A stretch of DNA of 64,000 nt, taken from contig NW_003314263.1 in assembly GCF_000143415.4 (NCBI RefSeq), positions 2,114,403-2,178,402 on the forward strand, in the 5' to 3' direction. The notes below the pieces were generated by a model. It did no database searches. It was given only the letters and a program-made list of their open reading frames with translations, and was not told where the DNA came from. The stretch comes from Selaginella moellendorffii. Lineage: Eukaryota > Plantae > Lycopodiophyta. The position numbers and the translations under genes are program-made. Shown here in pieces: positions 1 to 64,000 of the stretch. Positions within the stretch are counted from its first letter, which is position 1. Each line of letters starts with the position of its first letter.

Positions 1-1731
<1,731 letters not shown>

Positions 1732-2152
1732 GGCGCTACCTCCTGCGCAGTGAGATCAAACCCTGGACCTGGAGAGAGCAAAATCCAAGAACCACATTAC
1801 CCTAAATTGTGCCTTTTCCAGCTCCTCGCACTAAATATCGGGAGATCGCGATCGATTGATCGAGCCGATCGCGTGTTTGCCACTAGATTCACCGCTCCAC
1901 GCGCTTTCGACAGCTTCGGATCGAGCAACAGTGCTCCGGCTATGGATGAATCGCCCGGCGACAAGGAAGGATCCTCGCGCCCTAGGAGGTGGGAGCCAAA
2001 GGATCGAAGAAGACAAAGAGAGGGGACTTTAAACTCTAGATCCGCCAATGTCGCCTCTCATACACACAATAAGGATGATGACGTGGCGGAAACAAAGCCA
2101 GTATTCTTGGCAGAATATTCTACGATTTAGGGTTCGCCAGGGACTTTAGGAC

Positions 2153-3600
2153 TCAAGCTGGTTCATTTTCCCGCTGGAGTCCCCTTATTAAACCACCAAC
2201 ATTGAGCTTATGAGGTGAAAATAAATACTTTTCTTCCACAACTTTGCAATTAAAGCTTGGGACCTGGACAAAAGTTTCGTGTACCTCACCAACTAAACAT
2301 AAGCACTCCAAGTGTGGATGATGATACCAAAAGTTTTTGAAAGAAGGTGAAGTCCATATTGGCTCTGTCCCATGAATGTCAACACTCTTCAAGTGCAAGT
2401 TTTGCATAAGTTGTAACATATTTGGATGACTTTCACAATTATACCTTATGCGGTTATAAACTTGCATCAAGTGAAGTCATATCCAAATGTAGCAAGCTAT
2501 CTCTCATGAAAGCCAAGGACAAGAGTTTCTTGACGTTCTTGTACTGCCACCTTTGCAGCAGAGTTTGGATAGCTCCACAAGTCTAGAGCTTACATTCACA
2601 ACACAATCTCCATGAATTTCCAGCTCTTGCAAGCCATTGCAATTGAGCTGCAATACATGAAGTGGCGTTGCCAGCAATTCGTCTTCAAGATCAGTGAACG
2701 CATATGCCGGCTGTAAGCTAAACTTCTGGCGAGGAAGACATGACTACCACTGGCGATTTCAAACTATCGCTGACCCTCAGCAAGGCCAAGAGTCTTGAGC
2801 AGTCGACAGTTGGATACAAAACTCGAGAGTTCATCATTAGTCAAGCTGTTAACCTCCCATAGTCTGAGCTCCTATATCAGAGAGAAGCATGAGTTTGTGC
2901 GTTCAGCCATTACAAGCTCAACTTCTCAAGCCTGTTACAACCTGTAACTTTCAAAACAATGTCTTTTTCTTAAGAAACTAGCTCTTTCAGATGCTGAGGA
3001 CCAGCGATAGCCAGAGTTGTACTCCCATATAGGCTACACTGCGCTATATCTAGTACTTCAAACTTAGGGGAAGCTCGCACCAATGTTTGTATATCATCAT
3101 ATCTTAAATTCCACAAACAGAATAAGATTATTCTCGTGAGACTTGAAAGCGAGGGGAGCATTGGAAGTCCAGTTTTGAATCTTATATACTTTAGTGTCAT
3201 GCTTGAGAAAACCCACTCAAAATCTCCCAGAAACCAGAAACTTCAACTGCTGACAAACACAACTCAAAGATGCACAATGAATTTTTAGATTTGTCAAGCT
3301 TTGGTCAATCCAGCCCCTCACCTCCATATTGCAGCAATCGCCTACTAGCTTCTGCAAGCCATCCATGTGTTTACTCGCCAAAGCACCATTTACCATCGTT
3401 TACCCCACTATATAATGCTATAAGCATGAATAAACTTTCTCAACACCAGGGCAGGCCAATGGAGTTCACAAAGGAATTTCGCAGCACCACTACAGTTGCA
3501 GAGGTCCTTTACATCCTCTTCAACCAACTTCTCCATTTAAAATCTAATCTGGGGAAGTTTTTATTCACAGCGTCTCAGAGAACTAGAGATTTCTCAGTCT
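2153..3600 (-). pseudogene. Degenerate F-box/LRR protein remnant
   Basis: Broken frames give LRR-like pieces (LQNLHLKSV, LSSLTRIILFCLWNLRYDDIQTLVRASPKFEVLDIAQC) and an F-box-like KDLCNCS segment near 3500. Many stops and frameshifts. Confidence 0.55.
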
Positions 3601-3769
3601 GGTGATTGCCGGCCTTGGCAAAATCAATGTAAATAGAAACTCCTGCAAAGGCTGTTCTTCTCTACTGATGCGTCATTTTTTGGGATTGACCTTGGAGCAG
3701 TCCGGTGCAGTGTCTCTCTCCTCCACACTTGCCTTGCTGTTCTAAGCAGGATCTGAAAATGGAGAGGAG

Positions 3770-3845
3770 TTTAAGTGAGAAACTCAACACCTGGAGAAAC
3801 TCAACTCCTGTAAATTTAAGTGAGAAACTCAACTCCTGTAAATTC
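3770..3845. repeat. Short local direct duplication
   Basis: TTTAAGTGAGAAACTCAAC occurs twice and GAAACTCAACTCCTGTAAATT occurs twice. Confidence 0.7.
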
Positions 3846-4825
3846 TATTTCCAAGTTTGATAACAATTTTGAGGTTATCTTTGAGCTCCTGCCCCTAAAT
3901 TCATCTGCCCTATTGTGTCATGGGTAGGTAGATAGCCAACTATGACTGCAGTTTGTCAATTCCCACAGCTTTATCCATGTTCCATGTTTGGATTGCCGAC
4001 TGGGTAATACCTTGACAGATGCTGCACGTGCTTGCCACCAGAGTGGAGAATTAGTGTGGTTCATAAAAACTTCACTCCAGCCACATGGCTAGGGCACCCT
4101 AAGGTAGAAAGTGGGGAGAGTACCCACAAAGTTTATGTAGAGCCACAGTGTTTCAAATGTTATCCCAAAATGAAAAGGAGAAAAACAATCCTTTTGAAGG
4201 CATGGTGAGGAAATTGGTCAAGCCTTTAAACCCTAACTAAATGGTAGTGTTGGTGAACACTGTTGTGGATGGAGTAGGATTTAGTAGGGATTGATGGAGG
4301 AAGGATGTTCCCCATGTCTCTAAACATCTTAAAGGTGCTAAGGTGTGGTCAAGGGATGATCACTCATGGATGGATAGCTTAGTTTTTGGGAAATGGGTTT
4401 GTGGTATAAATGGTATTAGGTGAATGGATATAGCTTTAGCATAACAAATTAATATGTCAATGTTACCTTTGGGTGTTTGTAATGAAATTGGACATGTGGA
4501 GCACTTAGGCCAAATGTAAAGATTGAGTGGCATAAATGCCATTTAGGAGAATGGAAAATTTAATCGCTTACAATTTGGTATCATAATTGTTCCTTAGTTC
4601 GACTTTGATTGGTGGTAAAGTATATCACCACTTGGCATCTGGATCCTACAACTGGATCTATCCTCAAGGAATAGCATGTCAAGAGGGCATGACTTTCCAT
4701 TTGAGTTCATACGTATATATGTAAGCAATATGGTAAATAGAAAAGGGTTAATAAAGAAACGACTTTGGGATCTTGGGAACAATAGAAAGTTTTTCTCAAA
4801 GAGTTGAGGATATAATCTTTATAAG

Positions 4826-6228
4826 TGTGAAACACAAATCTTAGATCCCCAAAAGTGGAGTTGAAAGGGTGCCATGTGGTAGTGGCTGAAGCTAAAGCCA
4901 AACAAAAGTAACACGTTTGAATTAAAAGTTTCGACTTGAAAAGTCAGAAGTGGGAGTGAACTCTCAACAAACTCTTAAGGAACGAGCACAAAGCGAACAA
5001 TAAGTGAATCTCTAAAAAAGGGACATAAGAGGACTAACATATGATACATGAAAGTGTCAAGATTAGAGTCTGAGATAGAGTCTAAGATAGAGCTGAGATG
5101 GAATCCCAAATGGAGTCCCAGATGGACCCAAGATGGACCCAAGATGGAGTTTAAAATGGAATCAAGACCAAGATTGACTTTGAGTCTGAGTCCAAATATT
5201 AATATAGATTGTTGGGTGAAAGCCCAAAGAGATTATCCCCCAGTAAGGGGGGGGGGGGGTTGCAAGAAGTTCCAAAAGTATAGTAGGGAGAGTGTGGGGT
5301 TGGACTCTAGTGGAACCAATTTGGCCAGGAAAGGTCAATGTGACCCAAGAAGGCTATACCCAAGTGTTGGGTGATGATATAACCATTGAAGAGTCCAAGG
5401 CTAGAGTGAATATGAACAAACAAGTGGGGTAATTTGGTAAACTATTCAAGAGCCGACTCTAGCTCCCTTGAGAGATCAAATGGTCGATGTTCCCAATTTA
5501 GATGTGGGTGGCATTATCTACTTGGATACATGGTGTGGCTAATTAGAACCTTGCTCTAGCCCTATGGTTAGGGCACCCAAAGGCAGAAGGTGGGGAGAGT
5601 ACCTATGAGACTTGCGTAAGGCTGCGGTGTTTCGAAATGTTGTTATAAAGTCCCAAACTAAAGAAAGGAAGAAATGCAATCCTCTTATGTGGTGACCAAA
5701 GATGCAATCATATGGCAAGGAAGTCCTAGAGGTTAGTGGTACATAGTGGTCGGGCCTTTAAACCCTAATTCAATGGTAGTGTTAGCAAATATGGCTGTGG
5801 AAGAAAAGAGATTTGGTAGACACTAAAAAATGGATATTGAGGAAGGTTATTCCCTATGACTACGAGATGTTAAGGAGTGGATCTAGGATAATCACTCCTA
5901 GATGGATGACTCAGTCTTTGAGAGACAGACCGTAATGCAGGTGGTGGTCCAACGGTGGTGTTGGACAATCGGAGTGACAAAGGTGAATGGGCATGGCTTT
6001 AGTATAATGGGCTGATATATCAATGGCACCTTTGGGTGTCAATCATGGGATTGGACATGTGAAGCACTTGGACCAAGTGCAATGGTTGAGTGGCATGGAT
6101 GCCATTCTTGAGGCTAGCAAGTCCCCAAGTTTGGAATAAAACTTATAGAAGTTGTAAGTGAGACTTCTCCAAGTGGTCAGAGGTGTGGCTAAGTGATTAA
6201 AGTAGAATGGAAAATTTAGTCGTTTATA
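4826..6228 (+). mobile_element. Solo long LTR nested in the older element
   Basis: Runs TGTGAAACACA...CGTTTATA (decayed CGCTTACA). Flanks are ATAAG/GTAAG (TSD, 1 mismatch) and the host internal sequence resumes directly after. Confidence 0.85.
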
Positions 6229-8756
6229 GTAAGTGTTTCACTTATCAAATTAGCTAATATGGTTGTGGTAAACAACTATAGTTGGGATCATGGGAAAGGT
6301 ACTCTAAGACAATAAAAAAGTCATATAATTATCTATATAGTTAAGGATGGTGCTCATAAATTTAAGAATAAAGTTAATGATAGTGAGAGGTCAAATACAA
6401 AGTAATGTTCTTGAAATAGTAGTTAGTGCTACCTTTAATAAAAGCCTGAATAACCTAAGGAATTGGGGGGTGTACTTAAAGGATGAGTTAGTGTTCTCAT
6501 TATATGAGAAAATAATTCTAAAAGGCAAAAGTAGCCTATATAAAACAAAGGATAAATAAGTGTTGGAATAACACTTGTAAAGACAATCCTTGTGAATAAA
6601 AGGCAAATACAATAAGTTATATTCAAGTATGGTGGCACCTCAAAGTAGCTAAAAGGTTAGGACCTTACAGGGATTTGGTCTCCTTGAGTTCTTTTTTGTT
6701 TAATTGATAGGGGGGATGAACCACTACTATAGCACCCTCGACCAACTCAATGTTTTTTATTGATCGGGCAGGGGGTAACCTTGCCAATAATTCCTCTAGC
6801 ATAGTATCTTGAAATCAATCTAACATCTTCTGGATCATTAAAGCTAAATGACTTAGTAAAGTCAAAGGATAATCCCAAAGGCTTGAAAGAATCCCACTTG
6901 AATGATGTGTTGTACTTTACAAATGATTAGGAGGATTATGAGATCTAAATTTGAGAACAGTGGGTATTTTATTGATAGCAGAAAGTATCATTCTAAAGTT
7001 GTGAAAAGGTGTTTATGAAAGATAACAATTTTAGCAAAGAATTATATATGAAAACTATGGAGTAGTGCTAACCAATAGTTGGTATAAAAAACAATTGCTT
7101 TCGTTTTGATAAAACTTATGAGGGTAGTCTCATGGAGTTGATAAGGTGGAAACCCCAAATGTCTCAAGAGATGATGTCTTGAGGTCAAGTTTGTGGGTTC
7201 ATGGGAACCCCTTATTAAAGGAATCTCAATAGAACTGAGATTAACAAAGCCTAAGCTAAAAGGCATATGACTCAAGTGTATTGACCTAAATAATGATAAA
7301 TGTATGAAAGAATTAGCAATGAGTTGTAAGACTTAATAATTATAAAGCAACTAAGTGAAAGATGTGGCATAATTATCTTAATAAAAAGTCTTGGGAATAT
7401 TCACTTCTACCAATCTAATCAATTATGATAAAAATGAGGTTATTAAGGGATAACTTGTTTATGTTGCAATACAATAAATCAATGACATAAAAGGAAATGC
7501 TCATTGTTAAAAAAGGCAATCATTGAACACCTAAGCACTCTAAACCACTAAGAAGTGGTATTTGGTATTAAGAGGGCATTAGATAAAGTTTAAGGGACTA
7601 AGTCCCTAATAAATAATGGATAAAAAGTGTTATTCAATGTCCAAAGTTGCAGAAACAAGAGAAGCCCATTTATCTAAATTAAACAATACCAAATTATTTT
7701 TGGCAAGACTAGTGACGAGCATAAAAAAGCCCATAAGTAGCAACATTAATTCTAATGTATGGAATTACAATGTGAACATATCCAAATTGAAGAATCACTC
7801 CTTAGGTCATTGAGTAAATTCATCCTTAATAATACTTGCTAATGCATAATAGAAAGTGTAAAGCTACCCTCATAGTTGAGAGGGGAATAACCGAAAGGAA
7901 TGTGTAAGGCAAGAAGCAAATAATAAAAGGATAAAACTAAACTATAAAAATTGAAGGGCATAGCCAAAAGTGGTTGTACAAATTAAGAGTAGGGAATTAA
8001 GTGAGTGCTCGAAAGTGTTGTTACTGGCAACCATGGTGCTATGATGAGTTTAAAATATAGGATTATCCATATTAGACTATATGCCAGATAAGAAACTTGC
8101 AAAAAAAGAAGCTTTAATAAGCTAAGGGACAAAGTCCATTCAATGTTTCCAAATAATTTTCTAGGTGGTCACCCTTTTGCTGCACCATTTTAATTTTACA
8201 CATTTCTATAAACCATTTACACTTATCTTCCTTGAAGCTTGCCATAAGGTGAAACTATCAAAGTTGGGGAAGTAGTTCCCAAGTGTTCAAAGAAATAGCT
8301 TTGAACAAAAGTTAATGTTTAAGGACTTTCACACTTATGCATAGAACTATATTATGCTTGTCATGTGACTTGCTAAGCGAAAATGGTAAGTCGGAGGAAA
8401 AAAGACCTTAGTTGAAGGTGTTGATATAAAAAGGGGTGGCCCATGGGGCCAAACATGGAAGAGTCCATGCACAATCATAGGCTGATTAACTAGCTTGTCA
8501 AGTGAGAAGACTTGGAAATTTGGAAGAACTAAATTCTTAAACTGTGATCCATAACACATTTTGGGTATAAGTTGGTACACTGGCATGGTGAGTCATGCTA
8601 GGCATCCTAGATAATACTATCTATAGATGCATATGCAGAGGTTAGGGTATGGTGATGGTTTAGAATATGAAAACATTTATTTTTCGATGGTCATGGATTC
8701 TCAGTAAGAAGGCTGGCTTGGGCACACCACCAAGTGGGGGATGCCCTAGAGTCCTG

Positions 8757-10323
8757 TGTGAGACACAAATCCCTAATCCCCAAAATGGAGATGAAAGGGT
8801 GCCACATGGTAATGGCTGAAGCGAAAGCCAAACAAGCGTAACACATTTGGACTAAAAGCTACAACTTGAAAGGTCAAGAGCAAGAGTGGAACTCCTAACG
8901 AAGTGCTCGAGGAATAAGCACAAAATGAGCAATAAGTGAGTCTCTAAAAAAGGGACACAAGAGGGCCAACACATGACACGTAGAGGAGTTTGAGATGGAC
9001 CTGAGATGGAGTCTGAGATGGAGTTCGAGATGGAGTCCAAGATGGATCTGAGATGGAATCTGAGATGGAACCCAAGATAGAGTTCGAGATGGAGTCTGAG
9101 ATGGAGTCCGAGATGGACTCAAGATGGACTCAAGATGGAGTTCAAGATGGACCTGAGATGGAGCCTAAGATGGACCGAGATGGAGTTCGAGATGGACCTG
9201 AGATGGAATCTGAAATAGAGACCGAGAAGGACCCGAGGTGGAGTCCGAGGTCGAGACTGAGATCGAGACCGAGGCCGAGACCGAGTTCGAGTTTGAGTCT
9301 GAGTCCGAGTCCGAGTTTGAATCCGAGGGTGAAAGCCCAAAGTGTTCATCTCCCAGACCCTAGGGGGTTTGGTGAGCTCCAAAAGTATAGTAGGGGGAAG
9401 GCTCTAGTGGAGCCAGTTTGGCTAGGAAAGGCTAATTTGGCCCAGGAAGGTTGTACCTAGGTGTTGTGTGATGGGATAACCACTGGGAAGTCCAAGGCTA
9501 GAGTGAATACAGATTGATAAGCGAGGTAGCTTGGTGAAGTGTTCAAGAGCCAATTCTAGTTCCCCTGAGAGATCGAATGGCTGATGCTCCCAATTCAAGT
9601 GTTGGTGGCACTATCTACTTGGATACCTGGCGTGGCTCAATGGAACTTTGCTCTAAGCCCATAGCTAGAGCACCCAAAGGTAGAAGGTAGGGAGAGTACC
9701 TATGAGGCTCACGTAGGGCCACGGTGTTCCGAAATGTTGTTCCAAAGTCCCAAACTATAGAAAGGAAGAAGAGTGGTCCTTTGGTGTAGTGACCAATGAT
9801 ACAATCATGTGGTGAGAAAATCCCAGAGGACAGTGGGACTTAGTGGTCGAACTTATGGGCCTTGTCTCAGTGGTAGTGTTGGCAAACACGGCCATGGACA
9901 GAAAAGGGATTTGGTGGGGACTGTAAAAGAAATATTGGGAAAGGTTGTTCCCTATGTCTGCGAGCATCTTAAGGATGCTAAGGAGTGGACCTAAGATGGT
10001 CACTCATGGACGGATGGCCCAGTCTTTGAGAGACGGGACTGCGATGTAAGTGGTGTTAGACCACCGGTGTGACCAAGGTGAATGGGCATGGCCTTAGCAT
10101 AATGGACTAGTATGTCAGTGGTACCTTGGGGTGTCAGTCATAGGATCGGACACATGGAACACTTGGACCAAGTGCAATGGTTGAGTGGCATAGATGCCAT
10201 TCTCGAGGCTACCAAGTCCCTAAATCCAGAATAGGATTTACAAAAGTTGTGAGTGAGACTCCCCTAAGTGGTCGAAGGTGTGGTTAAGTGACTAAAGTAG
10301 AATGAAAAATTTAGTCACTTACA
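8757..10323 (+). mobile_element. Solo long LTR nested in the older element
   Basis: Runs TGTGAGACACA...CACTTACA. Flanks are TCCTG/TCTTG (TSD, 1 mismatch) and host internal sequence is contiguous across it. Confidence 0.88.
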
Positions 10324-12325
10324 TCTTGATACATGGTTAGATTGATTAATGTAAAACTCAGTATATCTAACTTGAACAGTCTAGTGCAAATAGCATCGAG
10401 GATGTGGTGAATGAGATGAGAACACCCAATCTCAGTTGCTATGGACTTTTTGCTGGAAGGGGTAACTTGGGTGCACTACCAAGTGTGGGGGATGCTCCTA
10501 GAGTCATGGTCAACAACTTAAAAGTTTGGAAGACCTAGTATTTATTAGCAAACCTGTTAAGAGGTCAAGGTGAGATCATTAAGTGATCTTTTAGCTAAAT
10601 AAGAATAAAGTTCTTGTTAGGTTAAGGAATAAGGTTTTTAGTTTAAAGTGTTGATTTGAACTATTAGCAATGGTGTAACTTGGTCAAGGTGATCAAGTGG
10701 GAAGGACACTTAAGGGAAATGAACTATGACAATACAATGGTATTATGAGTTTAGGAAAATATCTTTATAGAAGGACCTATGGGTAGGTCACAAAGTTGGG
10801 CTGTAGATAAAGCCCACAACCAAAAAATGTTAAAAAAACTTACTAAGGGTGAACACATCTAGATTTGGTAAAATAAAACCTTTGCTAAGAAGCCAAAAGG
10901 ATACCTCAAAGATGGAAGTAGTAATCATATAGCGTTTGATGCAAAAATCAAAGGATAGAAGCAAAAAACTAATGGCCAAGAATGGGCCTTGGAAATTATT
11001 GGAGGGTATTCAAATGACAAGTTAAGTAAAGAACCACCATCTAATGGATGCTAACGGATTGTAGGAAAGAAAATGTATTTCTAATGATGGAATTCCCAAA
11101 TGCTCTAATTTGTGAAGATGAAAGCTCCAAAAGATTGAGTGGCAAGGTAGCCAAATGATAGGGCTATAGGCAGCCCTAATATAAATGATGGATAAATGGA
11201 ATTTAGTGTTTAGGGTGGTATGAAATAAAAGAGAGGATAATTATGCTCTTAATTAAAGGATTTCCTAGAATGGGGAAGTGGAATTTACACAACATGTGCA
11301 ATGCAAGGTGTTTGAGACATTAAAGAAATTGACTTGAGAAGTCAATATTATAATTTTAAAGTATGATGGTTATGTTGATGGAGGCTAAGACTACTTTAGA
11401 ATGAATAGTAAGATTGAGATAAAGAAGGTATCTCTAACAGGTTTAATAAGAACTAAACGAACAAAGGGAGAGAACCATCACATGTGATCTAATGAGACTT
11501 TAAGTTGGAGAGATTATACTCCTTAAAGGATGGAAAAAGCAAAGTGAGCCTTTAGTGTTGTACCATTAATAAATATTAGCTTGGTGCTAAGGAAAATGGT
11601 AATCTATGATGGGGTTACTTTATGAAATGGTTATCATTTGATGAGGACATTGAACTTCGTTTATAGGTGGTAGAGTTGTGAGACACAAATCCCTAAGCCC
11701 CAAAGTGAAGCCGAGAGGGTGCCACGTAATAGTAGCCAAATAAAAGCTAAACAAGCATAACACATTTCGATTAAAAGCTTCAACTCGAAAAGTTGAGAGC
11801 AAGAGTGGAACTCCCAATAAAGTGCTCAAAGAATGAGCACAAAGTGATCAATATGCAAGCCTCTAGAAAAGGGACACAATAGGACTAACACATACATGTG
11901 GAAGTGTCAAGACCAAGTCCGAGATGGAGTCCAAGAAGGAGTCCAAGATGGAGTCCGAGATGGAGTCCGAGTTGGAGTCCAAGATGAACCTGAAATGGAC
12001 CCGAGATGGAGTTCGAGAAGGAGTCTGAGATGGACCCAAGATGGAGTCTGAGAAGGAGTTTATAGCATATGTGGTTTTCACCTTTTATCCTATAGTGATT
12101 TACCATAGGATAACCACAAAGCGAAACCTAAACTCTCTATATGCCACATGTTATATACCATATGCCACATGCCACATGTCCAAAGGATAATAGAGCAAAA
12201 CCCAAGCTTCAAGGCCTTGGGCCATTGAATGAAGGAACGGAGCTAAACTTCTAAGCGTAGAGCCAAAGAGCAAAGAAATTGAAGTATAGAGCAACTCCTA
12301 AGTGTACAGCCCAAAGAGTTAAGGG

Positions 12326-14453
12326 TGTAAGCGACTAATTTTTCCATTCTACTTTAGTCACTTAACCACACTTCCAACCACTTAGAGGAGTCTCATTCAC
12401 AACCTCCATAAGTCCAATTTAGGACTTGGGACTTGCTAGCCCCAAGAATGGCATCCATGCCACTCCACACTTGCACCTGGTCCAAGTGCTCCACGTGTCC
12501 GGTCCCAAGACCGACACCCAAAGGTACCACTGACATCTCGGCCCGTTACGCTAAGGCCATGCCCATTCACCTTTGCTGCACTAGTGGTCCAATACCACTT
12601 GCATCACCATCCCGTCTCTCCAAGACTGGGCCGTCTATCCACGAGTGGTCATCCTAGATTCACTCCTTAGCATCCTTAGGATGCCCACAGACCTGGGGAA
12701 TCGCCTTCCCCAAAGTCCCTTTGTCAGTTCCTACCAAGTCCCTTCCTGCCCCTGGCCGTGTTTACCAACACTGCCACTGGATCGAGGCCCACAGGCCCGA
12801 CCACTAAGTCCCATGGTCCTCTGGGACTTCCTCACCACACGACTGTGTCCTTGGTCACTACCCCAAAGGACTGCTCCTCTTCCTTTCCACAGTCTAGGCT
12901 TTTGGGACAACATTTCGGAACACCGTGGCCTTACGCGAGCCACCTGGGTACTCTCCCCGCCTTTCGCCTTTAGGTGCTCTAGCCATGGGCTTAGAGCGAG
13001 GTTCCGTTGAGCCACGCCTGGTATCCAAGTAGGTAGTGCCACCCACACTTGGACTGGGAGCATCGGCCAGTCGATCTCCCGGGGGAACTAGAGCCGGCTC
13101 TTGAACACATCACCAAGCTACCCCGCTTGTCGGTCTGTGTTCACTCTAGTCTTGGACTTCCCAGTGGGCAGCTCATCACCCAACACTGGGTCTGGCCTTC
13201 CTGGGCCAAACTGGCCTTTCCTGGCCAAACTGGCTCCACTGCAGTCCTCCCCCTTCGTGTCTAAGTCTTTGCCAAGACCAACACCGCTCTTTCTCATGCC
13301 AACCATTAGCACTGCCCCATAGAGGTCACACACAACTTTATGTCAAAGTTGTTTTCTTCTGGGAACACCTTTCCCATAACTTTAGCATGGCACATTTTGC
13401 CATCGATGAGATACTCTCTGTTCTCATCCTTGGATCCTATGATCCCCCCCCATCCTTTGTGGGGTACAACGCACCTTAGTCCAAGTGCTTCATTCAGTCC
13501 CTTTTAGGACCTTCCCTTGACTCTACTTGAGTCGTCTAGCAGTTTTGGACTTGGTTAATCCACCGACCCGTAAGGTCCTACTTGTGAGGCACTAGCTCAC
13601 TGGAATACACATCTTGCATTCCGGTCCTACTCAAAAGGACTATTTTCACAAGCGTTACTCCGACACTTGATTTTGTTCTCTAGGGGCAACCTTTGCCCCT
13701 TAGGACTACTTGTCCATGTGATGAGAATACCAACTCATCCACTTAATACACCCCCAACTCCTTGGGTTGTTCCAGCATTTATTAGAGGTAGCCCCGGCTA
13801 CCATTTCAAGGACTTGAGTCCTCTTCCGTATTTGACCTTCCACGGTCATTACCTTTGGTCTCACATTCATGAGCACCAACCTCAACTATATGAGGATAAT
13901 CTTGTGACTCCTTTATTGTTTTGGAGTCTCTATCTTTCCCGTGATCCCAACTTTAGTTGTTTACCACAACAACCTAAGCCAATTTGCTGAGACAAATGCT
14001 CATCCGGATCACATCCTCAACTCAATGAGGAAAACCTTGCATTGTTCCCAAGACCCCAAAGTCGTTCCATTATTGGCCCTTTTCTATCCACCACCTCGTC
14101 TACAAGTTCACACATGAACTGTAATGGAGAGCCATGTCTTCCCGACTTGCTACTCCTCAAGGATAGGCCCACTCCTCGGACCTTCCAATGCCAACACTAG
14201 TGGTGATATACTTGAGCACCAATAAAAGTCGGACTAAGGAACAGCTCCGATACCAAGTTGTAAGCTCTTGAGTTTGGACTTCCTGGAAGGTCACCCAGCC
14301 CAGTACTATTCAAACCCAAGGACACTTAACTCCAAAATATCCCAAGACCCTTAACCGATTGGAAAAGGGGGTGCACTCTTGTTCATGGGCCCTTTCCCTC
14401 TATATTTGAACCCCATGGATCGTCTCTCAAGTCGTTCTCTTTGGTTGCTTACA
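12326..14453 (-). mobile_element. Hybrid retroelement: short (TRIM) LTR + PBS + LARD internal 5' region + 3' part of long LTR
   Basis: Short LTR at 14259-14453; PBS TGGTATCGGAGC (minus, 14244-14255); 13256-14258 matches about 23865-24870; 12326-13255 matches the 3' ~930 bp of the long LTR. AAGGG flanks both ends (12321-12325, 14454-14458). Confidence 0.88.
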
Positions 14454-15037
14454 AAGGGATAGAGCAACTTGGAATAGTCCTAGAGCATCTAATATCCCAA
14501 TACTAAGACCAACATGCAAAACGGAACCAAATGGAGTTCAGCACTATTTTAACATACCAATGGTCTAATGCAAGAATATGGGTACTCCACCAATTAGCAT
14601 GGTATGGAACTTGGGTTTAAACCCAAACCGGATACAGAACAAAAACAAATACACAAGTGGGAGCTAGATTATACCTTAAGTTGGCCATAGACATCAAACA
14701 AAGCAATAGACGTTCGTCCAACTTGAGAGAAAAGCTGGAGAAGCATCTCAGTGCCACCCCAATGGATATAGCATTTAGGTCACGCTAGGTCACGGTTAAT
14801 GAACTTTGGCTTTGTGAAATTGCTACCTGTGTCCATGCATGTAGAGGTAATGCCTTCTGCTGTTTGGCTCTAATAGGCTGGACGAGACGAATTCGGAGGA
14901 TGAGTTCATTGCCAACCTTTAGGATACTGTTTAGTGGCTTAGAGGTACCTCTTTCTTGCCACCTCTTTCTCTATTGTTACCTTACCATGGATTTTTACTT
15001 CAAAGAGAGTAATCCTTTCCACATAAACATACCCTCA

Positions 15038-15231
15038 TGTAAGCAACCAAAGGGAACGACTTGAGAGACGATCCATGGGGTTCAAATATAGAGGGAAAGG
15101 GCCCATGAACAAGAGTGCACCCCCTTTTCCAATCGGTTAAGGGTCTTGGGATACTTGGAGTTAAGCGTCCTTGGGTTTGAATAGTACTGGGCTGGGTGAC
15201 CTCTCGGGAAGTCCAAACTCAGGAGCTTACA
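15038..15231 (+). mobile_element. Solo short (TRIM) LTR, 194 bp
   Basis: TGTAAGC...GCTTACA termini, perfect TSD CCTCA (15033-15037, 15232-15236), near-identical to the reverse complement of 14259-14453. Confidence 0.92.
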
Positions 15232-16959
15232 CCTCACTTGATAAACTCTACAGCCTTCTCGTAGAGTGTTCTAGGCTACTTTGTTGTGGACCGTGATTCC
15301 AACTGGATCATCACTTTGGAGAGCTCGATGGTCCAGCCTTGTTGCACTCACATCAATATTGCTTTTCAAAGTCTACCAATGCAATCCTAGACAAGTAGAA
15401 GAGCTAGAGTTTTTTTGCACATCAATCTTGAAAGGCTTTGGAGGTTTTCTTTGTCCTAGTTCCCATGAACTTCTCAAAAATCGGTGACTCCAAACATTGT
15501 TAAAAGATTTTCCAGAGAAGTTCCTTGGCTAATTACACTAGAGGAAGGTGCATGGAAGGCAAAGTTCCATGGCCAATGAGGCAGCACATATTCCTTGAGC
15601 AGCCAATCAATTGCATGCCTACATAATCTTCCAATTAGAACTTCCCGAAAATGAGAGGAATTAGGGATTTGATTGTGAACATTAAACCTTTAAGGGAGTA
15701 TTTTAGTCAACAACAAAACTTTTTTAGACTCGATACTAGTTCTATATAATCTTATTCATTCAATCTCTTCTTTTCTAAGTTGCTGCTAAAGAGAGTGAAA
15801 CTATTGATCCTTTCTAAAGCAAAACTAGTCTAAGGTGGAAAAATATTGTCAACAAAGCTAAGCTGAAGCTTAGAGTTTGGACATGTTTGAAACTATAACA
15901 AAGGATGTGAAAGGAAAGGTGATTTTTGAGATTCTTTGTTTAGAATGCAACAAAGATTTCAATAGTGGTGTTAAGCATGACATAGTGAGAATTTTTGTCT
16001 CATTTGAAAATTGAAGGGCATAAGAAAGCAATGAAACAATTCCTAGGAGAGAGTACTAATGACAGCTCGATCAATTCACTTCCAATAATTGAGATTGAAC
16101 AAAAAGCTTGTAGAGGAAATTATGGCTGTGGTTATTGAATTTTGCAAGACACTGAATTGTGACTTGGTCTTATTGCCACTTTAACAAGATAACTTTTTAT
16201 TTTTGGTATTTTTATTGATAGGTATTTTTTTTCTTATTCTGGATAGATATTTAAAGATAAATGCACATGTTTTTTAATACAAAACTTTTTTCAAAATGAG
16301 ACTGTTACTCAAAAGTTTTCATTAGGGGTGATGATGTTGCACCAAAACATTGTGGAGACAATGTGATATTAATCCCAAGGATGTGTACATTGGATACCTT
16401 CCTCTTACACACATTCTTGAGTTGACTGCAGTAGTAAGTTCTTTGGTTGCTTTGGTCTTAGAAGAAAAGATGCACATGTTTCGCATGCATGTAGAATACA
16501 ATGAGTGCTAATGATATATACATCAAGAAACCAAAGTGCCAACACTACTCCGTAGTAGTGGTTTGTGGCCATAATGGCCTCAGTTGTGATGTTTTATATA
16601 GTTGCCATATATGGCTTTTATGGTTCTCTTGAAGTGCTCTTTGTATGGCAAGGAATTTGTTTGCTTTTTTTCTTCTTTACACTAACATATTACATTTGTT
16701 TTAGATTTCTGTTGAACAGCCTCTGTGTTGGATGCCATGGAATTGGATTGGCATGATATATTTTGACTTGCACAAAACACAAGACTGAGAAGGGACAAAG
16801 ATAATGTGGACTTAAGAGTTTTTGGTATCATCTTGCATTAGCAATGCACGCTTTAGAATGCTTAGGTAAAACTTTTATCTTGAAGAACGAAGAGTTTCTC
16901 ACTACATAAACTCAACAACCCTTCTATAGTTGGGCATAAGTCAAACAAAAATAATCTGA

Positions 16960-17239
16960 TTTTGGGTCCATCTCAGGTTCATCTCAAGTTCATCTCAGAC
17001 TCAATCCCAACACTTCTACATATCATGTGTAGGTCCTTTTATGTTCCTTTTCTAGAGGCTCACTTATTGATCACTTCGTGTTTATTCGAGCACTTTGTTG
17101 GGAGTTCCACTCTCACTCTCAATTTTTCAAATTAAAGCTTTTAGTCCAAACGTGTTACATTTGTTTAGCTTCTACTTCAACCACTACTATATGACACCCT
17201 CTCAACTCCACTTTAGGGCTTAGGGATTTGTGTCTCACA
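16960..17239 (-). mobile_element. Truncated 5' fragment of long LTR
   Basis: Ends GGGATTTGTGTCTCACA (reverse complement of LTR start). Homology stops in the repeat array. Confidence 0.8.
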
Positions 17240-17453
17240 TACCATTTAGAAATGTTATAGTACAATAGCACTTGACAGGCCTGTGGCCCTCACCATAGTG
17301 TTGCTTAGCTAGGGGCCATAGCCATGGCACTACCAAATGAAGGCTGTGGCTAGGCTATGCTAAATCACTTGAGTTAAGCAAGAAATGGCAATGGGAGGTG
17401 AGTATCAAGATGGAACCTAACATTTAGTAGATCTAACACAATATCAAGCAATT

Positions 17454-19575
17454 TGTAAACAACTAAATTTTTCATTTTACTTTAGTCACTTAACCATGCT
17501 TTTGACCTTTTGGAAGAGTCTCACCCACAACTTCCATAGGTCCTTATCTGCCTTGAGGTACTTGCTTACCCCCAAATGTGATCTCAAGATTTAAACTTAA
17601 TCCAAATGTTCTATGTATCAAAAGTACCACTAACATCTTAGTCTATTACATTAAACTTATATCCATTTGCATTTGTCTCATTGATAGTCCAATATCACCC
17701 ACAACACAATCCCATTTTTTCAAGATTGGGCCCTCTATTCATGAGTAGTTATCATATGACCACACTTTAGCATCCTTAACACATGAGGAACACTATCCCT
17801 TGATAGCCTCCCAACACCACCACTAGTTTAGGGTTCGAAGGCCAATCCCATTAACCTTTAAGACTTCCTTACCACATAACTATACCTTTAGTCACCAAGC
17901 AAAAAGACCACTTCACTTTGTTTCCATGATCTGAGATTTTAGGACAACATTTCAAAACACTGTGGCCGAATGCAAGCATTGTAGGTACTCCTCTCACCTT
18001 TCATCATTAAAGTGCCCTAGCTATATGGCTAAAATGAGGTTTTGATAAGCCATGCAAGGTATCCAAGTAGGTAGTGCCACCCACACTTGGATTAAAAGTA
18101 TTGACTATCCAATCTCCTAAGGGAGCTAAAGTTACCTTTAGGACAATTCACCAAGTTACTCCATCCATATTCACTATAGCTTTGGATTCCTTAATAGTTA
18201 TATCATCTCCCCCCACATATGTGTAACCTTCTTCGGTTACACTAGCCTTTTTTGGCTAAATTAGTTACACTAAAGTCCTCCCAGTATTATCCCATAGGGA
18301 CTCACTAAACCCCCTAGGGTTTAGGAGACAACCTCTTTGGGCTTTCACCCTCAAACTCAAATTTGGATGCAAATTCAAACCCGGTCTCAAACTTGATCTT
18401 AATTTGGGTCTCGGTCTTGAACTCCATCTTGGACTCCTTCTCTGACTCCATTTTAGACTACATATCAAATTCCATCCCAGACTTCATCTCACATTCCTCG
18501 GACTCTATTTTAGACTCTAGTGTGTGTAACCTTCTTTAGTCACACTGGCCTTTTTTGGTTAAATTAAATCCTCCCAATACTATTCAAGACTCGTATTAAG
18601 CCTAGTCTTGACACTTCCACATGCCACAACACTTGCCATAAGTTGGTAATTTTTTTGTCCCCTTTTTGAGACTCACTCCCCAATTGCTTCATGATCGTTC
18701 CTTGAGCACTTCTTTGGGATGGTAAGTGTTAGTAATTTTTTTGTCCCCTTTTCAAAACTCACTCTCTAATTGCTTAGAAATAAACACTTTATTGGGATGG
18801 TAAATGTTGGTAATTTTTTGTCCCCTTTTCGAGACTCAATCCCCAATTTGCTTCATACTTATTCCTTGAGCACTTCTTTGGGAATTCCACTCTTGCTTTC
18901 AATTTTCTGAGTTAGAACTTTTAATCCAAACATGTTATGCTTGTTGGGCTTTTACTTCGGCCACTACCATATGGCACACTTTGGGCTCCACTTTGAGACT
19001 TAGGAATTTGTGTAATGTCTTAAATTTAGACTTTTTAGGAGGTCACCCAATCTAATATTAAGGACATTTAACTCTAAGTATTCCAAAACCCTTAACTGAT
19101 TAGAAAATAGGGTGCACTCTTGTTCATAAGCCTTTCCTTCTATATTTAAACTCTATGGATCGTTTTTCAAGTCATTCTCTTTAGTTATTTACAATTCACC
19201 ATATTTCTCTACAAGTTCACGCCCTCGTGAATGGAAGCTGAAAACCACAACTCTCCCGAAAGCCCCACTCTCTTGACACCCTACCCCTAGAAAACTAGAC
19301 ATGCTAGATGTCAATTAACATGTGGTATAATTCCCTTAAGCAACTAATAGAGTCGGATTTAAGACCTTTTTAATACCAAATGTAAGCTCCTGAATTTAGA
19401 CTTCCAGAAGGTTACTCAACCCAGTAGTATTCAAACCCAAAAATACTTAACCCCAAATATCCCAAGACCCTTAACCGATTGAAAAAGGGGGTGCACTTTT
19501 ATTTATGGGCCCTTTTTCTTTATATTTAAACCCCATGGATTGTTATCTTCAGTTTCTTATAATTTTTTTCTCACA
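17454..19575 (-). mobile_element. Degenerate solo long LTR with internal duplications and a nested TRIM
   Basis: TGTAAAC at 17454 to TCTCACA at 19575, perfect TSD CAATT (17449-17453, 19576-19580). A unit is triplicated at about 18640-18860. Confidence 0.85.
19011..19561 (-). mobile_element. TRIM (terminal-repeat retrotransposon in miniature), ~550 bp
   Basis: Two short LTRs (19011-19193, 19381-19561) homologous to 14259-14453, decayed PBS (TGGTATTA, minus) beside 19381, ~187-bp internal region, TSD ATTTG/ATTTT within the tip of the long LTR. Confidence 0.85.
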
Positions 19576-21063
19576 CAATTTATGTAGTAGGTATTTCACA
19601 ATAAAACTCTCTTTAGTGGTTAAGTTATAAATTTTCCTTTTCTAATTTGCCAATTTACTTTGTCTATCCAACTATTACCTTAGCCTCAATTAAGTTCCCT
19701 TGCCAAGGTTCCCGCCTATTTTACCAACTCTTACTTGGTCTTATTCAGATTCAACTTCTCACTACACAAGTAACAAAGTGTTATCTATTTATCTATAGAT
19801 TCCCAAACTTTCTCTTAATTCCCTTCCTTAGGTTAAGCTAAATTTAAAGTTAGACTACACTCCCCATAGACTCAAGAAGCCAAACATACCAAACCTCCAA
19901 GTTTCTAACATCCCTTAGTAAAACAAAATTTAATCACAAAACCCTTTAAATCCTAAGTTTTTGGTGCATCTCTTTTACAGGGAAATATTTTAATAACCCA
20001 GTATGGATACCCCTACTCTCCCACCTCCGTCCCAAAGGGAAAGCCCAAGCCCTTAAGAAGGAGCAAGGACTAGTACTCAAGTGGGGCAACATCCCATCTG
20101 AGCTAAAAACATTGCAATCAATTTTCCTTCTGGGAGTGAGAGTTGTTTTTGAGCTTTCTCTTGAATGGCTTCTTTGGCACCCCTCGAGTCCATGTTCACC
20201 CACCAAGGCCACCAACCCCCCAATCTTAACCTCAACTCGATTTAGAAACACAATTGGAGAGTTCTTTCAAAATTAAGTCCATCCCTACTATCCTTTTAGA
20301 ACCATCCCCATCCGCCCATCCCCCCCCCCCCCTCGAATCTTGGACTCAACCTCGGACTTAGTTTCAAACTTCATCTTATATGATGAACTCTTTATCATTT
20401 CGGTCATGATTTCGAAAATTCTTTACCCTATGATGTTTGGAGGTTTTATGATGCAGTACAAATCCCACTATATCAACTACCATCAACATGTTAGTTCAAT
20501 TTGGAGGATTAAAGGGAGAGTTAGCCAGATTGCACAGCCAAGATTATAACCCTAATAGCAAAGTATATTGTATTGTGGTAATGCTCATTTTTGGTTTTTG
20601 ATATCTAAGTGTAGAAATATTTCACAGAAGTATTCAAACTTCCCCTATAGCTCTGGCAAATTTTGCAACCCTAGAAGAGAAGAACACATTCGAACTTTTC
20701 AAGAATTACTATGATGAAGCATTACTCTAATAGGATCATTTGGTATTTGTATGAAGAGGTTTAATCCTTTCTTTTTCTTCGTGTGATGAGTGAGTATTCT
20801 ATGGCTTATGGAAACAACATAGAGATCTGTCCATCTACCTCAATGTTGTGGATTGCACAACTTTGCCTTATGGACTGATTGCAATTTGTCATTAGTTAGT
20901 TCGAGCAAAAACTTTATATATGCAAAGCTACTATAACTAAAGAGTAGTCAAGATTGAACATTAAGTGTTTTGTCTAGATACCCAGGCTTACATGTTACTT
21001 CAAAAACTTATAGAGGATGTAGAGGTAGACATAAATATTAGGAATGTGATAGATTACTAAACT

Positions 21064-21150
21064 TACAATTCAAAAAAGGAGATTGGTTTTATCAAGTTGA
21101 AGAATCAAGGAGCAACCTGCTACATGAACTTGCTAATTCATATATATTAC
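21064..21150 (+). pseudogene. Fragment of a UBP12/UBP13 (USP7-type) ubiquitin protease gene
   Basis: Translates [24 protein letters not shown], matching the catalytic Cys box ([25 protein letters not shown]). No intact flanking ORF. Confidence 0.75.
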
Positions 21151-21599
21151 AGCCATAAGATAACTTTTGTCTCTTATCACTAAACAAACAAGACATACTA
21201 TTCATTCAGCAAGAAGAATTGATAATTTTAAGCATTAAAGCATACCACATTACTTGTCTCCAATGCAATTAAAATCAAGGGGAAGGGTTTGATGATGTTG
21301 TTAAGAAGTCCATCTCAAGAGATATTGGTTATGCTCATGTGGTGTCTATATTTGTCTCCAAAGCAACTTGCTGCATGAGGAGGAAACAATGGCCTTAGAT
21401 GAGCATAAAGCACATGCTTAGATGCCATGCTTGAAAGATGACATCCCTCTATTTGGGATGAGACACTGTTTATGGAGCTAACACTCTATTACATCACCTG
21501 CTTGTCAAATGCCAAAAGGAGTGCTTCTGCTAGAACATTGGGTTGGGACTATGTGTGAATTAGTTGTTTATACAGAAGAATAAACTAAAATATACTATG

Positions 21600-21725
21600 A
21601 AGTATTTAGGAAATCTTATAACTTATAAATACAAACAAATAATACCTGTTAGATAATAAAATATCATAGAATATCTAAGTATATTCTACAACCCCAGCCC
21701 CCTATAGGTTTGTTGAAACAAACCA
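21600..21725. repeat. AT-rich dispersed repeat ending in an 18-nt hairpin (second copy at 61594-61752)
   Basis: Shared AGT(A/G)TTTAGGAAA...GAATAT...CCAG(C/T)CCC.TA.AGGTTTG..CAAACC. Hairpin at 21707-21724. Confidence 0.65.
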
Positions 21726-22419
21726 AACCTATGTGTTTTAAAACCAAAACTGGTATCAATTTTAGATATTTGTACTTTTTATATAAGTTTTGTTCAAAAA
21801 TAAATATATATATATAGAAGTACTTTGAACCAAAAATGGCTGTTAAAAATATGCTTTCCTTGATAAGTTTGAATATCTTTTTCTAGCACTAGAAGCTTTA
21901 CTTAGTTATGATATACTGCTTATCAACACTTCTGTGGTAAAGCATTACCTCCAACAAAGCAAGCCACTACTCTTGCCACATATCACTCACTTGGGAATGG
22001 GTTTTGATCTTCTTACACACCAGACCCAATAAACTCATGGCCTCTCAATTCATTGAATATTCAATTGAAAAGAAATATCACCAATCACTCCAAAGGAAAC
22101 TGAGGTTAAAGTCTCATTTGCACTTAAATAGTGCATTGGATTAGCCTTTGGATTTTCATTTGTGTCATGAGTCAAACTTCTAAACTCCTTGTGAGACACA
22201 AACTCCCTAGGCCCCAAAGTGGAGCCGAAAAGGGTGCCACGTGGTAGTGGCCGAAGCGAAAGCCCAAATGAGTGTAACACGTTTGGATTAAAAGCTCTGA
22301 CTTGGAAGGTCGAGAGCGGGAGTGGAACTCCCAACAAAGTGCTCAAGGAGCGAGCACGAGGCGAGCAATAAGCAAGGCTCCAGAAAGGGACCCAAAAAGG
22401 ACCAACACATGACACGTGG

Positions 22420-22868
22420 AAGTGTCCGAGATGGAGTCTGAGGTGGACCCTAGTTGGAGTCCGAGATGGACCCAAAGTGGAGTCCGAAGTGGAGCCGAGA
22501 TGGAGTCCGATATGGAGTCCGAGATGGACCCGAAGTGGAGTCCGAGATGGAGTCCAATATGGAGTCCGATATGGAGTCCGAGATGGACCGAGACGGAGTC
22601 CGAGATGGAGTCCGAGATGGAGTCCGAGATGGAGTCCGAGAAGGACCCAAGATGGAGTCCGAGGTCGAGACCGAGACTGAGACCAGGACCAAGACCGGGA
22701 CCGGGACCGGGACCGGGACCGGGACCGAGACCGAGACCGGGACCGAGACCGAGACCGAGACCAAGGCCAAGGCTGAGACCGAGCCCGAGCCCGAGTCCGA
22801 GTCCAAGTCCGAGTCTGAGTCCAAGTCCGAGTCCGAGTCCGAGTCCGAGTCCAAGTTCGAGTCTGAGA
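22420..22868 (+). repeat. Tandem array inside 5' LTR (12-mer GAGATGGAGTCC, then 6-mers GAGACC/GGGACC, then GAGTCC)
   Basis: Directly visible. Homologous arrays at about 5060-5190, 8985-9325, 11910-12060, 18350-18520 (minus) and 28190-28655. Confidence 0.92.
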
Positions 22869-23867
22869 GGGTGAAAGCCCAAAGCGTTCGTCTCCCAGAC
22901 CCTGGGGGGTTTGGTGAGCTCCAAAAGTATAGTAAGGGGGAGGACTGCAGTGGAGCCAGTTTGGCCAGGAAAGGCCAGTTTGGCCCAGGAAGGCCAGACC
23001 CAGTATTGGGTGATGAACTGACCACTAGGAAGTCCAAGACTAGAGTGAATATAGACCGACAAGCGGGGTAGCTTGGTGAAGTGTTCAAGAGCCGGCTCTA
23101 GTTCCCCCGGGAGATCGACTGGCCGATGCTCCTAGTCCAAGTGTGGGTGGCATTACCTACTTGGATACCCGGTGTGGCTCAACGGAACCTCGCTTTAAGC
23201 CCATGGCTAGAGCACCTAAAGGTGAAAGGTGGGGAGAGTACCCAAGTGGCTCGCGTAAGGCCACGGTGTTCCGAAATGTTGTCCCAAAGGCCCAGACTGT
23301 GGAAAGGAAGAGGAGCAGTCCTCTGGGGTAGTGACCAAGGACACAGTCGTGTGGTGAGGAAGTCCCAGAGGACCGTGGGACTTAGTGGTCGGGCCTGTGG
23401 GGCTCGATCCAGTGGTAGTGTTGGTGAACACGGCCATGGGCAAAAAGGGACTTGGTGGGGACTAGAAAAAGGGATATTGGGGAAGGCTATTCCCCATGTC
23501 TGTGGGCATCCTAAAGATGCTAAGGAGTGGATCTGGAATGATCACTCATGAATGGATGGTCTAGTCCTTGAGAGACAGGATTGTGATGCAGGTGGTGTTA
23601 GACCACCGGTATGACCAAGGTAAAGGGGCATGGCCTTAGCGTAACGGGCTAGTATGTCAGTGGTACCTTGGGGTGTCGGTCTTGGGACCGGACACGTGGA
23701 GCACTTGGACTAAGTGCAAGAGATGAGTGGCGTGGATGCCATTCTCGGGGCTAGCAAGCCCCAAGTCCTGAATTGGACTTAAGGAGGTGGTGAGTGAGAC
23801 CCCTCCAAGTGGTCGAAGGCGTGGTTAAGTGACTAAAGTAGAATGGAAAAATTAGTCGCTTACAACT

Positions 23868-23879
23868 TGGTATCAGAGC
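23868..23879 (+). promoter_or_regulatory. Primer-binding site complementary to initiator tRNA-Met
   Basis: TGGTATCAGAGC, 3 nt after the LTR end. Confidence 0.92.
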
Positions 23880-26800
23880 TGTTCCTTAGTCTGACTTTTA
23901 TTGGTGCTCAAGTATATCACCATTGATATTGGCATCGGAAGGTTCTAGGAGTGGGCCTATCCTTGAGGAGTAGCACGTCGAGAGGACATGGCTCTCCACT
24001 TGAGTTCATGCATGAACTTGGGCACGATGTGGTGGATAGAAAAGGGGCCAGTAAGGGAACGACTTTGGGATCTTGGGAACAGTATATGGTTTTCCTCAGA
24101 GAGTTGAGGATGTGATCCAGATGAGCGTTTGACTTAGCAAATTGGCTAATGTAGTTGCGGTAAACAACTATAGTTGGGATCACGGGAAAGATAAAGACTC
24201 CAAAGCAATAAAGGAGTCACAAGATTATCCTCATATAGTTGAGGTTGGCGCTCATGAATGTGAGACTTGAAGTGATGACCATGGGAGGTCAAATACGGAA
24301 GAGGGCTCAAGTCCTTGAAATGGTAGCTGGGGCTACCTTTAATAAATGCTGGAACAACCCAAGGAGTTGGGGGGTGTACTTAGAGATGAGTTGGTATTCT
24401 CATCACATGGACAAGTAGTCCTAAGGGGCAAAGGTTGCCCCAGAGAACAAAATCAAGTGTCAGAGTAACACTTGTGAAAATAGTCCTTGTGAGTGAGGAC
24501 ATGAATGCAAGAAGTGTATTCTAGTGAGCTAGTGCCTAACAAGTAGGACCTTACGGGTCTGTGGATTAACCAAGTCCAAAACTGCTAGATGACTCAAGTA
24601 GAGTCAAGGAATGGTCCTAAAGGACTGATGTAAGCATTTGGACTGAAGTGTGTGGTACCCCACAAAGGATGGGGGGGATCATAGGATCCAAGGATGAGAA
24701 CAGAGGGTATCTCATCGATGGCAAAATGTGCCATGCTAAAGTCGTAGGAAGGGTGTTCCCAAAAAAAAAACAACTTTGAAACAAAGTTGTGTGTGACCTC
24801 TATGGTGCAGTGCTAACGGATGGTTGGTATGAGAAAGAGTGGTATTAATCTTGGCAAAGACTTAAACACAAAGAAAAAGTGTCATAGAGGTAGGCTCGTG
24901 GAGCCGATGGTGTGGAGACACCAAATGTGCCAAGGTGTGATACCTTGAGGCTATGTTAGTGGGTTCATGAGAACCCCTTGCCAAAAGAATCCCAATGGAA
25001 ATGGGAATAGCATAGCCTAAGCTGCAGAGCATGCAATTGGAGTGTGGTGACCCAGATAATGATGGAGGTGTGGAAGCACCAGCAATGAGTTGTAGGACTT
25101 GACAACTATGAGGCAACTAAGCAAGAGGTGCAAAATAATTGCTTAAACGGGTAGAAGGTAGCTACCCAAGCCTTCTTAATGGCATAAGGAAATTGGATAT
25201 ACCATTACGGGGGATAAGTTGCTTATGTTGCGATATAGTAAGTCAATGTCATGAAAGGAAATACTCATTGTCAAGGAAGCCGTCATTGGGACACCTGAAC
25301 ACTCTAGAACACCAGGAGGTGGTGTTTGATGTCGCGAGAGCAATAGATAAAGCCCAAAGGACTAAGTCCCTAGCGAATGATGGATAGAAGGTGTTATCCA
25401 AATGTCCAAGGTGGCGGAGACAGGAGAAGACTGTCTACTCGAATTGGACAAAGCCAAAAATGAAATTTTGGCAAGGCTAGCGATGGGCATGTAAAGGCCT
25501 ATAAGCAACAACGTAATCTCGGTGTGTGGGATTATAGGGTGAGCATACCTGGATTGAGGAACCACTCCCTAAGCTCTTGGGTAGGTTCATCCCTAAGAAT
25601 ACTTGCTAAAGCATGATAGAAAGTGCAAAGCTATCCTCCTGGTCTGGAGGAGAATGACCGATGAAGCTAAAAAGCAAGAAGTAAGGGGGTAGAACCGAAC
25701 CATAGGAATCGAAAGGCATAACCAAGGTTGGTTATGCCAGTTGGGAGTAGAGAATCAAGTGGGGGCTCGAGGTTGTGGTTGCTAGCAACTGTGAGGCCAT
25801 GGAGAGTCTAAAATATGGAATTGTCCATGTTAGACTATATGGCAACTATAAAGCTTGCGAAAAGGGAGGCCTTAGCAAACTAAGGGACAAAGTTCCTTCA
25901 AGGTTCCCAAAGATGATTCTAGGTAACTTAGTACCTAGAAAGGCCAAGTGTAAATGGTTCATGGAACGCGCGAAATCAGAGTGGCGCAGCAGAAGCGTGG
26001 TCTTGAAGCTTGCCATGAGGCAAGGCTATCAAGGTTAGGGAAGTAATTCCCGAGTGTTCAAAGAAAGGGCTTTGAACGAAAGTCGATAGCTAAGGACTTT
26101 CACGCTTATGTAGGAACTATGTTACAGTGGTCGGAGGACTTGCCAAACGAGATTGGCAAGTCAAGGGAACGAATACCCTAGTTGAAGGTGATTACTTCAA
26201 AAGGGTGGGCCATGGGGCCAAGCATGGAGGAGTCCATGCATGATCACGGACTTGTCAAGTGAGAGGACTTGACAGTGTGGAGGAACTAGGTTCCTAAGCT
26301 GTGATCTATAGCGCGCTTTTGAGTATAAGTTGGTGCACCGGTGTGGGGAGTCACGCCAGGTATCCTGGGTGATGCCGTCCGTAGATGCATATACGGAGGT
26401 TGGGTTCGAGTCCCGACCCTCTAGTGCTTGGGTTCGAGTCCCAAATCGCTAGGGCGTGGTGATGGTTTGGAATATGAGGACACTCATTTTTCGGTGGTCA
26501 TGGACTCTCAGTGTGGAGACTGGTTTGGGCACACCACCAAGCGAGGGATGCCTCGGAGTCGTGATGCACGGTTAGATTGTTTAGAGTGAAAGCTCGGCAA
26601 TTCTAACTTGAACACTTTGGTGGAAAAGGACACCAAGGACGTGGTGAATGAGATGGGGACACTCAGTCTCAGTTGCTATGGATCCTTGGCCGGAAGGGCT
26701 GGCTTGGGCACACCGCCAAGTGTGGGGGATGCCCCCGGGGTCATAGTCAACAACTTAGAAGGGTTTGGAAGACTTAGTTCCTATTGGTAGACCTATTAAG

Positions 26801-28189
26801 GGGTCAAGATAAGATCACTAGGTGATATTATGGCTAAACAAGGACAAGGTCTTTGTTTGGATTAAGGAATATGATTCCCAGTTCAAAGTGTTGATTTGAA
26901 CTATTGATAAAGGTGTGGCTTGGTCAAGGTGACTAAGTGGGAAGGACACCTAAGAGAAATGAACTACTACAATATAATGATATTATGAGTTCAAGAAATT
27001 TGTCTCCAGAGACAGGCCCATGGGTGGGTCACAAGGTTGGGCTAGGAAGAGAGCCTAGAACAGTGGGGAGACTTACTAGGGGTGAACACCCTAGTCTGGG
27101 CAAAGTAGGTCCTTTGCTATGGAACCAAAAGAATACCTCAAGGAGGGAGGTAATGATCCTATGTTGCTTGGTGCAACAATCCAAGGATAGGAGCAAAAGA
27201 CGAGTGCCCAAGATAGGGCCGTGGAATCAATTGGAAAGAATCCAAGTGGCAAAGTTAGCCAAGGAACACTAATGTGTTTGATGCTAATGGATTGCGGAAA
27301 AAGAAGTGAACTTCCAAGGATAGATTCCCAAGTGCTCCAATTTGGCAAAAGAAAAGCTCCAAGTGAGGGAGCAACTAAGTAGCCAAAAGATAGGGCCGTG
27401 GACAGCCCTAGCACAAATAATGATAAATGGAACATAATGCCAATGGTGGCACAAAAATAGAAAAGTTGATGAGGGTGCCCTCGAGTAGAGAACTTCCTAG
27501 GAGGGGAAGTGGAGTTGCATAAAATGTGCAAGGCAAGGTGTCGGAGACACCTAGGAAATTGACTTCAAGAAGTCAAAAGTAAACGTTCTAAAGTGCAAAG
27601 GTAAATCAATGGGATCTGTGACTACTCAAGAATGAGTAGTGGAATTGAGTTAGAGAGGGTGTCTCTAATGGGTTTAGCAAGAACTGAACCAATAAAAAGG
27701 AGCAAACCACCTCAGGTGGTCAAGTGAGTCTCTAAGTTGGAGAGACTATCCTCCTTAGAGGATGGGCAAAGCATGGTGAGCCTTTAGTGTCGAACCATTG
27801 ACGAATATGGAGAAGGCATGGTGAGCCTTCAATGTCAAACCATTGACAAATATTGGCTAGGGGCCAAGGATGGAAATGGTAACACATGCGGGTGTTACTT
27901 TATAAAATGGTTTACCGTTCGATGAGGACATCGAACTTCATCTATGGGTGGTGGAATTGTGAGACACAAACTCCCTAGGCCCCAAAGTGGAGCCGGAAAG
28001 GGTGCCACGTTGTAGTGGCCGAAGCAAAAGCCCAAATGAGTGTAACACGTTTGGATTAAAAGCTCTGACTTGGAAGGTCGAGAGCAGGAGTGGAACTCCC
28101 AACAAAGTGCTCAAGGAGCGAGCACGAGGCGAGCAATAAGCAAGGCTCCAGAAAGGGACCCAAAAAGGACCAACACATGACACATGGAA

Positions 28190-28655
28190 GTGTCCGAGAT
28201 GGAGTCCGAGGCGGACCCTAGTTGGAGTCCGAGATGGACCCAAAGTGGAGTCCGAAGTGGAGCCGAGATGGAGTCCGATATGGAGTCCGAGATGGACCCG
28301 AAGTGGAGTCCGAGATGGAGTCCGATATAGAGTCCGATATGGAGTCCGAGATGGACCGAGACGGAGACCGAGATGGAGTCCGAGAAGGACCCGAGATGGA
28401 GTCCGAGGTCGAGACCGAGACCGAGACCAAGACCGAGACCGGGACCGAGACCGGGACCGGGACCGGGACCGGGACCGAGACCGAGACCGGGACCGGGACC
28501 GAGACCGAGACTGAGGCCAAGGCTGAGACCGAGCCTGAGCTCGAGTCCGAGTCCGAGTCCGAGTCCGAGTCCAAGTCTGAGTCCAAGTCCGAGTCCGAGT
28601 CCAAGTCTGAGTCCGAGTCCGAGTCCGAGTCCGAGTCCAAGTTTGAGTCTGAGAG
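28190..28655 (+). repeat. Tandem array inside 3' LTR
   Basis: Same unit progression as 22420-22868, net 18 bp longer. Confidence 0.92.
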
Positions 28656-29679
28656 GGTGAAAGCCCAAAGCGTTCGTCTCCCAGACCCTGGGGGGTTTGG
28701 TGAGCTCCAAAAGTATAGTAAGGGGGAGGACTGCAATGGAGCCAGTTTGGCCAGGAAAGGCCAGTTTGGCCCAGGAAGGCCAGACCCAGTGTTGGGTGAT
28801 GAACTGACCACTAGGAAGTCCAAAACTAGAGTGAATACGGACCGACAAGCGGGGTAGCTTGGTGAAATGTTCAAGAGCCGGCTCTAGTTCCCCCGGGAGA
28901 TCGACTGGCCGATGCTCCTAGTCCAAGTGTGGGTGGCACTACCTACTTGGATACCCGGCGTGGCTCAACGGAACCTCGCTTTAAGCCCATGGCTAGAGCA
29001 CCTAAAGGCGAAAGGTGGGGAGAGTACCCAGGTGGCTCGCGTAAGGCCACGGTGTTCCGAAATGTTGTCCCAAAGGCCCAGACTGTGGAAAGGAAGAGGA
29101 GCAGTCCTCTGGGGTAGTGACCAAGGACACAATCGTGTGGTGAGGAAGTCCCAGAAGACCGTGGGACTTAGTGGTCGGGCTTGTGGGCCTCGATCCAGTG
29201 GTAGTGTTGGTGAACACGGCCATGGGCAGAAAGGGACTTGGTGGGGACTAGAAAAGGGGATATTGGGGAAGGCTATTCCTCACGTCTATGGGCATCCTAA
29301 GGATGCTAAGGAGTGGATCTGGAATGATCACTCATGAACAGATGGTCCAGTCCTTGAGAGACGGGACTGTGATGTAGGTGGTGTTAGACCACCGGTATGA
29401 CCAAGGTAAAGGGGCATGGCCTTAGCGTAACGGGCTAGTATGTCAGTGGTACCTTGGGGTGTTGGTCTTGGGACCGGACACGTGGAGCACTTGGACTAAG
29501 TGCAAGGGATGAGTGGCGTGGATGCCATTCTCGGGGCTAGCAAGCCCCAAGTCCTGAATTGGACTTAAGGAGGTGGTGAGTGAAACCCCTCCAAGTGGTC
29601 GAAAGCATGGTTAAGTGACTAAAGTAAAATGGAAAAATTAGTCGCTTACACTCCTCCCTTCTCAAGAGCACCCTTCTAG

Positions 29680-32600
29680 CATCACGTAAGAGTCATTCTT
29701 TGACAAGGTAATGCAAGGCACAGCTTCTTCTGGATTGTTCTCGGTCGTATCATTGGTCATGAGAATCCCACTTGATGGCTGGGCTAGTTGTGGTGGAAAA
29801 CTAGCAGTTTCCTGTAAGAACAAAATGAGTGTCAGGATCGGTAAGGTCTAGATTCAGATCATCACACATACTCTTCCAAGTGGATTGTGAGACCATTTCC
29901 AAACCTTGTGAACTGCACTAGAAGCGAGCGCTAATAAGCCCAGATCATTGTTTGTGAAGGTAAGTCTTGATATCTGTTGCAGAAAGTGTAAAGACTCAAG
30001 CTTATGAATAGTCAAGTACCTTGCTTGCTGGTAGAGTATCTGGCAGCTTTAATGCACGACAATGAGAGGGTTCCACAATTTCAGTTAGCTTCCACAGTTT
30101 GTTTGAGTCGTCTGTAGTTCGGGGTTTTGTCTCCGGGCGTCCATTTTCAATGCCGTTCTGCAGTTATATTTGTCATAAGGCATTTCAAAAGAAATTTCCG
30201 TCCATACCCCTCCAGTAAAGGGTACCGGTTGTGAAACTGGTCTGTCAATGGCCACAACCCCGCTGCCTGATGCACTTGCACCGTTCCCCTGAAGAAACAT
30301 GCAAATTTACAAATTCCTTCATGGATAGACCGTCATACCTTTGTTTCCGGAGGTACTTTGTTACCCTCAAAAGACCGTACAAGCCGCAAGCCATCTGCAT
30401 TAGCCAAAATCTTGAAACCATTGTCGATTGTTGTTACTGCGAGTAAAGAGCCTTCTTTGTTGAAACGAATTCGCGGGCAAGCCTACAGAGAACGTTATAG
30501 CAACGAATCTTCATCGAAACGAAAAAGTGCTTACAGGCAATCCGCCGTCGGCATCGATGGAGGTCAATAAGTTTATGTTGTCCATGTCCCAGAACTTGAC
30601 CGAGAACTCGTCCCCAACCGCTAGAAAGCAGTTCCTAGTGTCGAACTGGACAACGTTTGGCATTCTCTTACGGAATCCAATGTACGTGCGTTTGATAGCC
30701 CCTTTACTTTCATTCCACTCGACAAGGAATGAGTCACCCTCCTTGCTAGTTCCGCACGAAAAGAGCCTACAAAACACATAGCCTCGTTTAGCGCGTGTCT
30801 TACGATAGAAACGAGACAAACGAGACAAACCTTGTGCCATTGTAGGCCATTGTTGTGCACCAACTTCCAGGCGCATCCAAGTCACCCGGTGAACCAAAGC
30901 AATCGTACAGCCACGCCATGATTTTGCCGTCCATTGCTGCAGAAAATATGAACTGCCAAGAACAACAGTGTTGAAATCAGAGTACACGCTCAACTCACAA
31001 TCTTACCTGTATACTTTCCTTGTGATGCGGACAAACAGAGTACACTGGCGCTTCGTGACCCTCAAAAGTGTATTTGTTGCGACCACTCACCGCATCCCAC
31101 ACCTGGTTTTTTCATCGCCCTTTCAGTCCATACTTTTCTCAAAGATTATGCAGACCTTGATCGTTTTGTCATCGCCACAAGAAATTATGCACAGTTGCTT
31201 GCTTGGATGGGCAAATGCAAGATCGTTCACACTCCCCACATGCGCATCAATCCGTTGGAAGAGAAACATTCAAGTGTTTTCGTCTTCTCAAGGTATAAAC
31301 AATGCGTACATACCTCCACTTGCTGCCGTAGCTCGACGCCTCCAAAATACTGATAAACTTGAACAATGTGCTTATTGAAAGCCACCCCTGCACGCATGCA
31401 AAACGAGTTAGCTCAACAGCATATGACAATCGCGCGCACCTATAAAATTTCCATCTGGACTCCAAACAACTCGTAACAGCAACTGCTGGGTCTTCAACGA
31501 GAGCAGTCTGTAAAGCACGTTAGAACGCTAGAATTAGACATAAAAAGGACATGAGCAGACCTGGAGAGGCATAGAACACACTGAAACCTCCCAGACTTTG
31601 AACGTTTTCAGCGCGAGGCGTTCCCGCGTGGCCACATCCCAAATAGCAATTTCACCCACATTTGTACCAACTGCCAGAAAAAAGAAAGATCAGAGCGTTT
31701 CTACCACGGCGGGCACTGTACCTAAAAGAATGACTTGCTGCAAAGGGTGGAAGTCCATTGTCGCAACACAGGAACCCTGGTTGATGGTCCTCGCAACAGT
31801 CTTTGGAATATCATCTATCGTGTATGACGCTTGCTGAATGTTTGGTCCCGGAAAGTTCACCTGCATTTGCAAGTCACTTACAAAGTCCAAACTATCGCTT
31901 TCATCTCGACCTCTTCCACAACAGGTCGGTTTCGCTTCATTAGGTGCTCGGAATCAGCCGTCTGGAAATCAACCGTAGGGGCTGGCGGAGGCGTCCTGGG
32001 TCGCTCTAGCATTGCAGCTGAAAGAAACTCGGCTGAAAACTTGAAAGCGGCAATAGAACAAAAACCAGACCTGGGTTCGGAGCTCCGGCGAGAGCAGCAG
32101 GCCCTCCAACAACGCCTGGATGTGACGGAGGATTTGGATTGGCCATCCCGCCTGCAAGTGCACTAGCTGTAGGGGCCGCTGGTTGAAAAGGCTGTACACG
32201 TTTCAAAACCAAAGCTGTTAGACAGTAAAAGTAAAGCCTGAAAGTTGCACGTACGATGTGCGCACCCAAGGGGGGGAACCCGCCACCTTTCGGAAGACTC
32301 CCGACCAAGGTACTGTTTGCTGGTGGTGGCGCGCGGGCTCCATTCGGCGCGCTACAGGTATGATCTACAAACAGAGTTTTGATATCTGGGTTGGGCCTAG
32401 GATTCTTGCAAAGCTGATGTTGCCAATTGAGGCTGGGAAAAAAGAAAAAAAGAAATGTATTTCTTCTATCAGCACAGAAGTAGCTGGAAAAGCAGGGACG
32501 CACCTTTGATTAATCAGCGTTCGGAGCCGTGACGCTTTGAGCCCCGGAAATGCAAGCTTCTCCCAGAACAAAGGATTGGCCTCAATCAGTTTCTTAAGCT

Positions 32601-32883
32601 CCAATAGCATTATGGTCCGGGCAGATTTCGTGTCCGCATACTTGGACAGCTGTTCGTTTTCTCTGCAACCAAGTCCATAGGGTGTCAGGACAGCCTACAA
32701 AAGGGCCTTGTTACACTTCAAACCTGAAGTTTCCCAGCGTAAGAAGCTGTGTAAGCTCCTTGTACAGATCTTCGTTGAAGGACGCAAACACTTTGAGGTC
32801 CTTGACTAGTATCTCCACTGCCCTCGCTCTATCTTGCCTGCAAACAACACAGATCGGCTCGCCACAAGAGATAAGAGAAAAGC

Positions 32884-32916
<33 letters not shown>

Positions 32917-33248
32917 ACTAGTCACTCACCTGTCCAAGGCCTCGAGGTACTTTTGCTTTCTTATCTCCAAGAAAATCTTCATGGAGTAGCGATTGTCATC
33001 CACCTTGGTGAAGCCAGACAAGTACCTCTCCACCTCGTCCCACTCCCCATTCTGGACCTGATCTTCAAGGTACTTCATGTTGAAGAAGAAGCCAGATTCT
33101 TGCTCCAGCCTGCCAAAATCACACAACACTTACATCCACCAACAAGAATAAACCACAAATCTCCTCACTTGTGCACCGTCTCCTTGAATTTCTCCTCATC
33201 CAGGAACTGCAAGATGAGGAACACGAGCTCCCGGCTGAGTGACGACAT
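29680..33248 (-). pseudogene. TPL: TOPLESS/TPR co-repressor copy, 3'-truncated and probably degenerating
   Basis: Starts MSSLSRELVFLILQFLDEEKF (LisH), followed by CTLH/CRA exons and WD40 exons. Homology ends after LSKNDSYVM. A splice acceptor near 31252 reads GG instead of AG, and there are small deletions. Confidence 0.82.
32891..32915. repeat. (GA)n microsatellite in TPL intron
   Basis: Run of about 12 GA units. Confidence 0.9.
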
Positions 33249-33349
33249 ATCTCCTTGCCCTTGCCGCCGCGCTGTGCCCCCACAATCAAGTGATCACCCT
33301 TTTAACCAGTTGGCTTAGGGTGTAAGGGATCTCTCTCTTCGTTGATTCC

Positions 33350-33830
33350 ATATCAGTCTTCCAGCACATACGCACGTTATTGGGAATGCATACCGCAACA
33401 AGACCGACTTTCCTCTAGACAGACCAAAGTAGTCGTGCTCTCAAAAGTCCGTTCCCTCAATGTATACGGTCTGAAAAAGATGATTTCTTCCTTCTTCTGT
33501 GCAAATCATGTTTTTAACAAACCTTGTACGTGGGGGAGTTTGCGTCCGGGAAGCGCTTCGCCTCCACAACCTGGTCTTGTTCGTGCCCTTCAAAATTGAT
33601 AATCGTCACCTGCGTGCATGGGGAGTCATAAGAAAGAACAGAAATAGTGAAGCGATGAACCTTGAGCGGCTGGAAGACCACCATCGTCCTCGTGAAGATC
33701 CCGTCTGGGCTTTGCATTGACAATCTCATACGCACGGCAGAAGTTGTTGATTGCGTTCAGGGGAACGCCCCTTCGACGCAGCCCAGGAAGCAAAGGATCA
33801 TCCCACCCATTTCTCAAGCTTTGGCCAATC
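33350..33830 (-). pseudogene. Glutaminyl-tRNA synthetase internal fragment
   Basis: GWDDPL-LPGLRRRGV..AINNF, RTMVVFQPLKV and TVYIEGTDF*EHDYFGLSRGKSVLLRYAFPI, with deletions and an in-frame stop. Introns are retained. Confidence 0.8.
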
Positions 33831-34061
33831 AATGCCAATCACAACCATAAAGTACTAGCCTCTGCAAGCCCGTTTTTAGTTCATCACTACACTGCTTCAC
33901 CCATGCTTTATAATGCTTACGATAGTTAATTACCACGTAAGTAGAGTACAATCTAATCTCTTTCTCACCACCAAGGCACTTCAAAAAAAATTCGGCACCA
34001 ACAGCAAACCTAAAAACCTAGCCTTATTGGTCTTTGAAAGTTTTTACAAGAGGAAGTAAAG

Positions 34062-34380
34062 TCACAGTGCATCGCCATCATCAGAAGGAGAGTGGAGGAA
34101 CTCCTCTATCTCGGCGGCGGGCATGCCCGATCTCTTCAACCATTCTATTCCCTGCGCCCAAGAACAATCAATACAAGAGAGAAAAGAAGAGATATCGACT
34201 AGTTATACTCACTTGGCTGAGATTGGCGTGGCATCCATAGCCCGTGCAAAACATTTTGCCAATCAATTGTTGCATCTGGCGATCGCCAGCCATGGCAAGT
34301 TCCAGCGCCTCTAGAAACCATTGCCTGGTGAGCTGCGCCACAATCTCGCGCAACGGACCCTTCTCCAGCGTCTCCACCAT
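34062..34380 (-). CDS. Small Sel1-like repeat protein (2 exons)
   Basis: PLREIVAQLTRQWFLEALELAMAGDRQMQQLIGKMFCTGYGC...GIEWLKRS resembles the small plant Sel1-repeat family. GT-AG intron at about 34152-34212. Confidence 0.72.
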
Positions 34381-34419
34381 CCGCCCTATAATCCCAAAAT
34401 CTCTGGCATCGCTGCTCTG

Positions 34420-34850
34420 TTACCCTAAATTGCGCCTCCTGCTATGGATGAATCGTCCGGCGACAAGGAAGATCCCCCCTCTCGGGAGAAAACAATGTCG
34501 TCCATCTTATTCGCGACCTTATTTCTTGCAAGTTTTTAATTCAACCCTACGTATCAAAGATAAGCTGTGATCAAAAGCTTTCAGCCCTGACATGTTATAT
34601 TTTACTATTAGTACTTCAGGCTTTGGAGAACCTCGCACCATTGTTTGTATATCATTAAAACTGAGATTCCACAAGCTTATTCTCGCAAGACTTGGAAATT
34701 AAGGGAGCACTGGAAAGAAAAAAACAATTGATTTTCAGATTCCATGCAGGAGCCCATCAGTGTCATGCTTGAGAGGTTTGGAAAAAACCAACGATCGCAA
34801 TTGACTATTAGATTCTGTGTGTTTACTCGCCAAAGCACCATTTAACATTG
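34420..34850 (-). pseudogene. Collapsed paralog of 1797-3392 (LACS upstream region + F-box/LRR remnant)
   Basis: Shared blocks in the same order: TTACCCTAAATTG, GCTATGGATGAATCG.CCGGCGACAAGGAAG, TAGTACTTCA..CTCGCACCA.TGTTTGTATATCAT, GTGTCATGCTTGAGA, TGTGTTTACTCGCCAAAGCACCATTTA. Confidence 0.8.
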
Positions 34851-35036
34851 TTTTTCGACCTTTCCCACGTCAGCGTGAAAAGAAAGCCCAAGGAACTTCC
34901 ATGGATCTGGAAACTATGTGAGAAGAAAATCCTAGATCAGCTTTCTTGCAAGACTGAATCGCTCCTGAGCAAAAACAAGTTAAGTTCCAGCTCTACGACG
35001 TAGCTGTACTTACCATTCACAAGGTGGTCGAGCGAA

Positions 35037-36812
35037 CTAAGACGATTTGCATTGGTAGCACTGTGGAAAGAGGCCAAAGCTATTGATGTTATGCCGGAGC
35101 GCAACGAGGCTGGCCCATCCTCCAAAACCCACTCCCACGATCAAAACCCACAGTACTACTGCCAGATTCACGCAGTACATGCCAATCCAATTCCATGGCA
35201 TCCAAGAGGGTGGCTGTTCCACGGAAATCTATAACAAATGCGATATGTTAGTGAAGAAAGAAAAGTCTAATAAGAAGTTACTTGCCATTCTATACGATGA
35301 GCTCTTGAAGAGCACCATATGAGCCGTACATGGCAAAACGTAGACACTGAAGCTCGCAAACACCGCTCCCACAACCGAATCGATGAGGCCGATAAAAGGA
35401 ACCATAATGGCCACGAACCACATAACCAGAACTACAGGAATTCTGGAAATCGATTTCAAGTAATAGTTGCTAGATCCATGAATGCCCAGCAGCCTCTCCC
35501 ATTTCATGAAAACTGGAAGCGACAGGAAACCGAACTGCATGAACTGGATGAATGGGAACAAGTGTTAAAAGAAAAGCACTGTTTTATATGTTCTTTTACC
35601 TGGATCAAGTTACCTGGTGGACGAGCATGAGCACGATTGCCGTGACTCGAAACATAGAGTCCGGTAGAACCACGATAGAGTACGCGTGGTGCGCCATGGA
35701 GTCTCCAAATGCCCAGTACACAGCGATGGCGGACGGCAAAGTAAGCGTGAGTATGTAGGCTGAGCAGTAGAAGTAGACCGTCTTGAATTTCTCTGGCTTC
35801 TTCATCGCATCAACTATTTCACTGCGATTTGTTTCTTCCAGTGAGATTTCAAGATGAAATAAGAAAAGGCGAGCTTACGCTTACATGGTTACCGCGTGAC
35901 CTCCAAAAGTATAGAGCAGGTTGGTCGCACCAACGAAGTATCCTGCCGTGTTGTTTGGAGCAGAATGCGTAGCATTGGAATTCTGTAGTCAAAGATTTTA
36001 GTTTAGAAAGAAAAACGATCGAGACGTTGATGACCTTTCCGTGGTAAATGGTAGCGATGGTTATATACCATGCCGTATAAGATGTTGCCACGATTCCTAT
36101 GCACGACCAGATCCGGTAGTGCTGTGCTCTTGGGATAAAAACGATCAAAATGAAGCAAAACACAAGCAGGATTGTCCATGTTCTCTTGTCCACATAACTG
36201 TTTAGTAAGTACGATAAGCTGATATGCAAGAACTTGTGAAGACATTGTAGTATCGAATTTTGTCAAACTCATACCTTGAACAGCCGACCAAGAAGATAAC
36301 GCACGTAAGAATCTGATAACCGAGGTTCACTACCAATCCGGCGAGCTTCCAATTTGAACCAAGTAACCCATCGAGCACTTCATACCACTGATCCAGAAGC
36401 ACATATTGTCAACTCATACGAAAAGCTTTCATAAATCTCAAACCAGGATGCTCTGGGCTTCATAATCGACGAAAGTATTGGCCCTCATTGCTCTCTTTTC
36501 TCTGTAAATCACGTACAGGCTCGATGTCATGTAGCACGACCAGCATCCCATTGCGGCGTAGAGAATTTGGTACGCAATGCCAGAGACGAAGCCCAATTGA
36601 GCAAAAGAGTATGGCAGCGTGAGGAGAACTTGCGAGACCTGGAAAGAAAGAAAGAAAGAAAGAAAGAAAGCGTCAAGCAAATGGAATTTTAAATTCAAAT
36701 GACATCAACGAACCTGGAATGACGACGAATTTAGCCAAGCATCGAACACAGAGGTTCCTTCCAGAAATAAGACGTAGAACCAGGACTGTTTACTAGATTG
36801 AGTTGAAGCCAT
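35037..36812 (-). CDS. AUX1/LAX-like auxin influx carrier family permease, divergent
   Basis: Motifs SVFDAW, QVLLTLPYSFAQLG, QWYEVLDGLLG, DKRTWT, YTFGGHAVT, LTLTLPSAIAVYWAFGD and C-terminal FGLFPQCYQC. Alternative start at 36938. Confidence 0.88.
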
Positions 36813-37041
36813 ACCGAAGCACCTAGGACGAACAAGGTGAAATAGGACTCCAGATCCAAGGATACGTGGAACAGTAGTTGTGGTGATAGAGATTGTTGTT
36901 GACTTGAACACGGGATGGAACAAAGATGATCTCGACATTTATTGCTTGTCAGAAAGCGCCACAAGAGGGTGCCCGACTTTTCCTTGTCCGTACCAAAAAG
37001 TCGGCAAATACTGAACAAAATAGTAATAGTGAGAGCAAAGA

Positions 37042-39316
37042 CTAAAAGGCCACCTGATTTGCATTTGTGCTTGTAAAACGATTTGCAACATTAGAATCTG
37101 TTAACGTATTCCACACCTGCAAGAATCGCAAGTTATAGCTGCTTGTAGAGAAAAGATGATCCAGTATTACATGTAGCTCGCCGGTAGTACCACCAATAGC
37201 CATTAAAAAGGGAGAGTCCTTACAGAACGACGCTGAGAAGATACCGCCCTGTGAAATCAGTCCAAACACTTTAGTAACTTGTTGAGCTCGGAAGGGACCA
37301 TTACCACTTCGGGACTGGTTCTTGCAACGAGTGTGGGCGTATCGTTTGTCACATCCCACAATTTCACCTGCGTACTCGTCATCAGTTCCATAGTACACTA
37401 GCAAGACAAAGTGTAAGTCACAGACCGTTTTATCCAAAGACGCTGTTGCCAGTAGCTGCAAAACAACATTTGCATAAATCCCATCTGAAAAGCGTCTACA
37501 AGCTTACATTCTGAGCAGCCGAGTTGTAGGAAACTGCGCAAGTAGCTTTCTGATGTGCATGGAGTGTAAAGATGCTTGCGTTTGGACCTTCCTTGGTTGC
37601 AGTTCTTACGTCGAACCCGTACACATATCCCTCTTCTGTTCCCACCTACATAAAAAACATTGTACAAAAGAGTCAACAACCATGCAAGTGCCTAAAACCA
37701 TTACGTACAGAAAACGAATGTGAAACGTGGGGATTCCAGGCAACGCACTCGACATCGTTAGAGACAGTCCACCGAAGTCCCGCCTCTGCCGGAGTTCTCA
37801 TATCCGTCTAAATTAGAGTTAGTGACAGGCCACTGCGATTGAACAGGGAAAAAAGAGCATACCAAAACCACCGAGCAGTCATAAGATCCACTAAGCAAAG
37901 CCGTCGGTTCCTTTGGATTCCATGCAATAGATTGTACCTACGTACAAGACAGTTAGTCATTCTGATTTCCGTAACAAAACTTGTCCAAACCTCAGCAGCA
38001 TGAGATTTAAGAGTGTGCTCGCACTTTTGTGCGACTACATCCCAAACTCTCACGGCCTTGTCAGCGCTTCCGCTTGCCAGTACGTTTCTGGAAAGCGCAG
38101 CAGTTCAATTTCTACAATCCGAGAAAAAATCTAAAGAAAACACACCTGTACTCATAGTTCCATGCCAGACCCAACACTGCAGTTTTTTGTTTCCTCTGGT
38201 AATTTTAGCACGCTAACATCCGAACAAGTTTTAGTTTGAGCACCATACCTTGGACTTTGTTTTCTTTTTCTTGCTTGGGTCGGGATTCAGTACACCCACT
38301 GGCTTAACTTCAGTTGCCTGTGCATGAGCAAATGAGGAACGGTAAAAGCCATGCTTGTTCCTTACCAGGTCGAGGTCCCATATCTCAATTTCTGGCTCTG
38401 AAGTACCAACAGCGAGAAAGTTTCCTGCAAAACTGGAACGTTAGTTGTCCCTCCGTATTTGTGCTCACCCTTGTCGCCGCCGTTTACGTTGCAATCCAGC
38501 CATGCGAGAGAAAAGGGTATAGACGAAAGAAGTACCTCGTGGTGTACGTACTTATTATCGTCATTTTCCTCATAGATGTACACCTGACAACACGAATTTC
38601 TCTAGCTTTAGAAGAATAGCGCGAAGCCAAAGGAAAAAAAAAAAAAAGTACCTCGAGTATTCCAACTTCATCTTCGGTTTTGGCAGTCACAATCAGAAGA
38701 TCGGTAGGCTTGATTGTTTTATCCTCTATCTCCTCCTCATCTTCATCCTGAGAGCCATGCTTTAGTTCCCCAGAGAAAAGAAAAAAATGGAGGAAAATAT
38801 CATGAGAAGGCAATGACTTACATCATCGTCCACAAGGTAAGGATCCTTCTCTCCGTGTTGATAGTAAGCCGCACTGACACCACCATTCCCAAAAACTCGA
38901 ATATCTGCGCAAGATTGTGTTCGAAGAAGAAAAGAAAAAAGTACAAAGAAAAAGCCAACCTTCGTTTTCGTCATCGTACGCATCCATGTTAAGCTCCGCA
39001 AGGCCGTCACTCACAGCACTTGCCGCTCCACTACTCTTGAGCGCCCTCGCGGCTGCCAATGCGGTCGAAATATCGTCTCCCTCGACACGCATTCCATCCT
39101 CGTCCTCGCTCTCCTCGTTCTCGGCGCTGGGGCAGCAAATTTCCCAGAAAATCTTTCCCCATTCGCAATGCACTCTCTTCATCCATACCTTTGCTCCGCC
39201 GGATCTTCCTCGAGGCCCTGCTGCAGCGCCTCATCGAGCTCCTCGCGAGATCTTGGCGTCTCGTCGGGCAGCGCCTTCGCCACGCCCTTCGGCACCCAGC
39301 ACACTGCCGCGATCAT
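37042..39316 (-). CDS. PWP1: Periodic tryptophan protein 1 (WD40, ribosome biogenesis)
   Basis: MIAAVCWVPKGVAK start, LAELNMDAYDDE, KDPYL, IKPTDLLIVTAKTEDEV, YVHHEVLL, WD40 exons. Confidence 0.88.
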
Positions 39317-39332
39317 CGAATGGGTTGAGGAA

Positions 39333-39366
39333 TTAGGGTTCCCGGCTTTAAGGGTTTAGGGTTTTC
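39333..39366 (-). promoter_or_regulatory. Telo-box (AAACCCTA) cluster upstream of PWP1
   Basis: TTAGGGTT...AAGGGTTTAGGGTTTT just 5' of the ATG, typical of plant ribosome-biogenesis genes. Confidence 0.6.
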
Positions 39367-39728
39367 GTAATTTTTTTTCTAGATTTGTCCTAATCAATGC
39401 CATCCAAGTATTAGCCCTCTGCATGCCATCCATGTGTTTGTTTCCTCACGAAAACACCATGTACCATCGTTTTTAGTTCATGCTAGCAAAAAAACGGTAG
39501 ACTCACCACCAATGAAGTCACGAAGGAATTTGGCACTAGCGTCACAGTTGCAAATATCCTCCTCACGTTTGCTTAGAATAAGCATCAAGACCTCTTGTGG
39601 CAACTTCTCCACCTCAAACCTATTCGTTAAAGGCTTCTCAATTTATTTGGAAGTTTTTACCAAGTTTCAGAGGTAGCAACTTCTCCATTTAGCAAAGAAA
39701 AAAACTAAGCCTTATCATGGTGTCTACT

Positions 39729-42700
39729 TTAGACCATCAAACTCCACCTGTAAAGCTCGATCGAATCCTTGAAGCTGGAGGAGAGAACTTCTCTGATAAG
39801 TCCTGCCGAGTCCCTGTCTTTGGCCATGACAATCGCGAATCCACCCCCACCAGCGCCTACGAGCTTGTAGCCGCAGCTCAGATGGCTGATCTTCTTGAAA
39901 ATCGAATCGACAAGAACGTTGCTGCAAAAGGGATCGAGTTCCTGGTGGATTTGCCATGCCTCTTGCATTATCTTCCCCACGGAGTCGAGATCCTGCTGGA
40001 GAAAACCATCCCGTCCCAGTTTTGCCAGCTTCACGAGGCGTTGGATCGACGACAGCAGTAGCGAGTCTCGCTGTAAGTAACGCTTGACAACTTTCTGGAG
40101 AACCTTGTGTGCCAGTCTCACCTGGAAAAAGGAAGAAAAGAAACGAAAGCTTGATGTTTGCTTGTAACCAAAACTGAAGAACACTTACCTGTCCAGTGAA
40201 GACAAGGAGCATTCGATGCTCAAGTTCTTCCCGGAAATCCGGAGGCAAAGGTACTGTCTCGATCGAGAATGTGAGTGGTTTCGATGGCAGGCTCGTCGTG
40301 AGCTTTAGACCAGGATAGATCCCTCCAACTTGGTCCTGCCAGCCTCCCCCAGTTCCCATAAGTTGCTCCAGCACCAACACCAGCGCTGCGACGCTGTCTT
40401 TGCTCGAGTTACCGCCACTCACTTCGAGTAAGCCTCTGATCACCGCAGCTGCTAGAATGCTCGAGGTACCTAGGCCACTGCCCCGGGGAACAGACGCTCG
40501 AGTGTTGATCTCCAGACCCCAAGGAGAACTTGTCACGATGTTTTCCGGACTTGTCCAGCCTGTTACCACCAGCGCGGCCTTGACGAGGCGAAAGGGATCG
40601 TTCTCATCGAAAGGAGCTCTTAAACTCGTTGGCTCTTCTATCCAGCAGTTGTTACCAGTGTCATCTCGGAGGCACACGCCAGGAATCTTCTTGAGCAGCA
40701 CTTCTGCTCCAACAGGCGCTGCTCCGTTCAAGTAGACTGCCATGTTTAGCACGCAGCCTTTGCGTTCTATGCTCCAGGGAGGAGTGTCACTCCATCCACC
40801 AACGATGTCCAGCCGAACGGGAAGGTTTACAATCGAAGATCTAGATGGTTGAAGACGAAGTAGTTTACTTCCCACACCATCTGTAAAGGACATGTTGAAA
40901 CAAAAGACCACAGAACGTCAAGGTTATTACCTTGGCAAACTGCTGCTGAAGTCTCTGCTGCGACTGCTTCAAAAGCTTGAGCTTCGTGAACGCGTGCTGC
41001 ATTTTTGTCTCCAATGCCTCTGCTCAAGTCAGATCGCACTTGAGATCTTCTGCTTGCCGGTACTGAAGCTTCCGCAGGAACCCGAGAAAGAAGCCTTTGA
41101 AAAGTTTCGGCTCCCACGGTGGTACCAAACTGCATTTCTCTCGCAAGTAAGCTGAAGTTCCTGTCCATCAAGCCATCTTCAAGGCTTCCTGTCGCAAACT
41201 CTGCAGCAAGTTCCGCGTGGAGGTCGCTCATGCCCAAGTGCATTGCCTCAAAATCAGTGAACTCTTGCAGCTCTGCAAAACTGAGACGTTTTGCAGCTAA
41301 CCAGGCCTTAGAAATACTTGTATCCCTGCAGCTTCCCATCAGCCACATTGCAAACGTAAAGTTTTCGGTCCGTTCTCCTGCCGACTGAACCGAAAATAAC
41401 TTTGCGTGCCACAAGTCCTGCTGTGTACTGGCATCTGTCCATACATCATTCTTCTCGATCTGCAATCGTCCAAGCACTTGGTCCCATGTTCTCCCACAAA
41501 ATGTTCCACCCTGAGTAGCCGAAAGTTTTGGATTGTCCCCAAGGCCGCAGCAAAGCATGACACGGCCAAGACTATCCTTCAGTGGCACATCCCAGAGGCA
41601 GTGTCCGTCCGGCAAGCTTAGCTCCAAAAAATCTTCGGTGTGATGCACACCCGAGACCACGCAGCTGGAACCAACTTTTACTTTGCTCGATAAACTGCTG
41701 TTGAACACCAGACTGCTGTCACCCACGGCCGCACCACCATCAACCCGGGAGGCCAGAATAACCGAGGAAGAAGCAAGACGAGTGGCAGAGTCCTCGTTGG
41801 TGGACACAAGAGTGAATTGCCTGCGGTGGATCGGGCCGGAGTCATCACTTGCCAGATGCTGCAGGATTTCAGAGGACGTTCCGAAATGGAGGAACTGGAG
41901 GTCGTCTGCATCATCAGCACGCACAGTAAATCCATGCTGGTGGTCTCAAAACAGGAAGGCTCGTCACCCACACGCGCAGTAATGATACAAGCGTTGTGCT
42001 CCCAGCTCCTGGACCAGAAGCTTTCCCAGTGGACGGTTTCGTAACCAGCTATGACGCGCAGGCACCCACGCTCCAGCAATCTCTTCATACAAACTCATCT
42101 ACAAGACAAAGTCCATCGGCACAAAAAAACCAAAAAGGGAACAATCGAGAGTTACCTCTTGTGCGTTATCTAGCAGCATTCGTAATGGATCCAACTCCGC
42201 TAGTGACATCCGAATTAAATCGTCCCAAGCGTCACCGACGACGACAAAGATGCCAGTGTCGAGGAGCGCGGTGGAGTCCGAAGAAACAGCGCCTCTAGCG
42301 TACATCTCGTCTCTACTCGGTTTTTGGAGAAGATCTTCCACCGCAAAACAAGCGCTAGTCCCATCATCTGTTTTCTGTGAAAGGATGACCCCGTGATTCG
42401 CAGCCACTGCAAGCGAGGTAGGCACGGTCACGACAAGAGCACCATCGCGCGGGGTTGTCATTTTGGAAGCATCGAAACAAGGAAGAACATCACCAGTCAT
42501 GATAAGCAATCCACCTACACGAAGAACAAACGATGGAACTTAGAAACACCACGAAAAGAGCAAAGTTACCTCGATCTGGCAACTGCGCAGCAGCGAGCGA
42601 CGAGACGGCCAGGATGTGATCGAAGAGCAGTGGCACTGGCTCATCAGCACAGGCATCTTGAGCGAGAATTGGCAATGGCAGGAAAGCTTTCCCGATCGCA

Positions 42701-43117
42701 TTCGCCCACGGCACACGCTTCGAATCACCGCCGGCATGAACCAACAACACACGCTTCCCAGAAAAACCATCGCCCTGGAGGTAGAAGAACCAAACAAGAT
42801 GCCAAAATTTCCTCCTACCAATAATTTCCAATCCAAACCTTCGATCGCAGTGCTGCATCGAGCTCCCTGATCGCGCCGAGCGTGGCGCCGCCGGATCCAA
42901 TGCGCCGCCCCAGCGGATCCGGCACGGCGAGAACGAGCGTGTGCTTGGCAATCCTTCCCCGATCCACTGCGCGCTGCAAATGCAGCTGGTAGAGGCGCGC
43001 TTGATCGGGACCAGCGGCCGTGATGAGAATCGCGTCCCAGGTCGGCTGCCGCGCCGGGCATCGCACTCCCAGCCGCATTGTCCGCCATGCTGCCTCGAGA
43101 AGCTCTTCCGTATCCAT
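39729..43117 (-). CDS. FKGP: Bifunctional L-fucokinase / GDP-L-fucose pyrophosphorylase
   Basis: PDPLGRRIGSGGATL, LLVHAGGDSKRVPWAN, FLHFGTSSE, LPVRLDIVGGWSDTPP, PRGSGLGTSS (GHMP), GGGWQDQ, KLVGAGGGGF. Confidence 0.95.
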
Positions 43118-43439
43118 TCCCGGTTCTAGGGCTCTAGCAAGAAAGTACGGCTCGAATATCCGCACCTGTTCATACAGAATATTCGACAAATATTGCGCGC
43201 TACGTCATTTTGCCTCACGGGGAAAAAAATATCTCAGCAGATTACACGCGGCCATGGCGGATTAGGGTTCTTGGAGCAGTGCGTGGACCGTCGAGACAAG
43301 ATGGGAGAGGAGCTTCGATTTCACGGCTGCATTGTCTGATTCGAGGTGAGAGGCGCCGAAATTAGATTGGAGTGGATATTTCGAGGCCGAAGCAGCCGGA
43401 GATTTCTTCGCATTCTTCGATCCGGCAGAGATTGCTACA

Positions 43440-44519
43440 ATGGCGAAGAGGCCGAATTGCGATGTGTGTGAGATGCAACGCGCCAGCTTGTATTGCGAGG
43501 CGGACGAGGCCTATCTCTGCCATGAATGCGATGCCTCGGTTCACGGGGCCAACACGCTGGCTTCGCGGCACAAGAGGATCAGCTTCAAACAGGAACAGGA
43601 AGAAGAAGAGGAAGAAGAGAACTTGGAAGAGAACGATGGCGTCTGCCCGGCTCACAATTTCGCGGACTCGAGCTTCTCGCTGAGTAGACCCTCGACAGTA
43701 GACTTCCCCCTGGGCGGCGTGAGAATTGGCGATGTCACTTACGCAAGAGTTTCGTCTCACACCGGCAGTGGTGGCGCTTCCTTGATTGCTCCAAGAAGAA
43801 AGGAGGACGAGGAGCTACACCAAGTTCCCAGATTCGTTCCCGTGGCCCAGGAGCTCCCCAGCTTGGAACCATTCCGGTTCCACGCTCTTGCAAGCAATGG
43901 AAGAGCTTCTCCGGTTCGAAGTACGCGATTCATGAGTCTTCTGGAGGGCGAAGCCACTGATGCTGATGAGAACCACGGAGCTCCCGACGAGGATGGAGCA
44001 CAAGTAACTTCTCACACTTTCTTCTTCTCTCTCTCACTCAAAGTTCGATTTTTCCAGGAGAATCAAGAGCTTGGTGTTGTCCCGGACTTGGTTTCTCCAC
44101 GAACTGTGGAGCCAGCGGCAGCTAAACCGGTGGCAGCACTCCCGAAAGGGGGGCCGAGGCTNNNNNNNNNNNNNNNNNNNNNNNNNNNNNNNNNNNNNNN
44201 NNNNNNNNNNNNNNNNNNNNNNNNNNNNNNNNNNNNNNNNNNNNNNNNNNNNNNNNNNNNNTAAACCGGTACCGCGAGAAACGACGCACTCGTATGTTCT
44301 CCAAGAAAATCCGGTACGAGGTGCGAAAGATCTACGCCGAGAATCGGCCACGGTTGAAAGTACGTACTTTGGTTTTGTGAGAGCGATGGGCTCGCTCGAT
44401 CTTCTTTTGCCGCTGATGATGGATTGGATCTTTCTCTGTGCCAGGGCCGGTTTGTAAGACGAACTAATGAGATAGAGTCTCTCCAGTGCTTGTGGTCCGA
44501 GGATCAAGTGAGGAACTAG
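43440..44519 (+). CDS. CONSTANS-like protein (single B-box + CCT); spans an assembly gap
   Basis: [40 protein letters not shown], and [31 protein letters not shown]|GRFV. Confidence 0.9.
44162..44261. other. Assembly gap (100 N)
   Basis: N run. Confidence 1.
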
Positions 44520-44612
44520 AGAAAAAATCTCCACTTTTTTCTGTCAAGCAAGAGAACGTTTCTACTATATAAGAGAGATTATATCTTAGTGAAGAACCCT
44601 AAAATATTTGCG

Positions 44613-46236
44613 ATGGCGTCGCTCTGGCGGAAGCACCAGCAGCGCCTTCGTCAAGCGGCGTCTCTCCACAGGTACTCGACGAAGAATCCCTCCTTTTCTT
44701 GCGCTGCATTCGCAATTGTGGTGCTTGCAGCCGCTGCATCGCTGTGGCTCTACCTCCACACGACCGCGGGAGCTCGGATTTCGCAGTTCCAGGCTCGAGA
44801 TGCCGGGGATCCGACGCATTCCAATGTGGATCTTGGCGTGGAATCGGGGAATGCGGTGGCAAGAAGGGGCGATCAGGGCTGTGATTACTCGCGTGGAAGA
44901 TGGGTGTATGATCCACAGCGCCAGGCTCTCTATAACGAGAGCTGCGTGGATATTTTCAAGGGATGGAACTGTGTGCGCAACCAGAGGAGCAATGCTGGTT
45001 CTGTTCTTCGGTGGCGGTGGCAGCCCGATCGATGTGATCTAGCTCGGCTCGATCCAGCAAAGCTTCTCGAAAATCTACAAGGAAAGAATATCGGTGAGCA
45101 TTGTCTCAATGTGTTCCTTGGGTTCTTAAAAAAAAAAATTTCTCTCTATTCACAGGGTTTGTTGGAGACTCTCTCAATCGCAACATGTACGCTTCGCTTG
45201 TCTGCACACTCAAGCAAGCCGCAAGCAAGGACTTAAAAAAGTGGAGGCCAATTGGATCTGACAAAGGCATCACATTCCTTGGTTACAACGTTACTGTTGC
45301 CTATCATCGGACCAACTTGTTGGCACGCTATGGAGAGTGAGTATCATCTCCGATCTTAGTCGTTCATAGAGGACTCCTGCTTGAGTGTGTTTTTTTTTAT
45401 GGATCCAGATGGAAAGCTTCGGCTGATGGAGGCCCGCTCGAAGAGCATGGTTACAAACAAGGATATCGAGTTGATGTGGATATTCCACAGAGCACCTGGT
45501 CTGAGGCTCCACAGTTTTACGATATCCTCGTTATAAGCACAGGTCACTGGTAACCAATCACCTTCTTCGTTTGCACCGTTGCTACGAATCGTTTCTGTAG
45601 GTGGTTTGCTCCTGAAAAGTTCAATCCAGTGACGTCGCCGATGTTATTCTTTGAGAACGGAAAGCCCATCGTCCCACCGAAGTCTCCCCGTGAAGGATTG
45701 GATCTCACACTAAAGTACATGGTATATAAATCTCCCTATCATCGTCCTATCTTTAACTTTTTTTTGTTTTTTCTCAGCTGAGCTTTGCGGAACAAAACAT
45801 GAAACCCGGAGGAATAAAGTTCTTGCGCACGCAATCCCCTCGTCATTTTGACGGGGGTGACTGGTACCAAGGGGGAAAATGTCACCGTTCCGGCCCCTTA
45901 AAGCTTGCAGAGGTGGGCTGCGACATTGTTTTCGTTTCAAACCCATTCGTCCCAAACTTCCAGGTCGAAGAAATGTTCTCTCCAGCGAATAAAGGGGTCA
46001 ACAAAGAAGTGCGGCTCGTGAACGAGCACCTGTTCCGAGCGGCTTCTGCGAGCTCCACTTTCAGGCTGCTCAACATCACGCACTTGAGCGAGTTCAGGGC
46101 CGATGGACACCCGTCAACGTCCGCTAAGAAGCAGCACGAAGATTGTATGCACTGGTGCCTACCCGGAGTGACAGATACATGGAACGAAATACTTGGAGCA
46201 CTCATCTTGGAAGAATCCGTCACAGGAGTCCTTTAG
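44613..46236 (+). CDS. Trichome birefringence-like (TBL) polysaccharide O-acetyltransferase
   Basis: N-terminal TM segment, CDYSRGRWV, WRWQPDRC, FVGDSLNRN, DCMHWCLPGVTDTWNEIL. Confidence 0.93.
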
Positions 46237-46934
46237 TCTGGTAAGTGGCCGTGAAATTTTTAGTTCTTCTTTTTTCCTTCCGAGTGGCAATATATCTGCG
46301 CACTAACGACGAAATATGATGAACTTCTTCGTGGATTCTAGGCCATCGCAGGGACCACACGGTGAAACAACTGTAAAGCCGCGAAGACAGGTTGTATTTT
46401 TTTCCAATCGCTGGGACCACTTTGGTTGCGCTTGGACAAGGTGGAACAAAGCAGGGAATGACGACTTCGTGCACGGGATGGCAATCAAAGGTCGGCCGGG
46501 TATGGACATGGACGACGGAAGAATTAGAGTGCCGCACTTGGAGAGCTCTCGAGCGACGAACGATGGAAACAAGGGTGGTAGGGACATACAGGCGGGGAAT
46601 GATGATGAACAGAGCCGCGGCTGGCGAGATGCTCGAGATGGATTGCTTTTGTTGCGTAGCTCTTCGCCATCGTCGATATCTGCTCGTCCCTCCAGTGCCT
46701 CTTGCTGCAGCAGCGCAGCTTGTCGACGATCACATCAGGGACAAGTACTGGCAAAACCAGGAAAAAGGAGGAGCTCGATCGCACTACCGGGACAGGGATT
46801 CTTCACAGGCAGGCAGAGAAAATGGTTACAGGCTGGGACTACTGGTGACTTGTAGGTGAGAGTTTAGCGACAGGGACGATCTCTCTTCATATCTTCTGGC
46901 GAAGTAGAAAAATGCTTCTTGCCAGTCACAGAAG

Positions 46935-47738
46935 ATGGCCATGACCAGCGAAGCGGAGGATCAAAGTATCCGGAGATCACGGAAGTTACTCCAGGAGATT
47001 GAGTCAAGGCCGCCGCCACCTCCGCCGCTCGCGCAATCGAAAAGAACAGGCAATCTTCTGGACACGCAGATTGTCATAGTACTCGGCGCGGTACTCTGTG
47101 TGCTCATATGCGCGGTGTGGCTCCATTCCGTGGTACGGTGCATGGTACGGCGAAACCGGCGGCAGCCGGTGGCGACCGTCATCGGCGGCGGCGATGACGA
47201 GAGCGCCGCCGGGCTGGACGCGAAGACCATCTCCGCGTTGCCCGTCGTGCCGGCCTCGGTGGACGGGCACGACCGGCAGGCACCCGTGGGGCCGGTCGCT
47301 CTTAGCAGCAATTCCGAGTGTATTGTTTGCTTGCAAGAGTTTGGGCATGGCGAGAGGATGAAGCTCCTCCCAAATTGCGGCCATGGATTTCACGTCGATT
47401 GCATTGGCGCGTGGTTGATGTCCCACTCGTCGTGCCCGATCTGCCGCCACAGGGTCTTGGAGCCGCCGTCGCCGTCGCGATCGTCGCGATCGTCGCCATC
47501 GCCCGGCGATTCGAGCTCGTCCGTCCTTCTCTCGTCGCCACTTATGCGCCAGTTCCAACACCAGCTCAATTCGCAGCAGCGATCCTTCCGGCGCCAGCAG
47601 CAGCAGCAGCAGCCCAATCCGGATCTCGTCCTCCAGCACAATCGATTCGCCCATCAGCTCCGCCAATTCCACCTCCAGCAAGAACCATCGTCTTCCGCGC
47701 TGTACGAAACGACCAACGGCCGGAGCCTTGCCACGTAG
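46935..47738 (+). CDS. ATL-family RING-H2 E3 ubiquitin ligase (intronless)
   Basis: TM helix, GLD motif, CIVCLQEF...LPNCGHGFHVDCIGAWLMSHSSCPICR. Confidence 0.93.
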   Translation: MAMTSEAEDQSIRRSRKLLQEIESRPPPPPPLAQSKRTGNLLDTQIVIVLGAVLCVLICAVWLHSVVRCMVRRNRRQPVATVIGGGDDESAAGLDAKTISALPVVPASVDGHDRQAPVGPVALSSNSECIVCLQEFGHGERMKLLPNCGHGFHVDCIGAWLMSHSSCPICRHRVLEPPSPSRSSRSSPSPGDSSSSVLLSSPLMRQFQHQLNSQQRSFRRQQQQQQPNPDLVLQHNRFAHQLRQFHLQQEPSSSALYETTNGRSLAT

Positions 47739-49291
47739 CGGCCACATCGGACGGTTGTCGTTCAAGGCCATCGGACGGTTTTCGTTTGAGGCCGTCCGCG
47801 TTGACGGTCAATTAGGATTAGATGCGAATGCGAAGAAACAATGGCTTGTTTTGTTTGAGGAGGAGAGCAAATGCCGTGCCGCGCTCGTTTTGGAGTTCTT
47901 TTCTACCTATCTTAGGGCTAGAAAAATGTAGTCATTCACCCCTGGGCCAATAAAAGATCTGGAAACACGTGTCGTGCAGGAAAGCTCGCGGAAGGGGCAG
48001 TGCAGCCTGTGGGGTGGGGCCCGCGTAGCGGGCAGCGGGCAGCCGGGCAGCCGGGCAGGGGCAGCAAAGGCTGCCCGTGCCCGCTGGCGACAAAGGCGGG
48101 AAAGATGCGGTCTGCCTTTAGTTACGTGACTGACCATACTCCCTTCTTTGCCAAATCGCCGTTAGCTATGGCGGCCAGAGCTCCAAAGGAAAGAAAAAAA
48201 GAAGCCCTATCTCACTCACCCCTGTCTTTCGTATCGCGCAAGGGTTCGCGATGAAAGCGCTCCGGGTAAGGTCTCTTTCTCCTTGTTCTCCTAGATCCAA
48301 AACAAGCAAGGGGGTCTTGAGAAATCCTCGAGCTTTCCACCATGGAAAGGACAAGAAGAACAGGGAAATTGGGGTCTCTCCTCTCGGCCGGATCGCACAC
48401 AGATTTTGGGGTCTTCTCCTCGATCATCCGGATTGATCCAGTCGCCGTAAAAAAATAACCAGAGTAAAAAATTGGGGCAGGACTTTTACAGGGATTCGAA
48501 CCCTGGCATCATCCCAGGCGGGAAGGCCAGACCTTGAATGATATACATGGCCATGACTGAGCGGGCGTTCATGGACCCCATGTGCACGCAGCCCTCCTGT
48601 CCACGCGTCACGATGCCAGTGGCTGCCATAAAGTCCAAGTCCTCGCGGGGCCCGGGACGCGGCCCAGTGACTGCCTGCCACGTGTCGCAGGCGGCCGGAA
48701 TATCTACCGAGAAAAGCTGCGTCTTATCTCCTGCCACGCGGCGTGCGCTGGTTGGGCGAGGCGTTGCCCTAGCGGAACCGCGCAGTTTTAATCCGGGAGC
48801 CGCCCGGTTGGAAATTTTTTCGTTTTCACCGGCGGTAAAGATGGGGTTTTCATCTTCTTCCCCTTTAGTATGGGTGTCGTTTAGTTTGGTTGGGTTGCCT
48901 TTGTTTGCCCTAGCTATGGCGTCTGCGGCGGTAAAGTGTGTGGCGCCCTGAGAGAGAGGAAATTTCTCGCAGGAAGAGCGAGAGGCGCTCGGATGTGGGG
49001 ATCTAGGGCCGTCGCAGCAGTCGATTTCCCGGGGGCTCCGCGAGTAGGGTTTGGTTCTGTGAAAAGATGCGGTGTTCTTCATGCAGGCAGTGGCAGCGGC
49101 GGTAGCAGCGGCATCGCAAAGAGCCATGGCGCGCCCCTGCGCGAGCTCGCGCGGAGGCCGGAATCGCTGAAATCGTCCGAGGGATGGACGAGCAAGACGA
49201 GGAGGGGGCTAAGCTAAAGGCAGTGTAGCGCTTCTATCTTCTTCTTCCCACTTCTTCTCCTTTTTTCTTAGGGTTTCCTCGTTCTTCCATA

Positions 49292-49322
49292 GCTCTCTCT
49301 CTCTCTCTATCTTTCCTCTCTC
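49292..49322. repeat. CT-rich microsatellite in probable 5' leader/intron
   Basis: (CT)n run. Confidence 0.7.
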
Positions 49323-49388
49323 TTTTTTGCTCTCTATGATCTCTTGGGGCGCTCGTTCTTGGCCAATGTTACAAGGCGCTGCTGCTCA

Positions 49389-52300
49389 ATGCCGACGGAT
49401 TACGCTCCTCGTAGCAAGCCGATGCATACTAGAGAAGTGAGGTACGAAAGAAATGATAGGTTCCTGGGCAAGAGAGACTGGCAGCGCGTCGCGGTGTTCG
49501 AGAGGTCCCCAGCTCTGAGCTCCTCGAATGGCGGATCTTATGATCCTCCCAGCAAGCGGCGTCCATCTGGTACTTTTAGCTTTCTCTCCTCTATTTTTGC
49601 CTTAGCGCCGAAACTGATCACCGTGGTTGTTTCCAGGGCGGCATGGATTCTCTGGCGAGAACGGGAGATTCCGGGAGCACAGCAGCAGCCGCGCGTCAGA
49701 GAACCAGCCCATGTTTTCCTCGGCGCCGAGTGGTTTCACGGGCTTCGGTCACAAGCCGGAGCGCTATGTTCTTCCCGGTGGGGGGATGACCCACTGCCCC
49801 GGCTCGAGCAGCTCGGGAAGGAACGGTCTCAGAGATGGCGGAGGCGAGGACGATTTCTTCCGGGAGAGGGACTGCGAGCGCCTGGTTTCTTCGTCGCCCA
49901 GCCCCGCGCAGCCGCTCCATCCTTACAATTCGGTGGTCTACGACGCGCACCCCGGCGACGGCCACAGGGGCTCTCGCTATGGCTGGGATGTTCACAGCAG
50001 GGGCGAGCGAGAGCATCACGCGACGACGCGGGAGAGGTTCTCCAGCAGCCCGGATGTGTTGGACAGAAGAAATGGTGGCGGCAGCGGCGGCGTCTCGAGA
50101 TTTGGGTGGAGCGATGCTCCAGAGCGGGAGCTCGAGGGGCGGCTGGACAGATATGGTGCTTCCCGGGACCCGGATGGGCGGATTCGAGAGCTCCCGGCGG
50201 AAGAGGTCTTGGATCCGTTCGTTTCGCCGAGGTTCCAGCAGTCGCAGCACCAGCGGGGGGGCTTCTCGGTGCCGGCCTCGCTGCTACAAGAGGAGAGGGT
50301 ACCTTTGCCACCATCGTCTCCTCCGAAGAAAACTCGCCTCAAGTGGGGGGAAGGTCTTGCGAGATACGAGCAGAAGAACACAAGCAGAGCCAGGTCCCAC
50401 GAGGAGGAGCCAGCCCCTGCGACGAGTAACGGATGCGCTGAGCAGGAACAAGCACGGGGTTTCGAGAGCAAGGGAGACGCGAATGGAAGTAAGTGATANN
50501 NNNNNNNNNNNNNNNNNNNNNNNNNNNNNNNNNNNNNNNNNNNNNNNNNNNNNNNNNNNNNNNNNNNNNNNNNNNNNNNNNNNNNNNNNNNNNNNNNNTT
50601 GCCTTCTTCGGACAGAGATCTCACGCCGTCGAGAGAGCATACTCCCACTCCTGCGCCCAGCGGCGTCAGTGACAAGGTGGTGTGCGGTACTGACCATCCC
50701 ATCATTCTAACTTGTGAGACCATGGCGACGGCAGCACCGAGGTCTCCTTCCATACCCCTGACTACACCGAGATCTCCTTCTATACCTTTTGCGAGAGGTA
50801 ATGAAGAGTGTGCTCTGTCACCGCAACCGAGAGAGGCAGAAGAGACTCACGATCCGCCCGCACAGACCCTCCAGCAGCAGGAGGAAGAGCCTCGGCTGTC
50901 CAAAGAAGCGGTGCTACTTCAGGTGGAACGGGTTGAGCTTGAGATAGAGTCCATCGAGAAGGAGCTGGCAAGTCTTGCGGTCCAGACGGATGCGCCACAG
51001 CCTGTTCAACCTGATCTAGAAGAGCAACCATGTTCGACAAAAGAGACGGAGACTGCTGTGGAAATACCGGAGGAGGGGAATCCCGACACGGATGTCGTTA
51101 TGGTGGATGCTGCTCAGCAGCCGGAGGATCAGCCGGAGTCTCAATCGGGTAATTTACCAGGTGAACTTCCTGAAGTTATTACTGACCGATGTTTAGAAGA
51201 TTTTGGGCACATACTTCCTCAAGGATTTGTGCGTGGGAGGAAGGTTTACAGCAGTCCACAGGAAACAGAAGTTTGGATACGTAACGAAGAGTTACACAGG
51301 CTGAATAAAGATCGGATACTGGAGAAGATGCTTAACAAGAAAAATCTTCAGAGATTTAAGGAGCGGTCGCTTGTTCTCAAGTACAGATTGTTGAGGGACA
51401 GATATGGGACACGGAAGGGTGATGCTGCTACTGATGGCAGGAATGGTTTTACTCAGCGGCTGCCTCAAAAACTGCGACTTCCAGATGGTAAGATGATTTG
51501 TTTTTCCCTCTTTCATTATGCTCAAACGCTTTCCTTCTGCAGATCAACAGTGGTTGCGGGTGGTTTCGGAGCCCGTGCGTCAGTATAGAGAAACAGAACG
51601 CATGCCATCGATGATTTTGTGCCAAGGGGAGAGGAGTGCGCAGTATATCGTGCAGTCAAACCGGCGGGTGGAAGATCCCATTGAGTTCGAGCAGGAGAGG
51701 AAAAGCATCAACCCCTGGACACCCGAGGAGAAGAAGCTCTTCTTGGATAAGTTTGCTTTGTTCTACAAGAACTTTGCCAAGATCGCGTCGTTCCTGCAGC
51801 ACAAGACGACGGGTGACTGTGTGGAGTTCTACTACCGGAACCAGAAGACGGAGGAGTTTCAGAAGCTACGTAAGAAGCAGCAGCTGAAGAAGCGTCACTC
51901 TCGGGCAAGCTATTTGGCGACGACAACCCCGGCGGCAAGTGGCAGGCTCCGGGATTACAACGCAGCGTCCGCGGTGGCCAAAGTTACGCCAGGGAAGGAG
52001 ACGAGCTCGGGTAACGTCTCGAGCATTGTGACGGGAGTTTGCAGCCTGAGCAGTGATGCGCCGCTGACACCACTGAGGGGTCCGTGTGAGAGGGCGCTGC
52101 TGCGGGAGGAGCACTCCATCAAGCAGAAGGGGGTGCGTAGCTCTCGGAGTAGACGGGAACAGGTTGAGGAGGCGGAGTCGGAATGGACAGATACGGAGAG
52201 GGAGCTGTTTCTGGATGCGGTGTTACTCTTCGGGAAGGATTTCAAGAGCATAGCGGTGCACGTTCGCTCAAAGAACGAAGGTCAGTGCAAGACATTTTAC

Positions 52301-53303
52301 AGCAAAGCTCGGAAACGCCTAAAGCTTGACCGGATTGTTGAACAGCATCAGCTGGCTCAAGAGATGAGTGCAACAACGACACAGCAGCTGGCCTCGGTAA
52401 CTTCCCCAGATGGAGGCAGCTTCCCCTCGAATGCCTCGAACACGGTGCAAGCTAGAAGCTCCACCCCCGCCGCCATCACCCCCGCCGCCACCGCCTCCGC
52501 CTCCATCAACTCGGAGATCACGACCGAGCCGACTGCTACTATTGCCACCCCCGGCGTCCAAGCGGGCGAGACGATGTCCAAGACACCGCTGAGCCGGAGC
52601 AGCGACGTGAAGCTCTTTGGACAGTCGCTCCTCTCCCATCCACCAACAATGTCACTAACAGCAACAACAGCAGCAAAGCCGGAGCCTTGTGACTCGACTT
52701 CTAGGGGCGTTCCGTTTTTGCTCGGCGAGAGCTGGTGCTCGGGCTCAGCTGGTAAGTTGCCACTGCTATTTCATTCCTTGGGGCCGATCGACTAAGAGTG
52801 TGAAAGTTACCACAGAAGCCCAGGATAGAGAGTTTGCCGCGAGATGTAGGAGTCTGGCCGCCGTGAGCAGCGGCGGCGGGATCTACAGGCTGGATCAAAA
52901 CGGGGGCTTCTCAGGTGCCTTGCCTGAGGCGGCCTCGAAGCTGCCGGATGGTGTGGTGGACTGGCAGCAGCTTGCGGCGACGAGAGAGCCCCTGGATCTT
53001 TGGAAGGGGGAGGTGATGAAACCATCTTTCGTGGCTGGTTTCTGCCAGTCCTCTCAGCAGCAGCAAAGCCAGCAGCAGCAGCACCAACACCCGAAAGATC
53101 AGCAGCAAGAACAACAGCAGCAGCCGCAGCAGCAGTTCTTGATGCAGTTTCCAGCGAATTGGTCTAGCAGCAGCGGCAGTGACCCTCTTCACGCCCGGAT
53201 TTTGGCCCAGTTTTCGGATCAACAGCAGCTCCACCAGCAGCTCCAGCAGCACCAGCGGCAGTGCCTGTGCAACCGGTGCCACTGTTGCTACTGCTGCTGC
53301 TAG
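49389..53303 (+). CDS. PWR: POWERDRESS-like NCoR1/SMRT-type double SANT protein; spans an assembly gap, ends approximate
   Basis: KKTRLKWGEGLARYE, SKEAVLLQVERVELEIESIEKEL, SANT1 INPWTPEEKKLF..KNFAKIASFLQHKTTGDCVEFYY, SANT2 WTDTERELF..GKDF..QCKTFYSKARKRL, VKLFG motif. Confidence 0.85.
50499..50598. other. Assembly gap (100 N)
   Basis: N run. Confidence 1.
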
Positions 53304-53987
53304 ACGAGATCTTCTTTAATCGAGCCAGCGAGCGATCCAAGTTGGTTTTACAGGGAAGAACACACGTAGAAGGCAAGCGAAAAAGCTCAAGAGAAGAGTG
53401 AGGAAGTTTTTTTTTGTAAGCTTGGACCGCGAGGCATTCTCCTCCCGTCCACTGTATCAATATATGTTCCATCCTAAAATTCTTTCATTGAATGATTATG
53501 CGGCGTATATTCTCCATAAATTTGGTACGGTCAATGATTATTCTGTGTCTATTCTCTGTTGATACGGAACGCTTGATCTTAGGGTACGAAAATCGCTTTG
53601 TTTACCTTTAAAAATTTTAAGTGTGCGGGCCACGAGTCGCCTTATCTATGGCCGGGAATATTTCACCCTGGTGGAATATACCGTTTACTCTTTTGGCGGC
53701 TGCGTGGTGTGGAGGTTCACCCTTTCCGCGATTAGTGATTGAGCGCCATAGCCAGAGCTTTGCGGCACTGTTTTTGCGTGGAATCGAGGGGATTCAAGGG
53801 CGGCGGCGGATTTTCGAGCTGGGCGGCGGCGCGGGTCTGGTGGATGAGCCGCCGGGCTCGGCATTCTGAGAATTTTGGGAATTTCGAGGTCTGTGCTTGG
53901 ATCTGGGAGGGAGTGTGGGAGATTTCGCCGTGCCGAGTGTGGATTGGGGCTTGGCCGCGGCGTGGCCGGGTGTAGGGTATTTTGGCA

Positions 53988-55001
53988 ATGTCCTCGCCGC
54001 AAAGCCAGAAATGGATGGCTTTTCTTTCGGATACTTTTCTAGACGAGGAGTCACAGAATTCCAGTGCCCTCTTTTGGGGCTCACAACCTTCTTGCGATCC
54101 AGTGGATTGCTGGTAAGTTAACAAGCTTTCTAATTTTTTCCTTTGGGATTGATTGGAAATCTTTCTACTGTTCTTGCAGCGTCGAGAATGACTCCTCCAA
54201 AGTGGATTCGGATGAATTCGAGAAGACATGTCCAAAGAAAAGGTGAGCTTTCTTCTTCTCGATTCAATGCGACTTTTCCTTGGTAGATCTTTGATGGTTT
54301 ACGAGAGATTGTTTCCAGGTCCCGTGAAGAGTCGTGCGGTGCTCCAGGGAACAAAGCTTGCCGGGAGAAAATGCGAAGGGACCGTCTCAATGACAGGTTT
54401 GCCAACTTTGTTCTTCCAAGTTCTAAAGCTTTTTCGCGAACTTTGTTTCCTTTTTTTCACAGGTTTGTAGAGCTGAGTGCCGCATTGGAGCCCGGAAGGC
54501 CTCCAAAGTCGGACAAGGCAACGATCCTCAGCGACGCGGTGCGTGTCATCACGCAGCTCCGCGCGGAAGCCCAGCAGCTCAAAGAATCAAACGAGCAGCT
54601 CCGGGACGGGATCAAAGAACTCAAGGTAAGTTCCAAGCTCTCTCAAGCTTCCCAGCTTTAAAAACTCTCCTCTTCGATCGTCCATCCAGGCCGAGAAGAA
54701 CGAGCTCAGAGAGGAGAAGATGAGGCTCAAGTCCGAGAAGGACCGACTGGAGCAGCAGCTCAAGACGATGGCGATGCCTCCGAGCTTCATGCCACACCCG
54801 GCGGCGGCGCTCCACGCTCACCACGCCGCCGCCGCCGCCGCGGCCTTCCACGCACAGATCCAGGCGGCTTCCACCAAGACTGGCGGAGCATCCGCCGCGG
54901 GGCCATTGCCAGGATTCCCCGGCATGGCAATGTGGCAGTGGATGCCGCCGGCGGTGGTGGACACCTCGCAAGATCACGTCCTCAGACCACCAGTCGCGTG
55001 A
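53988..55001 (+). CDS. bHLH subgroup IVc transcription factor (ILR3/bHLH105-like, iron homeostasis)
   Basis: KACREKMRRDRLNDRF, LEPGRPPKSDKATILSDA, zipper AEKNELREEK, C-terminal MWQWMPPAVVDTSQDHVLRPPVA. Confidence 0.93.
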
Positions 55002-55285
55002 GAAGACTTCCACTCGATCCGCAAGAACACCCGCCATTTGGGAAGAAAAGCTTTCTTTCTCGTCTTTTTGGTCTATTTGTAAAAGAATAAAAGGTGAGTA
55101 CGGCAAGTACGGTCGTACGTGGTTTATGGATGTATCTGTACGGCAGCCCGACTGCTAGTACGGCATGTACGGTCATATGGGTGCGTTATTTTGACGTGGT
55201 TTGTGGCTAAACTTAAACTAAAGTGGGTTAAGCTAAACCCCGGGAGGTAGCGCATTAGGGTTAGGGAGAAAGAGGAAGGAGGAGA

Positions 55286-57012
55286 ATGACGATGGCGATG
55301 GCGCGATGGCGGCAGCGGCTCCTCTCCTCGGCGTGTTCTTCGTCGTCCTCAAGTGCCGCGGCGCCGCAAGCGCTACTCCGCCTCGCGTCGTCGGCATTGA
55401 GTCGCCAGTCCTCGTCCAGGGGCTTCGCGGCGGCGCCGGACGACACCACGCCCTTCGTGGTCGATATTCCAGTGCCGTACGCGGGGCACCGGTGCGATCC
55501 GCCGGAGCAGCGGGTGGAGACCTCGGCCAAGGAGCTCGTGGATTTCTTTAAGGTGATGTATGTGATGAGAAGGATGGAGATTGCGGCGGACTCGCTCTAC
55601 AAGGCGAAGTTTATTCGCGGGTTTTGCCATCTCTACGATGGGCAGGAGGCGGTGTGCGTGGGAATGGAGGCGGCGCTCACCAAGGAGGACGCCATCATCA
55701 CTGCTTACAGGGACCACTGCACGCATATTGGACGAGGTGGCACGGTGCTGGAGGTGATGGCGGAGCTCATGGGGAGAAAAAGTGGGTGCTCGCTCGGGAA
55801 AGGTGGATCGATGCATATGTACAACAAGGAGGGGAATTTCTATGGAGGGAATGGGATTGTTGGAGCACAGACCGCGCTGGGAGCTGGGCTAGCTTTCGCG
55901 CAAAAGTATAACAAGCAGAACGCGGTGTCGCTGGCTTTGTATGGGGATGGAGCTGCCAACCAGGGACAACTCTTTGAGGCCATGAACATATCAGCGCTGT
56001 GGGACTTGCCGGTGATCTTCGTCTGCGAGAACAATCACTGTGAGTTTTTCCTTTTGCTCTTTGTTATGAGCTGACTTTTACGAGTTTTTCCTCGTTTTGA
56101 TTGTGTGGAATTTTTGTCGTGTAGATGGAATGGGGACGGCCGAGTGGCGCTCAGCAAAATCTCCAGAATACTACAAACGTGGAGATTATGTCCCGGGTCT
56201 TAAGGTACAAGTTGTGCTCCAAAACTACAATGATCGTCTCCTTCTTTTTCTTTCAACTGTTACTTTGGTGGTTGTCTCTTAGATTGATGGAATGGACGTT
56301 TTAGCAGTCAAGCAGGGCGTCCGATTCGCAAAGGAGCACGCTTTGACAAAAGGCCCCATCGTAAGCTTATCTAGTTTTTATATCTTTTGGCTTTACTCCT
56401 CACGGGGGATGGGAACGTTAGACTGGTGTTGGAAATGGATACTTATCGTTATCATGGGCACTCCATGTCTGATCCCGGGAGTACATATCGGACAAGGGAA
56501 GAGATTCCGGCGTGAGACAGGTAACTTGGAGTCATTATCGTTTGCACACTGCACTTTTAAAACAATAATTTGCTGCCACTGCCAGGAGCGAGACCCGATT
56601 GAAAGAGTAAGAAAGCTTCTTTTGGCGAAAGAGATCGTGACTGTAGCCGATTTGAAGGTGAGTGCGCTGTGTGCGCTATTGGCAGAGATTTCTCTCAACT
56701 TGGTCTTTACAGAACTTGGAGAAGCAAGCCAAGGCAGAAGTGGACGAGGCCGTTAATCAAGCCAAGGTAGGACTTTCTCTTCTCAAGTCGAGTGAAACCC
56801 TTGGAATCTAAAAATCTTTCGGGCACGATTTTTGCAGGAGGGCGGTCAGCCCGAAACTCACGAGCTGTTTACGCACGTTCACGTCAAGGGACTGAAGCAA
56901 TTGGTAAGACGAAGATTTGTAGCTTTCTTCACAGTTGATTGCTGCGAACTTTCTTCTTTGTTTGCAGGCGTATGGCCCTGACCGCAAGGAAGTTATAGTT
57001 CCACTTCCATGA
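55286..57012 (+). CDS. Mitochondrial pyruvate dehydrogenase E1 alpha (with two apparent lesions in this sequence)
   Basis: Transit peptide, [47 protein letters not shown]. Non-AG acceptor at 56423-56425 and a 1-nt deletion near 56506. Confidence 0.92.
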
Positions 57013-57182
57013 TCGAAGAAAACGGATAGTTCGATTGTTTTTCCGGAGCTAGAAATAAGTGCTACAAAGACACTCTTGAAGTTTTGTAAGATACATATTG
57101 GACAAAATAAGAATTCGTTTGATTGATTCGAGCAAACTTTTCAAAGCTATGGTTACAAGTTTTACTACTATTTACACCATTT

Positions 57183-58433
57183 TCACGTTGATAGAGACTT
57201 GGTCGATGATTTTCTAAAGTCCTTGAAGTTGTTAAAACCGAGCCTGTGGAGCCAAGACCTGGCCGTCTCGGTGGAGATTTTTCTATGGCTAGTCATGCCC
57301 ATGAGGGAGTCAGCTGCTAGATCTCCAGCCTGCGAGAGAGAGAGAAAAAAAGAGATGGAATGGTTTTAGAGGTTTTAGAAGTGTGTAACTTTTTTCACCT
57401 GGACGTCAAGGAGGAGATCGTTGTTACAAAAGTCGCGAAACATCTTGATGATGGAGTCCTTGCGAGGAGGCTCGCCTTTCTTTGGACAGTTTTGCTCTAT
57501 CCATGCCCGAGCTTTGCTTTGCAAGTGCTCCGGTTGTAGCAGCCACTCGACTTTGACGTGCTTTCCCTGCGTGAATCAAAGAAAAGGAGGATTTTTACAA
57601 ATGACTAATGAAAATAAACAATCTCTACAAACCTGCTGTGACTCCGAGAATGTACCGTCGGCTCGCCTCTCCCAGTCCTCCACCCATTTCCTCGCAGTTT
57701 TTCCAGACACGCCGACGGATTCACCAGCCTTTGCGTATGCCTCGGTTACCTGTCAAACTAAAGACGCTATTAGCTCTTCTCGACAAACAAAACAAAGGCC
57801 ACAGAGCAGTGTCCAAAGAGCAAACGAAAATCCGAAGGACTAAAGAACCGATCGAGAGAACTTTACCTTACACAGAGAATCCGAGGAGGACTGCGCCATG
57901 TACTTGTAAAACTCGGCCACGCAAAAGAGCTTTCGCGACTTAAGCGGGAGCTTCAAGACGAGCTGGAAAGAAGAGTCCCTCTCCTTGACGTAGTGTGACT
58001 TTGGCTTCCCGGGGCCCTTTTGCCTCCCCCTCTTCTTCGTCACGGCCTTGGAAGAATTCTCCTCGTTTGGAGGCATGGTCTGGAGAGAGAGCACAGTGGA
58101 CGGAGTTCTAACCGGCGGCTGTGGAGGAGGCGGCGGCGGCTGTGGAGGCGGCGTAGATTCCTGGCCCATCAGGATCATGGGATGGAAACTCTGGCCATTC
58201 TCCGCGGCCATCATCATCAAAGAAAAGCCTTGCATCGAGGCGTGCTGGTCCATGAGAATATTGTCGTGTCCCACGCCATCGTCCAATCCTTCTGATTGAT
58301 CCCTATCGCCGAGGAGCGCTACCTCGTTCGCCCAGCTCAATGCCGCAGCTGCCGCCGCAGCGTCCACGCGCTGGCAATCAAGATCCATTTCCCTGCTGTG
58401 TAGAACAGTATGCATATCTTCACCCCTGCCCAA
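57183..58433 (-). CDS. 4-exon ~332-aa protein with C-terminal transposase-type HTH/winged-HTH region (putative domesticated transposase DNA-binding domain)
   Basis: Exons 58433-57867, 57749-57633, 57566-57399 and 57329-57183 join through three phase-0 GT-AG introns into one open frame. Motifs AGESVGVSGKTARKW, SESQQGKH, KGEP, FCNNDLL, RKISTETARSWLHRLGF. Confidence 0.8.
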
Positions 58434-58718
58434 TTCCGGCCTGTGCCGCAGCGATCGCTAGGAACTGCCTAGATTACCTGCATTACTCCAACTGCGCTTT
58501 CGATCCGGCTCCACGGGCGGCGCCTCTTCTTCCTGGACGGCATTCGGGGAGATGAAGAACCCTAATTTTGCCCAACGGACTCGAACGGTCAGGATCAATT
58601 TGTATGATCAACGGCGTCATGAATATTCGCACGCAATTACGTTTAAATCCCAAATTAGTAGAAAAATTCAAATTAAAAGTTACAGTTATTATAATTATTA
58701 CATAAAAATTCATGTTCT

Positions 58719-59168
58719 TCATTTAAATAAATAGTTGCAACTCCCAAAGCCTAAAAAGTAATCAATTTTTTAACAAGAATAATTACAGAAATAAAAATAA
58801 ATCTTACTTGGATCAGTGGAAGAGATCAATGCAGTGTTGTCAAAGTAGCAATTATAATCATAGCGAGCTTTCATTTGGAAATAAAGGTTATATGCCCACG
58901 ATGCATGCGAATAGATGCTATTAGGATAAGAGCAAGGACCATCAAACTGAATCGCAGAACAATCAACTTGAGAGCACGCATAATCTAAACCCCGCTGTAG
59001 CATATCAGGAGGAATAGTAGGATTAGCTATGCAATACACTTTGCCATCGACAATACGACCAGAAGGTGTTATAGCAGTAGCATCAACCATTGAAGTTGGA
59101 AACACAAAAACAGAGCAAATCACAAACACTATAGCAAAAGCAAGACAATTCATCTTCATCATCTTCAT
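58719..59168 (-). CDS. Secreted stand-alone X8 (CBM43) domain protein, 2 exons
   Basis: Signal peptide, YCIA..LQRGLDYACSQVDCSAIQ..GPC..HASWAYNLYFQ..CYFDNTA..TDPS|FGSCNY. Confidence 0.88.
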
Positions 59169-59308
59169 CAGTCAGTTACAAAGCCTTAGAGTTTTGTTCC
59201 ACATTTATTTATGAGTTACTGGCTTCAGAACCTCTAATTAGTTTAGCAGCCCAATAAAAATGTATGGTTTCGCTCTTTTTTTTATGGTTTTTCTCAAACT
59301 GGAACATT

Positions 59309-60141
59309 CTATGGACAGAAAGTGATCGTATAGTCACCACCATTGGAACAAGTAAACGTGCTGCTTGGGTCATCGTAAGCGTAGCTATACGCGAGCGGGC
59401 AAATGTCCTTGAAAATTTTCGAGTAGGACGAGGGTTTGCAGGTCTGGGGAGTGGAGTAGTCCCCCGTGCAACAAAAAGGTGGCGTGCCAAACGCCAGGCA
59501 CGCACTCTTGCAGCCCACGACTCCGGAATAATCGTGAACTTGGAGCTCGGACGGGCACCACGGAATCACGTCCCTCAGGCAACCCGTGAAGGGGCAGCCG
59601 GACTTACTGGGAGTGATCCGGATGGGCAGATTATAGCCATCAACCAGAGAGACGTCGTAGAAGTCCAAGCCGGTGTTGGGGGTGCCACCAAGTTTAAACT
59701 CGGCAATGCTGTAGGGGGGAGCTCCTCCTATGCCTTGGCAATAGAGCTGCTTGTTACAATCCCCAGTGCTGCATCCGCTGCCTACAGGAACCACAAATCA
59801 AAGATCAAAGAATTAAATATCTCGAGGACAGACCTTGGAAGTCGCAACCCCTGCGGCCCCAGAACCGGCCACCCCAGTCCGATGTTGGAGTTCCCAAGTC
59901 TATAAAAGTGTAAGGTTCTAGCTGCGTGCCACCATTTCCAAGAGCCGGGCTATCGCCGTTGTTGAGCCATCCAGGCCAGACCGTGAACGGGCATCCATTG
60001 TATAGACGAAAGTTTATCCCAAAAGATCCTGCGGCTTTCAGCATTTAGAAAGTTCCAAGTTGTAGGAGCTGGAAGCTTACTTGAGGCATTCAAAAGAACA
60101 GTGCAAATCCAGGTCGCTAGCACCAGACGACTTTGAGCCAT
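59309..60141 (-). CDS. Thaumatin-like protein (PR-5), 3 exons
   Basis: Signal peptide, NGCPFTVWPG, WGGRFWGRRGC, CSTGDC, DFYDVSLVDGYNLP, AYSYAYDD, YTITFCP. Confidence 0.94.
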
Positions 60142-60339
60142 CTAAACGGGAAGCTACAAGTACTGCTTAAGCGATCCTGGGGTTGTCCGGCCTTTTATGC
60201 CAAGAAACGTTTGCAATCACAATTGAGAATGACTCAAGAATCATCTACCAGATTTTCAGTCAAGTGACTATAGCATGATATTCCCTTGCATCAGCAATAA
60301 GTCATCACTGGTGAGCTTAGTAATGAAATAAGGGTGCCA

Positions 60340-60620
60340 CCATGGCATTCCACGTACGCACCAAATATGAGCTTACATTCTCAAAGTAGACCCGGCCATC
60401 TTGGCAAGCATCGTGTTCCACACAAGATCTCTTTGAGGCATTCATTTGTAAGTCTCATCCAAATGGTTGGCCAGCACAGATTTTGCCATGCACGAGTTGA
60501 CTGCTGTTGCTGTGTGTTCATGGGATGATATAGCATATTCTTTTGATTCTCACAGCTGTCCATTCTGGGCCACGGAGTGTACATTTACATTGTTGCCACA
60601 TTTGCTATACATTTGGAATG
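60340..60620 (-). pseudogene. PLS-type PPR fragment
   Basis: Minus frame gives MYSKCG..AQNGQL*E..MPQRDLVWNTML with stops. Confidence 0.55.
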
Positions 60621-61593
60621 AGGCAAGAGTAAATTGGAGTGTAATTTCTTGGCATGAGATAGAGGATAGCAAATATAAGTTCAAGCATAGCTCATCTTAG
60701 AACCCTGGAATATGTTGGATTGCATATAGTTTAAGACAAAAACATAGTCTAAACCATACTAAACTTCTTGTTATAAATTTTGTTAGAATTGCAGTTCCTC
60801 TGGGGAGATGTCCACTTCAACACCATAGTTTTCATAACTTGAAAACACTTAGAATCAAATATTATTCCTTAAAAAGGGTGTGTATTGATCCAGATATTTG
60901 GTTTACTCTATAGCATAAAAATCAATTTTCCAAAATCAACATCAAAAGTATTAACATAATTTCAAGTAGGCTTATTTATTAGTGGGTATAGGAATATGCC
61001 ATTAGCAAAGCTCTTAATCTGATTGTAATTTTGTATTACTATTATTATCTTTTGGAGTACAAAAACGTATTGTAAAAGCTTTAATTGTAACTGAAGAATG
61101 CAAGAAAGTAGTAATTTTGTTTAATATAGAGCTTTTGATAGAGATAATTATTGGTCAAATGGAAATTATTGTAGAAATATAATTATATTATGCCACAGTA
61201 ATTCAAGTTTAAATTAATTTCAATTTATTAATTTATAAGGATGGAAATCGAAATATACTATTATGTTCAAATGGTATAATTTGTTAACAAGTTTCATTAA
61301 AAGTAAAATAATATTCTTAATATGGTAAACAACATTTTAGTATTGTAAATAATCATGCATTGACTTTCTTCTTTCAGATCAATATTAAGCATTTTATTAT
61401 TCAAAATATTAGTAATTATAAAATAGTACTAAAACAATATATCGATTTCTAATTTGTTACACATGTGTGTAGTAACACTTGGTTTTCTTAATAGATGTGC
61501 TATTTTTTGTTGATCAATTAGAAGTTTATAATTATATAAATGTTTATAATTTATAAATACAGGATTAATTTTATTATATATTAACCACTAAAA

Positions 61594-61752
61594 AGTGTTT
61601 AGGAAAGTTCATAATTTATAAACATGTTTATAAATTATAACTATATAATTAATCTAAATAAATAAAGATGGTAGAATATCTCAGAATATTAAAATATATT
61701 CTAGGTATATCCACTACCGCTCCAGTCCCTTACAGGTTTGCTTAAGCAAACC
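61594..61752. repeat. AT-rich dispersed repeat with 28-bp perfect palindrome and terminal hairpin (homolog at 21600-21725)
   Basis: ATAATTTATAAACATGTTTATAAATTAT (61611-61638) and GGTTTGCTTAAGCAAACC (61735-61752). Confidence 0.65.
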
Positions 61753-62088
61753 ACAAAAAATATATCATTTTAATTTTTCCAATAAAAACTAAACTTTTTT
61801 AATACATAAATTTAATATCTTTTTTTAATTAAATATATTATTATCAACTCTACATATTACTGCGTAGGCTTTGACTCTTTAGTCTACTTTTGATTTAATA
61901 AAAGTAGAACTAAAAACCATTAATAAAAGCATCTTGAAATATCTAATAAAAGTTATTTGCTAAACTAAAATCATAATCATATAGTACTCAACTTATTCTA
62001 AAAAGCTTAAGAGAATTGTAGCAATAGAAATATGAAAATGCTGAGTACTGAAAGAAAGTCAAGGTCACTCTCGATTTAAATTATAAAT

Positions 62089-63118
<1,030 letters not shown>

Positions 63119-63284
63119 ACTCGAATGAAGTATCCCTGGCAAACAGCTCCAGAGTTTCTGCTTGTCTCGATATTCTACAAACTCGTATGGTGATGGCCGT
63201 GAGCCCCATTCGGTGGATGCCACTACCACCAAGCTCCTTAAAAGATTGAAACAATTAAAAGATTGGAGAAGGGTGGCTTCATCA

Positions 63285-63435
63285 GCTTGCCGGCTTTCAA
63301 GAACGCGCTGGTAGCCGGGAGCTTAATTGAGGCATTCATGCAAATCCAGGTTACTAGCGCACAAGACGACTTTGAGCCATCTAAATGGAAGCTACAAGTA
63401 CCACGTCAAACCAGAAGTGACTATAGCATGATTTT
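63285..63435 (-). pseudogene. Degenerate duplicate of the thaumatin gene first exon and upstream region
   Basis: TTGAGGCATTCA..TGCAAATCCAGGT..AGACGACTTTGAGCCATCTAAA..GAAGCTACAAGTAC..AAGTGACTATAGCATGAT matches 60030-60280. Confidence 0.75.
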
Positions 63436-63444
63436 TCTAGCTTT

Positions 63445-63600
63445 CTAGTTTCTAAAGGCTATGGAGTCAAATATGCGCTTCCAGATGAGAACTGCAAATT
63501 GCCACGTCTTCCCTACATGTGGATAATACGAATTCCAGATAAGAGTGTTGCATGTTTTGACAGCAAAGACAAGGTGTTCAAGCATATCCAAGTATCGAAC
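63445..63600 (-). pseudogene. PPR-like fragment
   Basis: NTLI..M*GRRGNL..KRIFDSIAFRN resembles a PLS PPR motif with frameshifts. Confidence 0.4.
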
Positions 63601-64000
63601 TTCAGTATAGCTCATAGTCTTAATCGTATAAGTTATGCTTGACATTTGGAGTTTAAGTAATGCATTGAATATTTCGGAGCTCTAGAGAGATTTAATATAT
63701 TGATCAGATTAGTCCAAGCTATGTTCTAGCTAGCTTTATAAAATATTCATTTAAATACATTACAAATAAAGTGAAGCATATCTTGCCAAAAGCATAGTCT
63801 AGACTGCAATAACTAAGTCTTTTATTTAAATAATATAAATTCAAAGACTCTATAAAATCTTTAAAAGTTGATTATAAAAAATTTTAAGCATCATGTACCA
63901 TGTTGAATATTTTGCGATATGACCCAGCTCTACAAGTACTTAATATAAATCCCCTTCTTGTCATTAATGCTTTTGTAAATTTTATTAGAATGGCACTTCC

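What the first reader, a model, noticed from the sequence alone, without database searches (positions are those of the whole stretch)
57183..58433. Spliced host-like gene built from a transposase DNA-binding domain (putative domesticated IS630/Tc1-mariner-like transposase)
Seen: the ORF track shows only exon 1, but three phase-0 introns join a ~332-aa frame. It has a low-complexity Ala/Met/Pro-rich N-terminus and a basic AT-hook/NLS-like KKRGRQKGPGKPK. It then reads VTEAYAKAGESVGVSGKTARKWVEDW..GTFSESQQGKHVKVEWLL..LQSKARAWIEQNCPKKGEP..FRDFCNNDLL..RKISTETARSWLHRLGF and stops 16 aa later. Recalled knowledge (not database-verified): this motif series (HTH, S.QGK, KG.P, F..N..LL, KIS.ETAR.W.H.LGF) matches the N-terminal half of IS630/Tc1-mariner-related transposases of fungi and early-branching animals. 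In those proteins it is followed by KKG.Y/F.DGHER and the DDE domain. Here the protein ends at that boundary, no TIRs or TSDs are evident, and it sits among ordinary host genes. Inference: a catalytically dead, exapted DNA-binding protein, possibly an undescribed transcription factor or transposon repressor of early-diverging land plants, perhaps of horizontal origin.
Basis: partly seen in the sequence, partly recalled or inferred. Interest (0 to 1): 0.85.

Follow-up and report, generated by a model that had tools for sequence, protein, structure and literature searches.

The report
Tamed transposase DNA-binding gene in spikemoss
This is a real, expressed four-exon gene of the spikemoss Selaginella moellendorffii that keeps only the DNA-binding front end of a Tc1/mariner/IS630-type jumping-gene enzyme; lycophytes and peat mosses have conserved the same cut-down gene, so it is an old "tamed" transposon gene whose job is still unknown.

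Summary
A minus-strand gene (CDS 58415..57183; 4 exons; three GT-AG phase-0 introns of 117, 66 and 69 nt) encodes 326 aa. This product is identical to the RefSeq model XP_002962945.2 / SELMODRAFT_438090, and the GenBank model SELMODRAFT_438228 is the same from a later ATG.

RNA-derived contigs from four studies skip exactly these three introns.

- The basic C-terminal 200 aa match, at phmmer E down to 1e-9, the N-terminal two-HTH region of about 90 eukaryotic proteins.
- Those proteins continue past the shared ISxETARxWLHxLGF motif into KKGxYxDGHER and a Tc1-like DDE domain (sub-threshold DDE_3; Sleeping Beauty catalytic core E=6e-4).
- The Selaginella protein stops 16 aa after LGF.
- No DDE remnant and no TIRs are present in the window.

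Orthologs with the same truncation exist in Diphasiastrum (81% identity in the domain), in about eight Sphagnum species (62%) and on one unidentified plant-like contig. The three intron positions are identical where DNA was available. All DBD-only genes form one clade (100/100). In the domain dN is 0.20-0.29 while dS is saturated.

The most likely function is a nuclear sequence-specific DNA-binding regulator, but this is inferred, not shown. The AT-hook and horizontal-origin ideas have no support.

Verdict: a new member of a known kind (domesticated transposase DNA-binding domain), annotated only as "hypothetical protein". I found no paper on it.

The parts
57183..58562 (-). Whole transcribed gene (SELMODRAFT_438228 / LOC9647136-type model). 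The 5' UTR reaches at least 58562. The 3' UTR runs below 57183 and abuts or overlaps the 3' end of the convergent PDH E1-alpha gene.
   Evidence: RNA-type contigs from 4 studies cover 57214-58562 with three intron-skipping joints. The protein is identical to P0113.
57867..58415 (-). Exon 1 coding part (183 aa). It holds an acidic, low-complexity Ala/Met/Pro-rich N-terminal region (pI 4.45), then the basic patch and the first helices of the DNA-binding domain.
   Evidence: The N-terminal motifs GFSLMMMA and PST(V/I)LSLQTMP are shared with Diphasiastrum.
58002..58040 (-). Basic patch KKRGRQKGPGKPK: NLS-like, not a canonical AT-hook (no RGRP core).
   Evidence: Read from the sequence. It is conserved in Diphasiastrum, weaker in L002, and replaced by an R/G/K-rich stretch in Sphagnum.
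57750..57866 (-). Intron 1 (117 nt, GT..AG, phase 0, with an in-frame stop).
   Evidence: Skipped in RNA contigs of 4 runs. Same position in Sphagnum and in L002.
57657..57947 (-). First helix-turn-helix subdomain (model residues 31-88; intron 1 lies inside this span). The recognition helix is GKTARKWVEDW in exon 2.
   Evidence: AF2 with a 60-sequence alignment: pLDDT 84.6 overall and >90 here. Best fold match is TnpE 2rn7 (Z 7.4, rmsd 1.7 over 53 aa) and Mu transposase I-beta. HTH_23 E=0.0066. IS630 NCBIfam E=0.022. SETMAR DNA-binding domain 7s03 E=0.043 with the family profile.
57633..57749 (-). Exon 2 (117 nt, 39 aa).
   Evidence: Identical exon length in Sphagnum magellanicum, S. fallax and L002.
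57567..57632 (-). Intron 2 (66 nt, GT..AG, phase 0).
   Evidence: Same position in Sphagnum and L002.
57399..57566 (-). Exon 3 (168 nt, 56 aa): the linker GKHVKVEWLLQ and the start of the second subdomain (KKGEP, FRDFCNNDLL).
   Evidence: Same length in Sphagnum and L002. The near-invariant family columns G97, G127, F139, N144 and L148 lie here.
57330..57398 (-). Intron 3 (69 nt, GT..AG, phase 0).
   Evidence: Same position in Sphagnum and L002.
57231..57536 (-). Second (winged-)HTH-like subdomain (model residues 107-185; intron 3 lies inside this span), ending in ISTETARSWLHRLGF.
   Evidence: Helices H109-122, H132-158 and H172-181. The equivalent stretch of relative P0044 hits Pfam HTH_33. 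W178, L182 and G183 are near-invariant across 60 family members.
57183..57329 (-). Exon 4 (147 nt including the stop). The protein ends 16 aa after LGF, exactly where full-length relatives continue into KKGxYxDGHER and the DDE domain.
   Evidence: tblastn of 13 full-length relatives matches only 57222-57752 and nothing from their catalytic parts anywhere in the window.

Best explanation
The locus is an expressed, spliced host gene of Selaginella moellendorffii. It descends from the N-terminal bipartite (HTH-linker-HTH) DNA-binding region of a eukaryotic IS630/Tc1/mariner-superfamily (Pfam DDE_3-type) transposase. The catalytic DDE domain, the terminal inverted repeats and mobility have been lost.

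The cut-down gene arose once. It has been kept under purifying selection in lycophytes (Selaginella, Diphasiastrum) and peat mosses (Sphagnum), so it probably predates the moss-vascular plant split.

Shown here: homology, truncation, splicing, expression, orthology with shared introns, and constraint.

Inferred: the protein enters the nucleus through its basic patch, binds specific DNA through the two helix-turn-helix subdomains, and uses its acidic low-complexity N-terminus to recruit partners. That is, it acts as a transcription or chromatin regulator, possibly at sites descended from the ancestral transposon ends.
For: Gene and expression:
- Gene model and splice sites.
- Identical to the RefSeq/GenBank proteins.
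- All three introns are skipped in contigs from 4 studies.

Homology to transposases:
- Exhaustive phmmer gave 97 hits.
- The family consensus runs ...ISxxTARxWLHxLGF......KGxYxDGHE.
- About 50 relatives carry DGHER straight after LGF, with long C-terminal tails.
- DDE_3 is found in 6 of 10 long relatives, together with HTH_29/33/23/28.
- A profile of their catalytic part hits the Sleeping Beauty catalytic domain 5cr4 at E=5.9e-4, on the PxxSPDLNPIExxW motif.
- The Atlas neighbours of relative P0072 are 92-100% DDE_3.

Fold:
- pLDDT 84.6 with two helical subdomains.
- The nearest folds are transposase HTH domains.
- The profile's best PDB hit is the SETMAR DNA-binding domain.

Truncation:
- No catalytic remnant in the window, in the Sphagnum locus or in L002.
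- No TIRs.

Orthology:
- Diphasiastrum 81%, Sphagnum 62%, all ending 16-37 aa after LGF.
- The three intron positions and the 117/168-nt exon sizes are identical in Sphagnum and L002.
- A Diphasiastrum isoform differs by an insertion exactly at junction 1.

Single origin and constraint:
- The DBD-only genes form one clade at 100/100, with a long stem and short tips.
- Domain dN is 0.20-0.29 with synonymous sites saturated; the LWL85 ratio is 0.13-0.15.
- Between two Sphagnum species the DBD exons differ at 0.8% against 3.3% in the introns (Fisher p=0.001).

Architecture:
- An acidic N-terminus (pI 4.5-5.0) plus a basic DBD (pI 9.7-10.0) is conserved in three genera.
Against: - No Pfam or NCBIfam model reaches its curated cutoff on the protein itself.
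- The DDE_3 hits on the relatives are all below the gathering score.
- Foldseek against the PDB gave nothing at E<=0.001, and the VIA Z-scores (up to 7.4) are in the range that small helical domains reach by chance.
- The distribution is patchy. Named orthologs were found only in lycophytes and Sphagnum, so vertical descent needs several losses.
- Synteny is not seen between Selaginella and Sphagnum.
- DNA binding, nuclear localisation and any phenotype are untested.
- dN/dS within Sphagnum rests on 5 substitutions in the DBD and is uninformative on its own.
Confidence: 0.72

Rival explanations
1. Transposon repressor. The DBD-only protein competes with an active transposase of the same family for its terminal repeats, like the KP repressor of the P element or truncated Tc1/mariner products causing dominant-negative inhibition. 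It would be kept as genome defence rather than as a regulator of host genes.
For: It retains precisely the end-binding module and nothing else. DBD-only derivatives are a known route to transposase inhibition (established knowledge).
Against: Conservation of 62-81% over a moss-lycophyte distance, with very short tips on the tree, would need a matching transposon to persist with unchanged ends in all these lineages. No related DDE-bearing sequence was seen in the 64-kb window or in the Sphagnum and L002 loci. No named Selaginella or Sphagnum full-length relative appeared. The conserved acidic N-terminal extension is not needed for simple competition.
Confidence: 0.13
2. The patchy distribution reflects horizontal transfer of an already truncated gene (or of its parent transposon, followed by parallel truncation) between peat-moss and lycophyte lineages, rather than descent from a common land-plant ancestor.
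For: Named orthologs occur only in Sphagnum and lycophytes, and not in the other annotated land-plant proteomes reachable. Tc1/mariner-type elements are notorious for horizontal transfer (established knowledge).
Against: Three identical intron positions and identical exon lengths. The same truncation point. The tree topology agrees with the species tree (lycophytes together, Sphagnum outside) and has deep internal branches. Synonymous sites are saturated between lineages, so any transfer would itself be ancient. A still deeper DBD-only sister lineage exists (L004/L005).
Confidence: 0.08
3. The resemblance to transposases is a generic helix-turn-helix similarity. On this view the gene is an ordinary lineage-specific HTH protein, or transposases captured a host DNA-binding domain.
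For: All curated-model hits on the protein itself are sub-threshold. The fold matches include Myb/SANT, sigma factors and other generic three-helix bundles.
Against: phmmer E-values of 1e-9 to 1e-6 were obtained against dozens of proteins, over 110-160 aligned residues spanning both subdomains and the linker. There are nine near-invariant columns across 60 sequences. The shared motif runs up to the exact junction with DGHER and the DDE domain in the relatives. The DBD-only genes form a single long-stemmed clade among more than 50 diverse DDE-linked relatives, which makes loss of the DDE domain the parsimonious direction.
Confidence: 0.04
4. A decaying transposon fragment or mis-annotated pseudogene with no function.
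For: Truncated transposase reading frames are common in genomes. The gene has no known domain annotation.
Against: It is spliced and expressed in four studies. The frame is intact in at least four genera, with the same end and the same introns. dN is far below dS. Exons are more conserved than introns. It lies between housekeeping genes without repeats.
Confidence: 0.03

Closest known systems
SETMAR (Metnase) DNA-binding domain, derived from the Hsmar1 mariner transposase in anthropoid primates
   Same: It is a host gene that retains the bipartite HTH end-binding domain of an IS630/Tc1/mariner-superfamily transposase. The family profile's best PDB sequence hit is this domain (7s03, E=0.043, aligned over helix 1 to the recognition helix and the following acidic/Ser stretch).
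   Different: SETMAR keeps the whole, catalytically altered transposase fused to a SET domain and is 40-58 My old (PMC7325037). The plant gene keeps only the DBD, carries an acidic low-complexity N-terminus instead of a fused host domain, and is far older. The sequence similarity is marginal.
CENP-B / TIGD / POGK-type pogo-derived genes and the Pax paired domain (Tc1-like DBD descendants)
   Same: These are recurrent domestications of the two-HTH DNA-binding region of ITm-type transposases into host DNA-binding proteins (PMC7325037, PMC7386202; the Pax origin is from established knowledge).
   Different: They come from different transposase clades (pogo/DDE_1, Tc1) and occur in animals or fungi. 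I found no sequence-level relationship to them. Most of them retain a dead DDE domain, which this gene lacks entirely.
Eukaryotic DDE_3-type transposases with the LGF-KKGxYxDGHER junction (unnamed clade; neighbours in Rotifera, Arthropoda, Nematoda, Basidiomycota, diatoms, oomycetes, Cnidaria)
   Same: The DNA-binding region is homologous over both subdomains. This is the donor family.
   Different: They carry a Tc1-like catalytic domain. The Selaginella protein and its orthologs stop 16-37 aa after LGF. They show short branches and conserved introns, which are the behaviour of a host gene.
Known plant domesticated transposases: FHY3/FAR1 and MUSTANG (Mutator), DAYSLEEPER (hAT), ALP1/HDP1 and HDP2 (PIF/Harbinger)
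   Same: The same evolutionary process in plants: a transposase-derived nuclear protein conserved as a host gene (PMC3499209, PMC3435246, PMC5339849).
   Different: Those come from other superfamilies and are mostly angiosperm-wide or angiosperm-specific, and their function is known. This gene is of the Tc1/IS630 type, is DBD-only, and is so far seen only in lycophytes and Sphagnum. It has no functional data and I found no publication on it.
KP repressor of the Drosophila P element (a truncated, DBD-only transposase product)
   Same: The architecture is the same idea: the DNA-binding N-terminus without the catalytic part. It serves as the model for the repressor rival.
   Different: KP is encoded by internally deleted mobile copies, is young and is multi-copy. 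This gene is immobile, intron-bearing and anciently conserved.

Membership tests
IS630/Tc1/mariner-superfamily (DDE_3-type) transposase / autonomous transposon | N-terminal bipartite helix-turn-helix DNA-binding region homologous to that of family members | tested here: met
   phmmer E 1e-9 to 1e-4 against about 90 relatives over both subdomains. Near-invariant columns in a 60-sequence alignment. Two helical subdomains at pLDDT 84.6. Transposase HTH folds are the nearest matches. Curated models are only sub-threshold on the protein itself.
IS630/Tc1/mariner-superfamily (DDE_3-type) transposase / autonomous transposon | DDE/DDD catalytic (RNase H-like) domain | tested here: not met
   The protein ends 16 aa after the DBD. 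Relatives continue with DGHER and DDE_3. tblastn with 13 full-length relatives finds no catalytic-part match in the 64-kb window (best E 0.46).
IS630/Tc1/mariner-superfamily (DDE_3-type) transposase / autonomous transposon | Terminal inverted repeats with a TA target-site duplication | tested here: not met
   The inverted-repeat scan of 55500-60500 gives only short, 71-93% chance-like pairs. The only pair bracketing the gene lies inside the PDH and thaumatin coding sequences.
IS630/Tc1/mariner-superfamily (DDE_3-type) transposase / autonomous transposon | Multiple dispersed copies (mobility) | tested here: inconclusive
   One copy in the window. Two annotated loci on the same 4.46-Mb scaffold encode the identical protein. 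This could be a haplotype duplicate or a recent duplication. The whole genome could not be searched.
Domesticated (exapted) transposase-derived host gene | Orthologs in different species with a conserved gene structure and an intact frame | tested here: met
   Diphasiastrum, Sphagnum spp. and the L002 contig share the same end point and the same three intron positions, with 117/168-nt exons.
Domesticated (exapted) transposase-derived host gene | Purifying selection on the retained domain | tested here: met
   dN is 0.20-0.29 with dS saturated (LWL85 ratio 0.13-0.15). The N-terminus is far less conserved (21-26% identity against 63-73%). Sphagnum DBD exons differ at 0.8% against 3.3% in introns, p=0.001. 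Tips are short on a long stem.
Domesticated (exapted) transposase-derived host gene | Transcription and correct splicing | tested here: met
   Intron-skipping contigs in 4 runs from 4 studies.
Domesticated (exapted) transposase-derived host gene | Conserved synteny of orthologs | tested here: inconclusive
   The Selaginella neighbours are PDH E1a, X8 and thaumatin. The Sphagnum neighbours are RecA_N and PP2. No shared neighbour was seen, but this is uninformative at such a distance. Diphasiastrum DNA was not obtainable.
Domesticated (exapted) transposase-derived host gene | Demonstrated host function | not testable with these tools
   This needs DNA-binding, localisation and loss-of-function experiments.
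AT-hook DNA-binding motif proteins | Core R-G-R-P flanked by basic residues | tested here: not met
   The sequence reads KKRGRQKGPGKPK (RGRQ, with no Pro after GR). The Sphagnum orthologs have a Gly-rich R/K stretch instead.

The most novel reading that the evidence does not exclude
This may be the founding example of a Tc1/IS630-type transposase DNA-binding domain recruited as a host regulator in land plants. It would have arisen once, before mosses and vascular plants diverged, possibly earlier given the deeper DBD-only sister lineage on contigs L004/L005. It would have been retained for more than 400 My in Sphagnum and lycophytes and lost in seed plants. That would make it a previously unrecognised, non-seed-plant-specific transcription-factor family.
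Probability: 0.5. Interest if true: 0.62.

Novelty: new member of a known kind. Interest (0 to 1): 0.5.

Why it matters
Domesticated transposases have supplied plants with important regulators such as FHY3/FAR1, DAYSLEEPER, MUSTANG and ALP1/HDP. All the well-studied cases come from the Mutator, hAT or Harbinger superfamilies and are mostly centred on angiosperms.

An anciently conserved, DBD-only derivative of a Tc1/IS630-type transposase, confined so far to lycophytes and peat mosses, would add a new source superfamily. It would also add a candidate lineage-restricted transcription-factor family for early-diverging land plants.

The case is directly testable. The domain is small (about 200 aa), folds confidently, and has clear orthologs for comparative DAP-seq. 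It also gives a clean example of how intron positions can separate vertical inheritance from transposon spread.

Tried and rejected
- Single-sequence AlphaFold of the domain gave pLDDT 44.8 and was unusable. It was replaced by a run with a 60-sequence alignment.
- The Atlas feature search with exon 3 alone gave only sub-0.9 noise.
- Foldseek against the PDB found nothing at E<=0.001.
- phmmer of the single domain against PDB sequences gave no hit.
- The look-up of encoding contigs found no record for P0001 or for the Diphasiastrum protein. No Diphasiastrum DNA was therefore available, so there is no lycophyte-lycophyte dN/dS or synteny.
- I tried to name the organism behind contigs L002 and L004/L006 through neighbouring ORFs. 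Pfam gave nothing, and the last large protein search returned only unnamed hits. The taxa remain unknown.
- dN/dS between S. magellanicum and S. fallax rests on too few substitutions (14 nt in all) to be meaningful. I used the exon-versus-intron contrast instead.
- NG86 and YN00 failed on the deep pairs because synonymous sites are saturated.
- I considered that the junction motif survives as a vestige (KKG in Sphagnum, KAMDGD in L004). An ungapped comparison does not line the residues up, so I dropped it.
- The fact that all three Selaginella introns are multiples of 3 looked odd. Each contains in-frame stops, and the orthologs' intron lengths are not multiples of 3, so I treat it as coincidence.
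- Literature searches for the locus tag, for domesticated transposases in Selaginella, Sphagnum or land plants, and for C21orf140 plus transposase found nothing on this gene.
Full report
**1. What is in the sequence**

On the minus strand of 57183-58415, four open stretches lie in one genomic frame. Joining them at canonical GT..AG sites gives these exons: 58415-57867, 57749-57633, 57566-57399 and 57329-57183. The introns are 117, 66 and 69 nt, all phase 0. The result is a 981-nt CDS of 326 codons.

Exons have 49-58% G+C and introns 30-43%.

The first ATG (58415) gives 326 aa. All three introns happen to be multiples of three, but each has in-frame stops.

**2. Already annotated, expressed and spliced**

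A search with exon 1 returned SELMODRAFT_438228 of Selaginella moellendorffii. This is a 317-aa "hypothetical protein" that uses the second ATG.

My 326-aa model is letter-for-letter identical to P0113. That entry carries the accessions EFJ35795.1 (SELMODRAFT_438090), XP_002962332.1 and XP_002962945.2, named "uncharacterized protein LOC9647136". So two loci on the same 4.46-Mb scaffold encode the same protein.

An earlier first-stage note of this scan (s1-402846, 1.84 Mb upstream) describes what is probably that second locus. I could not read its DNA.

Contigs from four different studies of the same organism were laid on 56900-58800. They carry joints that skip 69, 66 and 117 nt with CT..AC ends on the + strand, which are exactly the three introns. 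They cover the gene from at least 57214 to 58562.

These small assemblies (24-34 Mb) also skip an intron of the neighbouring PDH gene, so they are RNA-derived. In two runs the contig runs on into the 3' end of the convergent PDH E1-alpha gene, so the two 3' UTRs abut or overlap.

**3. Context**

Upstream on the + strand is pyruvate dehydrogenase E1-alpha. Downstream on the - strand are an X8-domain protein and a thaumatin.

There is no second copy in the window. No inverted repeats bracket the gene beyond short chance-like pairs.

**4. Homology**

Pfam and NCBIfam give only sub-threshold hints on the protein itself:
- HTH_23 at E=0.0066 on exon 2.
- IS630 transposase equivalog at E=0.022, on profile positions 14-76.

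An exhaustive phmmer search of residues 118-317 against 1.84 billion representatives gave 97 hits at E<=1e-3. Apart from orthologs, these are proteins of 100-1258 aa at 26-45% identity, aligned over 110-160 residues.

Their consensus reads ...TVRxW..DF..N.G.F..S..GKH......L.DE.....A..W.R.NA..KG.PN.T...F..W.N..LLP...........IS..TAR.WLH.LGF......KG.Y.DGHE. About fifty of them carry KKGxYxDGHERxDVV directly after LGF, followed by tails of up to several hundred residues.

The evidence that these relatives are Tc1/IS630-type transposases is as follows:
- Six of the ten long relatives tested hit Pfam DDE_3 (E 2e-5 to 0.03, all below the gathering score). Their N-terminal parts hit HTH_29, HTH_33, HTH_28 and HTH_23.
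- A profile of their post-LGF parts hits the Sleeping Beauty catalytic domain (5cr4) at E=5.9e-4, over the PxxSPDLNPIExxW segment that holds the last catalytic residue.
- The nearest ESM-Atlas clusters of relative P0072 are 92-100% DDE_3. They come from Rotifera, Arthropoda, Nematoda, Basidiomycota, diatoms, oomycetes and Cnidaria.

**5. Fold**

With the 60-sequence alignment, AlphaFold2 gives mean pLDDT 84.6. The model has two helical subdomains, at model residues ~31-88 and ~107-185, joined by an extended linker that contains GKHVKVEWLLQ.

The first subdomain superposes best on transposase HTH domains: TnpE 2rn7 (Z 7.4, rmsd 1.7 Å over 53 aa) and Mu transposase I-beta (Z 5.4). Myb/SANT-like and sigma-like three-helix bundles follow at Z about 5.

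The Atlas shape search puts an "IS630 transposase-related" cluster first, with Mu, IS66, HTH_Tnp_1 and DDE_1 proteins among the top ten, though the TM scores are low. Foldseek against the PDB had nothing significant.

The DBD-family profile's best PDB sequence hit is the mariner-derived SETMAR DNA-binding domain (E=0.043).

The fold evidence is consistent with the transposase reading but is not decisive on its own. The sequence evidence carries the claim.

**6. Truncation**

tblastn with 13 full-length relatives matches only 57222-57752, which are the DBD exons. Nothing from their catalytic parts matches anywhere in the 64 kb (best E 0.46). The same holds for the Sphagnum and L002 loci.

The PDH gene's 3' end lies about 170 nt beyond the stop, which leaves no room for a degraded DDE domain.

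**7. Orthologs**

The word-indexed search named three further clusters:
- Diphasiastrum complanatum: P0109, 344 aa, 81% identity in the domain.
- Sphagnum troendelagicum: P0110.
- Sphagnum magellanicum: P0002, 62%.

The Sphagnum 90% cluster also holds S. jensenii, S. tenellum, S. fallax, S. balticum and S. compactum. UniRef auto-names some of these "Transposase". All end 16-37 residues after LGF.

In S. magellanicum (L001) and S. fallax (L007), exact exon models place introns at the same three codon junctions...CK|V......QQ|GKH... and ...VQ|.... Exons 2 and 3 are again 117 and 168 nt. There is one extra intron in the variable N-terminus.

A Logan contig of unknown taxon (L002, SRR33208241) carries a further ortholog. 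It is 73% identical in the domain and has the same three introns and 117/168/147-nt exons. A Diphasiastrum isoform differs by a 16-aa insertion exactly at junction 1.

Two other unidentified eukaryotic contigs (L004/L006 and L005) carry a more divergent DBD-only homolog, about 50% identical, with different intron positions.

**8. Phylogeny and selection**

In a maximum-likelihood tree of the domain, the five orthologs form one clade (100/100). It has a stem of 1.68 substitutions per site and tips of 0.03-0.21, against a median tip of 0.72 for the transposase relatives. The lycophytes group together and Sphagnum lies outside them.

Adding L004/L005, after dropping six long-branch rows, gives one DBD-only clade of seven (100/100) with L004/L005 as sister. 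The roots are midpoint only.

Between Selaginella, L002 and Sphagnum, the domain has dN of 0.20-0.29 while synonymous sites are saturated. NG86 is undefined, and LWL85 gives dS of 1.5-1.9, for a ratio of 0.13-0.15. The N-terminal region is only 21-26% identical.

Between two Sphagnum species there are too few changes for a ratio. However, the DBD exons differ at 5 of 627 sites against 33 of 1003 intron sites (p=0.001).

**9. Mechanism**

Shown: this is a transcribed, spliced, constrained host gene that encodes only the end-binding module of a Tc1/IS630-type transposase.

Inferred:
- The basic patch KKRGRQK serves nuclear import. It is not a canonical AT-hook, because it has no RGRP core.
- The two HTH subdomains bind a bipartite DNA site, as in Tc1/mariner transposases.
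- The acidic low-complexity N-terminus recruits partners. Its pI is 4.5-5.0, against 9.7-10.0 for the DBD, in all three genera.

I rate a transcription or chromatin regulator as the most likely role. A transposon repressor comes second, and it is disfavoured by the depth of conservation and by the absence of detectable cognate elements nearby.

**10. Novelty**

The gene model is public but uncharacterised. I found no paper on it or on a Tc1/IS630-type DBD domestication in land plants.

Domestication of transposase DNA-binding domains is a well-known process, with examples in SETMAR, CENP-B/TIGD, Pax, FHY3/FAR1 and DAYSLEEPER. This gene is therefore a new member of a known kind. It is notable for its age, its DBD-only form and its non-seed-plant distribution.

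The main caveats are:
- The named distribution is patchy.
- Several contigs come from unknown taxa.
- The catalytic-domain hits on the relatives are sub-threshold.
- There are no functional data.

Noticed in passing
window 22189-29650 (also 5302-6226, 8985-11567, 12322-14265): There is a direct repeat pair at 22189-23864 and 27957-29650 (1.7 kb, 94% identical). It looks like the LTRs of a ~7.5-kb LTR retrotransposon that has no ORF of 250 aa or more. Related fragments at 75-91% identity lie nearby in both orientations. These stretches explain the strong purine (GC and AT) skew blocks at 4-12 kb and 22-30 kb.
   Followed up: partly
window 56967-57330: RNA-type contigs of two runs run continuously from the last exon and 3' UTR of the + strand PDH E1-alpha gene into exon 4 of the - strand gene. 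The convergent 3' UTRs therefore abut or overlap within about 170 nt.
   Followed up: no
same scaffold, ~1.84 Mb upstream of the window (not readable here): A second annotated locus, SELMODRAFT_438090, encodes a protein identical to this gene's 326-aa product. It could be a haplotype duplicate or a recent paralog. The scan's note s1-402846 probably describes it.
   Followed up: partly
L004:5228-7067 / L006; L005:5005-7325: Two unidentified eukaryotic contigs (SRR23617307; JGI metagenome 3300060284) carry a DBD-only homolog, about 50% identical, that is sister to the plant clade (100/100). Its intron positions differ: there is no intron at QQ|GKH, and one lies inside the KEQ...KN stretch. Its tail is about 55 aa after LGY.
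   Followed up: partly
relatives of P0072 (ESM Atlas clusters): In several Atlas clusters of the donor transposase family, 14-37% of members carry Pfam PF27940 'C21orf140-like' alongside DDE_3. This hints that the human C21orf140 family may derive from the same kind of transposase. A paper search found nothing.
   Followed up: no
window 57330-57398, 57567-57632, 57750-57866: All three introns are phase 0 and multiples of 3 (69, 66 and 117 nt), so the whole gene sits in one genomic frame. Each intron has in-frame stops, and the orthologs' introns are not multiples of 3, so this is probably coincidence.
   Followed up: yes
P0114 vs P0109 (Diphasiastrum complanatum): Two annotated isoforms differ by a 16-aa insertion exactly at the exon 1/exon 2 junction. 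This suggests an alternative micro-exon or splice site at the conserved intron 1.
   Followed up: no
window 58770-59168 (-) and 59309-60141 (-): A small secreted-looking X8 (CBM43) domain protein and a thaumatin-family gene lie in tandem just upstream of the gene.
   Followed up: no
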